Shown: positions 1-64,000 of the stretch, one piece after another
Layout of the letters: every line of letters begins with the position of its first letter
How positions within the stretch are numbered: the first letter of the stretch is position 1
Source of the DNA: a virus
Virus record (IMG/VR): IMGVR_UViG_3300011114_000773
Location: 44,298-108,297 of that record
Strand: one strand, 5' to 3'
DNA: 64,000 bases
The notes under the pieces: model-generated
The model's input: only the letters and a program-made list of their open reading frames with translations
Told to the model about the DNA's origin: nothing
Database searches by the model: none
Translations under genes and position numbers: made by a program

Positions 1-1
1 T

Positions 2-433
2 ACAATAACTCCAGACGAAGGGGACGGAGCGATGCCTTGGGGAGAGAATGCAAAAACATGGCAGGCCGCGAACGGAGGAGTTGACGCACTGTACCTGTCT
101 TTCTTGAAGAATATATCGGGCAACACCCCATCAAATCTCACTGGTCACTTTCGAGAGGATTCCTCCAGTTCAGCGGCGCATTTTGAAGACAACTCTGTAC
201 ATTTTTGTTTTATAGATGCAAGCCATTTATACGAAAATGTCAAGAGGGACTTGGTCGCTTGGTATCCCAAGATAAAACCCGGTGGCTTCTTGGCTGGACA
301 CGATTTTGGTAATGGGACAAACGGAGTAGGAATAGCTGTGAAAGAATTTTGCTCCGAGAGAAGGCTTGAGTTTAGAAATGACTATTCATTTATCTTTCAG
401 AAGCCATTCTCAGACGCTATAGCTGTCAATTGA
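2..433 (+). CDS. Class I SAM-dependent methyltransferase (Methyltransf_24-like), 5'-truncated by the window edge
   Basis: FCFIDASHLYENVKRDL...WYPKIKPGGFLAGHDF motif; the frame is open from base 2. Confidence 0.8.
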   Translation, partial: TITPDEGDGAMPWGENAKTWQAANGGVDALYLSFLKNISGNTPSNLTGHFREDSSSSAAHFEDNSVHFCFIDASHLYENVKRDLVAWYPKIKPGGFLAGHDFGNGTNGVGIAVKEFCSERRLEFRNDYSFIFQKPFSDAIAVN

Positions 434-436
434 TAG

Positions 437-1504
437 ATGAAAACCGTCTTTATAACAGGTGTGACTGGTCAAGATGGATATTACCTAGCGGAGTATCTAA
501 CCAAATACTTCCCAGAGCATAAGGTCATAGGATTCACAAGAAGCCGCCTAACTAGTAGCCAGCAGGGGCTTCTACTGGACCAATTCGGCGAGAAATTCAC
601 AGTTCAACATCTCGATATAAGAGACGGTTTGGCTATGAAGTATTTTTTTAAGCACTATCGTCCAGACTATTTTGTTAATTTCGCAGCAAGTACTAACCCA
701 TCAGCTAGTTGGAGGAATGCCTCAGAAGTCTTTGAGTGTAACGTAGATTCTGTCGCTAGAATACTAGAGCGCATTCACTTGTCTCGCCCATCGTGCAGAT
801 TCTTCTCTGCGGGTTCGAGTTTAGAGTTGGGAGACGCTATATCTAATGAAATTAAAACGCCATACGCACTTTCAAAATCTACAGCGGGAAAACTTGTCTC
901 TATGTTCAGAGATGAGTATGGGATTTTTGCCACGCACGGAATTCTTTTTAATCATACGAGTCCTAGGTCAAAAGAGAACTTCTCTGTTTGTAAGATAACG
1001 AAGGGCGCGGCAAGAATATTCTTATCCATGAAGACCTTGTCTGAATTCGAGCCGATAGTATTGGACGGAGACATTTATAATTATATAGACTGGTCTGATA
1101 GCAGGGAAATCGTCCGTGGAGTGTGGGACGCTCTCCAACAAAAAAAGCCGCTAGATTCTCCTCATTTTTGCAGTGGAATTAGGAGACAGCTATCAACTAT
1201 TATTTTTAGCGCGTTCTATTCACTTGGAATCGTCGGTGAATGGCGAGCGGATGGATTGTATCTCCCCGATTCGCTGGTTAAGGGGATGTCGGTTAAGTCT
1301 AACTGCCTAGTAAGGATAAATCCCAGCAACCAGCATACACTAGCCGATAACCCCTATGGGGATGTCAAAAAGATGTCTGACATCGGATGGAAAATCCAGA
1401 TTCCATTTGACACAACCATAAGGAATATGGTAGAGTACTACCTCACTGAAAACAAGAAAGCCATCAATATACGTCCCGATAATAAAGAAGTTCCTATCGG
1501 ATGA
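437..1504 (+). CDS. gmd: GDP-mannose 4,6-dehydratase-like extended SDR
   Basis: FITGVTGQDGYYLAEYL, PYALSK (YxxxK), GILFNHTSPR and F..KIT motifs; divergent. Confidence 0.8.
   Translation: MKTVFITGVTGQDGYYLAEYLTKYFPEHKVIGFTRSRLTSSQQGLLLDQFGEKFTVQHLDIRDGLAMKYFFKHYRPDYFVNFAASTNPSASWRNASEVFECNVDSVARILERIHLSRPSCRFFSAGSSLELGDAISNEIKTPYALSKSTAGKLVSMFRDEYGIFATHGILFNHTSPRSKENFSVCKITKGAARIFLSMKTLSEFEPIVLDGDIYNYIDWSDSREIVRGVWDALQQKKPLDSPHFCSGIRRQLSTIIFSAFYSLGIVGEWRADGLYLPDSLVKGMSVKSNCLVRINPSNQHTLADNPYGDVKKMSDIGWKIQIPFDTTIRNMVEYYLTENKKAINIRPDNKEVPIG
1407..1436 (+). promoter_or_regulatory. Sigma70-type promoter inside the 3' end of gmd
   Basis: TTGACA(1407-12), 18 bp spacer, TAGAGT(1431-36) with extended TG. 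Confidence 0.5.
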
Positions 1505-1838
1505 CAAGACGCGCTTGTTCTGCGGCGCTGATTGGGGTCGAGAAACCAAAGCGTGCAAAGACATGCTCGCGGAGAATTCTCTTACTCCAGAAGACGCCTT
1601 ATTGATGGCCAAACCGACGTTCTCAATAAATTCTCTTAATTTTTTTAAGACAGCGAACGGTAAAAAATATGTCCTAGAGTGGCGAAGTAAGCAGTCGAAA
1701 AGCGAGCAACTATCGAATCAGTTAGCGTCCCGATGCGTCGAAGAGTATCCGCTTGATGAAGAGCCGGTAAAGACGAACGTCTCTCTTCGACCCAAGACGG
1801 TAATGCAATTCGTTAATTATGGCAAAGAAAACCACTGA
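1446..1838 (+). CDS. Hypothetical protein; start uncertain (CTG 1446 or TTG 1515)
   Basis: Frame is open from 1434; CTG lies 9 nt after the predicted -10; 3' end overlaps the recA start. Confidence 0.55.
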   Translation: MKTRKPSIYVPIIKKFLSDDKTRLFCGADWGRETKACKDMLAENSLTPEDALLMAKPTFSINSLNFFKTANGKKYVLEWRSKQSKSEQLSNQLASRCVEEYPLDEEPVKTNVSLRPKTVMQFVNYGKENH

Positions 1839-2919
1839 ACCAGTAGAGCAAATCACCTCGCAAAGTCAAATTGACGCCTTTTTAAAGGACAACTCTGACT
1901 ATCACTTTAATTTTAAACCAGCAGCGAATTACAAGATTCCGGGCGGCTCTTTGAAGTTGAATATAGAAATGGGAGGCGGTCTTCGCCCCGGTGTGACGAG
2001 ATTCTCTGGAATTACAGAAGGCGGAAAAACTAGCTGCGCTCTTAGTTTCGCTAAAAATTTCCAAGAGCTAGTTCCTAACGGACACGTAGTGTATTTTAAA
2101 TCAGAAGGCAGACTCTCGGACGAGATGCTGACAAGAAGCGGGATGAATCTCTCTCCCGAGAAGTTCAGAGTTATTAAGACCAACATCTATGAGGTGGTAG
2201 GCCAATTAATAATTCAACTTATTAATAACAACCCCGGAGATGTCAAATACTTTTTCGTTATCGACTCGATGGATTCTTTGAATCCCCAAGACGACGTTAA
2301 TAAGGTGTTCGGGACGGCTGGAAGAGTGGCTGGAACGTCAGCTTTAACGGCGGACTTCTTAAAGAAAATGTCTCTTCCGATTGCCGAACTAGGACATATT
2401 TGCGTAATGATTTCGCAGATACGAACTAAGCTTCAATTAGATAAATATGCCCCGAAAGAGCATCAAACCACTAATGCGTCTGGTGGACATGCCCCGCTTC
2501 ACTATAGCGACTGGATTCTCGAATTTCAACACCACGACAACAAGGACGATAAGATTTTAGCCTCAGATGCCTCCCAGAAAATAATTGGGCATTGGTGCGG
2601 TATCGTGTTTCGCAAGTCGATGAACGAAAAAACCGGAACTGAGGTTCGTTATCCAATTAAATATGGTAGGACTAATGGTTCTTCAGTATGGGTTGAGCGC
2701 GAAATAGTTGACCTAATGATAATGTTCGAGTTGATTAAGAAGAAATCTTCTTGGCTGTCTGTCGATGAGAGCATCCTGACAGAGCTTAAAACCGCCGGTT
2801 TAGAGTGTGTAGATAAACTCCAAGGTGTTGACAACTTTTATCAATATTTCGAGGACAATCCAGCTTTGACAGAGTATTTTAAACGCAAATTCCAAGAGAC
2901 TCTCCAGAAGACTCTGTAG
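1819..2919 (+). CDS. recA: RecA/UvsX-like recombinase
   Basis: LNIEMGGGL, Walker A GITEGGKT, FVIDS, ISQIR, SGGHAPLHYSD. Confidence 0.92.
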   Translation: MAKKTTEPVEQITSQSQIDAFLKDNSDYHFNFKPAANYKIPGGSLKLNIEMGGGLRPGVTRFSGITEGGKTSCALSFAKNFQELVPNGHVVYFKSEGRLSDEMLTRSGMNLSPEKFRVIKTNIYEVVGQLIIQLINNNPGDVKYFFVIDSMDSLNPQDDVNKVFGTAGRVAGTSALTADFLKKMSLPIAELGHICVMISQIRTKLQLDKYAPKEHQTTNASGGHAPLHYSDWILEFQHHDNKDDKILASDASQKIIGHWCGIVFRKSMNEKTGTEVRYPIKYGRTNGSSVWVEREIVDLMIMFELIKKKSSWLSVDESILTELKTAGLECVDKLQGVDNFYQYFEDNPALTEYFKRKFQETLQKTL

Positions 2920-2925
2920 AATAAG

Positions 2926-3831
2926 CTATTGTATTTTCTTAAGTATCTCTAGTTTCCTAGGTAAAAACATATCGTAAATTTCGTTTTGGGCGTATAAATA
3001 ATCTCTAATTCTTTTTACCTGTTTATTACCATCGCAGGAAATTTCCATATACTTCTTACCGGGCCTTCTGTACGTATAAAAATTAACACCGCACTTGTCT
3101 TCGATTTCTCCTTTTATACCCAATAGGACTGCAACATTTCCTACAAATGAGACTCCTGCCTGATTGTTATGTCTCCTTATCTTAACGCACCCATCGCCCT
3201 CGAAGTATCCCCTGATAAAAAAGCGTACCAGATTGCTTCGTATATTAGGATACAGAGCCAAGAATGTTTTCTTTTCAATACATCCATGCTTTTTTAAGTC
3301 GTTTGCCATTTTTCTACTATTGACGCACACCGAGAATATATCTTTGTGTGAAGTCTGGTATCTTAGCACCTCTCCCTCAAAGTTAATTGCCTTTTTAAAC
3401 TTCGCCAAGACTTCCTCGTCAATCAGAGCCAGTTTAACCCTTCTTCCGCTTATATTTCCGTCAGACATCATCCATCCAAACCAGTAAGCCTTTTCAGCAG
3501 TGTCAATTTCTTCAAAAAAATCGTGATTTACTTTAAACTTTTTTCTAGCTGTACTAAGGCCCATCTCTCGTAAAAAGGCTATCATTGTCGGCAAACTCAC
3601 GCCGTATTCTAAGGCAAGCGTCGAAGAGTTCTTGCAATCAATGTATTTCTTTTTTATTTCGTCCTCAAGCCCTTTTAGGATTTTACCTTTACGGAACCCG
3701 ACTTTCTCCGATATTAGTCTGCTACGAATCGGGCATGGAGATACATCGTGCTTTTCAGCTATCTGTCTTATCGTCAGCCCCGAAAGATAGTCGTTTTTAA
3801 TTTGCTCTATATCAAGTTTAAGAGAATTCAT
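2926..3831 (-). CDS. Free-standing LAGLIDADG homing endonuclease with N-terminal HTH repeats (ATG 3831 preferred to GTG 3852)
   Basis: AYWFGWMMSDG and FFIRGYFEGDGCV motifs; two HTH-like N-terminal segments; antisense to its neighbours. Confidence 0.85.
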   Translation of the reverse strand: MNSLKLDIEQIKNDYLSGLTIRQIAEKHDVSPCPIRSRLISEKVGFRKGKILKGLEDEIKKKYIDCKNSSTLALEYGVSLPTMIAFLREMGLSTARKKFKVNHDFFEEIDTAEKAYWFGWMMSDGNISGRRVKLALIDEEVLAKFKKAINFEGEVLRYQTSHKDIFSVCVNSRKMANDLKKHGCIEKKTFLALYPNIRSNLVRFFIRGYFEGDGCVKIRRHNNQAGVSFVGNVAVLLGIKGEIEDKCGVNFYTYRRPGKKYMEISCDGNKQVKRIRDYLYAQNEIYDMFLPRKLEILKKIQ

Positions 3832-3892
3832 ATCGTCTAAAATATGATACACTTCGTCTTATCTTCTCGTAAAACTAAAAGTAATATACTAT

Positions 3893-4306
3893 ATGCGTCT
3901 GTATAACGTCAATGGCAAGTTAGTCAGCAAAAATGTGTCAAAATACCTAATAAAGTGGGACGCGCCCAGCCGGTCAAAGATACAGTTTAGAGTGAAGCAG
4001 TTCTTCAAGCCATATTGGACTGGTCAGATAGTTTATGAGGAGTACCCAGTCTTCGGGAGTTTATTGAAAGTAGATATACTCAACGCTACCCGAAAAATCG
4101 CAATAGAAGTCCACGGGGCACAGCACGAACACCATAACCCATTTTTTCATCCCACAAAGCAGGACTTTTTAAGTTCCGTGGTTAGGGACTTAAAAAAGCA
4201 CGAATGGCTTAGTATGAATAACTTTAAAATTATTGAAATCTACGAGCATGAGATAAAATTGGTGTCTAAAACCTTTATCAAAGAAAAATTCGGACTGGAC
4301 CTCTAA
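3893..4306 (+). CDS. Vsr/DUF559-like endonuclease
   Basis: EEYPV...VDILNATRKIAIEVHGAQH...RDLKKHEWL...KIIEIYE pattern. Confidence 0.75.
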   Translation: MRLYNVNGKLVSKNVSKYLIKWDAPSRSKIQFRVKQFFKPYWTGQIVYEEYPVFGSLLKVDILNATRKIAIEVHGAQHEHHNPFFHPTKQDFLSSVVRDLKKHEWLSMNNFKIIEIYEHEIKLVSKTFIKEKFGLDL

Positions 4307-4322
4307 TAGTGTATATACCAGC

Positions 4323-4574
4323 ATGGAACAACCTCGACAAATTCCCGAGAGCTTTATATCCACGCTCAATGAGCACACTACTGGAGGATATTTAATTTGC
4401 TATTTCGATTTGAATGGTTGCCCGCGAATGCAGTGCGAATTTGATAATGTCGCGTATTCGCTCGCCGCACAGAAATATCTAAGTAATTGGCTTGAGGCTA
4501 TTTCCGCTTCCCAGCAGAATGTAATGATGGACGCCTTAGATGGCACCATTCAGGAAGACGGGGAAGAAGAATAA
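4323..4574 (+). CDS. Small acidic hypothetical protein
   Basis: Fills the gap between neighbours; GTGTATATA motif upstream; acidic tail. Confidence 0.7.
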   Translation: MEQPRQIPESFISTLNEHTTGGYLICYFDLNGCPRMQCEFDNVAYSLAAQKYLSNWLEAISASQQNVMMDALDGTIQEDGEEE

Positions 4575-4578
4575 TTTC

Positions 4579-4607
4579 TTGACATTTATCCCTTCGTCTG
4601 GTAAAAT
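4579..4607 (+). promoter_or_regulatory. Sigma70-type promoter for dnaB
   Basis: TTGACA, 17 bp, TAAAAT with extended TG; 9 nt before the ATG. Confidence 0.8.
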
Positions 4608-4616
4608 TAGCTCGCA

Positions 4617-6122
4617 ATGAGCAAACTTTACTCTATAGAGTCCGAACGAGCACTGCTTGGCGGAATTCTAAATAAACCCATCACTTTCCCCGACATAGAT
4701 GGTTCTCTGAAAGAGACAGACTTCTTCTCCCGCGAGCACGGCACAATCTATGCGTGCATGAGACAGATTCTTTCTGAAAAAAAAGAGCTGACAGTCACTT
4801 CCTTGACAACAAGGGTCAAGAGTCTCGGCCTCAAATTTAATGGTGTCCTCGATATCGAGGAGTATATCGAATCTGTCAGCCTCCACTCCTTAAATGATAA
4901 GGCTATTTTAGAAACTGCTGGAGAGATAGTCAAACTCCGAGCGTTCAGGGGTATGGAGTCATCGGCAAAAGAAATCTGCCGCTTTTTAGAGAAAAATACA
5001 TCAGCGACTCTTAGCCACGCAGTCTCCTCGGTAGATAGCCTAATGGCAGAAACGGTCAATGGGTTTATCGTCGATGACATTCCTGTTAATATTTTTGACG
5101 AGTTAAGCAAGGAAGTAGTTATCCTCGGGAACTCTCCGACAGAAGGAACCGGCCTTAAGACTCCGTATCCTAGTTTCAACAAACTGTTCGGAGAACTGCG
5201 TGGAGGAAACGTATATGGAATAGCATCGCGACCCGGACAAGGAAAGACTACATTCTTATGCGATATGGCCCTCGGAGTCGCTAGGGAAAACAATGTTCCG
5301 ACCCTTTTCCTTGATACAGAAATGACTACGAAGGAAATCCGACTACGAATGGCCGCATCAATCGTCGGGATACCCCTGTGGTACGTGGAGACTGGGAACT
5401 GGAATAAGAACGCAGACCTCCGGGCAAAAATGAATGCTGGACTTGCTAAGATTGATTCGGAGATGAAGTCTCTCAAATTTTTTCATTTTCATGTAGGCAA
5501 TAAGACAATCGTAGAGGTCTTGACCATTATCCGAAGATGGTATTGGAGCGTTGTTGGTCGTGGAAATAAATGCTTGGTAGTCTATGACTATTTGAAACTA
5601 ACTGGCGAAAAGGTCGGGGCAAATTGGGCGGAATATCAAGCGATTGGCGAAAAAACCAATCAGCTTAAAGCGATTTCTGTTGAAATTGATAATCCCGTAT
5701 TTACTGCTATTCAAATTAATCGCTCTGGAGAAAGCTCTGGCCGTCAAGCAAAAGAAGTAACGGATGACTCCAGTGTCATCGCTCAGTCTGACCGCGTATT
5801 GTGGTTCGTTACATTTTTAGCTATTTTTAGAAGAAAAACTTCTGACGAGCTAGCCCTAGACGGAAAAGATTTTGGCTCTCATAAGCTTATTGATTTGAAG
5901 ACGCGCTATCAGGGTAAGGAAGCGGCTGGACATCAGAACCTAGTTGAGAGGCAGCAGCAAGACGGAAGCTCGACGTTCGAGCCAAACTATATCAGTTTTA
6001 ATATCGAAAATTTTAGAGTCACCGAAACTGGAACACTCAAAGACATCATCGCCAAGGGAGGCCCAATGCAGGTGTCCTTTAAGAAAGAAGACGACGAGTC
6101 CGGCGAAGCCCCATTTAAATGA
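4617..6122 (+). CDS. dnaB: DnaB-like replicative helicase
   Basis: ESERALLGGIL, ASRPGQGKT, DTEM, VVYDYL, AIQINR. Confidence 0.93.
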   Translation: MSKLYSIESERALLGGILNKPITFPDIDGSLKETDFFSREHGTIYACMRQILSEKKELTVTSLTTRVKSLGLKFNGVLDIEEYIESVSLHSLNDKAILETAGEIVKLRAFRGMESSAKEICRFLEKNTSATLSHAVSSVDSLMAETVNGFIVDDIPVNIFDELSKEVVILGNSPTEGTGLKTPYPSFNKLFGELRGGNVYGIASRPGQGKTTFLCDMALGVARENNVPTLFLDTEMTTKEIRLRMAASIVGIPLWYVETGNWNKNADLRAKMNAGLAKIDSEMKSLKFFHFHVGNKTIVEVLTIIRRWYWSVVGRGNKCLVVYDYLKLTGEKVGANWAEYQAIGEKTNQLKAISVEIDNPVFTAIQINRSGESSGRQAKEVTDDSSVIAQSDRVLWFVTFLAIFRRKTSDELALDGKDFGSHKLIDLKTRYQGKEAAGHQNLVERQQQDGSSTFEPNYISFNIENFRVTETGTLKDIIAKGGPMQVSFKKEDDESGEAPFK

Positions 6123-7033
6123 GCGCAGAAACCTCTATAAAAGATATCCTAATTGAATTAGGGTTTACCGGAATAACTGATGCCGGAAAGAATTACAGAT
6201 GCCGCCCAATTTATCGTGATTCAAGTTCTGCTACTGTCTGCTCTATACAGAAGCAGAACGGATTGTGGTATGATTTTCGAGAAAATCTTGGTGGAGACTT
6301 AAAGGATTTAGTCGCTTTATGCCTTAAAGTTAATAAAGAAGAAGCTCTTAAGTTCCTAGCTGATAAGAACTACGCCCCCACGGAGGTCGATGAGCGTGAG
6401 GAGCTACTATCCACAGTAAAAAAATATCCTATCGAATGGCTTAGTAACCTAGAGCAGTCAAACACATACTGGTTAGGAAGGGGTATATCAGGAGCTACTA
6501 TAAATAAATTTCGCGGAGGAGTCGCTACGACCGGGAGAATGTATCATAGATATGTATTTCCCATCTTTGACGAACGCGAAACTATCGTTGGATTCGCTGG
6601 AAGAGACTTGCTTAAGCTAGAGAATAGTCAGCGTCCAAAGTGGAAAATACTAGGTGAAAAACGCGAGTTCGCATATCCCTATTATCTGAATAAAGGAGCC
6701 ATCTCTTCTTCTAAGTCGGTTATCCTAGTTGAAAGTATTGGCGACTGCCTTAGTCTTTATGAAAGCGGAATAGAAAATACTTTAGTGACCTTCGGTGTCT
6801 CTATAAGTTCTGGAGTAATTAAAACCTTACTTAAGACTAGGCCCGAACAGATAGTAATTGCTCTAAATAACGATAGCTCAGGGAACTCAGCCGGAAATGA
6901 AGCAGCGCTAGAATTTAAAAAAGAACTCGGAAATTATTTTAACCCAGAAACGGTAAAGGTAAAACTTCCTGCGCAGAAAGATTTTGGTGATATGTCTCGT
7001 GAAGAAATCGCATTATGGAAAAATCAGATTTAA
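6119..7033 (+). CDS. dnaG: DNA primase (TOPRIM; degenerate Zn-binding domain)
   Basis: YVFPIFD...IVGFAGR, PKWK, VILVESIGD, KDFGDM; follows dnaB. Confidence 0.85.
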   Translation: MSAETSIKDILIELGFTGITDAGKNYRCRPIYRDSSSATVCSIQKQNGLWYDFRENLGGDLKDLVALCLKVNKEEALKFLADKNYAPTEVDEREELLSTVKKYPIEWLSNLEQSNTYWLGRGISGATINKFRGGVATTGRMYHRYVFPIFDERETIVGFAGRDLLKLENSQRPKWKILGEKREFAYPYYLNKGAISSSKSVILVESIGDCLSLYESGIENTLVTFGVSISSGVIKTLLKTRPEQIVIALNNDSSGNSAGNEAALEFKKELGNYFNPETVKVKLPAQKDFGDMSREEIALWKNQI

Positions 7034-8016
7034 AAAAACTATCAGCTAGCAGGATAAAAACTCTTCAGAGTTGCTCATGGACGTACTGGGCGAACTACGT
7101 CCTCAAGCTTCCTCAGTTGTCTAATTCTGGAGCTATGAGGGGTAGTATATGCCACGATATTTTCGAGTTGCTGCTTATGGACAGCAGGAAGAAGTATCAA
7201 AGAAAAATAGTCAAAAGCAATTCTCTGGACGCCTGTCCTTCTGTGAAAAGGCTCGTCAAGCTGTATCTCAAGAAGCAGAAGCTTAATGACCAATCGGAAT
7301 ACAATCTCGTAGAGAGGATGATTGTCGTCGGGCTTGCTAGCGATTTCTTTGGAAAGAAAGGGACAAAACTGTTCTCTCCAGAGCATCAATTCGATATAGT
7401 AAACTCGGAACCTCTATATCATATCGGCGGATTCATTGATAAGTGGGGGATAGACGAAAAGACGAAAACCATCTATATCTATGATTATAAGTCTAGTAAA
7501 GCTAAATTCGCTGGAGAAGAGCAAACATCTAATATCCAAGCGATGATGTATAGCCTTGTCGCTAAGAAGTTGTATCCAGAATACAAGCCCGTAGTCATTT
7601 TCATATTTCTACGATTTGGTGACTCTCCAGAACAAATAGTTGAGTTTGATGAAAAAACGCTGGCCGGTTTCGAGCACTACCTAGAAGATGTAAATAGTCA
7701 AATTAATAACTTTTCCTACGCTGATGCTATGGCGAACTTCGCCGCCGACCAACAGCAAAAGGGAGATTCCTTTAGTGGAAGGTTGGTCTGTGGTTTTTCA
7801 AAAACGAAGGGCGAACTTAAAAAAGATGGTATGCCAAAATGGAGTTGCCCATATAAATTTGGATTTGATTACTTTGTCGGACTGGACAAGAATCAACAGA
7901 TAGTGTCAACGGCCTTCACTAAAAACGAACTCGTTGACTCAAAGATTGTCTCTATTGAACCTCGGCAATACAACGGCTGCCCAAAATTCAATAAAACAGG
8001 CTTGACTAGTTTTTGA
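7015..8016 (+). CDS. Cas4/AddB-like PD-(D/E)XK exonuclease
   Basis: LSASRIKTLQSC, GFID...IYDYKSSK, QAMMY; one N-terminal and three C-terminal Cys. Confidence 0.85.
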   Translation: MEKSDLKKLSASRIKTLQSCSWTYWANYVLKLPQLSNSGAMRGSICHDIFELLLMDSRKKYQRKIVKSNSLDACPSVKRLVKLYLKKQKLNDQSEYNLVERMIVVGLASDFFGKKGTKLFSPEHQFDIVNSEPLYHIGGFIDKWGIDEKTKTIYIYDYKSSKAKFAGEEQTSNIQAMMYSLVAKKLYPEYKPVVIFIFLRFGDSPEQIVEFDEKTLAGFEHYLEDVNSQINNFSYADAMANFAADQQQKGDSFSGRLVCGFSKTKGELKKDGMPKWSCPYKFGFDYFVGLDKNQQIVSTAFTKNELVDSKIVSIEPRQYNGCPKFNKTGLTSF

Positions 8017-8025
8017 CGATTGTCC

Positions 8026-8054
8026 TTGACTGAATAGAGTGTGCAGCTTATGAT
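8026..8054 (+). promoter_or_regulatory. Sigma70-type promoter, leaderless geometry
   Basis: TTGACT, 17 bp, TATGAT; 6 nt before ATG 8061. Confidence 0.8.
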
Positions 8055-8060
8055 AAGAGT

Positions 8061-8855
8061 ATGACTCAGAAAGTTTTTCCGATGCTAAAATCTCACTTTT
8101 CCGTGGGAAAGTCTATTTTAACTTTAGACGAGCCGGGTACCGAGGTCGTCGGTGGACCGGATTCGATATTCTCCCTTGCTAAAGCTAGGCCGGATGACAG
8201 ATTCTTCGTAGTTGAAGACTCTATCTCTGGAGTTATGCAGGCGCTAACGGTTGCGAGTAAGACTAAAACCAAAATGACATACGGACTTCGCTTTACATAC
8301 CTAGATGATGCTTCCGACAAAAGCGAGGCATCCCTGAAAAAAGAAAGTAAGATAGTTCTCTTGATGAAGAACTCTAATGCCTATACCGACTTAATTAAAC
8401 TCTCTACGCTAGCGTCAAAAGATGGCTTCTATTATCTTCCCCGCCTAGACGCTAAAATGCTAAAAAAAATAGGGACGAGCAACTTGGTTTTAGTAGTTCC
8501 GTTCTACGACTCTTACCTATTCCGTAATAATCTCGAAACAGCGTCTGTCGTCCCTTCATTTTTGGGGGAATTCCCTAATGTTTATTTTTCTATTGAGGAC
8601 AACGACCTTCCTTTCGATTATCTTACTGAATGTCTAGTGCGGGATGCTGTTTTTAACCTCTCCAATGCTCAAGTAATTTATACGCAAAGTATCTTCTACG
8701 CAAAAAAGAAAGACTTCCTATCGTATCTAACTTTTAGATGTATTCATAATAGGACAAGTCTGGAGAAACCAAATCTCGAACACATGAGTAGTGATTCATT
8801 TTGTTACGAGAACTACCTTTTAAAAACTAATGAGCATACCCAATACGCCGTCTAA
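8061..8855 (+). CDS. Stand-alone PHP domain of DNA polymerase III alpha (N-terminal part of a split DnaE)
   Basis: KSHFSVGKSIL, YGLRF, IVLLMKNSNAYTDLIKLST, FYYLPRLD match the DnaE PHP pattern. Confidence 0.8.
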   Translation: MTQKVFPMLKSHFSVGKSILTLDEPGTEVVGGPDSIFSLAKARPDDRFFVVEDSISGVMQALTVASKTKTKMTYGLRFTYLDDASDKSEASLKKESKIVLLMKNSNAYTDLIKLSTLASKDGFYYLPRLDAKMLKKIGTSNLVLVVPFYDSYLFRNNLETASVVPSFLGEFPNVYFSIEDNDLPFDYLTECLVRDAVFNLSNAQVIYTQSIFYAKKKDFLSYLTFRCIHNRTSLEKPNLEHMSSDSFCYENYLLKTNEHTQYAV

Positions 8856-9342
8856 ACAGAGTCCATCGTCTGAAAAAATATTCGACTTCTCCGAGCAGAT
8901 GAAGTCTGGAGATGCTGGTGAGCGGCTTTTCGTAAAAGCCTATAGCAATCTAAGTCCAGTTAAGTCTCAAGACTTACGGTATGATTTCTCAACAAGTATT
9001 GGCACGGTTGAGTTAAAAACAGACCTATACCCGATGAGTCAGACAAAAAACTTCTTTATGGAAAGGTTCGGCGACATGAACGCAAAGAAGTCTGGCGGCC
9101 CTTGGCGGTCACACGAAGATAAGGTTGATTATTTCGTCTATTTCTACACAAGCGATTTAACTTTCTTTTGGTTTAAAACTCCCGAACTCATTGCTATTAT
9201 CGACGGCTTGACTAATAAGCGAAGAGAAAGATGGGTCAGGAACAAAGCATGGACCACTCTTGGGTATGTAATTCCTAGGTCCGAATTGGCATCTGTGACC
9301 TACCAGACCGACGTTTTTCCTGCTCCGACAGACCCTTTCTGA
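8830..9342 (+). CDS. PD-(D/E)XK-family nuclease
   Basis: GDAGERLF...YDF...VELKTD...NFFME...GPW...DYFVY. Confidence 0.7.
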   Translation: MSIPNTPSKQSPSSEKIFDFSEQMKSGDAGERLFVKAYSNLSPVKSQDLRYDFSTSIGTVELKTDLYPMSQTKNFFMERFGDMNAKKSGGPWRSHEDKVDYFVYFYTSDLTFFWFKTPELIAIIDGLTNKRRERWVRNKAWTTLGYVIPRSELASVTYQTDVFPAPTDPF

Positions 9343-9351
9343 TATAAAAAT

Positions 9352-9999
9352 ATGGATGGACATTTAATTAGATTTGATAAACAGTCGAAGTTCTGTTTTG
9401 TGGATATAGAGTCATTTAATCTATGCTTATCTCTGGTATATAATAGGCCTTGGCAAATAGGACTTATCTCAGTCGTCGGAGACTCGATAGTCAAAAGCAA
9501 TGACGTGATAATCAACTGGCCGCATGTAAACGGCTTGACTTGCTCGGAAGGCGCAGCTAGAATCAATCACTATAATCAGTTCTCAGTCGCTAGAGATGGA
9601 ATAACCCCACAGGAGGGATTCGTTATGCTCGACAGTTACCTTTCTGATGCGAAATACATAGTGGGTCATAATTTATTTGGGTTCGACCTATATCTTATTC
9701 GAGATATGTATCGGATGTTTGGCAAACCTTGGCAGCATTTAATTCCAAAAGTAATCGACACTAAAGCAATCGCCTTTGGCGTTAAGACAAACGTCCCATT
9801 CGATGCTAGCAAAGAGAGTATAACCATGTACCAATATAGAATGGGAAATACCAGAGCTAAAGGAGTAAAAACATCACTTTCTACGTTAGCAAAAGAATAC
9901 GGTATAAAATTAGACGAGACTCGCTTGCACGAAGCTTTATATGACTTGGAGATAAATATCCAAGTGTGGAACAAATTAAAATTTCAAATAGACCTATGA
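9352..9999 (+). CDS. DEDDh 3'-5' exonuclease (DnaQ/epsilon-like)
   Basis: FVDIES, VGHNLFGFD, IDT, LHEALYD. Confidence 0.88.
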   Translation: MDGHLIRFDKQSKFCFVDIESFNLCLSLVYNRPWQIGLISVVGDSIVKSNDVIINWPHVNGLTCSEGAARINHYNQFSVARDGITPQEGFVMLDSYLSDAKYIVGHNLFGFDLYLIRDMYRMFGKPWQHLIPKVIDTKAIAFGVKTNVPFDASKESITMYQYRMGNTRAKGVKTSLSTLAKEYGIKLDETRLHEALYDLEINIQVWNKLKFQIDL

Positions 10000-12545
10000 T
10001 TGATTTTGACAGTAACTTCTCGGAGATTCCATATAGCCCTACTGGCGTCAGATTGCCGGAAATCTCCATTTCAGAAAAGCACCTAACGCTCGTCGGCCTA
10101 AAGATGGGGGATTCTAATTACGATTTCCTTCGTGCTATATGCTTGACTGGTTTCAAATCTCTTAACCTGAAAAAGACAGACGCAAAATATGCGATTTATA
10201 CAGACAGGGTAAAATACGAACTCAGTATTTTCAAAGACTTAGGCTTTGTTGACTATGTCCTCATGGTTTGGGACGTGATTAATTACTGCAAAGAGAACTC
10301 TATTCCCGTGGGTCCGGGAAGAGGAAGCGCGTGCGGCTCTCTAGTTCTCTATTTAATCGGAGTAACGAAAATTGACCCTATTAGATATGACTTATTCTTT
10401 GAGAGATTCGTTTCAAAGACAAGGGCAAAAAAGACAGTCGTCGATGGCGTGACATATCTCGATGGTTCATTGATGTGCGACGTTGACATGGATATCTGTT
10501 ATTATCGGCGTCAAGAGGTATTAGCCTATATAGACCAGAGATACTCTGGAAAGACCGCTAAAATCTTGACCTTTAATACTCTAAGTAGCAAAATCTTAGT
10601 TAAGGAAGTCGGAAAAACTGTCGGTAGCAAGGCAGACTCGGACATGACCAAAGTGACCGCGATGATTCCAAAGACTTTCGGAATTGTGGCGGATTTGCCG
10701 CAGGCATATAAAGAGGTCGCGGAATTCAAGACGTGGTGCGACGAAAATCCATTGATATTTCAGATTAGTCAAAAACTTCACGGCCTGATTAAGAACAAAG
10801 GCGTTCATCCATCTGGTGTACTAGTCTCTTACGAAAAACTCGAAGACTCATGCCCCACGGAATTGACTTCAGACAAGGCGGAAGTCTCGTCTGTCGATAT
10901 GTCATGGGTTTCCGTCGCTAACGTCAAGCTGGACGTTCTGGGACTTAGGAGCGTATCTGTGGTGAATGACGTTTGTAAATCCGTCGGGATAGAGATGAAG
11001 GACATCGACCTAAATGACTCGTTGATATATCTTAGCCTTCAAGATTTGAAAACTCCTCACGGACTTTTCCAAATTGAAGCGGACTTGGCATTTGAAGTGC
11101 TTAAGAAAGTCATGCCTCGAAGTCTTGAACAACTAAGCGACGTGCTAGCACTTGCTAGACCCGGTGCTATGGCGCACATTGACCAATATGCCGCCTATTC
11201 CAATAACGGAGTCTATGATGCGGAAAATCCATTCTTTGACGATATTCTAAAGCCTACAGGTGGAATTTGTCTTTATCAAGAGCAGTTGATGAGGATGGTA
11301 AATAAAATTGGATTCAGCCTTGAGGATTCAGAGCAAGTCCGCCGATGCGTCGGCAAGAAAAAGGTAGAGGAGATGGCCCTTTGGGAAGAGAAGATTAGCA
11401 ACAAGATTACTGAAAAAGGTCTGGACCCTAAGATTGGTAAAACGCTTTGGGATATTGCTAAGGCCTCTGCTAATTACCAGTTCTGCAAAAGCCATAGCGT
11501 AGCTTATGCGGCGCTTTCTGCGCTAACTATTTATCTTAAGTTCAAATATCCCCAGCAGTTCTTTCTGTCTCTTCTTAAAATGACGAAGAATGAACCCGAC
11601 CCAGTTCAAGAAATTTACAAGATTCAAAAGGAGATGTCTTCGTTTGGAATGAGACTTCTTCGTCCCGACCTTCTTAAGTCGGAAATGCAGTTCAGTATAG
11701 TAGGAAAAGACATCAGATTCGGACTCATGTCTGTAAAAGGAATCTCTGAAGGCTCTTTAGACTCACTGCTTAAGTTCCGCACGGAATGCGGCGGGAAGCA
11801 GATGGACAAATTTGAACTATATGAGTGCGCGAATAAGGCTAAGATTAATGTCGGCGTGCTGAGTTCTCTAATTCAAGCCGGTTGCTTTGAAACTAACGGA
11901 ACTAGTCGCAGCTATGCCGTGTATCAGGCGCAGTTGTGGGGGCAGCTTACCGATAGAGAGAAAGTCATCGCAAAAACTATCGGCGAAAAGCACGAATTCA
12001 ATTTAGCGAAGACTCTCGGAGCCATGAAGACAATGAAGACTGCCACCGGCAAAGAGGTTCTTAAAGAAACTCGCGTCGCTACGATTACGAAGGACTGTCG
12101 TAAATACGCAGATATTTTTGAAATAAACAAGAAGAACGAACCGATAGCTAACTGGTGGTACGAGACTAAACTACTAGGCTATTCTTTTTCTAGTTCGCTA
12201 AAGAGTATTTATAGCGAGCAGCTAGAAAACTTTATGACCGTAAAAGAGGCGAAGTCCGCTCGTCAGCGGAGCACAGTTTATTTTGGTGGACTTATTTTTG
12301 AGAAAAGCATTAACGGCCAATCTAAAAAAGGCTCGAAATACATCAAAATGTTTCTCCGGGATGAGACGGAGCAAATCGTAGTAATGGTATTCAATGAGAG
12401 AGCAGAAGCTCTCGTCTCTGTTCCTGCTATTGACGATTTAGTACTGATAAAAGGAACAATACAGGATGGAGGGGTAGTTTTCGCCGACATCGTCGCTCCT
12501 CAGTCAGCTAAGATATACACAAAACTCTGTCAGCTAAAAGGCTAA
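9996..12545 (+). CDS. dnaE: DNA polymerase III alpha catalytic part lacking PHP (start ATG 9996, ATGA overlap)
   Basis: GPGRGSACGSLV, FERF, DVDMD, HPSGV, KLDVLGL, LYQEQ, FCKSHS; C-terminal OB fold. Confidence 0.93.
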   Translation: MIDFDSNFSEIPYSPTGVRLPEISISEKHLTLVGLKMGDSNYDFLRAICLTGFKSLNLKKTDAKYAIYTDRVKYELSIFKDLGFVDYVLMVWDVINYCKENSIPVGPGRGSACGSLVLYLIGVTKIDPIRYDLFFERFVSKTRAKKTVVDGVTYLDGSLMCDVDMDICYYRRQEVLAYIDQRYSGKTAKILTFNTLSSKILVKEVGKTVGSKADSDMTKVTAMIPKTFGIVADLPQAYKEVAEFKTWCDENPLIFQISQKLHGLIKNKGVHPSGVLVSYEKLEDSCPTELTSDKAEVSSVDMSWVSVANVKLDVLGLRSVSVVNDVCKSVGIEMKDIDLNDSLIYLSLQDLKTPHGLFQIEADLAFEVLKKVMPRSLEQLSDVLALARPGAMAHIDQYAAYSNNGVYDAENPFFDDILKPTGGICLYQEQLMRMVNKIGFSLEDSEQVRRCVGKKKVEEMALWEEKISNKITEKGLDPKIGKTLWDIAKASANYQFCKSHSVAYAALSALTIYLKFKYPQQFFLSLLKMTKNEPDPVQEIYKIQKEMSSFGMRLLRPDLLKSEMQFSIVGKDIRFGLMSVKGISEGSLDSLLKFRTECGGKQMDKFELYECANKAKINVGVLSSLIQAGCFETNGTSRSYAVYQAQLWGQLTDREKVIAKTIGEKHEFNLAKTLGAMKTMKTATGKEVLKETRVATITKDCRKYADIFEINKKNEPIANWWYETKLLGYSFSSSLKSIYSEQLENFMTVKEAKSARQRSTVYFGGLIFEKSINGQSKKGSKYIKMFLRDETEQIVVMVFNERAEALVSVPAIDDLVLIKGTIQDGGVVFADIVAPQSAKIYTKLCQLKG

Positions 12546-15500
12546 TATAGGCCTTTGTTATACTCTGTCCAGGTTATACCTTTGGGTATAAGCGTTCCCA
12601 CGTTCGGTTGCGGGTATCTCCAGACAGGAATAACTGACTCTGAAAACCGTGAGTCTCCAGAAGCGGCTGTGAACTCGGCGTCATAATATTGTTTTTGGGC
12701 GCTAACTTCATATAATTTGCTGATAATCGGATTAACTGTGTTATCTGCTAGAGACTGCCCTTGACATGCGCTATAAAGCATGGTCGTCTCTGGCAGCATT
12801 TTGCCGTCTGGAAGCGTCACTCCGTCATACGATGGCATCACTTTTGCGTTAAGATATGCGTAATCGCTAATCGCGCCGACAATGTATTTATTATAGTTCT
12901 TTTCGTTAGTGTTTACCTCTGCGAAAGACTCGTCTGTCAAATATTTTACGTTTTCTCCAGTTACTTCTAGCTGCCTAGAAGGGGCGTATTGTAACTCGCA
13001 ATTCGCAGGAATGGATACCTGATATCCGTGCTCAATCATAGTATTGGACAGGAATTGAGGATATAGAGAGTTCTCCTTGACGACATCCCCTACCGAGATA
13101 TCTTTCAGGAACAGCCCCTCGGAGAGTACTGGGCGTTCCTTGATATTCTCATATTTTAGAACTCCAGTTATTAAGCAGTTTCCTGTCGGCATCACCAAAT
13201 CTTCAACATCGTATGGAGGATTGCCGTATCCTGACCAATTTATGTTCGACACGATAACTTCTATTTTACACTGCTGTCTCCAGTAGTATATCTCTCCGGT
13301 ATGAGTCGCTTGCCAGCCTGTTACAGAAACTCCCGTTCCCCAATCCGAACCGGACGGAATTTTGTATAAAATTCCAGTCTCCATTGTCCCTGTATATGAG
13401 AATATCTGGTTTTCATAGTTGAACGGTCCCGAAGTCTCTCGGGCAAATCCAGAACGAAAATATCCAGTTTCATCCAAAAATGAAGAAGCCGTTTTCTTTC
13501 CAGAGTATCCTCCGGGAAAATATTCCAAGGCGGCAAAGTGGAATCCGAATCCAGTAGGCTTCATGTCCGCTATAATTATCCGGTTGTCTTTGGCTGGTTC
13601 TCTTTTATGGCCAGCACTGAACATGCTGTCCCAATGGTAATGCCCATATCCATATCGGATAGAGTCAACAGTCTTGTCCCCACTGTAGAACCCCATCCAA
13701 CTGTCCCCTACTAGGCCACTCGGTCCCGTAGGATGCCGAGAACCATTTAGCTGCTCATCGGCAGAGTAGTTATCGGTTATTCCGCTAAAATTTCCGACTC
13801 TCTTTAAGTACAATGGGTCAGAGCCAGCATATCCATATCCGCGTTCTGGATTAGACTGGTTTTCTTCGTATAGATTACGAGAGATTGAAAATGCAGAATA
13901 CACGCTCTCTGCGTCAAACGAAGAAGTCTCCAATCTGTATCCCGGCATCACGTAAGAACCCGTAATAGGAATTGTATATCCGGTATATCGAGAAAACAAG
14001 CCTACTGGATTCTTAGTAGATGTCGCTGCATAATCTGGACCATACCACCCATATCCAACTATATGAGTATGGCCGACTATGAAAGCGCCGGTATCTCTTA
14101 GTCCGAAGTCAGAAGCGACAACCGCGTTCGTGCCCGAATATTTTCCTATTTCGTCAGACAGAAATCCCTGTATGTAGTTAGGAGGACTATCATATATAAA
14201 AGGATTAGAACCCGAGTCGGCCATGACAAAGACATTAGAGTATATCTGATTAATGGGCTGCGAGAAGTTTTCATCTACGGCATGACTCGGCGTAGAAGAA
14301 TTAGCTGTATCGAACAATATCGAATTAGGATTGACTGGATAGTTATAAGTATTTAATCCTCCACCAGCATCATAAGCCTGACGTTTATAGAATTCTCTTT
14401 TGGCATATTGTCTTATCGTCAGATTATATGTAACCTTATGAGGAAATCCTATTTCTTTAGGGAATCCCTTTCCGCTATATTCTTCGATAAGGTCTGCCTT
14501 TCCAAATTTTGTCAGGAATACATTATTACCCTTATTCTCGAAAGAATCAAGACCCTCCGTGTCTGATTTATAAATCTCCCCTCCAAACATCTGTTCTGCT
14601 GCTGGATACAAGAACCTCTTCTTAGCAGTGGCAAATGGTCCTCTAAAGTAGCGCGGAAATGAGTTTTCTCTCTTTTGTGTCTTTATCACGGGATACCAAC
14701 CGGAGGACAGAAGACCAATGGAGTGCGGAGTTTTGGCAAATCCGTCTTCCGGTCCGATAAACGGAAATACTGTATTGCCAGCTATTGATGAAGACAGCCC
14801 ACTGTCAAATCCGCTATATAGGTATTCTCCAGTGCCGTCATAGGCATACAGCAGGCTTATCGGAATCTCGCCATATAGCTCATGCGCCCATCCCACAAGC
14901 ATTCTATCTTCTATTTGTGGCGACCCGATTATAGCTCCAGAAGACGATAGACTTCCATACCCGTCCAGAGCAGCATTACCCCAAACATAATCCGGTATTT
15001 CGGAGTAGCCTTTTGCTATTAGATAGTTTCCTAACTGCGAAGAATTTACGGTAGCGAACGGAATAGCTCCACCCGAAAATAAAAATCCAGAGTGGATATA
15101 CCCATTATTTGATATCCCGTATTCCGATAGAGAAGCCTTTTCCATTCCATTCCCCATGCCCAGACAAAGGCTCTCTATAATCCCAGAATAATCTTCTGAG
15201 CGGATAATCCCGGTTGATGGGATATTATATCCGAACACTACCTCTGGTTGTATAGGTTCGTCTGGTTGATAGAAATTTTGATTTTCAAAAGATTCTGAAG
15301 CGCCGCTGGAAATTCCCATGAAGGTCGTTCTATTCCCTAAGTATCCGAATTCTGTTGCGGAAATTCCAAAGCGTAATCTTAATCCAGCATACCGGCTAGC
15401 AGTTTCGCTCTGGAAGTCCTCCTCCACGACTATATATGGATAATCACATTTTGTACTACGCTGCGGCGGACCAGCAATTCCGCTATTGCTATTGTCCAAA

Positions 15501-16819
15501 TCAATCATGGACAATTTGGAAAAGTTCATGGCCGTCTGGCACATTCTCTCAGAAGGGACTACCGGATTAGAGATTATTGATGATAGCCGTCCAGACCAGT
15601 TATTTATATTTAGCTGGATTGGGACTATTTTAAATCCTGTATGGCCGGTAACTACATTGTATATCTCGTGTGCTACATTAGTAAATGGATATCTTCCGTA
15701 TCCGCTTAGGGAATAACCTACTCTTCCGCTATTGTAATTTCCTACATGCTGCTCGACAATATTTCCCCCGATAGGTTGTTGAAGAATCTCCCGCTGAAAT
15801 GGGGCGACGAACTCTCCCAACGCAGAATCTACGGTAACACCAGCCCCTTCTATTCCGTTCATTTCAATTCCATCAAAACTAGAGAGGACATTAGTATTAC
15901 CAGAGTAGGAGCTTCCTGATAAATGCTGCTTATCCCTGTTATGAAATACATCACCGATAGTAGTCTCAGACCACTCTCCACTAGAGTATGGGCCATCGTT
16001 GAATCTCCTGAAAAATTGCGTTCCTGTAATTGGGTTAATCGCCCTCTCTTTCTCAATACAAGGTAAAACGCGGGGAATTGTGTGAAAATATCTACCAACC
16101 ACGGCTATATGATTCGTGGGATAGATAGGAACATCAATATACTCACAAAATGGGACTCCGTCCCAAGGTTTGGCCGAATAGACGAGTTCTCCGCTAACTG
16201 AATATTCCTGCGATGCCGAATCCTTTGCTTTTACTAGATTCGTCTTTGAACTAAAGCTGTCTGACAAGTCATAATATCTAAAGTATATAGCGGGAGATTC
16301 TATTATTTTTTCAGACTGCTCGTATATAGTGTCAAGGACGGACTGATAGTTGAGTCCAGTGATAGCCTCCACGGCTGCGCGGGAAAAAGGTTCTCCATTC
16401 GGCCCACTGCCAAGAAAATAGTTCAGATGGTCGTATCCTTTGTATAAAAATCCAGTAAAAGACTGGTAGCTTAGGCCAGCGGATAGAGAGCCGAGAGCCA
16501 TCGCCGCCGTCATGGTGGAATAGACGCTCTTGGTAGTAGATGAATATGAATATAAATAGTCAGTAGTTATCTGCTCTTCAATTGCGTGAAAATCTGAACC
16601 ATTTTCAAGGCCGACTATGCTGTTCAATCCAGTATTTCCCGCAAGGTGTAGAGAGTATATTTCGTCTGCCGAGCCGATTTTCCCTAATCCGTTAAGACAC
16701 GCCCTACAAACAGAGAGGTCTAAGCCATCTAGCGACAAACTCTTTTTGCGAAATCTAGCTATCGCTATATTAATAGCAAATGATGCTGCGATTTTTAATT
16801 GTGGGTCAAGTACTGACAT
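12542..16819 (-). CDS. Large putative virion/tail-tip protein (1425 aa)
   Basis: Long ORF rich in G/S/Y/T; co-oriented with the structural block; no recognised motif. Confidence 0.6.
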   Translation of the reverse strand: MSVLDPQLKIAASFAINIAIARFRKKSLSLDGLDLSVCRACLNGLGKIGSADEIYSLHLAGNTGLNSIVGLENGSDFHAIEEQITTDYLYSYSSTTKSVYSTMTAAMALGSLSAGLSYQSFTGFLYKGYDHLNYFLGSGPNGEPFSRAAVEAITGLNYQSVLDTIYEQSEKIIESPAIYFRYYDLSDSFSSKTNLVKAKDSASQEYSVSGELVYSAKPWDGVPFCEYIDVPIYPTNHIAVVGRYFHTIPRVLPCIEKERAINPITGTQFFRRFNDGPYSSGEWSETTIGDVFHNRDKQHLSGSSYSGNTNVLSSFDGIEMNGIEGAGVTVDSALGEFVAPFQREILQQPIGGNIVEQHVGNYNSGRVGYSLSGYGRYPFTNVAHEIYNVVTGHTGFKIVPIQLNINNWSGRLSSIISNPVVPSERMCQTAMNFSKLSMIDLDNSNSGIAGPPQRSTKCDYPYIVVEEDFQSETASRYAGLRLRFGISATEFGYLGNRTTFMGISSGASESFENQNFYQPDEPIQPEVVFGYNIPSTGIIRSEDYSGIIESLCLGMGNGMEKASLSEYGISNNGYIHSGFLFSGGAIPFATVNSSQLGNYLIAKGYSEIPDYVWGNAALDGYGSLSSSGAIIGSPQIEDRMLVGWAHELYGEIPISLLYAYDGTGEYLYSGFDSGLSSSIAGNTVFPFIGPEDGFAKTPHSIGLLSSGWYPVIKTQKRENSFPRYFRGPFATAKKRFLYPAAEQMFGGEIYKSDTEGLDSFENKGNNVFLTKFGKADLIEEYSGKGFPKEIGFPHKVTYNLTIRQYAKREFYKRQAYDAGGGLNTYNYPVNPNSILFDTANSSTPSHAVDENFSQPINQIYSNVFVMADSGSNPFIYDSPPNYIQGFLSDEIGKYSGTNAVVASDFGLRDTGAFIVGHTHIVGYGWYGPDYAATSTKNPVGLFSRYTGYTIPITGSYVMPGYRLETSSFDAESVYSAFSISRNLYEENQSNPERGYGYAGSDPLYLKRVGNFSGITDNYSADEQLNGSRHPTGPSGLVGDSWMGFYSGDKTVDSIRYGYGHYHWDSMFSAGHKREPAKDNRIIIADMKPTGFGFHFAALEYFPGGYSGKKTASSFLDETGYFRSGFARETSGPFNYENQIFSYTGTMETGILYKIPSGSDWGTGVSVTGWQATHTGEIYYWRQQCKIEVIVSNINWSGYGNPPYDVEDLVMPTGNCLITGVLKYENIKERPVLSEGLFLKDISVGDVVKENSLYPQFLSNTMIEHGYQVSIPANCELQYAPSRQLEVTGENVKYLTDESFAEVNTNEKNYNKYIVGAISDYAYLNAKVMPSYDGVTLPDGKMLPETTMLYSACQGQSLADNTVNPIISKLYEVSAQKQYYDAEFTAASGDSRFSESVIPVWRYPQPNVGTLIPKGITWTEYNKGLY

Positions 16820-16838
16820 TATCTATTATAGTGTTTGG

Positions 16839-19800
16839 CTAAAGAGACGCAAAGACATTGTAGTTAGCTGCGGTTAGCCCATTTATCAATACCGCTGGGG
16901 TAGTATTCCCCCCGACATGGAGCGTCGGTGTATTATAATTACAATGGTCAGCTCCTCCCTGTTCGCATGGACTTATAGAAAAATCAATCCTAGAGGTTCT
17001 TCTCAGAGTGGCTAGTGAATTAAAAGGAGTGGCAAGGTTATTCGCGGCAAATGTTGTATTCTTAAGGGCAGTCGCATAAGGCGTATTTGCTGGGCCACGC
17101 AGAATTGTAACCAGCCCCCCAGCAGCCGTTGACGCTACAAAATCATCATGCTTTCCGTCCTGAGTAAGAATGACTTTGTACTTAGATAAGCCTCCAGCCG
17201 AAGACATAGATGACATATTAGACATATTAGTCAGCTTTTTTCCTCCCGGTAAAAATCCATGACTATATCTCATACTTAGGCAGGGGTCAAAGCACTTGCC
17301 ACCACGAACGCCCTGTTTGGTGCAGTAATATTCTCCCCCATCAAATAAATTAGTAGAGCTGATATCGTAATAAGCGCATCTAGCTATGTATCCATTAGGG
17401 TCAATTCCAGCAGTATTAACTACTCCACCGTTAAATATAGCCCCGACTTGATTGGACACGAATTCACAATTAGCTCTTACGTCTCCATATCCATAAGCTT
17501 CCCCCGGACCCTCTGAGCGGCCCAAATACATTCTTCTAACAGAGCGATGAGGAAAAGCCAAGCCCCTGATTATTTTTATATTATCAATAGTGGCCATGCG
17601 AGTTGCATTCGAGTCGTTCTTGAAATACAAACCGTAAATAGCAGCAGCGTCATACATTAGTGAATATTTTTGACCCCATCCCATTGAATAGAATCCCTGT
17701 GAGATTCCGTTACCTAGCCTATCTCTATTATGGCGCATAACTTTCCATTGGTATGCGTATGGCCCATACATTGATTTCCTTGTCAAGTAAGTATCGCTCG
17801 GCTGACCAATCCATGCGTACTGAAATGGAGCGTCTCCTTGGCGGAGTCCGGGCGCAATAAATCCCTTATTCGGGACGTTATATTTAGCCTTTGCATCGCA
17901 TAGAATATAGAATCTATCGAATGCTTCCACGAAGTACAGCATTTTTCTTCCAAGACTAGGCTCTACATAGCCACAGTTAGGGCCAGCTAGAGTGTCTGGG
18001 CGGACTACAGTATTTTGTACATAATCAAATGCGTAGCGTGCCATCGCCTGATTTGCCGCGCTTATGTCGTTGACAAATACGAAATCACTTCCCCATACGG
18101 AAGAGTTCATAGCCTCATATCTTGTATAAGCCCCAAATCTTCTAACCGGACCTAGGTTTTGATGAAACTGCCAAGAGGTAGAAACACCCATCTTTATTTC
18201 GTGATTGATATTGTATAGTTGACCCACATGGTCAATATTCGGTACGGGATAGGTATACCCCGGCGGCTGCTTCATCGGAGAAGGGGGATTGGTAAGACCT
18301 ATTTCTGCCGGATTAGTTATGCTCTTATGCTTTACCGCTATTCCATTAATTTGGGCTTCTATCCTAACTCCTTTTCTTCCAATGGGCATTTGATAATTTG
18401 AGCACACTGGTAAATGAGAATGACCATATACAGCTCCACCAATTTTATCAGAAAGGTCTAGCTTATATTGCAGCAATTCTCCATAGTCAACAGGTCTGTG
18501 GTTCATCGCCTTTAGCCCGCGAGTGTCTTCTATAGTTTCCGGCTCGTATGAGCGCAAAACCCCACGAAATCCATCAGAACCGTCAAATCCGAATCCTATA
18601 TTTTGCCCTCCCCCATTTCTGATATATTTTTTTCTAACCATCACCTCTTCTGGAATTGTATAGGCGTCCTGAGCTAATCCATGATACGCGGCGAGTATTG
18701 GAGAACCCTGAATAGAAAATGACTGCGAGATAGCCGTCCCATCCTGCAAAAATCCATTTGATACAGTGCTGTCGATTTTCATTGAAAGAGTCGGATTAAG
18801 AACCGTTCCTCCTCCATTAATGAACGCAATGTCTGTAAGTATGAATTTATCAGCCTCTACAGCGAGCAAGTCACTTCCTCGTATCCCATATCTGCCAGAA
18901 GCGATACAAAAATAAAAATACGAACTAGCATCCGCCGACTTAATCCCTTGGATATAGGAATAGTTGTCTCTATTCGGACCATTGTAGCCGACAGTTGTTC
19001 CATTTTCAGCGACGCATTCCGCTGGATGAATAAATGTACAATTCGGTCCGCTATTGTTTTCTAAACATCCCCATGCCGAACTAGCGCCGACTCCCGCATA
19101 ACTTATTTGGCTATGGGAGTAGTCCCCTTTCAGATATTCTCCAGTGTATGAGACATGAACTCTTCCCCAAGTATATTTCATTGGATAGAGATATCGGTTC
19201 GTTTTAGAAAGTAGCTTGAGCTTATGCGCCCAATAGTATATTTCTGGATGACGAACGCCTATTTTATCTTCTGGAATTGTATGATAATCAACGGCGTGCG
19301 CTCGGAAAGTCGGAGACTGTCCTATCTTGCAAAATGTATTTTTAGGCTGCTGTAGAAGTATCGGAGTGAAGCAGGAGAAGTTTCCATCTAGTTTTCCAAT
19401 TTCGTTATAACCCAACGCTCTCCAAGTATTAACGATTGGAGACGCCGCCAATGTCGTCCTGTCAACCATCATTCCGTCCAGCACAGAAATCATAAGGCCT
19501 TTTGGACCCATTTTTCCACAGCTCTCATTACAGAACATCGAACCTAGCGTGAAATTACTACCCGCCGTAGGATTATCGTCAAGAGAGTTAGGATGCGCGA
19601 TTTTATAATTCGCGTATAGCTCCATAAGACCAGTAAGTCCGGCTCGTTTCCCGAATGTCCCCTCGAAATATCTTCTTGGCACCTCTGGTAACTGTAGGCT
19701 ATTCGGGCCAAATGTAGATGCGCTAATAGAGCCTTCTGCCTTTCTTCCCCATAGGGGCGACGCCTCATAGCTCAATCGACTATCAAATGAATAAACGATG

Positions 19801-21890
19801 TGATTTGTAGGAAACAAGTCAATAGGCTGGCCCAATGAGATATTATTCAAATATCTTGTTCGGATACGCTCTTCTTGGCCCGATACGCCGCTGGTATATG
19901 CGCCATAATTAATCGCAGTAGCGCTTGATTTTATAAGAAATCCGAAGTCAGAGAGCAGGCTGTTATAATTCACAAGGCCTAGCGACCCAGTTATTTCTCT
20001 TCTGCAAGTCGCTGAAAAGTCCAGAGATATTCTATCAAGATGCGAAAAGCTAGTTATATTAGAAAGCGAAGAGTTATATTCATTATAGTCTTCTCTAAAG
20101 CTTATCGGGTCAACTTTCACGTCAATATCGCTACCCGAGATATGATGAGATAAAGATTTAAGAATTCCGCTATAGGACCGCTTAAGCGAATAGAAGATAC
20201 TACTAAATCTAGGGCACTCCAAAAGAAGTGCCGAATAGGCTGGACTATTTTCGACCAACTCCCAATTTGCCCATAGATAATATCCCCTATTAGATACTGC
20301 CCATTCTGTATATTTCTGCTCTCGTTGCGCAATAGCTAGCAGATTATCAAAATAAAAATTGGTATTTGACCCTCCTGCGTCCATCGAACCGCGCTCGTAA
20401 ACCAAAGGAGCAGCGAGCGGCGTATCTATTTCATAGACAGGAATGGGGATAACTTCATTATCTACATCATGTGATATATCCCGAATTAATTTGTTACAAG
20501 TCACTAAAAATCTAGTCCCAAAATATCCGAATTTCCGAATTGCACTATAGTAAGGAACTTCAAAATAGTCTCTCGGACAGTCGTAAACCGTAGCGCCGAA
20601 CGTCCAAGGGAGAAAATCTACCGTCTCTGGGCACTGGCGATTTTCCCACCAGTAATCCGAGTCGGCATAAGAAGGGTCGAATAACTCAGTCCCTTTGCTC
20701 GTCGGCCTAGGATTAATTCCCGGAACTACAGACGAGGTTTGGCTATTAAAAAATGGAAGATAGTCGTGATTTTCTTTGTATGTAAAATGCCAGTAATGCC
20801 AAGGATTATGCGAGAAAGTAGGCTCAAGACTACCAGCATTCATTGGGCTGGCCGGGTCATACGCTAGCGAGTCGAGAGTCCCTCCTATGTTTATTCCCGC
20901 CGTCATCGCTCCCTCCATAGCTGGAGCATCACATAGGGCATTATAGGTTAGTTTATTATTGAGTAGTAAGTCGTTATTTAGCCCTTCTTTTCCGATTACG
21001 TATCCCGTTCCGTAGTTGGCCACATTCAGAAAGTCTGAAGTCTCGCCCATGCCAGTTATAACCGCTATTCCATCTGAGTTTCTGGCAATATTATACCTAG
21101 AGGTAAGCTGTAAATCGAGATAGTCTAAAGAAGTCGGAATTGGGTTGTGGTTATAGACATTTCCAGCCACACCACCGGCGAAAGAACCAGCGCCATAAGA
21201 AAACAACAATTCTGAAAAATAGAAATTTTTTGTCAGTGATGGCGGGCATTCTTCATACGGGGCATGAATTGAGCCTATTTTAGTCGCAATTGGGGAAACT
21301 CCCACATTAAATGGCTCAAGACTCTCGCTGCCGAAGATATTTACACTTACAATGCCCCGGAGTTCGTTATACTCCTTTGGAGTCAGGTTAGCGCAACCTC
21401 CATTTGATAGAGCGTCAGATTTATCAATCGAATCGGAGATGGCTTCGGACAAGGTGGTGACTTCTCCATAAGGCGGCGAATAATAGCCCATCGGATGAAA
21501 ACCCTGATAGTAATTATATATGCCGACTTGAAATGGCTTCGCCTGTCCCCGGCAAGTGTCAAAAAGCTTGACATCCTGAGACTGTCTTAGGCTCCCAGTC
21601 GTGTTAGCCGTAAGAAATGCGGTCGCATGTGCTGGATAAACGGCTAGCCCCAACGCCAACATAGGTGCGTTTGAATAGGAGTATGAACTATTTTGTCCTA
21701 GAAATGCGCCCGGAATGACGGCCTGTGGGTCTTTATTCAAATTTGCAGACTGATTTGCCGAATAAATATTATATCCGCGAGTCCAAGTCGAAGATATGCC
21801 AGTAGGAATAGCGCCAGTGAATATAAATGAAGAACTTCCAGCAAAAACTGGGTCAAACCTTACTGATTGTCCTGATGCTAAAAGTCTCAT
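16839..21890 (-). CDS. Large putative virion protein (1683 aa) with an Ig-like segment
   Basis: PILLQQPKN...PTF...YFYFCIASGRYG Ig-like pattern; Cys-rich; late-type motif upstream. Confidence 0.6.
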   Translation of the reverse strand: MRLLASGQSVRFDPVFAGSSSFIFTGAIPTGISSTWTRGYNIYSANQSANLNKDPQAVIPGAFLGQNSSYSYSNAPMLALGLAVYPAHATAFLTANTTGSLRQSQDVKLFDTCRGQAKPFQVGIYNYYQGFHPMGYYSPPYGEVTTLSEAISDSIDKSDALSNGGCANLTPKEYNELRGIVSVNIFGSESLEPFNVGVSPIATKIGSIHAPYEECPPSLTKNFYFSELLFSYGAGSFAGGVAGNVYNHNPIPTSLDYLDLQLTSRYNIARNSDGIAVITGMGETSDFLNVANYGTGYVIGKEGLNNDLLLNNKLTYNALCDAPAMEGAMTAGINIGGTLDSLAYDPASPMNAGSLEPTFSHNPWHYWHFTYKENHDYLPFFNSQTSSVVPGINPRPTSKGTELFDPSYADSDYWWENRQCPETVDFLPWTFGATVYDCPRDYFEVPYYSAIRKFGYFGTRFLVTCNKLIRDISHDVDNEVIPIPVYEIDTPLAAPLVYERGSMDAGGSNTNFYFDNLLAIAQREQKYTEWAVSNRGYYLWANWELVENSPAYSALLLECPRFSSIFYSLKRSYSGILKSLSHHISGSDIDVKVDPISFREDYNEYNSSLSNITSFSHLDRISLDFSATCRREITGSLGLVNYNSLLSDFGFLIKSSATAINYGAYTSGVSGQEERIRTRYLNNISLGQPIDLFPTNHIVYSFDSRLSYEASPLWGRKAEGSISASTFGPNSLQLPEVPRRYFEGTFGKRAGLTGLMELYANYKIAHPNSLDDNPTAGSNFTLGSMFCNESCGKMGPKGLMISVLDGMMVDRTTLAASPIVNTWRALGYNEIGKLDGNFSCFTPILLQQPKNTFCKIGQSPTFRAHAVDYHTIPEDKIGVRHPEIYYWAHKLKLLSKTNRYLYPMKYTWGRVHVSYTGEYLKGDYSHSQISYAGVGASSAWGCLENNSGPNCTFIHPAECVAENGTTVGYNGPNRDNYSYIQGIKSADASSYFYFCIASGRYGIRGSDLLAVEADKFILTDIAFINGGGTVLNPTLSMKIDSTVSNGFLQDGTAISQSFSIQGSPILAAYHGLAQDAYTIPEEVMVRKKYIRNGGGQNIGFGFDGSDGFRGVLRSYEPETIEDTRGLKAMNHRPVDYGELLQYKLDLSDKIGGAVYGHSHLPVCSNYQMPIGRKGVRIEAQINGIAVKHKSITNPAEIGLTNPPSPMKQPPGYTYPVPNIDHVGQLYNINHEIKMGVSTSWQFHQNLGPVRRFGAYTRYEAMNSSVWGSDFVFVNDISAANQAMARYAFDYVQNTVVRPDTLAGPNCGYVEPSLGRKMLYFVEAFDRFYILCDAKAKYNVPNKGFIAPGLRQGDAPFQYAWIGQPSDTYLTRKSMYGPYAYQWKVMRHNRDRLGNGISQGFYSMGWGQKYSLMYDAAAIYGLYFKNDSNATRMATIDNIKIIRGLAFPHRSVRRMYLGRSEGPGEAYGYGDVRANCEFVSNQVGAIFNGGVVNTAGIDPNGYIARCAYYDISSTNLFDGGEYYCTKQGVRGGKCFDPCLSMRYSHGFLPGGKKLTNMSNMSSMSSAGGLSKYKVILTQDGKHDDFVASTAAGGLVTILRGPANTPYATALKNTTFAANNLATPFNSLATLRRTSRIDFSISPCEQGGADHCNYNTPTLHVGGNTTPAVLINGLTAANYNVFASL

Positions 21891-21896
21891 ATCTTC

Positions 21897-21925
21897 TTGA
21901 CTGTTTCCTAAAATCCCACTAGTAT
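21897..21925 (+). promoter_or_regulatory. Sigma70-type promoter of the + strand island
   Basis: TTGACT, 17 bp, TAGTAT; 9 nt before ATG 21935. Confidence 0.65.
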
Positions 21926-21934
21926 ATACACACT

Positions 21935-22519
21935 ATGTTACAATTCTATAAGCCCAACCCCAAAATTACCGGTTCAGCCTGTTCTATTTATTATTCTGTC
22001 AGCAAGGGCTGCTTCTTCTTGCAGCTTTTGAAACAGGATGGCTGGAATGGCAAAAACGGAACCTTCGGTAAGAGCCGAGAGGACGTTACCAAGTCGGTGC
22101 TCACTAAGCTCTCAACGATTGAAGCGGCAGGAATCCTTCTTTGCTTGGAGAAGGATATGCCTTTTAAGGCCTACCACCAATTCCCCGGTGCCAGATATGC
22201 CACTGCTATAAATCTTGCGCCGTATTCTGATGCGGCAGGTACCGCTATTGGATATTCTCTTTCTGTTTCTAAGAAAGACAAGCAGGACACCGCCGCACCG
22301 TCCGCCTCGTTCCGTATCGGTCTATATTTTCAAGAAGCGCGTCTATTGAGAGAATATTTGTCTATTGGTCTGAGAGAGATTCTCCTCTATCGACCCGACG
22401 AAGCCAAGGTGGCGGATACTAAAGCTGAAGCTGCCGCCGAGGCAGGCGCTTCCGAGCCTTCTGGAGAAGCTAGCCCTCAAGACGAGGCTGGCGTCACAAA
22501 TGAATCCGCTGTCTTTTAA
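21935..22519 (+). CDS. Putative Whirly/PC4-fold ssDNA-binding protein with an acidic tail
   Basis: Two repeats of a beta-beta-beta-beta-alpha-like pattern (KLSTIEAAGIL; IGLYFQEARLL); acidic tail ending in F. Confidence 0.55.
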   Translation: MLQFYKPNPKITGSACSIYYSVSKGCFFLQLLKQDGWNGKNGTFGKSREDVTKSVLTKLSTIEAAGILLCLEKDMPFKAYHQFPGARYATAINLAPYSDAAGTAIGYSLSVSKKDKQDTAAPSASFRIGLYFQEARLLREYLSIGLREILLYRPDEAKVADTKAEAAAEAGASEPSGEASPQDEAGVTNESAVF

Positions 22520-22542
22520 TCAGTTATATTAAAGAATCTCTA

Positions 22543-24459
22543 ATGAGAAAAAAAAAGATTTTATTCCAGAGCGACTACTCCTGCGCCAAAACAGGATTTG
22601 GGCGCGTATCTAAAACTCTCTTAGAGTATCTTTATAAAACTGGTAAATACGATATAACGCACTACTGCTGTGGAATGCAGTATAGTCATCCCGACTTATC
22701 CAGAACGCCGTGGCGGTCCATCGGCTGTCTTCCTGATGACCCAAGGGAGATTGAGGCATTAAATCGTGACCCGATGCTTGCTAGAGACGCAAGTTATGGG
22801 TCAGTCCTTCTCAACAAGGTCGTTGAAGAAATTCAGCCAGATATCTATCTTGCTGCGCAGGATATTTGGGGAGTTGATTTCGCAATCAATAGGCCGTGGT
22901 TTAATAAGACTAATTCTTTCATCTGGACTACGCTAGACTCACTTCCCATCCTTGACGCCGCAATAGAAGCGGCTAAAAAGACGAAGAACTACTGGATATG
23001 GAGCAGTTTCGCTACCGAGGCTCTGCATAAATTGGGGCAAAATCATGCCAAAACCGTTCATGGCCCAATTGACGCAAAAGATTTCTATAGGCTAGATTCT
23101 GCGAAGAAGGCCGCTCTCAGAGTCTCCGCAGGAATTTCGCCCAACACCTTTGTCGTCGGATTCGTCTTCCGCAACCAGCTAAGAAAGTCTGTACCCAATC
23201 TGCTAGAGGGGTTCAAACTGTTCAAGCAAAGGAAATCTGACGTAATCCCATCAAAACTGCTCCTACATACGCATTTTGGAGAAGGGTGGAAGATTCCAAA
23301 GCTCGCTGCTGAATATGAGATAGATATCGCTGATATCCTAACGACTTATATTTGCCGCGCTTGTTCTCAATATCATGTCTCTAGCTTTTCGGGTATGGAT
23401 GTAGCTTGTCCGCACTGCAAAAATGATAAATCCTGTACCACTACCCAGCCGGGGCTGGGAGTCTCAGAAGAGGCTCTGAATGAGGTTTATAATCTAATGG
23501 ATGTCTATTGCCATCCCTTTACCTCTGGCGGTCAGGAGATTCCTATTCAAGAGGCGAAACTGGCGGAACTTATCACGCTTGTCACTAATTACTCTTGCGG
23601 TTCCGAAATGTGCCAAGAGGCTGCGGCATCTTTTCCGCTAGACTTCGCTGAATATAGAGAGCCTCAGACAGAGTTTATTAAGGCCTCGACCTCCCCAGCC
23701 TCCATAGCGAAGCAACTGCTAAAGGTCTATAAGATGAGCGATGATGGACGAAGGGATATGGGTAAGCGCGCCCGCAAGTGGGCACTGGAAAACTTTTCGG
23801 TTGACGTAGTCGGCAAGTCTATAGAGAAAGTTTTTGACGAACTCCCATTTGTGGACTACTCAGGAGTATCCTTTGATGAGGAGCGTCGTGACCCAAATTG
23901 TGTCGTTCCAGATATCGCTGATAACTGCGAATGGATTACATTCTTATACCACAATATTCTTAAGCGGCCTACTACCGATAGGACCGATGCTGGGCACCAG
24001 TATTGGGCTAAGGAATTAGAGAAAGGGACGCCGCGAGCTTCTGTAGAGGCCTATTTTAGACAAGTGGCTAGCCAAGAGAACGCTAAGACTAAACCTCTTG
24101 ACTTGAAAGAGCTTCTCGGTGAAGAGCCTGCTAGCGAAAGAATGCTGTTCGTAATACCCGAGTCTATCGGCGATGTGTTTATATGCACGTCTCTATTCGA
24201 GAATCTTCGCAAGGCTAACGATAATCGCTTGCTATATGTCGCCACCAAGCCTGAATATTTTTCTATTCTTGAGGGCAATCCTCATGTCCATAAGGTGATT
24301 CCTTATCTGCCGATTATGGATAACCTGCTCGTTTTAGAGGGTCAAGGGTCAAATCCGGGATATTTTGATATCGCATTTTTACCTTATGTGGGAACGCAAA
24401 GAATGCTGGATTATGTTCACAACGGAAAAGATAAAATTACTCTCAACCTGACTTCTTAA
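22543..24459 (+). CDS. GT4-family glycosyltransferase with a Zn-ribbon insert, fused to the N-terminal lobe of a GT9
   Basis: TGFGRV, RNQLRKS, LNEVYNLMDVYCHP, GGQEIPIQEA; CRAC/CPHC insert; C-terminal ESIGDV...EGNPHVHKVI. Confidence 0.85.
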   Translation: MRKKKILFQSDYSCAKTGFGRVSKTLLEYLYKTGKYDITHYCCGMQYSHPDLSRTPWRSIGCLPDDPREIEALNRDPMLARDASYGSVLLNKVVEEIQPDIYLAAQDIWGVDFAINRPWFNKTNSFIWTTLDSLPILDAAIEAAKKTKNYWIWSSFATEALHKLGQNHAKTVHGPIDAKDFYRLDSAKKAALRVSAGISPNTFVVGFVFRNQLRKSVPNLLEGFKLFKQRKSDVIPSKLLLHTHFGEGWKIPKLAAEYEIDIADILTTYICRACSQYHVSSFSGMDVACPHCKNDKSCTTTQPGLGVSEEALNEVYNLMDVYCHPFTSGGQEIPIQEAKLAELITLVTNYSCGSEMCQEAAASFPLDFAEYREPQTEFIKASTSPASIAKQLLKVYKMSDDGRRDMGKRARKWALENFSVDVVGKSIEKVFDELPFVDYSGVSFDEERRDPNCVVPDIADNCEWITFLYHNILKRPTTDRTDAGHQYWAKELEKGTPRASVEAYFRQVASQENAKTKPLDLKELLGEEPASERMLFVIPESIGDVFICTSLFENLRKANDNRLLYVATKPEYFSILEGNPHVHKVIPYLPIMDNLLVLEGQGSNPGYFDIAFLPYVGTQRMLDYVHNGKDKITLNLTS

Positions 24460-24464
24460 ACATT

Positions 24465-25655
24465 ATGAATTTGATTGAACGCTATTCGCTTTCTTGCGGA
24501 GTCCCTATTGGACAGCCGTATATTTACGAGAAGTTCTTCCCACTTCCAATCGAGAAATATATAACGATACACCCATTTACTAAGCCCGCTAAGACTTATG
24601 ACTATTGGCAGGACGTGGTAGATGAACTGCTGCCGTTCTTAGAGAAAGAAGGTATCAGAATTGTACAAATCGGGGCAAAGAACGAGCCTAAACTCATTGG
24701 ATGCGTACACTTGCAGGGAACAACTAGTGTCTCTCAGGTAGCGTTTTTATTAAATTACTCCATGCTGCATCTCAGCGCGGATACCTTTTCTGCGCATATC
24801 GCTAGCAGCAAGAATATACCGATGGTTACTCTCTTCTCTTCTAGCTATGTGAGTAACTGTTGTGGATATTGGGGAGAGAGGTCTAAGCAGATTTTTCTAA
24901 GTCCTGCTTTTGTGGACGGTAAAAAACCATCGTTCGCCAATGAAGAAAGTCCCAAAACTATCAATACAATACCTTCCGAAAGAGTCTCTCAGTCAGTCCT
25001 AGACCTTTTATCTATTAAAGAAGTAGTCCCCTATCGTACCGTATATGTAGGCTCAAAATATACAAATGGGATTTATTTTCACAATATCGTTCCTACTGAT
25101 GGGGCTGCGGCTATCGAGCAAGATGGCGTAGAAATAAGAATGGATTTAGGATTTAATGAAGAATTCTTGGTTAGGCAGTTGGCTCAAAGAGTCTGTGCCG
25201 TAATTACAGATAGGCCAATTAATATCAATATCATAAGAGACTATAAACCTAGAATCTCTGTAATGTTCGTCTTCGTTAAAGACGATACCTGCCTTCCTTT
25301 TGTCAAGCAACTAATCTCGATAGGAATTAACACAGAGGTCGTGACCTATGAGAGTAGAGAGGCCGAATTATCTAAATTGCGACTCTCATTTTACGAATAT
25401 AAGAGACTAGGAGTTCTTACAGAGCCAGACTCTAAAAGGGTAGAGGAGCTAGGGCGCAGAGACAATCTATTTTTTAAAAGTAACAAGATTTATACATGCG
25501 CTAACAAGAGATTCTTCAGTCTAGTCAGAGATGATTCGGATAAAAAAATCCGTGGACGGAGTACCGATAGCCCAAATAAGTTTTTGCCTATGCCCAAGGG
25601 ACTTGTGGATTATCGTGACTTAGAATTTTTTAAGATTGTCGAAAAGACAGCTTGA
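24465..25655 (+). CDS. C-terminal lobe of a GT9 (heptosyltransferase-like) plus an unknown domain
   Basis: YITIHP...AKTYDYW, IVQIG, LSADTFSAHIASSKNIPMVTLF. Confidence 0.75.
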   Translation: MNLIERYSLSCGVPIGQPYIYEKFFPLPIEKYITIHPFTKPAKTYDYWQDVVDELLPFLEKEGIRIVQIGAKNEPKLIGCVHLQGTTSVSQVAFLLNYSMLHLSADTFSAHIASSKNIPMVTLFSSSYVSNCCGYWGERSKQIFLSPAFVDGKKPSFANEESPKTINTIPSERVSQSVLDLLSIKEVVPYRTVYVGSKYTNGIYFHNIVPTDGAAAIEQDGVEIRMDLGFNEEFLVRQLAQRVCAVITDRPININIIRDYKPRISVMFVFVKDDTCLPFVKQLISIGINTEVVTYESREAELSKLRLSFYEYKRLGVLTEPDSKRVEELGRRDNLFFKSNKIYTCANKRFFSLVRDDSDKKIRGRSTDSPNKFLPMPKGLVDYRDLEFFKIVEKTA

Positions 25656-25680
25656 CCTATCCGACAAATAAGGCTATAGT
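25652..25680 (+). promoter_or_regulatory. Sigma70-type promoter, leaderless geometry
   Basis: TTGACC, 17 bp, TATAGT; 6 nt before ATG 25687. Confidence 0.75.
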
Positions 25681-25686
25681 CTAGTT

Positions 25687-26439
25687 ATGAACGACACTCC
25701 TATCTTAAACGCAACAGCGACGCCTCCAATTGTTCTCACCAGAAATTCATTTGGACTCATTGCTAATGTACCATCTATCTCCTACTCCTATACGGATGTA
25801 GGTCTTGTCGATTGGCGTAGGATGATTAACCAGAAATTTCTTGTTCCCAATAAGCAAAAAACAAAAGAAACAGACATCTCAAAACTAGAAGATAAAGACA
25901 TTCTCATCCTTTTAGGCGGAGTGAAAGAGCTTGCTCAAATTCGAGGAATCACTTTTGTCAACTATACGGTTACGACATTCTCAACTGATTCTGTCACTGC
26001 TGTCTGTTCTATCGGATTCATTCCTAATTATGAGACAGAGATGCGCGAAGTCGTCTTTTCTGCCATCGGAGACGCTACAGCGTCAAACACCAGCGGCTTT
26101 GGAAGAAACTTTCTCGCCGCAATAGCGGAAAACCGCGCATTCGTGCGCTGTGTCAGAAACTTTTTAAGAATTAACATTGTCGGTAGCGACGAACTGAATT
26201 CTGAAGGAAATGCTGCACCGTCGGAGCAGACTATAGAAAAATCTGCTGCTGATGGCTCTCCAGTAAGCCTTCTATCTGCCGAGATGGAGAAGCGCGGACT
26301 TAAGTTATCTCATATTATAGCAAGACTCCGTGACGAAAATTACCCCGCTACCGACGCCATTAAAGACCTTTCCGACTTACCCGGAATTAAAGTCCTCGAA
26401 CTAATCGGTCGTATCAAAAAGATACCTGTTAAGTCGTAG
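25687..26439 (+). CDS. Rad52/RecT-superfamily single-strand annealing protein
   Basis: GGVKELAQIRG...FSAIGDA...AIAENRAFVRCVRNFL annealase-like pattern. Confidence 0.6.
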   Translation: MNDTPILNATATPPIVLTRNSFGLIANVPSISYSYTDVGLVDWRRMINQKFLVPNKQKTKETDISKLEDKDILILLGGVKELAQIRGITFVNYTVTTFSTDSVTAVCSIGFIPNYETEMREVVFSAIGDATASNTSGFGRNFLAAIAENRAFVRCVRNFLRINIVGSDELNSEGNAAPSEQTIEKSAADGSPVSLLSAEMEKRGLKLSHIIARLRDENYPATDAIKDLSDLPGIKVLELIGRIKKIPVKS

Positions 26440-27499
26440 TTATGTGGCTATACGTCGGATTGTAAAGGATAGAACCTGCTTGTCTGACTTTAGGGGTAGG
26501 ATATGTCGCTGGGTTTGTCACAATCAGCGGCATACAGTCGTTTACTGGCTCCCTGTTCTTGTTGTCGAAATTCATGTCTTCAAGAAAGCAGCAGTTAAAC
26601 ATCGCTGATGAGTCTGGATATCCTTTCCAGAAGTAGTCTCTTAAGACATTCGCTCGATTTGTATAGGAGTCGAGAAGTATCGAGTCTATTTTTGCTAGTA
26701 AAGCCGGGTCAGACTGCCTCCAAAATACCTCAAAAGTTTCTTTATTGAGTCCAACAGCGAACTGCTTATTTGAGACGAAAGCGGGGACCGGGGCGACGGT
26801 TGGATTGCCTGCGTTATTTTTAATTGCGTAGGTAGGTGCCCATTGAAGCGCAGAAGAGGACGATACTAAATTCCCATTTATTTTGAACGTCCTAGAGGCG
26901 TCATGCGGATAGAGAGGAAGTATCGCGACGTTAGCATATTTGGACGGAGATGCAGATATTGAGGCAGCCCCGGCTGGGTCAGAACTTAAAAAGGAAGTGT
27001 TGTAGGTGTTAGTAGCTGGCACCGCTGTCGAAGACATTTGCGACGAGTCGAATTCAGAGCTAAAAAAGGAATCATAAAAAAAATGAGGAGAACTTAGCTT
27101 TTTTACTTTAATCCTCTCTCCAATAGTATATGGCCTATTAATCTGCGGTATATTATCCCAAGAATATGCTCCGGGAATTCCCTGATTCACATTGCCTAAA
27201 GTATCGACGCGGCGCTGGTCAGCGATATTAATCTGAGGCCCAGAATCGACGCTAATCCACAAATGAGTAGGCCTTTGTACCAAATAGAACATTTGCGACC
27301 AATGGCTTACCGTAGGCATTCTGCTGGAAGGCTCAATCATTACTATTAAAAATCGACTTAATATGTCGAAATAGAATGAGTTGGTAATGCCTACGTCCCC
27401 ATAATTGGCTACGACCCTTGCGGACCAAGTTTCTCCTTCCTTGGACAAATCTTGCGGCTTCTTAAGTCGCTGCGATATTGCTTTAATTGTATTAGCCAT
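26429..27499 (-). CDS. Putative tail-tip protein
   Basis: Last gene of the tightly coupled post-TMP cluster. Confidence 0.55.
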   Translation of the reverse strand: MANTIKAISQRLKKPQDLSKEGETWSARVVANYGDVGITNSFYFDILSRFLIVMIEPSSRMPTVSHWSQMFYLVQRPTHLWISVDSGPQINIADQRRVDTLGNVNQGIPGAYSWDNIPQINRPYTIGERIKVKKLSSPHFFYDSFFSSEFDSSQMSSTAVPATNTYNTSFLSSDPAGAASISASPSKYANVAILPLYPHDASRTFKINGNLVSSSSALQWAPTYAIKNNAGNPTVAPVPAFVSNKQFAVGLNKETFEVFWRQSDPALLAKIDSILLDSYTNRANVLRDYFWKGYPDSSAMFNCCFLEDMNFDNKNREPVNDCMPLIVTNPATYPTPKVRQAGSILYNPTYSHITTT

Positions 27500-27500
27500 A

Positions 27501-29393
27501 TTAATATTGGAAATGATAGCCGCTTACGCCGGTTATATTTAATGATATTACACCTGAGCTAATAAATATCCTATGGTATCCTGTTCCTGTGGAGTAAGTC
27601 GTTAATCCCGAGATGAATGACCCTCCAGAACCCCCAAACGTACCCACCGCAGTAATAGCAATAGACGGACTAATACTAAAAGAAGAAGGAGACAGATGCG
27701 CTGCTATTACAATTCCCCCAGCGCTCGCTGGAAGAGATACCGTCCCATAATAGCCAGTTGTTCCGCCATAATACGGAAGACTTATCGGAGTCAAATTGGC
27801 TCCCAAATGACCAGTCTGAATAGCCCAATTTCCAGTAAAAGAATATGTATTTGCTTGCTTATTAAAGGACGTAGTACCGGAGGCATTAAATCCAGAGTCC
27901 AACGATATTCCAGCATATATATCAGATGGATTTCTCACAATTTTTAGAGAAGGTATGTAACCGATATTGCCACTATCGTATCCAGAACCAGCATTTCCAA
28001 TCCATAATCCTGTATAAGATATTCCAGTAGCGTTTGCCCCACTAATATGCTTCACGGAACTACTAGCCATAAGTTCTCCATGAAAATAACCAGCGTCTAG
28101 CTTCCTAAGCCCAGCGCCAGAGAAAGGGTTATATATGTACTGGCTTCCGCTCTCCAGCGGAACGTCAATACAACCCGCTGGCTTAAGAAGACTTATGCTT
28201 GGATTGTAGTTATATCCAGTCCCCGGAGTGGCAACCGAAAATCCCGTAATGGTATAGAAATTTCTTGAACCATAAAGGGAGATTCTGACAGGCTTCAGTA
28301 GGGCAGAGCCAGAGCCGCTAACTCCAAGTCCATCCAAGGCTAAGAAATTAGCTGGAATCGTATTGCCGCATTGCACCGAAAATAAATTTCCAGCAGCAAA
28401 AGCCGTTCCTGTCACATGACCATAATCTAGGAACTCTGCGGTGGCAGGACGAGAGTAAAACCCCGAATTCTGCATAGAAAAACCCGTCAAGAATTTACCG
28501 GTATAAATAACATTGTCAGATGCCCCATTGGGAGCCACCTGTAGAGAAAAGGTTTTTGACTGAGATTCGGCCTTGCTATCAATTGCTGAATATTGCAACA
28601 CTTGTATAGACAAACCTGATGCCCCCGGATTATAAATAAACTGATTAGGAAGACCCGAGCCTACGAATGGATGAGATATCCCCTGAGAGTCTCCGTTAAA
28701 TATCATGTCGTAATGTTTTCCAGTCAACGATTCCTGACGATTGATTTGGACAGTCCTCTCAATTAATCCAAACGACGTATCTAGCCTAAACTTCACGTCG
28801 AGAACTCCTCCTCTGGAACTCCCATCTATCTTTGGTAGCGAAAAATTCATTGGCGTAGATGCCAGCGTCTTTCCGGTTATGCTCTTATCAAAAGCGATAG
28901 GGCTATTATTTAAAAAAGAGTAGTCTGTAGAAAACACTCGAAGACCAGCGTCTGAGTTGTTCACTATCTGTCCAGTTATAGGTAGATTCGCCGGATAAGA
29001 ACTAGCCAAAAGGACTTCTATAGACTCTCCTGTTATGCCGATGCTTAATTTTGAAGATAGTTCAACTCCGGTAGTCGATATATTAAATTGGCTAATTTGG
29101 GATGGAATTTTATTTGACTGTCTAATCAGTTCATTATTGATAAAATATCTATATTTAAAATTATCTATGTCCCCAGAAATGGAAAATCCTTCGTTGGGGT
29201 TGTATCCATATACTAGTTTCCCATTAGGGTCATATATTTCTCCAGACCGAAAAGTAAAGGCGAAATTTCCATCTACTCCAGAAAATCCAACAGTAGCCAC
29301 GCCAGTAGTATTAGAAAGAGACAATTCGTCTAATAGGAATGACCAACCCGAAACCAGCGGCATCTGTCTAAAATTTGTACCAGAATATTTCAT
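27501..29393 (-). CDS. Putative tail/baseplate structural protein
   Basis: Repeated ITGFSVATPGTGY / TGLWIGNAGSGY-type beta modules; coupled to neighbours. Confidence 0.6.
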   Translation of the reverse strand: MKYSGTNFRQMPLVSGWSFLLDELSLSNTTGVATVGFSGVDGNFAFTFRSGEIYDPNGKLVYGYNPNEGFSISGDIDNFKYRYFINNELIRQSNKIPSQISQFNISTTGVELSSKLSIGITGESIEVLLASSYPANLPITGQIVNNSDAGLRVFSTDYSFLNNSPIAFDKSITGKTLASTPMNFSLPKIDGSSRGGVLDVKFRLDTSFGLIERTVQINRQESLTGKHYDMIFNGDSQGISHPFVGSGLPNQFIYNPGASGLSIQVLQYSAIDSKAESQSKTFSLQVAPNGASDNVIYTGKFLTGFSMQNSGFYSRPATAEFLDYGHVTGTAFAAGNLFSVQCGNTIPANFLALDGLGVSGSGSALLKPVRISLYGSRNFYTITGFSVATPGTGYNYNPSISLLKPAGCIDVPLESGSQYIYNPFSGAGLRKLDAGYFHGELMASSSVKHISGANATGISYTGLWIGNAGSGYDSGNIGYIPSLKIVRNPSDIYAGISLDSGFNASGTTSFNKQANTYSFTGNWAIQTGHLGANLTPISLPYYGGTTGYYGTVSLPASAGGIVIAAHLSPSSFSISPSIAITAVGTFGGSGGSFISGLTTYSTGTGYHRIFISSGVISLNITGVSGYHFQY

Positions 29394-32300
29394 TTCTTGA
29401 GGCGAGATGTTATTTTATTGAGGATTGTCTCCTGCTTTGCTAGGGTTTTCGGCTTGCTTCTGAACTCTAATTGAGTTGACATTCCGGCCTCGCCCATCGC
29501 CATAGAGAAGCTCGTTAGTCCCATTTTTGGGTCTATGATAGGAGAAATTCTAGCCGTAGGGCCAGTTATCGTCATATTTATAGACTGAGATGCGCCCGTG
29601 CTCTGATAGTTGTTAAGCCCAGAGATTACATCGTGATAAGCCTTGACAGTGATAACAGAGTTCATATTCGCTCCAGTAATCAAAGAAGTATAAACCAAAA
29701 ATTGATTATCCAGACCGTTAAGGAATGGGTCAATGTCTGGATTTATTTCGTTATTTATGACTTTGACTCCAGCCGTAGGATTCCAGTCTAGGGTAGGCTC
29801 GCCATGAATCTCTACAGTTTTTGGGTGTCTAGTCTCAGTAGAGACGGTAGTTTTCATTAATCCGTAGTAGAGCTGGCCGCTTTCGTCATAAGTTCCTCGC
29901 CCACCGATTCCATACTGAGTGTTTATTGGATAGATGATACTAGTAGCCCTTGTCGCCATCGGATAGATAGACAAAGCTTCGATGTCTGTCAAGTCTTCTA
30001 TATAATAATCACCATTTGTATCTGTTGGCACCAATCCAGCGGAGTTTATAAATGGATTTCTGCTGATTGTTATGTCAAGCCTTCTTGAGTTATTTCCGCT
30101 GATATAGGATGGGTGGAACCCAACACGATAATGACCAGTAGGATTTACGTCGCAATAGTATTTGGCCAATATTCCGCTACCTTGCTGAACATCGCAAAGA
30201 TTTTTGGGGTCGAACAATGCGCGGGCAGCAATTCCGCTAGAAGCTAATCCCTTTCTGCACAGTTCGTCACCGATACTAACATCACAAACACTCGGAATTT
30301 TTTCCTTACGTATTCTTTTTTGTTCTTCAATAACGTCCAGATTGTATTTTCTTAACATTTGAGGGTTATTCGTCAAATGACACGCATCGGAAAAGCCGAA
30401 GAACCCATTTGGGTGTCCTGCATACGTATGCGTAGTAGGATAGCATGTGATAGGAACGATAAGAAACTGCATCTTCTTACACATTTGGTGCTTTTGTCCT
30501 TGGAAATCAAAATAACTTGTAGATATCTGGTCTGCCCCAAGTTGGTTATTGATAGACAGCGATTCTAGTATTGGGCGAAAATCATCAAAAAGTTCATTTA
30601 CTGTGTCGCTGATACTTGGCGCAAAAAATGACATATCCCACGTTTGCTTTACGGTGGCATATAGATTCGTTAGGCTTTCATTTACGTTCGGAATATTATT
30701 ATATTGCTGGCAACGCGTATCATCGAATTCAATTTGAGAGTCGAATACCTCTTGAGTCGTCCCCCAAAGATTGTCAACTTCAGTAAAATATGAACCGGTA
30801 TATCTAACGCCTGTATATCTGTTCTCGAAAACCAAGAGGTTTTTGAATGGCGCATCTTGTATCAGCGGATATTGTTTGGCAGATGGCTCATATTCGTGCG
30901 AATAGGTCGTCCTTTTAATTCCCTTTTCTCCATAAGATAGCCCAGCGCTCGGACTTAGGTTATAAAACAGGTCATCAACTGTGTAAGGAGTTTCGATAGT
31001 CGTCCCCTGAGTTAGAAGAGCATACTTATACATCGACTCAGAACAGCCCTTTTCCCAATCGGAAATCGCCTGTCTTTCCTCTGGATAATAGTAGCCGATA
31101 AAAACCTCAAAGTGAGACTGGTCTAGGGTATTGCCTTGAACAGCATTTTTGCTTTTTTCAATTACTAATGATTTCAGCTCGCTATCTATGATTCTGGTAA
31201 GAGGATGGAACCCGAGCGTTTTAAAGTGAGCATCAAGATTATCTTTATATATCTGAAATGAAGGCGTCAGGTTAGAGTAAAGAGCGTCTCTATTAGCGTC
31301 TATTGCTGCTAAAGATTGAATAATTCTTCTTCCAATAAAAATCTCTCTTAGAGTCTGGCTGTATTTAGATAGGGCTATTGATACATCTATATCATCGAAA
31401 TTTCTAGCCGTCCAGTTTACAAATCTGAAATCTAACCTATCTGATACTGCGTCTGCATAAGAGAGCGGAGGTCCAGTAGGACAGTTTATAGTGGTCGTCG
31501 TAATTGTAGCTGGCGAGCAAACCTCCCAGTTATAGACATGAGACGGCCCAAAGAAATCTACTCCATACGCATTCGTCCGAAGCGTGACTTGCCTATTGTC
31601 TAAATTAAATTCAATTGGATGCAGCGGCCTATATCCGACGTGTCTTTGTATAGTCTTAGACTCTGATTTCGTCGTGGCTGGACGGACGTTGTACGTAATT
31701 ACAGACTGCTTATAGCTATTATTTAAGGAGAACTCTTCCTTGTAGTCACTCACTGCTGAGTTTTCTGAGAAATCTAGGTATCCTCCAGTCGTAGTATTCG
31801 GGTCGAGAATTCCAGTAATCTTCAAAATATCCACTGGATTACTAATATCCATACCAATAAAACTCTTCCCAGAGGTATAAAAACTCAAAGCATAGTCGGC
31901 GCACCAGTTCTGAAGAACTTCTCTAAGAGTGCCTATGTAATTTTGTTTGTAATATAGCGAGCGGTTAGAGTATCCAGAAGGAAAATCGCCTTTGTAGTCA
32001 ATTCCTCTTATTTTAGTTGACCAAATCAGCTCTGGAAATGAGTACTTCACTTCCGGCAGTGCTCCGCAGTTCTCTTGACTAATGTCCTCTGTCCCAAGAA
32101 TTAGATATCCACCGTTCAAATTGAAATTATCCGCTGGAGCAGAAAATGTAGATGGCGTGGAAAACGCTTTGCCCGACAGCCCATGCCATAAATCAAATAT
32201 GTTAGCGCCCATTCCGCCGTAAGGCATTGTCGCGACGACTGGAGTAAAGTTATCCATAACTCTGCCATTCGCCCCAATATAAGACGCCGTGTCGATAAAC

Positions 32301-32833
32301 CTAGATAATTCTCCAGAATGGATAAAGGAAGAACCCGTAAATTGACAATCTCCACATTTTATTGGAAGAACTCCCGTAGCACTAGCAGAATAGATTTTTT
32401 TATTTCCTTGTCTATTAGTCAGACCGACATAGATTTTGTCCAAAATGATTGAATAATCTTTGAAAACGACAGACAGTACCTTATCTCTAGCCGGAAGAGT
32501 TTTATCATAGGAGAATAGGACAAAACTTTCAAATTTTTTACCGTCAATCTCGATATCGAATAGGCTCTCAACGCCCGCCCGAGAAGTCAGATAGATGTCA
32601 TTTTTATTAATATCAAACGTACCCGGAGTTGGAGAATAATCTGTTCCTCCATCTCCGAGATTAGCCAGCGAAACTTTTATCGTCAAGGTCGTAGGCTCAT
32701 TACTAAATCCTATAGAGCAGTCTATAGAATAAATCCAACCACCAAAGGCATATCCAGTAGGCCACGGTGTTCCAGCAGCAAATCGGTTGCCATGAGGCGT
32801 TATCTTTATCCCATTAAGTATATGTATGGCCAT
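29390..32833 (-). CDS. Putative tail hub/Tal-like protein
   Basis: 1147 aa downstream of the TMP; GTLREVLQNWCADY hub-like segment; C-terminal GLTSFSMAMGEAGMSTQLEF. Confidence 0.55.
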   Translation of the reverse strand: MAIHILNGIKITPHGNRFAAGTPWPTGYAFGGWIYSIDCSIGFSNEPTTLTIKVSLANLGDGGTDYSPTPGTFDINKNDIYLTSRAGVESLFDIEIDGKKFESFVLFSYDKTLPARDKVLSVVFKDYSIILDKIYVGLTNRQGNKKIYSASATGVLPIKCGDCQFTGSSFIHSGELSRFIDTASYIGANGRVMDNFTPVVATMPYGGMGANIFDLWHGLSGKAFSTPSTFSAPADNFNLNGGYLILGTEDISQENCGALPEVKYSFPELIWSTKIRGIDYKGDFPSGYSNRSLYYKQNYIGTLREVLQNWCADYALSFYTSGKSFIGMDISNPVDILKITGILDPNTTTGGYLDFSENSAVSDYKEEFSLNNSYKQSVITYNVRPATTKSESKTIQRHVGYRPLHPIEFNLDNRQVTLRTNAYGVDFFGPSHVYNWEVCSPATITTTTINCPTGPPLSYADAVSDRLDFRFVNWTARNFDDIDVSIALSKYSQTLREIFIGRRIIQSLAAIDANRDALYSNLTPSFQIYKDNLDAHFKTLGFHPLTRIIDSELKSLVIEKSKNAVQGNTLDQSHFEVFIGYYYPEERQAISDWEKGCSESMYKYALLTQGTTIETPYTVDDLFYNLSPSAGLSYGEKGIKRTTYSHEYEPSAKQYPLIQDAPFKNLLVFENRYTGVRYTGSYFTEVDNLWGTTQEVFDSQIEFDDTRCQQYNNIPNVNESLTNLYATVKQTWDMSFFAPSISDTVNELFDDFRPILESLSINNQLGADQISTSYFDFQGQKHQMCKKMQFLIVPITCYPTTHTYAGHPNGFFGFSDACHLTNNPQMLRKYNLDVIEEQKRIRKEKIPSVCDVSIGDELCRKGLASSGIAARALFDPKNLCDVQQGSGILAKYYCDVNPTGHYRVGFHPSYISGNNSRRLDITISRNPFINSAGLVPTDTNGDYYIEDLTDIEALSIYPMATRATSIIYPINTQYGIGGRGTYDESGQLYYGLMKTTVSTETRHPKTVEIHGEPTLDWNPTAGVKVINNEINPDIDPFLNGLDNQFLVYTSLITGANMNSVITVKAYHDVISGLNNYQSTGASQSINMTITGPTARISPIIDPKMGLTSFSMAMGEAGMSTQLEFRSKPKTLAKQETILNKITSRLKK

Positions 32834-32834
32834 G

Positions 32835-34730
32835 CTAGATTATATTGTAGTAAGTCGTCTGGTTATTATAGACAATCAGCCCATTAACGGGATAACTATT
32901 TAGGCCGCTGGACGGACTACATGGATAAGTATTCTGATAACTATAGTTTTTTGCCTGTTTTACGCCGTTAATCCAGACCTCTTCAGAAAACCCTGTAATT
33001 AAATATGACGATAACGGAGCATCATTTAAAAATATATGACGGTGGAACTCGGCAGATGAATCTCTCTCTGAAAATACTAGAAGCGGGACTATACTGTCAA
33101 ATACACCAGTAGGAGGAGAGCCATTCGGCCATCCCATAACATTTAAATTACCAGATAGAGATAAGGACGCGGTAAAATCTGGAAGAATATAGCCAGATAG
33201 TGCGACTACCGAAGAAAGTCCAGATATCACTATGGAATAATCATAGCCCTCTGCTAGCTTTTTTCCATTTAAATATAGGTCGTATCCAGACGGAATAAAT
33301 CCCGAGACTCCTGTTATTAGTACTGCTTCTCCAGAAGACATGTACTGAGGTTCTGGTGGCCAATAACTTATCACGCCGCTTTCCTCCGTATCCCATGTAC
33401 CGCTATTTAAAATTATCCTGCTCCGCTCCCATACTCCGCTATATTCCGTCGATATAACCCTGCCAGTAGTTAGATTATAGGCAAATACATCAGTCTGGTC
33501 ATATCCCTGAATAGCATCACCTACGATACGGACTCCGTCAATAGAGTAGTCTATGTTCTCTATATTAAGTATGCCATTTTGCCATAACAGCACTTCTGGA
33601 TAAGAGGACTTATCAAGATTAAAATTATATACTGGAATATTTAACTGGCTTTGGGGACGAGTATAGGAGTAAATTTCAATCAAATATCCAGATGGTATAG
33701 GTTCTGGGAACAGGATAGTTCTTTCGGCAAAGTCTAGTCTGGCTGGATAATTGTATAAGACCTGAGAGATAGACGAGGAAGAATATCCAGTGGACACGAC
33801 CGCAGACGCCGCTGAGATTTTATCTTGGCTAAATACTATACCGCTGATTCCACTTTCATAAGCGAGCGTCGTTACGCCGCCAGTAGGATGTTGAACAGTC
33901 GTCAATTGCGCCTGATATCCCGTAATTCCCGAGACGTTAGCGGTAGAAAAGACAAACGAGCTAACTCCGTAAATAGGATATGAGCCAGTAGTTTCTAGCC
34001 AGTTCAGGCCAGAGCAGGAAAGACATTCCGTAGGAGATTTATTATCCAGTAAGTCTTGAGAAAATAGCGCGAAATTATGAATAGAACCCTTAAAACCAGT
34101 AGTCAGGGAGAGCGCAGAAAATGACCCGCCGATATGCCAGATATCCGATTCTATATGCTCTTGAGTTTGAAACACGTCGTATTTATAAGATTCAAGCTCA
34201 TAGTCGTAAAATCCAACCAGCATTCGCTTGTCGCTATGGGATAGAAATATTGTGTTTCTTTCTGACAGTTCATAACTTGAGGTATGTCTGCGATACGAGC
34301 CATCCTGAGCGGGATACTGTAGAGATAAGCGATTCCCCTGATTAATAGAAAGGTCAAATCCGCTCACTCCTGTCGTATTTGTAGATAGCAGCGTCCGAGA
34401 GAGGGCAGATAGAGAACTATCGCAAAAATTATTTTCAAAGTCAACAATTGCAGTAAAAGAAGAGAAAGGGACGCCGTTAGATATTCTGACTAAGTCGTTT
34501 CCAAGAAATTTCCCGGTTGAGACTTGTGCTAGAGAAGAGCTTCCTGTCTTGACTATGATTCCGGGATATTTACTGACTAAAGGGAATCCACCAAGAACTT
34601 GTTCGCCGCTACTATAAACAGAATTGAACAGGCAATTCCCGGAACTAGCCAAGAAATCATAAAATACCCTTAAATTTCCAGTAACTAGCCCATTTCCAGA
34701 TAGACATCCTATATAATTTCCGATGTTCAC
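32835..34730 (-). CDS. Virion protein with a LamG/concanavalin-like domain and repeated beta modules
   Basis: WHIGG...FKGSIHNFALF; repeats WQNG..DY, YLNG..DY, WING..SY. Confidence 0.6.
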   Translation of the reverse strand: MNIGNYIGCLSGNGLVTGNLRVFYDFLASSGNCLFNSVYSSGEQVLGGFPLVSKYPGIIVKTGSSSLAQVSTGKFLGNDLVRISNGVPFSSFTAIVDFENNFCDSSLSALSRTLLSTNTTGVSGFDLSINQGNRLSLQYPAQDGSYRRHTSSYELSERNTIFLSHSDKRMLVGFYDYELESYKYDVFQTQEHIESDIWHIGGSFSALSLTTGFKGSIHNFALFSQDLLDNKSPTECLSCSGLNWLETTGSYPIYGVSSFVFSTANVSGITGYQAQLTTVQHPTGGVTTLAYESGISGIVFSQDKISAASAVVSTGYSSSSISQVLYNYPARLDFAERTILFPEPIPSGYLIEIYSYTRPQSQLNIPVYNFNLDKSSYPEVLLWQNGILNIENIDYSIDGVRIVGDAIQGYDQTDVFAYNLTTGRVISTEYSGVWERSRIILNSGTWDTEESGVISYWPPEPQYMSSGEAVLITGVSGFIPSGYDLYLNGKKLAEGYDYSIVISGLSSVVALSGYILPDFTASLSLSGNLNVMGWPNGSPPTGVFDSIVPLLVFSERDSSAEFHRHIFLNDAPLSSYLITGFSEEVWINGVKQAKNYSYQNTYPCSPSSGLNSYPVNGLIVYNNQTTYYNII

Positions 34731-34732
34731 GA

Positions 34733-36445
34733 CTAAAATCCGAATTGATATCCTGCCGCACGCCGTACGTATCCATTATCCACAAATAATGCTGTTTTGC
34801 TCAATGTAATTCCACTACAGAGGCTAGACTTTACGTAATAAGAACGGTTTACGTTAAAATTAAATACACCAGACCCTTCGGATGAGTCCGTCAAATAGAA
34901 AGAATTGTTTGCATTGGTCCCAGATAATTCTGAGAGAACCCAGTCTTCCACCGACTTAATTCCAGTATAACTTTTAAACTGGCTGATATATATACCTTGG
35001 TCATAAGAATTGCCTACATGCTCTACGGAAGACTCAAGCTGGAGCCTCTCTCTAGTCCTACATTGCAAATCTTGTACAATAAAATGCCCTTCTATATTGA
35101 CGGCTGGAACTGCTTCAAAAAGCCATATCTCAGGCGTCACAGCAGCCTTCCACGACGCTTTACCTATCGAACTGGCATATCCAGACCCATTAGGCAATAA
35201 ACGCGCTCCTAGAGACTTCCAGTGAGAATCGTCAAACTTAGAAGAGAGCTTCAAAACAAGTGGCCGACCGTTGTTTTCTATACCGAAATCTAAAGGTAAC
35301 GGATTTAGAGGATATGTAGATTTAAATGTCCTATACAGGTCCGTCCCTAAAAGAGAATTATAAGCAAACGCCACGAAATGCCCGTAGTCGGTTATTATTT
35401 GCTGTTTTACGCTATTCATTCGAGAAAGACGGTGTGACTCTGGTCCGACTATTTTAAACTCCGACTCCAATGAGTAAGTGCGGATGTCTCTAATTTCATC
35501 CCAGTCCATAGAAACTCGATGATAAAATAGTCCAGATATCATGGAGGATTCTCCAGAGATAAAGGACATTTTAGCGGAAATCGTTGACGCGGATGGATTT
35601 TCTTCGCTACTGAAGTTCGTTAAAATACAATTTCCAGTATTTATGCCATATTTTGAGAGCTTGTCATAGTAATCATAGTCTCTGGCATGAAATCGGACAT
35701 GCTCGATACCACTTTGCTTGTGTGATAAGAAGTCAACGCCCAATTCGAGCGTGATATACTCAGCAGATATATCGTCGGTGATTCCGAGATTCGATACCGT
35801 AACGTACGGCACAGAGGAGCCGGTTTCGTATTTCCATGTTTCGTTTACGCTATAGCTCGCGTCCAATCGGTTAACCGATTCAGAAACCGATACTAATACT
35901 GGAACACCCTGACTAATAAAAATAGGCGAAACGGCCTGAACCGGATTAGAGCCGGTTAAATGAGAGACGAAGTTTATGGCATTGTCTATAGCGTCTGCGC
36001 TTGTCGTTTTTAGTCCCTTAGCACTAATTTTTCTATTTATCCCTACCGTTCCATCTTTATTATCAGAGTAAGAGTATTCGTTAGATATGTCAATCACGCC
36101 GCTGGGTACGTCGTAAGACTTAAGCGTTACGGTATAGGGAATCCCTTGATTAGTCCCCGTATAAAACGGATTAGAACTAATTGAAATAGTCTCTAAAATA
36201 CAGTTATTTGCGACATAGAAACTGGCATCACCGTCACTCTCTATATTTAAAGTCCTAAACCCTGTCGCAAAAATAGCGCATATACCGCTTATTAAGGCCT
36301 GTCCAGATATTCCAGTTAAGAATCCATGCAGTTCGATATTATGCACGGCTCCCCATCTCCTACCCATATCAATAGGCTCTAAAGACCTACTGACATAAGG
36401 AGGGGGAGAAATCTCTCGGCCATCATATTTAACTACTGTTGACAT
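34733..36445 (-). CDS. Putative distal tail protein
   Basis: Second gene after the TMP; beta-rich; repeat pattern resembles 36445-38184. Confidence 0.55.
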   Translation of the reverse strand: MSTVVKYDGREISPPPYVSRSLEPIDMGRRWGAVHNIELHGFLTGISGQALISGICAIFATGFRTLNIESDGDASFYVANNCILETISISSNPFYTGTNQGIPYTVTLKSYDVPSGVIDISNEYSYSDNKDGTVGINRKISAKGLKTTSADAIDNAINFVSHLTGSNPVQAVSPIFISQGVPVLVSVSESVNRLDASYSVNETWKYETGSSVPYVTVSNLGITDDISAEYITLELGVDFLSHKQSGIEHVRFHARDYDYYDKLSKYGINTGNCILTNFSSEENPSASTISAKMSFISGESSMISGLFYHRVSMDWDEIRDIRTYSLESEFKIVGPESHRLSRMNSVKQQIITDYGHFVAFAYNSLLGTDLYRTFKSTYPLNPLPLDFGIENNGRPLVLKLSSKFDDSHWKSLGARLLPNGSGYASSIGKASWKAAVTPEIWLFEAVPAVNIEGHFIVQDLQCRTRERLQLESSVEHVGNSYDQGIYISQFKSYTGIKSVEDWVLSELSGTNANNSFYLTDSSEGSGVFNFNVNRSYYVKSSLCSGITLSKTALFVDNGYVRRAAGYQFGF

Positions 36446-38184
36446 TATTTTTTAAGAGTATATGAGTATTCTACTGTCACTCCTAGGTCGCCCTCGGAAT
36501 TAAAGTCATATTTTGCACTGGATAAGAAGAAATTAAACATATCAGCGCCGAGTAGAACTTTGTTAAGAAATACGGGCTTGCTATGAGCTACTAGGGCAGC
36601 GACCTCTCCCGTCGGAAGATAAAGCGCGTCAAAATTATTGTTACGCCTAGTCAGGATTCCTTTATAGGACACGGACGCAGTACTTAGCTCCTGCTGATAG
36701 CCATAGCTCAAGATAGTTTGTTTACTTGGCCGATTTATAACCTTGTACTCGTGAATGATGTCCTTTGGTCGGGACTGGTCCACAGAAATCTCCAACTGAG
36801 TAAGTCCAGTTATCGCTGCGGAATTAAAGGGATTCACATAGTTAATATTGTAAATTGGACTATCGGTATATGAGAAGGACGCGTGACAGGCCTTGCCTCT
36901 TTGCGGCGCAGAATATGAAGATTTTACCCTATTAAGTCCAGCGGGAGAAAGCCCTGTTATATTTGCTAGTCCAGAGTAAATAGCCATACAGTACTGGGCC
37001 GAATTTGCGGCGTCGGTAGCTAGGACTCCCATAATCGTGCTTGACCCGCTAACAGGTATGTTGTCTGTCCTACCGACAATATGGGCGTTCAAAGTGTAAT
37101 CTATTGAATGCTCCATCTCTACCGCCCCGTTAGAGAGCTTATGAACAGAGATGTTGGAGTTTCTGGAAAGTCCGGTCTGGAAGTTAGGATTATTCGTGTA
37201 GCTGACCGAACCCTCTATAGATAAAGTCGGTACAACGCAAGTTTTGTTGGAAGAGAGCCTTACAAGATTAGAGACGTTAGAGTTACTGGTATTTGTTTGC
37301 AAATTCGTTAGCGGGAAGTATCCAGTCACTATGCTTTCGCAACGGCTTTCAGAACCAGCCAACACAGAATTAAATCCGCTCACTGCTTGGTTGTAAGTTT
37401 TATTTCCGGCGACTTTGATTCGCTCGTCAATTTTAAAGAATCCATCTTGGTCGTAAGCTACAGAATGAGACAGGTTATATGTATAACCAGAAGAGGAGGA
37501 GCTTAAGATACCCCGCGTTTTGCTAAAAGAGAACGAGTTTCTTAATGCGTCGAACGTCTCCGTGTAGTAAATTTGAGTGGCGTTTCCAGTGGCATATTGC
37601 GCGTAGTCTTGAAAGCCTATTTTAGACAGCCCAGCGGCCCCGTCAGAGTCATAAATATCTGTCGCGATATCCTCGGCGGCGCTTTTTAAACTAGAAAAGT
37701 CTAGGTATCCGTCTCCTGTTTTAAGAGAGAATGACAAGTCGTGTTTGTAGCTTTTGTCTGCCGCCTCTGAGCTATCGAAACTAAAATTTTCATTTAGGTC
37801 TTTTAGTAAGTGGCAGTAGCTCGCAATTACGCCGGATATGCCGGTTAATTTTGTATTGTCGTATCCGTTTTGATATTGGTCTGATTTATAAGTCTCGATA
37901 GACACCGTATGCTTTTGGGAGCGGATAGTATCCTCACCGAGACTATTTCCGTTAGGAACAGAGAATGACGTTATATTTACATCTCCGGTGAAAATCCCCA
38001 AATACTGCGAGAATTGAGATTTAAAATACTGCCGTAAATCTCTTCTGCCAGTGAGTTCTATGTCGTATATCTCGTAGTCATACTTCTCAACGATGCGGAA
38101 AGGCAGTCCCAAGCCAAAATTTTCAAATCGGCGAGAGTATCCCATTAGGCCCGTATAGTTTCCTGAAGGATGAGCGATTGGCAT
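36445..38184 (-). CDS. Putative distal tail protein
   Basis: Immediately downstream of the TMP; beta-rich. Confidence 0.55.
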   Translation of the reverse strand: MPIAHPSGNYTGLMGYSRRFENFGLGLPFRIVEKYDYEIYDIELTGRRDLRQYFKSQFSQYLGIFTGDVNITSFSVPNGNSLGEDTIRSQKHTVSIETYKSDQYQNGYDNTKLTGISGVIASYCHLLKDLNENFSFDSSEAADKSYKHDLSFSLKTGDGYLDFSSLKSAAEDIATDIYDSDGAAGLSKIGFQDYAQYATGNATQIYYTETFDALRNSFSFSKTRGILSSSSSGYTYNLSHSVAYDQDGFFKIDERIKVAGNKTYNQAVSGFNSVLAGSESRCESIVTGYFPLTNLQTNTSNSNVSNLVRLSSNKTCVVPTLSIEGSVSYTNNPNFQTGLSRNSNISVHKLSNGAVEMEHSIDYTLNAHIVGRTDNIPVSGSSTIMGVLATDAANSAQYCMAIYSGLANITGLSPAGLNRVKSSYSAPQRGKACHASFSYTDSPIYNINYVNPFNSAAITGLTQLEISVDQSRPKDIIHEYKVINRPSKQTILSYGYQQELSTASVSYKGILTRRNNNFDALYLPTGEVAALVAHSKPVFLNKVLLGADMFNFFLSSAKYDFNSEGDLGVTVEYSYTLKK

Positions 38185-38188
38185 ATAA

Positions 38189-41100
38189 TTAGCTTACCTT
38201 TTCTTTGACTGGAGGAGGAAGTCCTCTCTGAGAACTGGTTATTTCTACAAGCTTATTTACAGATATCGCTATTGATGCGAGATTAGACGAGTCGGCCTCC
38301 GCGCTCTTAGAGGCCACTGGAATTGCTGGAGTAGCTGGGTTAGCTGGGGCTATCGGCTGGCCCTTTTCATCAAGACCTTTCTTACGGTTCTCTTCTTTAT
38401 TTTTTTCTTTTTCATCAGCTATCTCGTCTTTTTTGTTCTTATCTTCAAGAGCTTTCTTAATCTCCTCACCTATCTTGTTTAGCGTATCGTTAGACTCCTT
38501 TATAGCCGCTGTCAAGACGTTATTCGCCGCAGTTACCTCGCGAGTGTCAAACACAAACGGCGTAGTAGAGAGTCTCGTTATAGCGGCTTCTAACGATTCG
38601 GTAGATTTTGCTAGCGCGGCATTCGAGTTAATGAGAGGACTCATATCCCCCAAGCCCGCGCCCTTGGCAATGCCCTGCGCTGTGACGTTTTTGTCTTCTC
38701 CCTTTAAAACAGTCCTAGCTCTAGCTAAGTCCAATTCTTGCACGTTACTCGCCCCAAAAGCCCCTAGCGTTTTACGAAGGCCGACTGCTGTCGCGTTGTT
38801 CCCAGCAGACACGATTCCGAATTGACGCGACCTATTTATGGCATTTCCCTTTGCTAACTGAGCCTGAATAGGAGCCACAACTTCGTCAGGGAGAGAGTCC
38901 CCGAACATATTAGTTAAGGCCTGTCCGTACCTCTTGGTAGCAAATCTATCGCCGCGCTCATATCCGCGCTTGTCCTTACGTAGTTGCCTTTCCGCGTCGC
39001 GTTCTTCTTTGCGACTGTCAGGAGCGGCACCGAACATCTTACCCTTTCTCTGTTCGTCTAGTATAGCGATTTGTCCTTTATATGCCTGATTTTGAATCGC
39101 GAGTTGAGACACGGCAGCGGCCCCAGCGTTTTCTATGCCGCGAGTCATAGTGGTGTTTAGTTCGTCAATAAGTTGATATAGTTTAGTGTCCTCTGCCCCC
39201 TTTAAAATCTCGTTCTTAAGAGAACCCTCTGGGGTAATCGCTCCAGTAACAGTTTTGAAATATCCCAGTATCTCTTGAGGAGTCATCGGTGCCCCCTGAC
39301 TTTTTCTGGTATTAACACCCTGAGAAACAACCCCCATAATTCGGGAGACTTCCCCCTTGGCCTTCAATACGTCTTCATTTATCCTAACATCTCCTCCTGC
39401 TGTTTTATACTTGCTATCTGATTTAGATAAAATATTGTCTGTGATTGACGATATAGATTTATTCGCAGCCTCTGTGGAAATAGTAGCTTTCTCTTCTCCT
39501 AATTTGGTATAGACTTCTTGGCTTTTTTGTTCATTGCCTAGTCTTAATTGTGTCCCTGCCCCATATCTCATTCCCGCCAACGAGACTGCATCTGTCCCCA
39601 TTTGTAGATTGACCGAGTTTTTGGTTGACTGAAGCTTGTCGGCAAGAGTCGCCGCCTGTAGGAGATTACCGACATAGGCCTTAACAGAGCTATCTACCTT
39701 ATATATAGCCGTGTCTCTCTTTCCCTCTGCAATTTGCTCGGCGTTTTTCGCATTGCGGATAACCTTAATGTCTCCCGTTCGAGCCGCTGTGATTTCCTTT
39801 TCATTTTTGAGACTTCTCTCTTCTAGTTTGTTGCGAGTGAATAGTTCTTTTGTATATTTTTCAGCGACTGCTAGATTTTTTGTATGCTGCTCATATACAT
39901 CTTGGGTGATGGCTTTTTGAGCGAGAAGAGCTGCCATTACTTCTAAGGCGTTACCTCTTATCGCTTGACGAGTTACGGCTCCCGTGTCAGACGCGCCAAA
40001 TCCGCCCTGACCGCCGACAATGACACGCTGCCGCTGCTCGGTGACATCTTCCAGCAAAGGCATTTTTTTGCGCACTGTCGCGACGGCGTCTGTCTCTTTT
40101 TTACCCAAGTTAGCATATTCTCCACCATATAGTTCTTTTTCCTTTTGAGATATGGATTTTTGCTCCTGCTCTCCCGGACGGAACCATCTGGTTCTTTTCA
40201 ATTCGTCCATCTTTTCAAACTCAAGGGCGCGTTCGGAAGTACCTGTTTCTTTTTTGTGCTCTTCTTGGATGGCTCCAGCAACGCGCTGTCTTCCTTCTGT
40301 AGTTGACTGGGCGTTAATCCTTCCTCTTTCCATTGCGGTCAAACTTAATAAACTCTTGGATACTTTATTTTGAGTGTCTATTATTGTTTTAGTAGAGACT
40401 GAGGCGTCACTATACATCTGACTAAGATTTCCGATAGCTTGGCTATACTCAGAAAGAGCTGTTCCTGATATATTGAACTCGCTCTTCATAACGTCTAGCG
40501 CCGCCGCCATCTCTGGTGATTTATTAGACCAAGACTCCCAAGCCTTTATAAAACCTGGGATACTTATGATAGCAGCCGTAGCTATGCCTAACGGACCCGG
40601 AATGACAGACATCACCTGTGCGGCAGTCCCAAATGTTTCTGCCACCATTGACATCGACTTTCCAGCAGCCGTTTCTTGGGGTATAAATCCGGCGATAGTA
40701 CTAATACCAGCAGATGTGGCAAGTGAGTAAGACATTGACTTTCTATTGAAGTCGTCTTTCTTTTGCGCTTTATCCACCGCCAGTTGAGCCTGTTGTATCC
40801 TCATTGAGTGAGGAGTCTCTGCCAACTTAGCTGTCGTTAAAGCTTGCTCGTCAGCGGCTCTGCTGGCAAACCCTGTCCGGTACGTCTGCATTACTGCTGA
40901 ATTTGACATCTGTGTAGCTCGTCTGGACGTATTCCATCCCGGTGCGCCAGAGGCATTAATTTGTGCTTGAAGTCTCTGATTCTGTTGCGTAAGCACTACA
41001 TGCGCCCTCTTAGCTAAATCTCTCTGGACTGCTGGTCCAGTATTGAGAGCAGATAGGCCAGCTCTTTCAATGATAGACCTCTCACTATACCTGTCGGCTA

Positions 41101-49475: not shown

Positions 49476-49482
49476 AGATATG

Positions 49483-49800
49483 TTATCCTACCGAAGCTAT
49501 GCTGCCAACAACAATCTTTTTTACTGTTTTTCTTGTCTGTTTGACGGCGGCAAGTCGGGATGAGTTTAGATAGAAATCGAACACGTCAATTAGGGCATGA
49601 ATTTCTCTAATCGTGTCGTTACCTGCGTCTAAAGTCTGCTTGCGGATTAGTTCTAAGTCATGCGGCGTGATGACCTTACCTTGGTAGGACTCGAAGATGG
49701 CGAGTTCGGCTTTGAAAAGCCGAGTGATATTTGATTGAATTAGTTGATTAACTAAGTCACGATTATTGATACCCTGAGCCTCTAAAGAAACGTGTTCCAT
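49483..49800 (-). CDS. Hypothetical protein
   Basis: Co-oriented ORF with a late-type motif upstream. Confidence 0.65.
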   Translation of the reverse strand: MEHVSLEAQGINNRDLVNQLIQSNITRLFKAELAIFESYQGKVITPHDLELIRKQTLDAGNDTIREIHALIDVFDFYLNSSRLAAVKQTRKTVKKIVVGSIASVG

Positions 49801-49821
49801 ATTCCTACATGGGTTTACACG

Positions 49822-49849
49822 AAAAAACCCGCGAAGGGAATCGCGGGTT
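49822..49849 (-). terminator. Intrinsic terminator after the tail tube gene
   Basis: AACCCGCGA-ttccct-TCGCGGGTT followed by a T-run on the - strand. Confidence 0.88.
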
Positions 49850-49871
49850 GGCTCCTATGTTAGAGAGCAGA

Positions 49872-50723
49872 CTAGCTGATAACGATATCCGTGCCTTCGA
49901 CGGTGAAGTTGTAGGTCGCGCCGACATTTCCAGCGGCCTGATTGAAAGATTTGGAAGTGACAATGCCGTCGTTGAATACTACTGTAATAACGTCGTTTAC
50001 TTCTCCGAATACGACCTTCCTTACGCTTTCGGCAGAGGTTCCCTCAACGACAATCGTACCCTTGAACGGAGGTTTACCTACTTGAACATGGGCGCTAGCT
50101 ACAGCTACTTGCGAACCGCTAAGAACACCGCCCAAGCAACTAACGACTTCGTTCGGTATGTCCATATTGAACTTTACCGAGTTCGGGCAGCTATTATTAT
50201 AGTTAGAATCTGAGGTCTGAGCGTAAAGACGCACACCCGTCGTAATAGGTGACACGGCGACTGCGGCACCCGGCTGCGTTCCAGCACCACCGATACTAGA
50301 CAACTGGGCATCATAATCAGGCTCACCGACACCAGCGAAACTCAGGTCGAGCATCGCGAAGTTGCCTTTGGACATATCAATACCAATCTTAGACACAATT
50401 CCGCTCATTGTATAGCCGTTTGGAGTGACTTTGACCGTGCTGACTCCACCGGCGAGAGCTTCTCCTGTCAAAAGGCTTAGAAAACTTCCTAATACAGAAT
50501 TAGCGTCTCCACTATCATTTCCTAGATAAATCTTAACGTCAGACTTGCAAGTAGCTACCTCTTTCTGAAATCGTCCGGCTGAACCGAGCTTTCCGAGAAT
50601 CGAGATGTCTTCAATAGGGATAGAAGTCTCGCAGTTAGCGCTTTGAACCGGAAAACTCTTTGTTGTTCCGGCGTTATTCTTAATCGTGCAAAGTTGCGAT
50701 GCGTATAGTGTTCGTGCTGGCAT
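49872..50723 (-). CDS. Major tail tube protein
   Basis: VQSANCETSIPIEDISILGKLG tube-like N-terminus; position; own terminator. Confidence 0.7.
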   Translation of the reverse strand: MPARTLYASQLCTIKNNAGTTKSFPVQSANCETSIPIEDISILGKLGSAGRFQKEVATCKSDVKIYLGNDSGDANSVLGSFLSLLTGEALAGGVSTVKVTPNGYTMSGIVSKIGIDMSKGNFAMLDLSFAGVGEPDYDAQLSSIGGAGTQPGAAVAVSPITTGVRLYAQTSDSNYNNSCPNSVKFNMDIPNEVVSCLGGVLSGSQVAVASAHVQVGKPPFKGTIVVEGTSAESVRKVVFGEVNDVITVVFNDGIVTSKSFNQAAGNVGATYNFTVEGTDIVIS

Positions 50724-50784
50724 AGGTTTAAAGGGTTATTTTATCTAAAAATATATACAGACAAAGACAGACAATGGGAACTAT

Positions 50785-51627
50785 TTAGTGCGCTCTAACT
50801 TGAGAAATCTCGAAATCTACGACTGTTATCTTTAAATCGTCCAAGGAACTCTCGCTAAAATTCCTAGATAAGCGCGATTCTTGGACTCCCTGAATTAATG
50901 GACCTAAGTACGTGCCAGAGGCGGCTGTCGCTAATCCAGAGTAATTATACGACGTGCCTATATACGCCTGCTCGGCGTCAAATGGTGGAGAAATAAACGA
51001 GAATCTCCTAAAATGGGTGTCTTTTAATATGGAAACCACCCCGTCTCTCAGGTAGTCGTTATCTGTTATAACGAAAGCTCTAATATCCACTACTGCTTCG
51101 TCAACCGCACCCAAAGAGAACGGCTTATTCTCTCCTCCACGTTTTTTGAGAAAAATCGCAGGTAATGTATATGAGTTCGTCGCCAAACCAGTTACCGTCT
51201 GAGGGGTCTGCGGATTCTTCTGAAATTTAGTATAGAAAAGCAGTTTTTCGTCGTTATCAGAGGTTGTATAAATATTAATTTCTTTTACGGAAAATGTGCC
51301 GCTCATTGACGAAGCTGGATAATTCGGATATGATGCGTCGAAATCGACTGTCCCCTGATAATGATTTATGGAAAGTAGGCCGCTCGTCCCTACAGTAACG
51401 GGAATACCCGATATTTGGACCGAAGTCATTACCGTAGCGCCAGATACAGACGCATCATTAACTAATTGCTTAAATGGCAGAGAGTATGTGCGCCGCCCTA
51501 CATATTGACTGGTCGCCGGATAAAATCGAGACTGATAATTAAAAAACGCCTCTCCGCTGGTCAATATCCTATTGTCTAGGAATAATGCCAAACTCGACAA
51601 AACTTGATGGTCATGTTGACGTTTCAT
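50785..51627 (-). CDS. Putative tail terminator/completion protein
   Basis: Upstream of the tube gene; TLPAIFL...VDIRAFVITD pattern. Confidence 0.55.
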   Translation of the reverse strand: MKRQHDHQVLSSLALFLDNRILTSGEAFFNYQSRFYPATSQYVGRRTYSLPFKQLVNDASVSGATVMTSVQISGIPVTVGTSGLLSINHYQGTVDFDASYPNYPASSMSGTFSVKEINIYTTSDNDEKLLFYTKFQKNPQTPQTVTGLATNSYTLPAIFLKKRGGENKPFSLGAVDEAVVDIRAFVITDNDYLRDGVVSILKDTHFRRFSFISPPFDAEQAYIGTSYNYSGLATAASGTYLGPLIQGVQESRLSRNFSESSLDDLKITVVDFEISQVRAH

Positions 51628-52217
51628 TATAAGCGTATTCTCTCAAAGTTTACACGGAAACGCTCCAGCATCGGGGTTATATATTGCATTCTTGTGGATT
51701 CAGAGGTTTTTCTGAGCACAGCCTCTACCTCAATACCGCCTCCAGAACGACCGAGTCTTTTAATAGCTAAAAAGTGTCCTAAACCAGATATCCCCTTCTC
51801 CACTTCTATCGCCCAACCCGCGCCCTGTTGCCACTCGAAAGGAGTCGCTGATATAATAGACTTTCTATCTGGAAGCGGTATAACGAAGACCCATTTATTA
51901 TCGACATATTTCGGTTCAATATATGATATAGACTCAAGAAGTTCTCTTAGTCTTTCAGTCGGTTTATCCCCCTCATTAAAACCAATGAATGAAAATAGAT
52001 TACCATACCCTCCTAATGTCCCAGAGATATTGCCAGAACCCGGATTTTCTATTTCCTGAGTTATTAAGTGATTATCGAAAGCCTCCAACAAGTCTCTTTT
52101 TTGAGAAGATAAAGTCCTTTTTACGTATCTTTCGGCTAGCTCAAGGCTTTTCAGCTTATAGTCTCTACTCGCAAATATAGTCTCAGTGATTGAGCCAAAA
52201 TCTATAACAGCACTCAT
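51627..52217 (-). CDS. Putative neck/tail-completion protein
   Basis: Gene order; WAIEVEKG...QYITPML, HK97 gp10-like pattern. Confidence 0.5.
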   Translation of the reverse strand: MSAVIDFGSITETIFASRDYKLKSLELAERYVKRTLSSQKRDLLEAFDNHLITQEIENPGSGNISGTLGGYGNLFSFIGFNEGDKPTERLRELLESISYIEPKYVDNKWVFVIPLPDRKSIISATPFEWQQGAGWAIEVEKGISGLGHFLAIKRLGRSGGGIEVEAVLRKTSESTRMQYITPMLERFRVNFERIRL

Positions 52218-52660
52218 TATTGCACCTGTTCTAAGTCAAAGACGTAGTATTCATCCGTCAGAAAGTAGTTTTTCACTCCTTGCCCTTTTATCTTCCAATC
52301 CGAATCTGCCACTGATATTTTTTCTGTAGTTCCCTCTGTGATGTATTGGTAACAGTCAGAACGCACTTTTATTTGAGTACTCGCGCTAGCGTAATGGACA
52401 TTCAAATTTCGTTCTATTGGTCCATCTGCTAATTTTGGCGTAGAGAACGTACCCGAAAATACGGTATTCACTGGGACATAAGTAAAATCATCTATCGGAT
52501 GACTGTTAGAGTATCCAAAAGTTACATCTCCAGAACCGATAGAACAGGCCAATTTAAGCGGCGTTTTATGCACTGTGATAGGCAAGCAAAAAGTATCGAA
52601 CATACTTCTCATTATGCCAGTACATAGCGCCATCTCTGTATCTGAAAGGAGTAGGCTCAT
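52217..52660 (-). CDS. Putative head-closure protein
   Basis: Size, beta-rich C-terminus and gene order. Confidence 0.5.
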   Translation of the reverse strand: MSLLLSDTEMALCTGIMRSMFDTFCLPITVHKTPLKLACSIGSGDVTFGYSNSHPIDDFTYVPVNTVFSGTFSTPKLADGPIERNLNVHYASASTQIKVRSDCYQYITEGTTEKISVADSDWKIKGQGVKNYFLTDEYYVFDLEQVQ

Positions 52661-53148
52661 TAATTATTATTGGTATAGTAAGCAGGAACAGTATCGTCTC
52701 CATGTACAGCCCCCGGCCCTCCGCGCCCGCTATTGCAGTCTTCAATTAGGAAGTTCAATTCAGCTACGTCTTGATTCTTCATATCCTTGAGAACTTTGAT
52801 GACCTCATTTTTATTAACGCGGACGATTGTGCTTCCGTTATCGGTTACTTCGAGCAGCGAGTCCGAGTCTAATGACGTGAGCTTCTGTCTAATTACAGTA
52901 TCCCAACGATATACCTCATACATTTTTTTATATACCGCCCATTGGCAGCCACTTTCAATAGGAACGTCATCTATATTTACAATCTGCTCCCCATTAGAAG
53001 CGCCGCTCACTAATGAAAAATTAGAAAAAGTCTTGGCATTCAGGCCGACTATGTTGGTCCGCACCCAGTACTGCACCGCCGCCTCAGACAAGTCCGTAGG
53101 CGAACCGATATTTGTGTATATCTCTAGGGCTAATCCTGAAGTTGTCAT
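52660..53148 (-). CDS. Putative head-tail adaptor
   Basis: Size, helical character and gene order. Confidence 0.5.
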   Translation of the reverse strand: MTTSGLALEIYTNIGSPTDLSEAAVQYWVRTNIVGLNAKTFSNFSLVSGASNGEQIVNIDDVPIESGCQWAVYKKMYEVYRWDTVIRQKLTSLDSDSLLEVTDNGSTIVRVNKNEVIKVLKDMKNQDVAELNFLIEDCNSGRGGPGAVHGDDTVPAYYTNNN

Positions 53149-53156
53149 ACGTAATA

Positions 53157-57421
<4,265 letters not shown>

Positions 57422-57442
57422 AGTATCCTATATTTACAGTTC

Positions 57443-58447
57443 TTACACTATTATCCATTTGTTAGCCGCATAATCAATAATAAAAAAAGCATCCCATTGA
57501 TTAAGGCTCTGTGAAAATTCGCCGTCGATTGTGTCAGAACCATTTCCAGTGATTGTTGCTATCCCTGAGTTTATATTTTTAAAAATATATCCTTTACCTG
57601 CTCCTGACGCTATCGGCAAAATTCCAGTGATAGAGTTGGTTCTATTAAAAATAATTATCTCGTCTCCCAAAACTGCTGTATAGTTACCAGTTATAGTTCT
57701 TAATGTATGATTCGTCGCAGAACCATATCCACTTGGATTTGAGAGCGGATAAAACGCCTGATAACTCCATCCTGTTGATGCGAAATTGCCAGTCTCTCCG
57801 CGATTCAAAAGAATTCCCGTCTCGGAAGATTTTACGTATCCGCTAGGATTGGTTCTTGGATAGTAATGCGAGTCAGTCCATGCTGTAGAAGCGAAAACTC
57901 CAGTTTGACCTGTCGTAATATAAGTCGAAGAATCTAGTCCTGTTATATATCCACTAGGATTTGACCGCAAATAGTATCTTGATTCAGCGAATCCAGACCC
58001 AATTAAATCGCCAGTCTGCGATGAGGAGATATATCCAGATGGATTAGATTTAAGATAAAATGTTGTAAGATTATACGAGCTTTGGTTAGAGATTAAATTA
58101 TTAAGATAAATCCCTGTGACTCCCAATACGTATTCTGTGGCTACATGAGAGTCGGCTAAAAACAACGAATCGAAAAAACCAGTCCCGTCCACCCTCAGAT
58201 TCTTTCCAGATATATGAAAATCATAAATTGGATTAGTGGTCCCATACCCTATTTTTCCACCATATTCTCCGAAACTGGAACCGTAAAGAAATAGTCCAGA
58301 TTTAAATTGGAACTGCCCATTTAGTCCGTTTACAGCCAGACCGCTGCCTGTGGCAAGAGACAGTAAGGGCGCGACAATCTCTATAACGTAGCCGGAAAAA
58401 TCAGCTTTACGTACTTGTGGAAGCTGTATTAAACTTTGGCTCAACAT
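57443..58447 (-). CDS. Fibre/decoration protein with NPSGY repeats
   Basis: Four YxxxNPSGY repeats; C-terminal TITGNYT...DTIDG...W fibre-tip-like domain. Confidence 0.7.
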   Translation of the reverse strand: MLSQSLIQLPQVRKADFSGYVIEIVAPLLSLATGSGLAVNGLNGQFQFKSGLFLYGSSFGEYGGKIGYGTTNPIYDFHISGKNLRVDGTGFFDSLFLADSHVATEYVLGVTGIYLNNLISNQSSYNLTTFYLKSNPSGYISSSQTGDLIGSGFAESRYYLRSNPSGYITGLDSSTYITTGQTGVFASTAWTDSHYYPRTNPSGYVKSSETGILLNRGETGNFASTGWSYQAFYPLSNPSGYGSATNHTLRTITGNYTAVLGDEIIIFNRTNSITGILPIASGAGKGYIFKNINSGIATITGNGSDTIDGEFSQSLNQWDAFFIIDYAANKWIIV

Positions 58448-58478
58448 AAGTTACCCGAAAAAGGTAACTCTTATTACA

Positions 58479-58823
58479 CTAGTTCTGCAAAATCTTTCTT
58501 ATATGGTCAGGGATATCTGAGTCGGGAACCTGTTGCTTAACCTGACCAGCGGAATGCTCAGAGAGATATTGCCTAAAAGTTGCAAGTAGTTTTTGTTTTA
58601 GTCCGCCGATGTTATCGTGAGGAGGAAGGCCGATTTTGGTACAATGCTGCCATAACTCTGTCCGACCCATCTCATTTAGCCTGTCCCGATATACAGATTC
58701 ATCTAGGGTTCCATACCTTTCAGAGATATCTTTTCCCCAAACTTGGTCGAGCGTCGTGAAAACCGTTTTCGTATCCTCACGCCCATTAATTTCAATTAAT
58801 GCTGGTTTAAGTTTTTTAGCCAT
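58479..58823 (-). CDS. Small hypothetical protein (start MAKKLKP at 58823)
   Basis: The longer 58892 start falls inside the terminator hairpin. Confidence 0.65.
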   Translation of the reverse strand: MAKKLKPALIEINGREDTKTVFTTLDQVWGKDISERYGTLDESVYRDRLNEMGRTELWQHCTKIGLPPHDNIGGLKQKLLATFRQYLSEHSAGQVKQQVPDSDIPDHIRKILQN

Positions 58824-58878
58824 ATTATCTATAATACGAGATTCAGTAGTAGATGTTATACTTATTATATTTGGGCAC

Positions 58879-58902
58879 AAAAAAGCCCGCATAATGCGGG
58901 CT
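58879..58902 (-). terminator. Intrinsic terminator after the major capsid gene
   Basis: AGCCCGCAT-t-ATGCGGGCT followed by TTTTT on the - strand. Confidence 0.9.
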
Positions 58903-58927
58903 ATTGAAACCGGAAAGAGCGAAAGTC

Positions 58928-60100
58928 TTATACGATAAGACCGCTTGTAGAACGAGAGTCAAGACAGACGCGGCCTTCTTCGAGACTACCGAAGAACCCA
59001 GCCTTGTCCAAGCGAGCCAAGTTCCATTGGTCGTCAGGAAGGAGAGTGAAGGTCGAGCCACCATTCTCTGTTCCGCGAGCGATAGGTCGGAGATACGCGC
59101 CGCGACTATTATCAATCGCCAAGGCAATCTCAGTCGTCGCACCAGCGAATGCCGCACTGCCGGTGCCAGCACCCGTCGTATAGGTATAAGAACCAAGGTT
59201 AGCGTAGTAATCGAACAGGGTGTTGTACTTCTTACCGAGGCCGAACTCAACCAACTGAACGATATTCACACCGAAGATATTCTGCATACCTGCGTTGCGA
59301 TAAATTTCTTCGCGCATCGCTTCTGGAAGGGCGACTACCGACGACGTATAACCAGCGCCGCTCGTTCCGCTAAGAACGCCCGCACGGGTATTCATCGGAT
59401 TGTAAGCGAATGCGCGAATCTGAGCTTTAATTTCAGGAGAAACGTAGAGGTCAGTAGGTCCGTTCGAGTAAACGCCCTCTGGGGTGTTACCTGAATAAGA
59501 CTCATTTAAGCGCACATGGCGAGTAATCAAACTGCTCAAGTCGTCCACTCCGAAAACACCAGCAGTCGCAGAGCGAATAACGTGCTTAAGCGCCGAGCCA
59601 CCCTTCGGGGTCGTAGAAGCTTCCGCTCCAGCCTTAAGGATAACGCTCCATCCCATTTTCTCCTGACGGATGAGAACTTCGTTAATAATATGCTCAATCG
59701 CTCCACCGACAACGTCGAGACGAGACTTACGAGCGTAACGCTTATTGAAAGACACTGCGCTGTCAAGCGTATAGGTCATAAACTTCATCTCACTGTTACC
59801 AGTAACCTGACTAGATGCCAGACCTCCGTTGCTGCTTTGCGAGTAAACCGTGATGAGTCCATCGGCAGTGCCGTAGTACAAATCAAGCGGGAATGAAGGC
59901 GCATCGTCTTCATTATATGGCATGTCAGTGTAAATCGCCGAAACAGTTCCCTTCGTCAAAAGGAGTTTCTGGATTACCGGACCTGCGGCAGCAGCCAACG
60001 CTTGCTGTGCTTCGATTGAAACCTGAACATTCTTCGAGCCAATTGCGCGAACGAGTTCGTTTTGTTCTGCGGTCCCGTCAAGTGTGAAACGTGTTTTCAT
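58928..60100 (-). CDS. Major capsid protein (HK97-fold expected)
   Basis: 390 aa; follows protease and decoration genes; own terminator; PTDLYVSPE..QIR and IFGVNIV P-domain-like patterns. Confidence 0.78.
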   Translation of the reverse strand: MKTRFTLDGTAEQNELVRAIGSKNVQVSIEAQQALAAAAGPVIQKLLLTKGTVSAIYTDMPYNEDDAPSFPLDLYYGTADGLITVYSQSSNGGLASSQVTGNSEMKFMTYTLDSAVSFNKRYARKSRLDVVGGAIEHIINEVLIRQEKMGWSVILKAGAEASTTPKGGSALKHVIRSATAGVFGVDDLSSLITRHVRLNESYSGNTPEGVYSNGPTDLYVSPEIKAQIRAFAYNPMNTRAGVLSGTSGAGYTSSVVALPEAMREEIYRNAGMQNIFGVNIVQLVEFGLGKKYNTLFDYYANLGSYTYTTGAGTGSAAFAGATTEIALAIDNSRGAYLRPIARGTENGGSTFTLLPDDQWNLARLDKAGFFGSLEEGRVCLDSRSTSGLIV

Positions 60101-60143
60101 TTAGTTATTATTTTAAAGTTTTATTTAAAGTGTTGTTAATGGT

Positions 60144-60686
60144 TTAGGCGATGTCAAGCAGGACAACCGTAAATCCAGAAGCGTCCTTCGCTCCGAGTGC
60201 GATACCGACCTGAGCCGACGCAATCTGCGCGAGACAGTCAATGGTTCCGTTAACTCCGACATACAATTTACCTCCAGCGACGGGAGTCCCGGTAATACCG
60301 CTGTAGTGGAAAGTCCCTCTGCGGACAATCGGAACGGCCTGTCCAGAGACAACCGCTTCGAGTTCGGCAGCTTTACGGGGATTGAACTTAAGCAGTTCGC
60401 CATTCTCGTCTGTCTCCTTGATATCGAGTAGGGTAATGCCGAGCGGGGTTGCACATCCAGTGCCGCAAATCGAGACTTTAGGAGTCACGCCGTAACGCTG
60501 CGAAACCGTGTTCGCGTAAGACGCACCCGGCGAGCCGAGCATTTCCACGGGGTCTTGCGATGGCACGAAACCCGAGCCTTGAATTTGGACCAGCGTACCC
60601 TTGTTGACAGGGAGCGCTCCAGAAAACGCGTAAAGATTAATGACATCTTTTTCGTTGTAGTTACGATATGGGTTAAGGGTAGGCAT
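60144..60686 (-). CDS. Putative capsid decoration/cement protein
   Basis: 180 aa between scaffold and capsid; GQAVPIVRRG, AGGKLYVG..G, VGIAL pattern. Confidence 0.65.
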   Translation of the reverse strand: MPTLNPYRNYNEKDVINLYAFSGALPVNKGTLVQIQGSGFVPSQDPVEMLGSPGASYANTVSQRYGVTPKVSICGTGCATPLGITLLDIKETDENGELLKFNPRKAAELEAVVSGQAVPIVRRGTFHYSGITGTPVAGGKLYVGVNGTIDCLAQIASAQVGIALGAKDASGFTVVLLDIA

Positions 60687-60718
60687 AATTTATTTTTTTT
60701 AAATTGTTATCGGTTTAT

Positions 60719-62314
60719 TTATTTTACACTGAAAGTACCTGCTTTGAGAACTTCTGCCCATTTATTTTTTTTGCCTGAATCGGCTGCGTTAGGGATGCCT
60801 GCTGTAATCTTGGTAGCATTATCGAGAGCATTGTCCACGACGCCTTGTTTTCCAGCGGCAGGGGTATTAGCGACGATTGCGAATGGAACTAAAACGTCGT
60901 GCATCTTAGTCATCCATGCCGCAAAAAGTTCATCGGTATTCGCGGCTTTAATGTCTTCGACAAAAACTTTGCGAGCGCCATCAGTGAGACTGAACTTCTC
61001 GTCTAGTGCAGCCATGTGCTTATTGAACGAGGCCAAGGCAACAGCGTCAGCTTTTTCCTTATCGGCAATTTTGATAGTATTAACTGCCACGGCCAAATCC
61101 GCTTTAATCGTCTCTGCCGAAGCTTTCAACGCATTAATCTCATCCTGCAAAGCCTTAACAGTGGCTTCGTCTTTCGTCTTTGATTCCTGCCATGCCTTGT
61201 CGGCATCGGTCATAAAATCGGTAATGGCGGAAGCGGTAAGCTGCTTCAAACTTTCGTCGGTGATATCGGAAATCTTCGAGATTTTCATGGTGTTAGGTAC
61301 TTCAGTTTTTATTACATGAGATTTGGACGTTTGGGAAATAAAATTTTTAGCTTTACCTTCTTTCCCGCATTTAGCGCACATACGCTTGCCACTCATCATT
61401 TTCATTTTACCATCTTTACAATCAGAGCACGTTTCGTCTTCACTGTTTTTGTCCGCAGTATCCTCAGTGTCTTTCTTCGGTTCATCTGGCTCTGATTTAC
61501 CCGCCTTATCCTTTTCATCACTAGGAGTTACGTCTTTTTTCGTGAAAGGAATAAATCCAGCAGCAATTTCTTTATTTTGATTCGTCTTCGGCGTGGTTAT
61601 GCCACGAACTTCTGCTGCGGGAGAAGCTGTGAGTCCGATTCCTAATGGGACTACCGCGCCGATGGGCATACGATAATAATCAAATTTCCCATCCGAACCT
61701 GTTCCGCCAAGGCCTTTTAGAGTACTCGCAAGCGACGCAATCATATTTATATCGTCAATGATTTCGGCATCTTCAAGATTTTTGTCGCCTGTCGATATTT
61801 TAGCAATCTTATAATTAGTGAAGCCAAGTTCCCAACTAGCAGAGACGGAATTGAAATTAAGAGATGTCGGGTCGCTAGAATCTTCAATAACTCCAGCGAG
61901 TTTGGGGTCCGCTATCTTCCAGAAAACGCCGCCTAATACGATATTATATGGCTCTTTGGCGATAGCTGCCGCAGCCTCATCCATAGGCTCATCCGTGCCA
62001 AACTTGGTAAAGCCAGAAGTCAGTATGACGCCAACGATTTTTTCCCTATCATGCTCGAAATTGATAGGTTTATTAAGAAATCCCTTGTAAGACGCTACAG
62101 CCTGTTCGGAACCGAGAACGTCTCCATTTTTATTTCCTCTATTTACGACACAGGCGTCAAACGCAATAGGAAGAAGGTCAATGGAATTAACCTTTGGGAG
62201 AAACTTAGCTAATGTCGCGCTGGAGGCCACCGCCAGATACTTGTCTTTCTCTGCTGAGACGAGTGGTTTAACAATCGAACTAAATGACATTCTTAGCAAT
62301 TTCTCTAGGTCCAT
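60719..62314 (-). CDS. Prohead protease-scaffold fusion
   Basis: NKNGD, KPINFEH (His), VSASWE (Ser); charged linker with CxxC/CxxC; coiled-coil C-terminus. Confidence 0.8.
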   Translation of the reverse strand: MDLEKLLRMSFSSIVKPLVSAEKDKYLAVASSATLAKFLPKVNSIDLLPIAFDACVVNRGNKNGDVLGSEQAVASYKGFLNKPINFEHDREKIVGVILTSGFTKFGTDEPMDEAAAAIAKEPYNIVLGGVFWKIADPKLAGVIEDSSDPTSLNFNSVSASWELGFTNYKIAKISTGDKNLEDAEIIDDINMIASLASTLKGLGGTGSDGKFDYYRMPIGAVVPLGIGLTASPAAEVRGITTPKTNQNKEIAAGFIPFTKKDVTPSDEKDKAGKSEPDEPKKDTEDTADKNSEDETCSDCKDGKMKMMSGKRMCAKCGKEGKAKNFISQTSKSHVIKTEVPNTMKISKISDITDESLKQLTASAITDFMTDADKAWQESKTKDEATVKALQDEINALKASAETIKADLAVAVNTIKIADKEKADAVALASFNKHMAALDEKFSLTDGARKVFVEDIKAANTDELFAAWMTKMHDVLVPFAIVANTPAAGKQGVVDNALDNATKITAGIPNAADSGKKNKWAEVLKAGTFSVK

Positions 62315-62357
62315 AGAAGTGTTTACATCTAAAGTAGCAATCCGTGAATATTATTCA

Positions 62358-63671
62358 CTATGGGGTATATCCGGGGCATCCAGAAACCGAATCTGGGCAA
62401 TCAGAACCCCAAGAGAGTCTAAAAGATAAACTTAGATTATCAAATGGGTCGATAAAAGCGTAATTACCAGTTAAACTATTGGGGTCATACGTATGATTAT
62501 CTGTATCAACACTATAATTTAGCTCAGAAGCTCCAGAGGTAGAAAAGATTACGTCGCAATATGGATAATGACTTCCGTAAACAGACTGAGACAAGACTAA
62601 AGACTTTATCTTATTCGGATTTCCGCTCACGTCTTCAAAGAGATTTTGCGCATTAGGCCAACTAAATAGCCTTACTAAAGAACGAGTTCTTCCGGTCGCG
62701 ATATAAGAATCCTGTGTGATAGTCGTTAAACTGTTGACTTTCACTTCGGAACTCGAATCTCCTTCTAGGCGGAAATCAGTGTTTAATGGAATTTTAAATG
62801 TTCCTTTCCTGATATCCACTAATCGTGTCTCTAGTCCCCCAGCAATCTCCCTATGATATGAACATAATCCAGTCCCAAACGGAAGTCCCTCTGCGGTATA
62901 AGGCTGGAAAGACGCAGTATCTATAGCGCCGCCCGAATAACTATTTACAATAAATTGTTTATTATCTGTCGATAGATACGCCTTTAATGCGGAAGTTGAC
63001 CTATTAGAAGGCTCTAGCGGTGATTTGAAAGATTCTTCTCGTATCAGTCCGTCCACGCCAATAGTATTAAGCCCATGATGTATAACAGAGTATCGACCAG
63101 AAATTCTATTCCAATATCTGCACACTGGACTATCGGAGGTATTAACCAGAGATGAGTTAATAATCCCATAAAAAGACTTTATCCCTGTAGGAAGGCCGAT
63201 GTTAAGACTGTATGTTATTACTGAATAATCACCCGTGTCGATAACTACATTAGGAAGGACTCTTGAAAACAGATACCCACTAGAACTTACTCCCAAATCA
63301 GTTGGGTGGACACCCAGTTCAGCAATGGATAATGGATAGTCATTAACGACGCTCTCTCCGAAAGGTATCCTCCACGCCCTAAATAGGCTTACTCCAGAGT
63401 TAGTGTTAATAGTTCCGCACGCATCAGAGACGTAATTAACAAGATTCGCATAGTCTATATTGCCAGACTCCATTCCTGTAGTCAAAACCGTGTTAATGCC
63501 GATACCAGAACCAATAGTAAGTTGCTTAAAACACTCTCCGAGAGGAATGGAGTATGGAAACGAAAGGCCTGTCGAGGTTATAAAGTTCGGGATAACCTTC
63601 TTCGACTTTTCAAACCCATCTGGTCCATAAGTTTGAATTGTAAACTGTCCTTTTAGTTTGAGAGCGCTCAT
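62358..63671 (-). CDS. Putative virion protein (start ATG 63671, ATGA overlap)
   Basis: LKGQFTIQ...NFITSTG...IAELGV...LFSRV tail-collar/fibre-like N-domain. Confidence 0.6.
   Translation of the reverse strand: MSALKLKGQFTIQTYGPDGFEKSKKVIPNFITSTGLSFPYSIPLGECFKQLTIGSGIGINTVLTTGMESGNIDYANLVNYVSDACGTINTNSGVSLFRAWRIPFGESVVNDYPLSIAELGVHPTDLGVSSSGYLFSRVLPNVVIDTGDYSVITYSLNIGLPTGIKSFYGIINSSLVNTSDSPVCRYWNRISGRYSVIHHGLNTIGVDGLIREESFKSPLEPSNRSTSALKAYLSTDNKQFIVNSYSGGAIDTASFQPYTAEGLPFGTGLCSYHREIAGGLETRLVDIRKGTFKIPLNTDFRLEGDSSSEVKVNSLTTITQDSYIATGRTRSLVRLFSWPNAQNLFEDVSGNPNKIKSLVLSQSVYGSHYPYCDVIFSTSGASELNYSVDTDNHTYDPNSLTGNYAFIDPFDNLSLSFRLSWGSDCPDSVSGCPGYTP

Positions 63672-64000: not shown

Follow-up and report, generated by a model that had tools for sequence, protein, structure and literature searches.

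Tape measure proteins (TMPs) are usually regarded as rulers and channel formers, and to our knowledge a fixed embedded enzyme occurs in only a few of them. Enzyme motifs embedded in a TMP are known from mycobacteriophage TM4 (Mt3) and from T5 (pb2). A 64,000-nucleotide stretch of viral DNA (the window; IMG/VR record IMGVR_UViG_3300011114_000773, positions 44,298 to 108,297) raises the question of what else such a protein can carry, as its tape measure gene encodes a chain of enzyme-like modules punctuated by one recurring peptide. The source is an uncultured aquatic long-tailed phage with a genome of about 185 kb, judged from its relatives; no sheath gene was recognised, and no cultured relative was found among 50,697 deposited phages. 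Here, we find that the gene is a conserved frame with a variable payload, and weigh how the recurring peptide may be read.

Frame and cassettes of the tape measure gene

The tape measure gene is a single uninterrupted ORF at 38189-47734 on the minus strand, encoding 3181 aa from a TTG start; the database copy begins two codons later at an ATG (47728, the end coordinate of the original prediction) and has 3179 aa. Its N-terminal part matches Pfam PF10145 at aa 122-309 (E 1.6e-28, 100.4 bits; cut-off 33.2) and NCBIfam TIGR01760 (E 1.6e-33, 116.2 bits; cut-off 28.8), and PHROG TMP families align to aa ~20-460 of the ORF. By this core domain, which lies above curated cut-offs, the ORF is a TP901-type TMP. 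The features of the gene are given from the N-terminal end:

38189..47734, minus strand: whole tape measure gene, 3181 aa from TTG or 3179 aa from ATG at 47728, stop codon included
46091..47734, minus strand: N-terminal TMP core domain, family module F0, aa 1-548 (PF10145, TIGR01760, PHROG)
46073..46090, minus strand: junction motif 1, GWVPNF, aa 549-554
45875..46072, minus strand: F2-like frame module, aa 555-620; contains EIPNFG, own end motif decayed to GGNLPDKKY
44630..45874, minus strand: F10a, aa 621-1035; P-loop (GAAGVGKTT) and HIGH-type nucleotidyltransferase-like motifs (GAFTPYHIGH, SRI..T.IR)
43649..44629, minus strand: F10b, aa 1036-1362; copy of the family's common middle cassette, with the signature IF[DE]..., GGDFDV, GDFK, SM..K.L
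43631..43648, minus strand: junction motif 2, GYIPNF, aa 1363-1368; homology with P0003 and P0005 breaks here
43091..43630, minus strand: F8 cassette, aa 1369-1548; zincin-like, HEEFGH and E[AS]FAQ
43073..43090, minus strand: junction motif 3, GHVPNF, aa 1549-1554
42497..43072, minus strand: F6 cassette, aa 1555-1746; ADP-ribosyltransferase-like, with [YF]RG, LS[TA]S and an ExE that precedes junction motif 4 by 7 aa
42479..42496, minus strand: junction motif 4, GHVPNF, aa 1747-1752
41978..42478, minus strand: F3 cassette, aa 1753-1919; GNAT motif-A-like KGxG/A..[LM]F and YPQL.YR
41960..41977, minus strand: junction motif 5, GHVPNF, aa 1920-1925
41552..41959, minus strand: F29 cassette, aa 1926-2061; GNAT-like
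41534..41551, minus strand: junction motif 6, GHVPNF, aa 2062-2067
41318..41533, minus strand: F1 terminal frame module, aa 2068-2139; small helix-strand-strand-helix domain
41300..41317, minus strand: junction motif 7, GHVPNF, aa 2140-2145
38192..41299, minus strand: C-terminal part, aa 2146-3181; a long region poor in aromatic residues follows the hydrophobic segments

The frame runs from the N-domain through F2, the variable cassettes and F1 to the hydrophobic and helical C-terminal part. This last part (aa 2146-3181), presumed to be the ruler and membrane part, contains hydrophobic segments at aa 2151-2169 and 2374-2392, and aa 2159-2209 form a helix in the AlphaFold prediction. F2 is 66 aa long and 56-62% identical to the F2 of distant relatives, including TMPs that lack the junction motif; its EIPNF[GA]G element is present even in these motif-less proteins. 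F1 was predicted as one more short module of the string: it is motif-bounded, but belongs to the conserved frame and not to the variable cassettes, occurring in 103 of 120 TMPs with at least three motifs and in none of seven motif-less ones. Its AlphaFold model, from a 40-row alignment, has a pLDDT of at least 90 over aa ~2068-2129; Foldseek found no fold match to the model at E <=0.001, and VIA matches fell on the trailing helix only. We considered F1 and F2 as paralogues and rejected this (hhalign probability 0.2%). The first predicted module (aa 555-1362) is not one cassette but a composite of F2, a P-loop/HIGH part and a copy of the common middle cassette.

Such a gene might be an assembly chimera, a possibility raised with the original prediction, or a set of unrelated ORFs joined by chance read-through, and its cassette order is indeed unique among the sequences found. 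However, the ORF is open over 9.5 kb and contains no repeated exact 16-mer, and the contexts of the motif copies are alike over at most 15 nt (mostly 5-9), giving an assembler no basis for a false join. Independent assemblies (P0003, P0004, P0005 and L006) show the frame and several adjacencies again; F8 followed by F6 also occurs in P0048, and an F6-like module followed by F3 in P0018. We therefore judge the chance of an artefact to be negligible.

A junction peptide that bounds exchangeable modules

The peptide G[HYW][VI]PNF occurs seven times, with its Gly at aa 549, 1363, 1549, 1747, 1920, 2062 and 2140, and on re-counting in the ORF all of these positions proved exactly as predicted. An extra EIPNF lies at aa 597, within F2. 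For comparison, PNF alone is expected by chance about 0.17 times in a 3181-aa protein, and in the whole 108-kb record the full motif is found only inside the TMP ORF. IMG/VR contains more than 468 relatives, and the full family motif reads h-[AS]-x-G-[FYH]-[IV]-P-N-F-[small]; 95% of copies have [AS] at position -2, and about 90% have A, N, S or G at +6. All 284 motif copies in 80 related loci sit in TMP ORFs, and 176 of the 189 matches in an IMG/VR scan for the GFIPNFA coding pattern fell in giant or multi-motif ORFs; the junction peptide is essentially confined to this TMP family. Its codons vary between copies within the gene, and every synonymous codon is in use among the 284 copies. Together with the lack of any repeated 16-mer, this upholds the earlier view that the peptide rather than the DNA is conserved, and indicates that the peptide is what selection keeps.

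Comparison with close relatives revealed where the protein varies. P0003, P0004 and P0005 have F0, F10, F1 and the C-terminal part in common at 54-93% identity; their cassette sets and order differ, and homology blocks start and stop at the motif. Among relatives whose N-terminal parts are 90-93% identical, the cassette region ranges from 1584 to 2331 aa, a spread of ~750 aa. The N-terminal part of close relatives is constant at 552-554 aa, and the C-terminal part, 54-75% identical in P0003, P0004 and P0005, is near-constant at 1019-1036 aa. As had been proposed, the motifs delimit independently exchangeable modules: breaks against close relatives lie at the motif, content and order vary, and domain content is not fixed among homologous TMPs. 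On these comparisons the junction peptide is the unit boundary for module gain, loss, duplication and reordering.

The repertoire is broad. We counted 2-13 motifs in each of 46 giant relatives, and 292 modules fell into 97 module families; alignments of mixed modules misplace them because the motif attracts them. Cassettes have a median size of 172 aa, 95% of those of at least 100 aa are net positive, and their net charge per 100 aa is +4.2, compared with +1.3 for the N-terminal and +0.6 for the C-terminal part. By these measures, unrelated modules are under a common physical constraint: small and basic.

The motif belongs to the module upstream of it, with which it moves: F8 always ends in Y[SN]GG[HY][VI]PNF, whatever module comes next. 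Variable positions of the motif are also homogenised within a protein, giving lineage "dialects". The same residue recurs within a protein with a probability of 0.617 at +1 (0.431 when shuffled) and 0.599 at +2 (0.485 when shuffled), values that none of 2000 shuffles reached, and no within-protein effect was seen at +6. Local module duplication could also account for the dialect.

Junctions are tight. In F6, the last catalytic-type motif stands 7 aa before the motif Gly, and the first conserved strand of the next module begins 4 aa after the motif. In the model of the F1 region, the one confident model, both flanking motifs lie outside the folded core and are not buried structural elements. 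Linkers this short imply that the motif is itself the linker, and AlphaFold shows no defined structure or pairing for it, both of which would suit a passive joint: a short rigid turn that is permissive, at which alone recombinants survive, with neither a reader nor cleavage. A linker, however, hardly needs six near-invariant consecutive residues, kept across hundreds of diverged phages in up to 13 copies per protein; moreover, there are lineage dialects, and other multidomain proteins encoded by these genomes lack the motif. We consider a purely passive joint improbable.

Enzyme-like signatures of the cassettes

The string in the TMP comprises six enzyme-like modules that are small, basic and fast-evolving, and all are closed by the junction peptide. 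Searches of Pfam, PHROG, NCBIfam and PDB sequences with the whole protein, its modules and module profiles returned only the TMP core and sub-threshold GNAT matches; in 14 giant relatives, Pfam gave no more than the TMP core and a single GNAT match. Among 1.84 billion representatives, a search for standalone cassette homologues gave 29 matches, nearly all of them giant TMPs or fragments. The enzyme labels come from conserved catalytic-type motifs and from protein-language-model (ESM) leads, no module reaching a curated family threshold; the enzyme names first proposed are kept here as tentative likenesses.

In F10a, the motifs G.aG.GKTT and SRI..T.IR are conserved in four sequences, and the HIGH motif reads HIGH here and TKGH in two distant relatives. 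The nearest ESM clusters, a lead only, are AAA_33/APS_kinase/Zeta_toxin and CTP_transf_like (0.88); F10a has no Pfam match and no standalone homologue of 228-727 aa. It may comprise a P-loop kinase and a HIGH-type nucleotidyltransferase. F10b, whose signature elements IF[DE], GGDFDV and GDFK are conserved in 10 sequences, is homologous to the lone cassette of minimal four-motif TMPs, and its D...DxK signature hints at a PD-(D/E)xK nuclease-like fold. An F10b-like cassette occurs in 44 of 143 TMPs, motif-less ones included, on which grounds we rejected it as a universal partner or protease.

F8 may be zincin metallopeptidase-like: HEEFGH and E[AS]FAQ are invariant in five aligned sequences at 40-95% identity, with no Pfam or PDB match. 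F6 carries [YF]RG, LS[TA]S and E.E[VI] in R-S-E order, conserved in eight sequences at 27-55% identity, and may resemble ADP-ribosyltransferases of the R-S-E type. Its nearest named ESM clusters, again a lead only, are NarE, Scabin-like, Pertussis_S1 and Lart1 (0.90-0.93), and no Pfam, NCBIfam or PDB sequence match was obtained. Homologues of the F8 and F6 modules occur only inside giant proteins, and an AlphaFold model of F8 and F6 together, from a 3-row alignment, was unusable (pLDDT 35.8). Polyubiquitin matches to aa ~1566-1607 were dismissed as chance, being repeat-inflated (single ubiquitin, E 0.75).

F3, the commonest cassette family with 39 instances in relatives, has no Pfam or PDB match. 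F29 matches Pfam Acetyltransf_10 at E 3.9e-4 (20.8 bits, below the cut-off of 23.6) and NCBIfam ArsN1b at E 1.7e-4, far below the cut-off. The motif-A-like element Q/KGxG/A is present in both, and F29 may be GNAT-like, as may F3 by resemblance.

How the junction may be read, and what it would mean

The gene order fam6-5-3-4-2-7-1-0-TMP-11-12-15 is kept in about 70 loci. Apart from a fibre-like protein at 53157-55898, the neighbours of the TMP gene could be named by neither PHROG nor Pfam, and no protease family was recognised among them. No neighbour gene distinguishes motif-bearing from motif-less loci, the order being alike upstream and downstream. None of the 284 motifs coincides with a gene split, and in motif-less relatives the N-domain, F2 and the C-terminal part are all in one chain; covalent continuity is thus needed at least during assembly.

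The explanation we favour, at a probability of roughly 0.6, is that the TMP is a conserved frame with a string of motif-ended modules that would be delivered to the host, the junction being read in trans. The tail would probably carry a changeable protein payload into the host cell. In the electronegative lumen of the tail the cassettes would lie as beads on a string and would exit together with the remaining TMP, immediately before the DNA. Ready-made ART-like, GNAT-like, kinase/nucleotidyltransferase-like, nuclease-like and zincin-like modules would then be in the host ahead of all phage gene expression. A conserved, lineage-matched partner would read the junction peptide in trans. For the act of reading we lean, tentatively and at well under even odds, towards site-specific proteolysis after the Phe (between PNF and A, S, N or G), in tail maturation or after ejection; scarcely less likely is that the peptide docks, either on the tube or on a tail assembly factor. 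Cleavage, release and injection of the modules are thus steps that we infer. Several results weigh against this explanation: no module reached a curated family threshold, the model of the enzyme-like F8 and F6 was unusable, no protease or other partner was found in a neighbourhood ordered alike in motif-less loci, genes are unsplit at all 284 motifs and motif-less relatives are one chain, and local duplication might explain the dialect.

The original prediction was of a true polyprotein, in which the motif is a protease site cut by either the embedded metallopeptidase or the prohead protease, so that each module becomes a separate effector with ...PNF at its end. The motif does resemble many viral polyprotein sites in offering a recognition stretch of ~9-10 residues followed by a small residue (~90%); it is exposed in the F1 model, dialects are compatible with co-evolution of a protease pocket, and the TMP includes a zincin-like HEEFGH module, processing by such a metallopeptidase having been proposed for polyvalent proteins (Iyer et al. 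2017, PMC5512222). However, HExxH occurs in the cassette region of just 9 of 118 motif-rich related TMPs, and the close relative P0005 retains F8 only behind a degenerate GFAPNF. We therefore rejected the embedded zincin as a general processing enzyme, which the internal metallopeptidase of that prediction cannot be. Tail assembly of long-tailed phages is separate from head assembly, which makes the prohead protease an unlikely agent, and the neighbourhood offered no recognisable protease in its place. Cutting at all sites would also detach the N-domain from the ruler, and natural split genes at the motif are absent. On balance a true polyprotein of this kind seems unlikely.

Alternatively, the peptide could be a docking or assembly signal that is never cut, binding a conserved tail component and keeping the modules tethered and assembly-compatible. 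Such a component might be the inner face of the tube, or a protein resembling tail assembly chaperones whose gene lies just upstream. Two genes, at 47759-48652 and 48630-49475, directly precede the TMP gene, and a candidate tube protein is encoded at 49872-50723. The EIPNF[GA]G element in the F2 of motif-less TMPs implies that 'IPNF' is an old part of the frame; each module has one motif, which moves with it, all loci keep the gene block that precedes the TMP gene, split genes are absent, and dialects are compatible with a co-evolving binding groove. Weighing against docking, no partner was found, the upstream proteins belong to no recognisable family, and docking would not obviously call for the strong preference for a small residue that immediately follows the motif. 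We hold docking without cleavage to be about as likely as the polyprotein.

Our favoured reading of a delivered string can be taken further, with the TMP as a programmable cargo rack whose junction is recognised by a factor devoted to processing or docking and matched to the lineage, and whose tagged modules are released ahead of the DNA; the junction would in effect be a natural, portable tag for tail loading. This extension is speculative and probably goes too far; if true, any small basic domain with a C-terminal tag would be loadable into the tail, and the enzyme-like set would serve takeover or counter-defence in the host cytoplasm.

In the papers searched, no published description of a motif-delimited TMP architecture was found. 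The protein has in common with TP901-1-type TMPs (PF10145, TIGR01760) the N-terminal core, hydrophobic segments and a long C-terminal part, and probably a place in a conserved tail gene block. It differs from them in that ~1,600 aa, half of the protein, are a string of six modules (up to 12 in relatives), and in that one invariant peptide sets off these modules, which are swapped among close relatives. Polyvalent proteins offer a second comparison, although we take them to be anchored to head-associated or conjugation modules and not to a TMP. These giant virion-associated proteins combine ART, GNAT, nuclease, kinase-type and metallopeptidase domains; the proposal is that they enter with the injected DNA and that an embedded metallopeptidase processes them (PMC5512222). 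The likeness would consist in several unrelated conflict-type, enzyme-like domains within one giant protein, suggested here by motifs and ESM leads. Tape measure proteins are not mentioned in that paper, nor is a conserved junction peptide (PMC5512222), and the embedded metallopeptidase of its proposal has a possible counterpart in the HEEFGH module here, HExxH being present in only 9 of 118 relatives.

Enzymes carried on a TMP do have a precedent in gp96 of Thermus phage P23-45, a TMP of 5,002 residues in which a virion RNA polymerase forms the N-terminal portion (PMC10770324). It resembles the case proposed here in carrying an enzyme that acts in the host before phage gene expression, but this is a single fixed enzyme with no exchangeable array and no junction motif, and cleavage goes unmentioned in PMC10770324. 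Sle1-type TMP-related effectors of actinobacterial contractile injection systems are packaged in a tail-like tube and ejected, and their functional domains are diverse and experimentally exchangeable (PMC13277306, PMC11126660). They differ in having one functional domain per protein, in belonging to a non-phage nanomachine and in lacking a repeated delimiting peptide. The TMP-fused polymerase (PMC10770324) is a precedent for enzymes on a TMP, and the Sle1-type cargo (PMC13277306) one for exchangeable functional domains on TMP-related cargo.

Hundreds of uncultivated aquatic phages have a TMP that acts as a rack: its modules are interchangeable and bear one common peptide, and G[FYH][IV]PNF is a simple sequence handle for finding such arrays in metagenomes. 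If delivery is true, the junction peptide would be a candidate for tagging proteins that are to be loaded into phage tails or tail-like particles. Host defences would in that case first encounter a fast-shuffled set of phage proteins that is invisible to current family libraries, and the arrays would constitute a large reservoir of takeover or anti-defence activities.

A peptide repeated along one tape measure protein

The tape measure protein (TMP) of this phage is encoded by a single open reading frame:

38189-47734, (-), TMP (3181 aa, TTG start); the database copy (3179 aa) begins at an ATG at 47728, the end coordinate of the original prediction

Its first 548 residues match a TP901-type core (PF10145, E 1.6e-28; TIGR01760, E 1.6e-33; PHROG TMP families), in agreement with the normal N-domain proposed earlier, and because the core-domain match passes curated cut-offs we assign the protein to the TP901-type TMP family. 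Hydrophobic segments at aa 2151-2169 and 2374-2392, C-terminal to the last motif, correspond to the predicted membrane segments of the C-terminal half. The motif G[HYW][VI]PNF occurs seven times, with the glycine at aa 549, 1363, 1549, 1747, 1920, 2062 and 2140, each exactly where it had been placed, and confirms the TMP as motif-punctuated; an extra EIPNF lies at aa 597, and the chance expectation is about 0.17 PNF tripeptides. GHVPNF accounts for five of the seven copies with differing codons, the gene contains no exact 16-mer repeat, and the DNA shared around the copies spans at most 15 nt, mostly 5-9. Across the whole 108-kb virus record the full motif is restricted to this ORF. The sole near-motif elsewhere in the record, SIGFIPNY in a 250-aa ORF without a known family (25687-26439, (+)), is most likely a chance occurrence.

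When the middle region was used as query, 46 giant TMPs (1830-4022 aa) came up, almost all of them with 2-13 motif copies. IMG/VR contains at least 468 relatives, of which most of the 80 fetched carry 2-11 copies. That the array is an artefact is vanishingly improbable. The logo of 245 copies reads h-[AS 95%]-x-G-[F42 Y37 H15]-[I55 V41]-P-N-F-[A66 N12 S7 G4], with mild enrichment of G, K and S in the 10-15 residues N-terminal to it. In the 80 loci (~1.5 Mb), the 284 copies all lie inside TMP ORFs, the one exception being a chance occurrence in an ORF of 27 codons; all synonymous codons are used at all motif positions, and none of the 284 copies is followed by a stop codon. Scanning IMG/VR for DNA encoding GFIPNFA returned at least 120 stretches, and 176 of the 189 matches listed are in frame in giant or multi-motif ORFs, the remainder of those listed being mostly in tiny ORFs. 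Since codons vary and copies are confined to TMP ORFs, the motif is under selection as a peptide, as the original prediction had held, and hardly occurs outside this TMP family.

Cassette exchange within a conserved frame

Cutting the 46 TMPs at the motif yielded 292 modules in 97 families.

Module order in the window TMP and its closest relatives (P0003-P0005). F0, N-domain; F1, conserved frame module; C, C-terminal part; other F-numbers, cassette families.
Window TMP: F0 / F10 / F8 / F6 / F3 / F29 / F1 / C
P0003: F0 / F10 / F6 / F30 / F39 / F8 / F3 / F31 / F40 / F41 / F18 / F1 / C
P0004: F0 / F10 / F30 / F42 / F8 / F3 / F31 / F18 / F1 / C
P0005: F0 / F10 / F43 / F29 / F18 / F1 / C

F0, F10, F1 and C are common to all four proteins at 54-93% identity, while cassette content and order both vary, with F8 before F6 in the window TMP and F6 before F8 in P0003. 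The inter-motif domains thus differ between conserved flanks, as had been anticipated, and homologues do not share a fixed domain content. BLAST block edges fall at the motif: a 93% block against P0003 stops at aa 1369, and the F8 block begins at 1363. The cassette region ranges over 1584-2331 aa, whereas the N-terminal (552-554 aa) and C-terminal (1019-1036 aa) parts are constant in length; we infer from this that the cassettes differ from ordinary ruler sequence. Residues at the variable motif positions, together with the three that precede the motif, go with the upstream module. F8 always ends in Y[SN]GG[HY][VI]PNF, but the motif copy preceding F8 depends on the upstream neighbour, indicating that each cassette consists of a domain plus a C-terminal tag.

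Two small modules belong to the frame. F2 (65 aa, EEAEAR.LGA..VRA...GTIGGK.FVMNNQETEIPNFG.NGDSAVIP.Y) directly follows the N-domain and is kept even in TMPs without the motif; in the window TMP the motif ending F2 has degenerated to GGNLPDKKY, which leaves F2 fused to the next module. EIPNF[GA]G is an old element of F2, which favours reading the junction peptide as a docking signal that is never cut, an interpretation we regard as possible, at well below even odds and about as likely as cleavage. F1 (75 aa, NAL.DAV.RE.AGL..S.IRV...NP.GLGV.N..DEP) lies N-terminal to a hydrophobic segment and is found in 103 of the 120 TMPs that have at least three motifs versus 0 of 7 motif-less ones, and is therefore part of the motif system. 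AlphaFold (40-row alignment) predicts a confident helix-strand-strand-helix for F1 (pLDDT >=90 over aa ~2068-2129), with both flanking motifs unpaired outside it (pLDDT 44-69); in this model, at F1, the motif is not the buried structural element considered in the original prediction. No fold match emerged for F1, the VIA list being taken up by the trailing helix and Foldseek giving no significant match, and kinship between F1 and F2 is not detectable. F10 is a composite whose second part, F10b (aa 1036-1362), is a copy of the sole middle cassette of minimal four-motif TMPs; its family occurs in 44 of 143 TMPs, motif-less ones included, and is thus ruled out as the motif's partner.

Predicted content, size and charge of the cassettes

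Curated libraries are almost blind to the cassettes. Pfam gave only a sub-threshold GNAT match for F29 (20.8 bits versus a cut-off of 23.6) among the window cassettes, and nothing beyond the TMP core and one GNAT match in 14 giant relatives; PDB sequence and profile searches returned no match. The four cassettes had 29 relatives among 1.84 billion protein representatives, almost all of them giant TMPs with the motif or pieces of such TMPs. Catalytic-type motifs are nonetheless conserved: [YF]RG, LS[TA]S and ExE in F6 (8 sequences, 27-55% identity), HEEFGH and E[AS]FAQ in F8, Walker A, GAF.P..GH and SRI..T.IR in F10a (the first part of F10), a GNAT motif-A-like KGxG..[LM]F in F3, and IF[DE], GGDFDV and GDFK in F10b. 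The nearest named ESM clusters of F6 are ADP-ribosyltransferases (NarE, Scabin-like, Pertussis_S1, Lart1; 0.90-0.93), and F10a resembles phage AAA_33 + CTP_transf_like proteins (0.88). As no label reaches a curated threshold and the F8+F6 AlphaFold model, from an alignment of three rows, is unusable (pLDDT 35.8), the enzyme assignments are plausible leads, not established. At the start of the ART-like module, aa ~1566-1607 (~42914-43039, (-)), some 38-42 residues resemble ubiquitin residues ~29-67; the match reaches E 6e-7 to 9e-6 against polyubiquitins versus 0.75 against single ubiquitin, and is probably chance inflated by repeats.

The internal modules are small (median 172 aa, interquartile range 77-254), and the pI of every module of the window TMP falls between 8.7 and 10.8. 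Family-wide, 95% of the cassettes with at least 100 aa are net positive, with a net charge per 100 aa of +4.2 versus +1.3 for N parts and +0.6 for C parts. Tail tubes with solved structures have an electronegative lumen about 4 nm wide. That unrelated folds share one range of size and charge fits a location inside this lumen, where the cassettes may be arranged like beads on a string.

Genomic setting and reading of the junction peptide

Other features of the window are:

47759-53148, (-), eight genes immediately upstream of the TMP gene, their order kept in ~70 related loci, motif-bearing or not
53157-55898, (-), 913-aa protein matching collagen-like and tail-fibre PHROGs and carrying a Hoc-like Ig domain
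9966-12545, (+), 859-aa DnaE-type DNA polymerase III alpha (DNA_pol3_alpha E 6e-59; finger, HHH_6 and OB domains)
12542-16819, (-), and 16839-21890, (-), a pair of neighbouring giant ORFs (1425 and 1683 aa), no Pfam family at E <=0.001
22543-24459, (+), 638-aa protein, weak group 1 glycosyltransferase (25.2 bits versus a 26.4 cut-off) and weak DUF4214

None of the eight upstream genes has a PHROG or Pfam match, and the neighbouring structural genes are likewise unnamed by either, the collagen/fibre-like protein excepted. The two nearest the TMP (297 and 281 aa, with a 23-nt overlap) occupy the usual tail-assembly-chaperone position at twice the usual size; the fibre-like gene lies upstream of the tail block, not downstream of the TMP. 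Domain matches indicate that the phage itself encodes a C-family replicative polymerase, and no tRNA or tmRNA genes were found in window 1-64000 of this large genome. The phage is uncultured, and among 50,697 deposited phages there is no close relative at the DNA or protein level, the only matches being TP901-type N-domains at 25-28% identity. Close relatives in GTDB genomes are only MAG contigs assigned to many phyla, Flavobacteriia recurring; the phage contigs with related TMPs (L090, L094, L097, L101, L103, L107 and others; 30-210 kb) sit in MAGs of Marinimicrobia, Flavobacteriales, Halobacteriovorax, Saccharibacteria, Cellvibrionales and Nitrospinales. This spread across unrelated phyla is probably mis-binning or contamination, making host inference from the MAGs unsafe.

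The same variable motif residues recur within single proteins (probability 0.617 versus 0.431 shuffled at +1; 0.599 versus 0.485 at +2), levels reached by 0 of 2000 shuffles, and the same test detects no such effect for the residue after Phe. These dialects fit a lineage-matched reader of the motif acting in trans, and local module duplication could contribute. A purely passive joint is improbable. Cleavage after the Phe is possible, at well below even odds: a long conserved recognition stretch followed by a small residue resembles polyprotein sites, and the motifs are exposed in the F1-region model. A simple polyprotein is disfavoured, however, as only 9 of 118 relatives have HExxH in their cassette region, no motif among the 284 falls at a gene split, the flanking order fam6-5-3-4-2-7-1-0-TMP-11-12-15 is identical with and without motifs, and motif-less relatives have the C part on the same chain as the N-domain and F2. 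The scarcity of HExxH also excludes embedded F8 as a general partner of the motif, and with it the internal metallopeptidase proposed earlier as a general processing enzyme. The original interpretation is partly supported, in module exchange at the motif and peptide-level selection. We favour, at a probability of roughly 0.6, a broader reading in which the TMP serves as a cargo rack and a reader acting in trans recognises its junction tag.

Such a TMP would work like polyvalent proteins (Iyer et al. 2017, PMC5512222), whose description includes neither tape measure proteins nor a junction motif, like the TMP-fused virion RNA polymerase of P23-45 (PMC10770324), and like TMP-related effectors of the Sle1 type, whose functional domains can be exchanged (PMC13277306). 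A literature search found no published account pairing 'tape measure' with the motif or describing such module arrays. The new element is that a genuine phage TMP carries an exchangeable module array in which one near-invariant peptide marks the boundaries.
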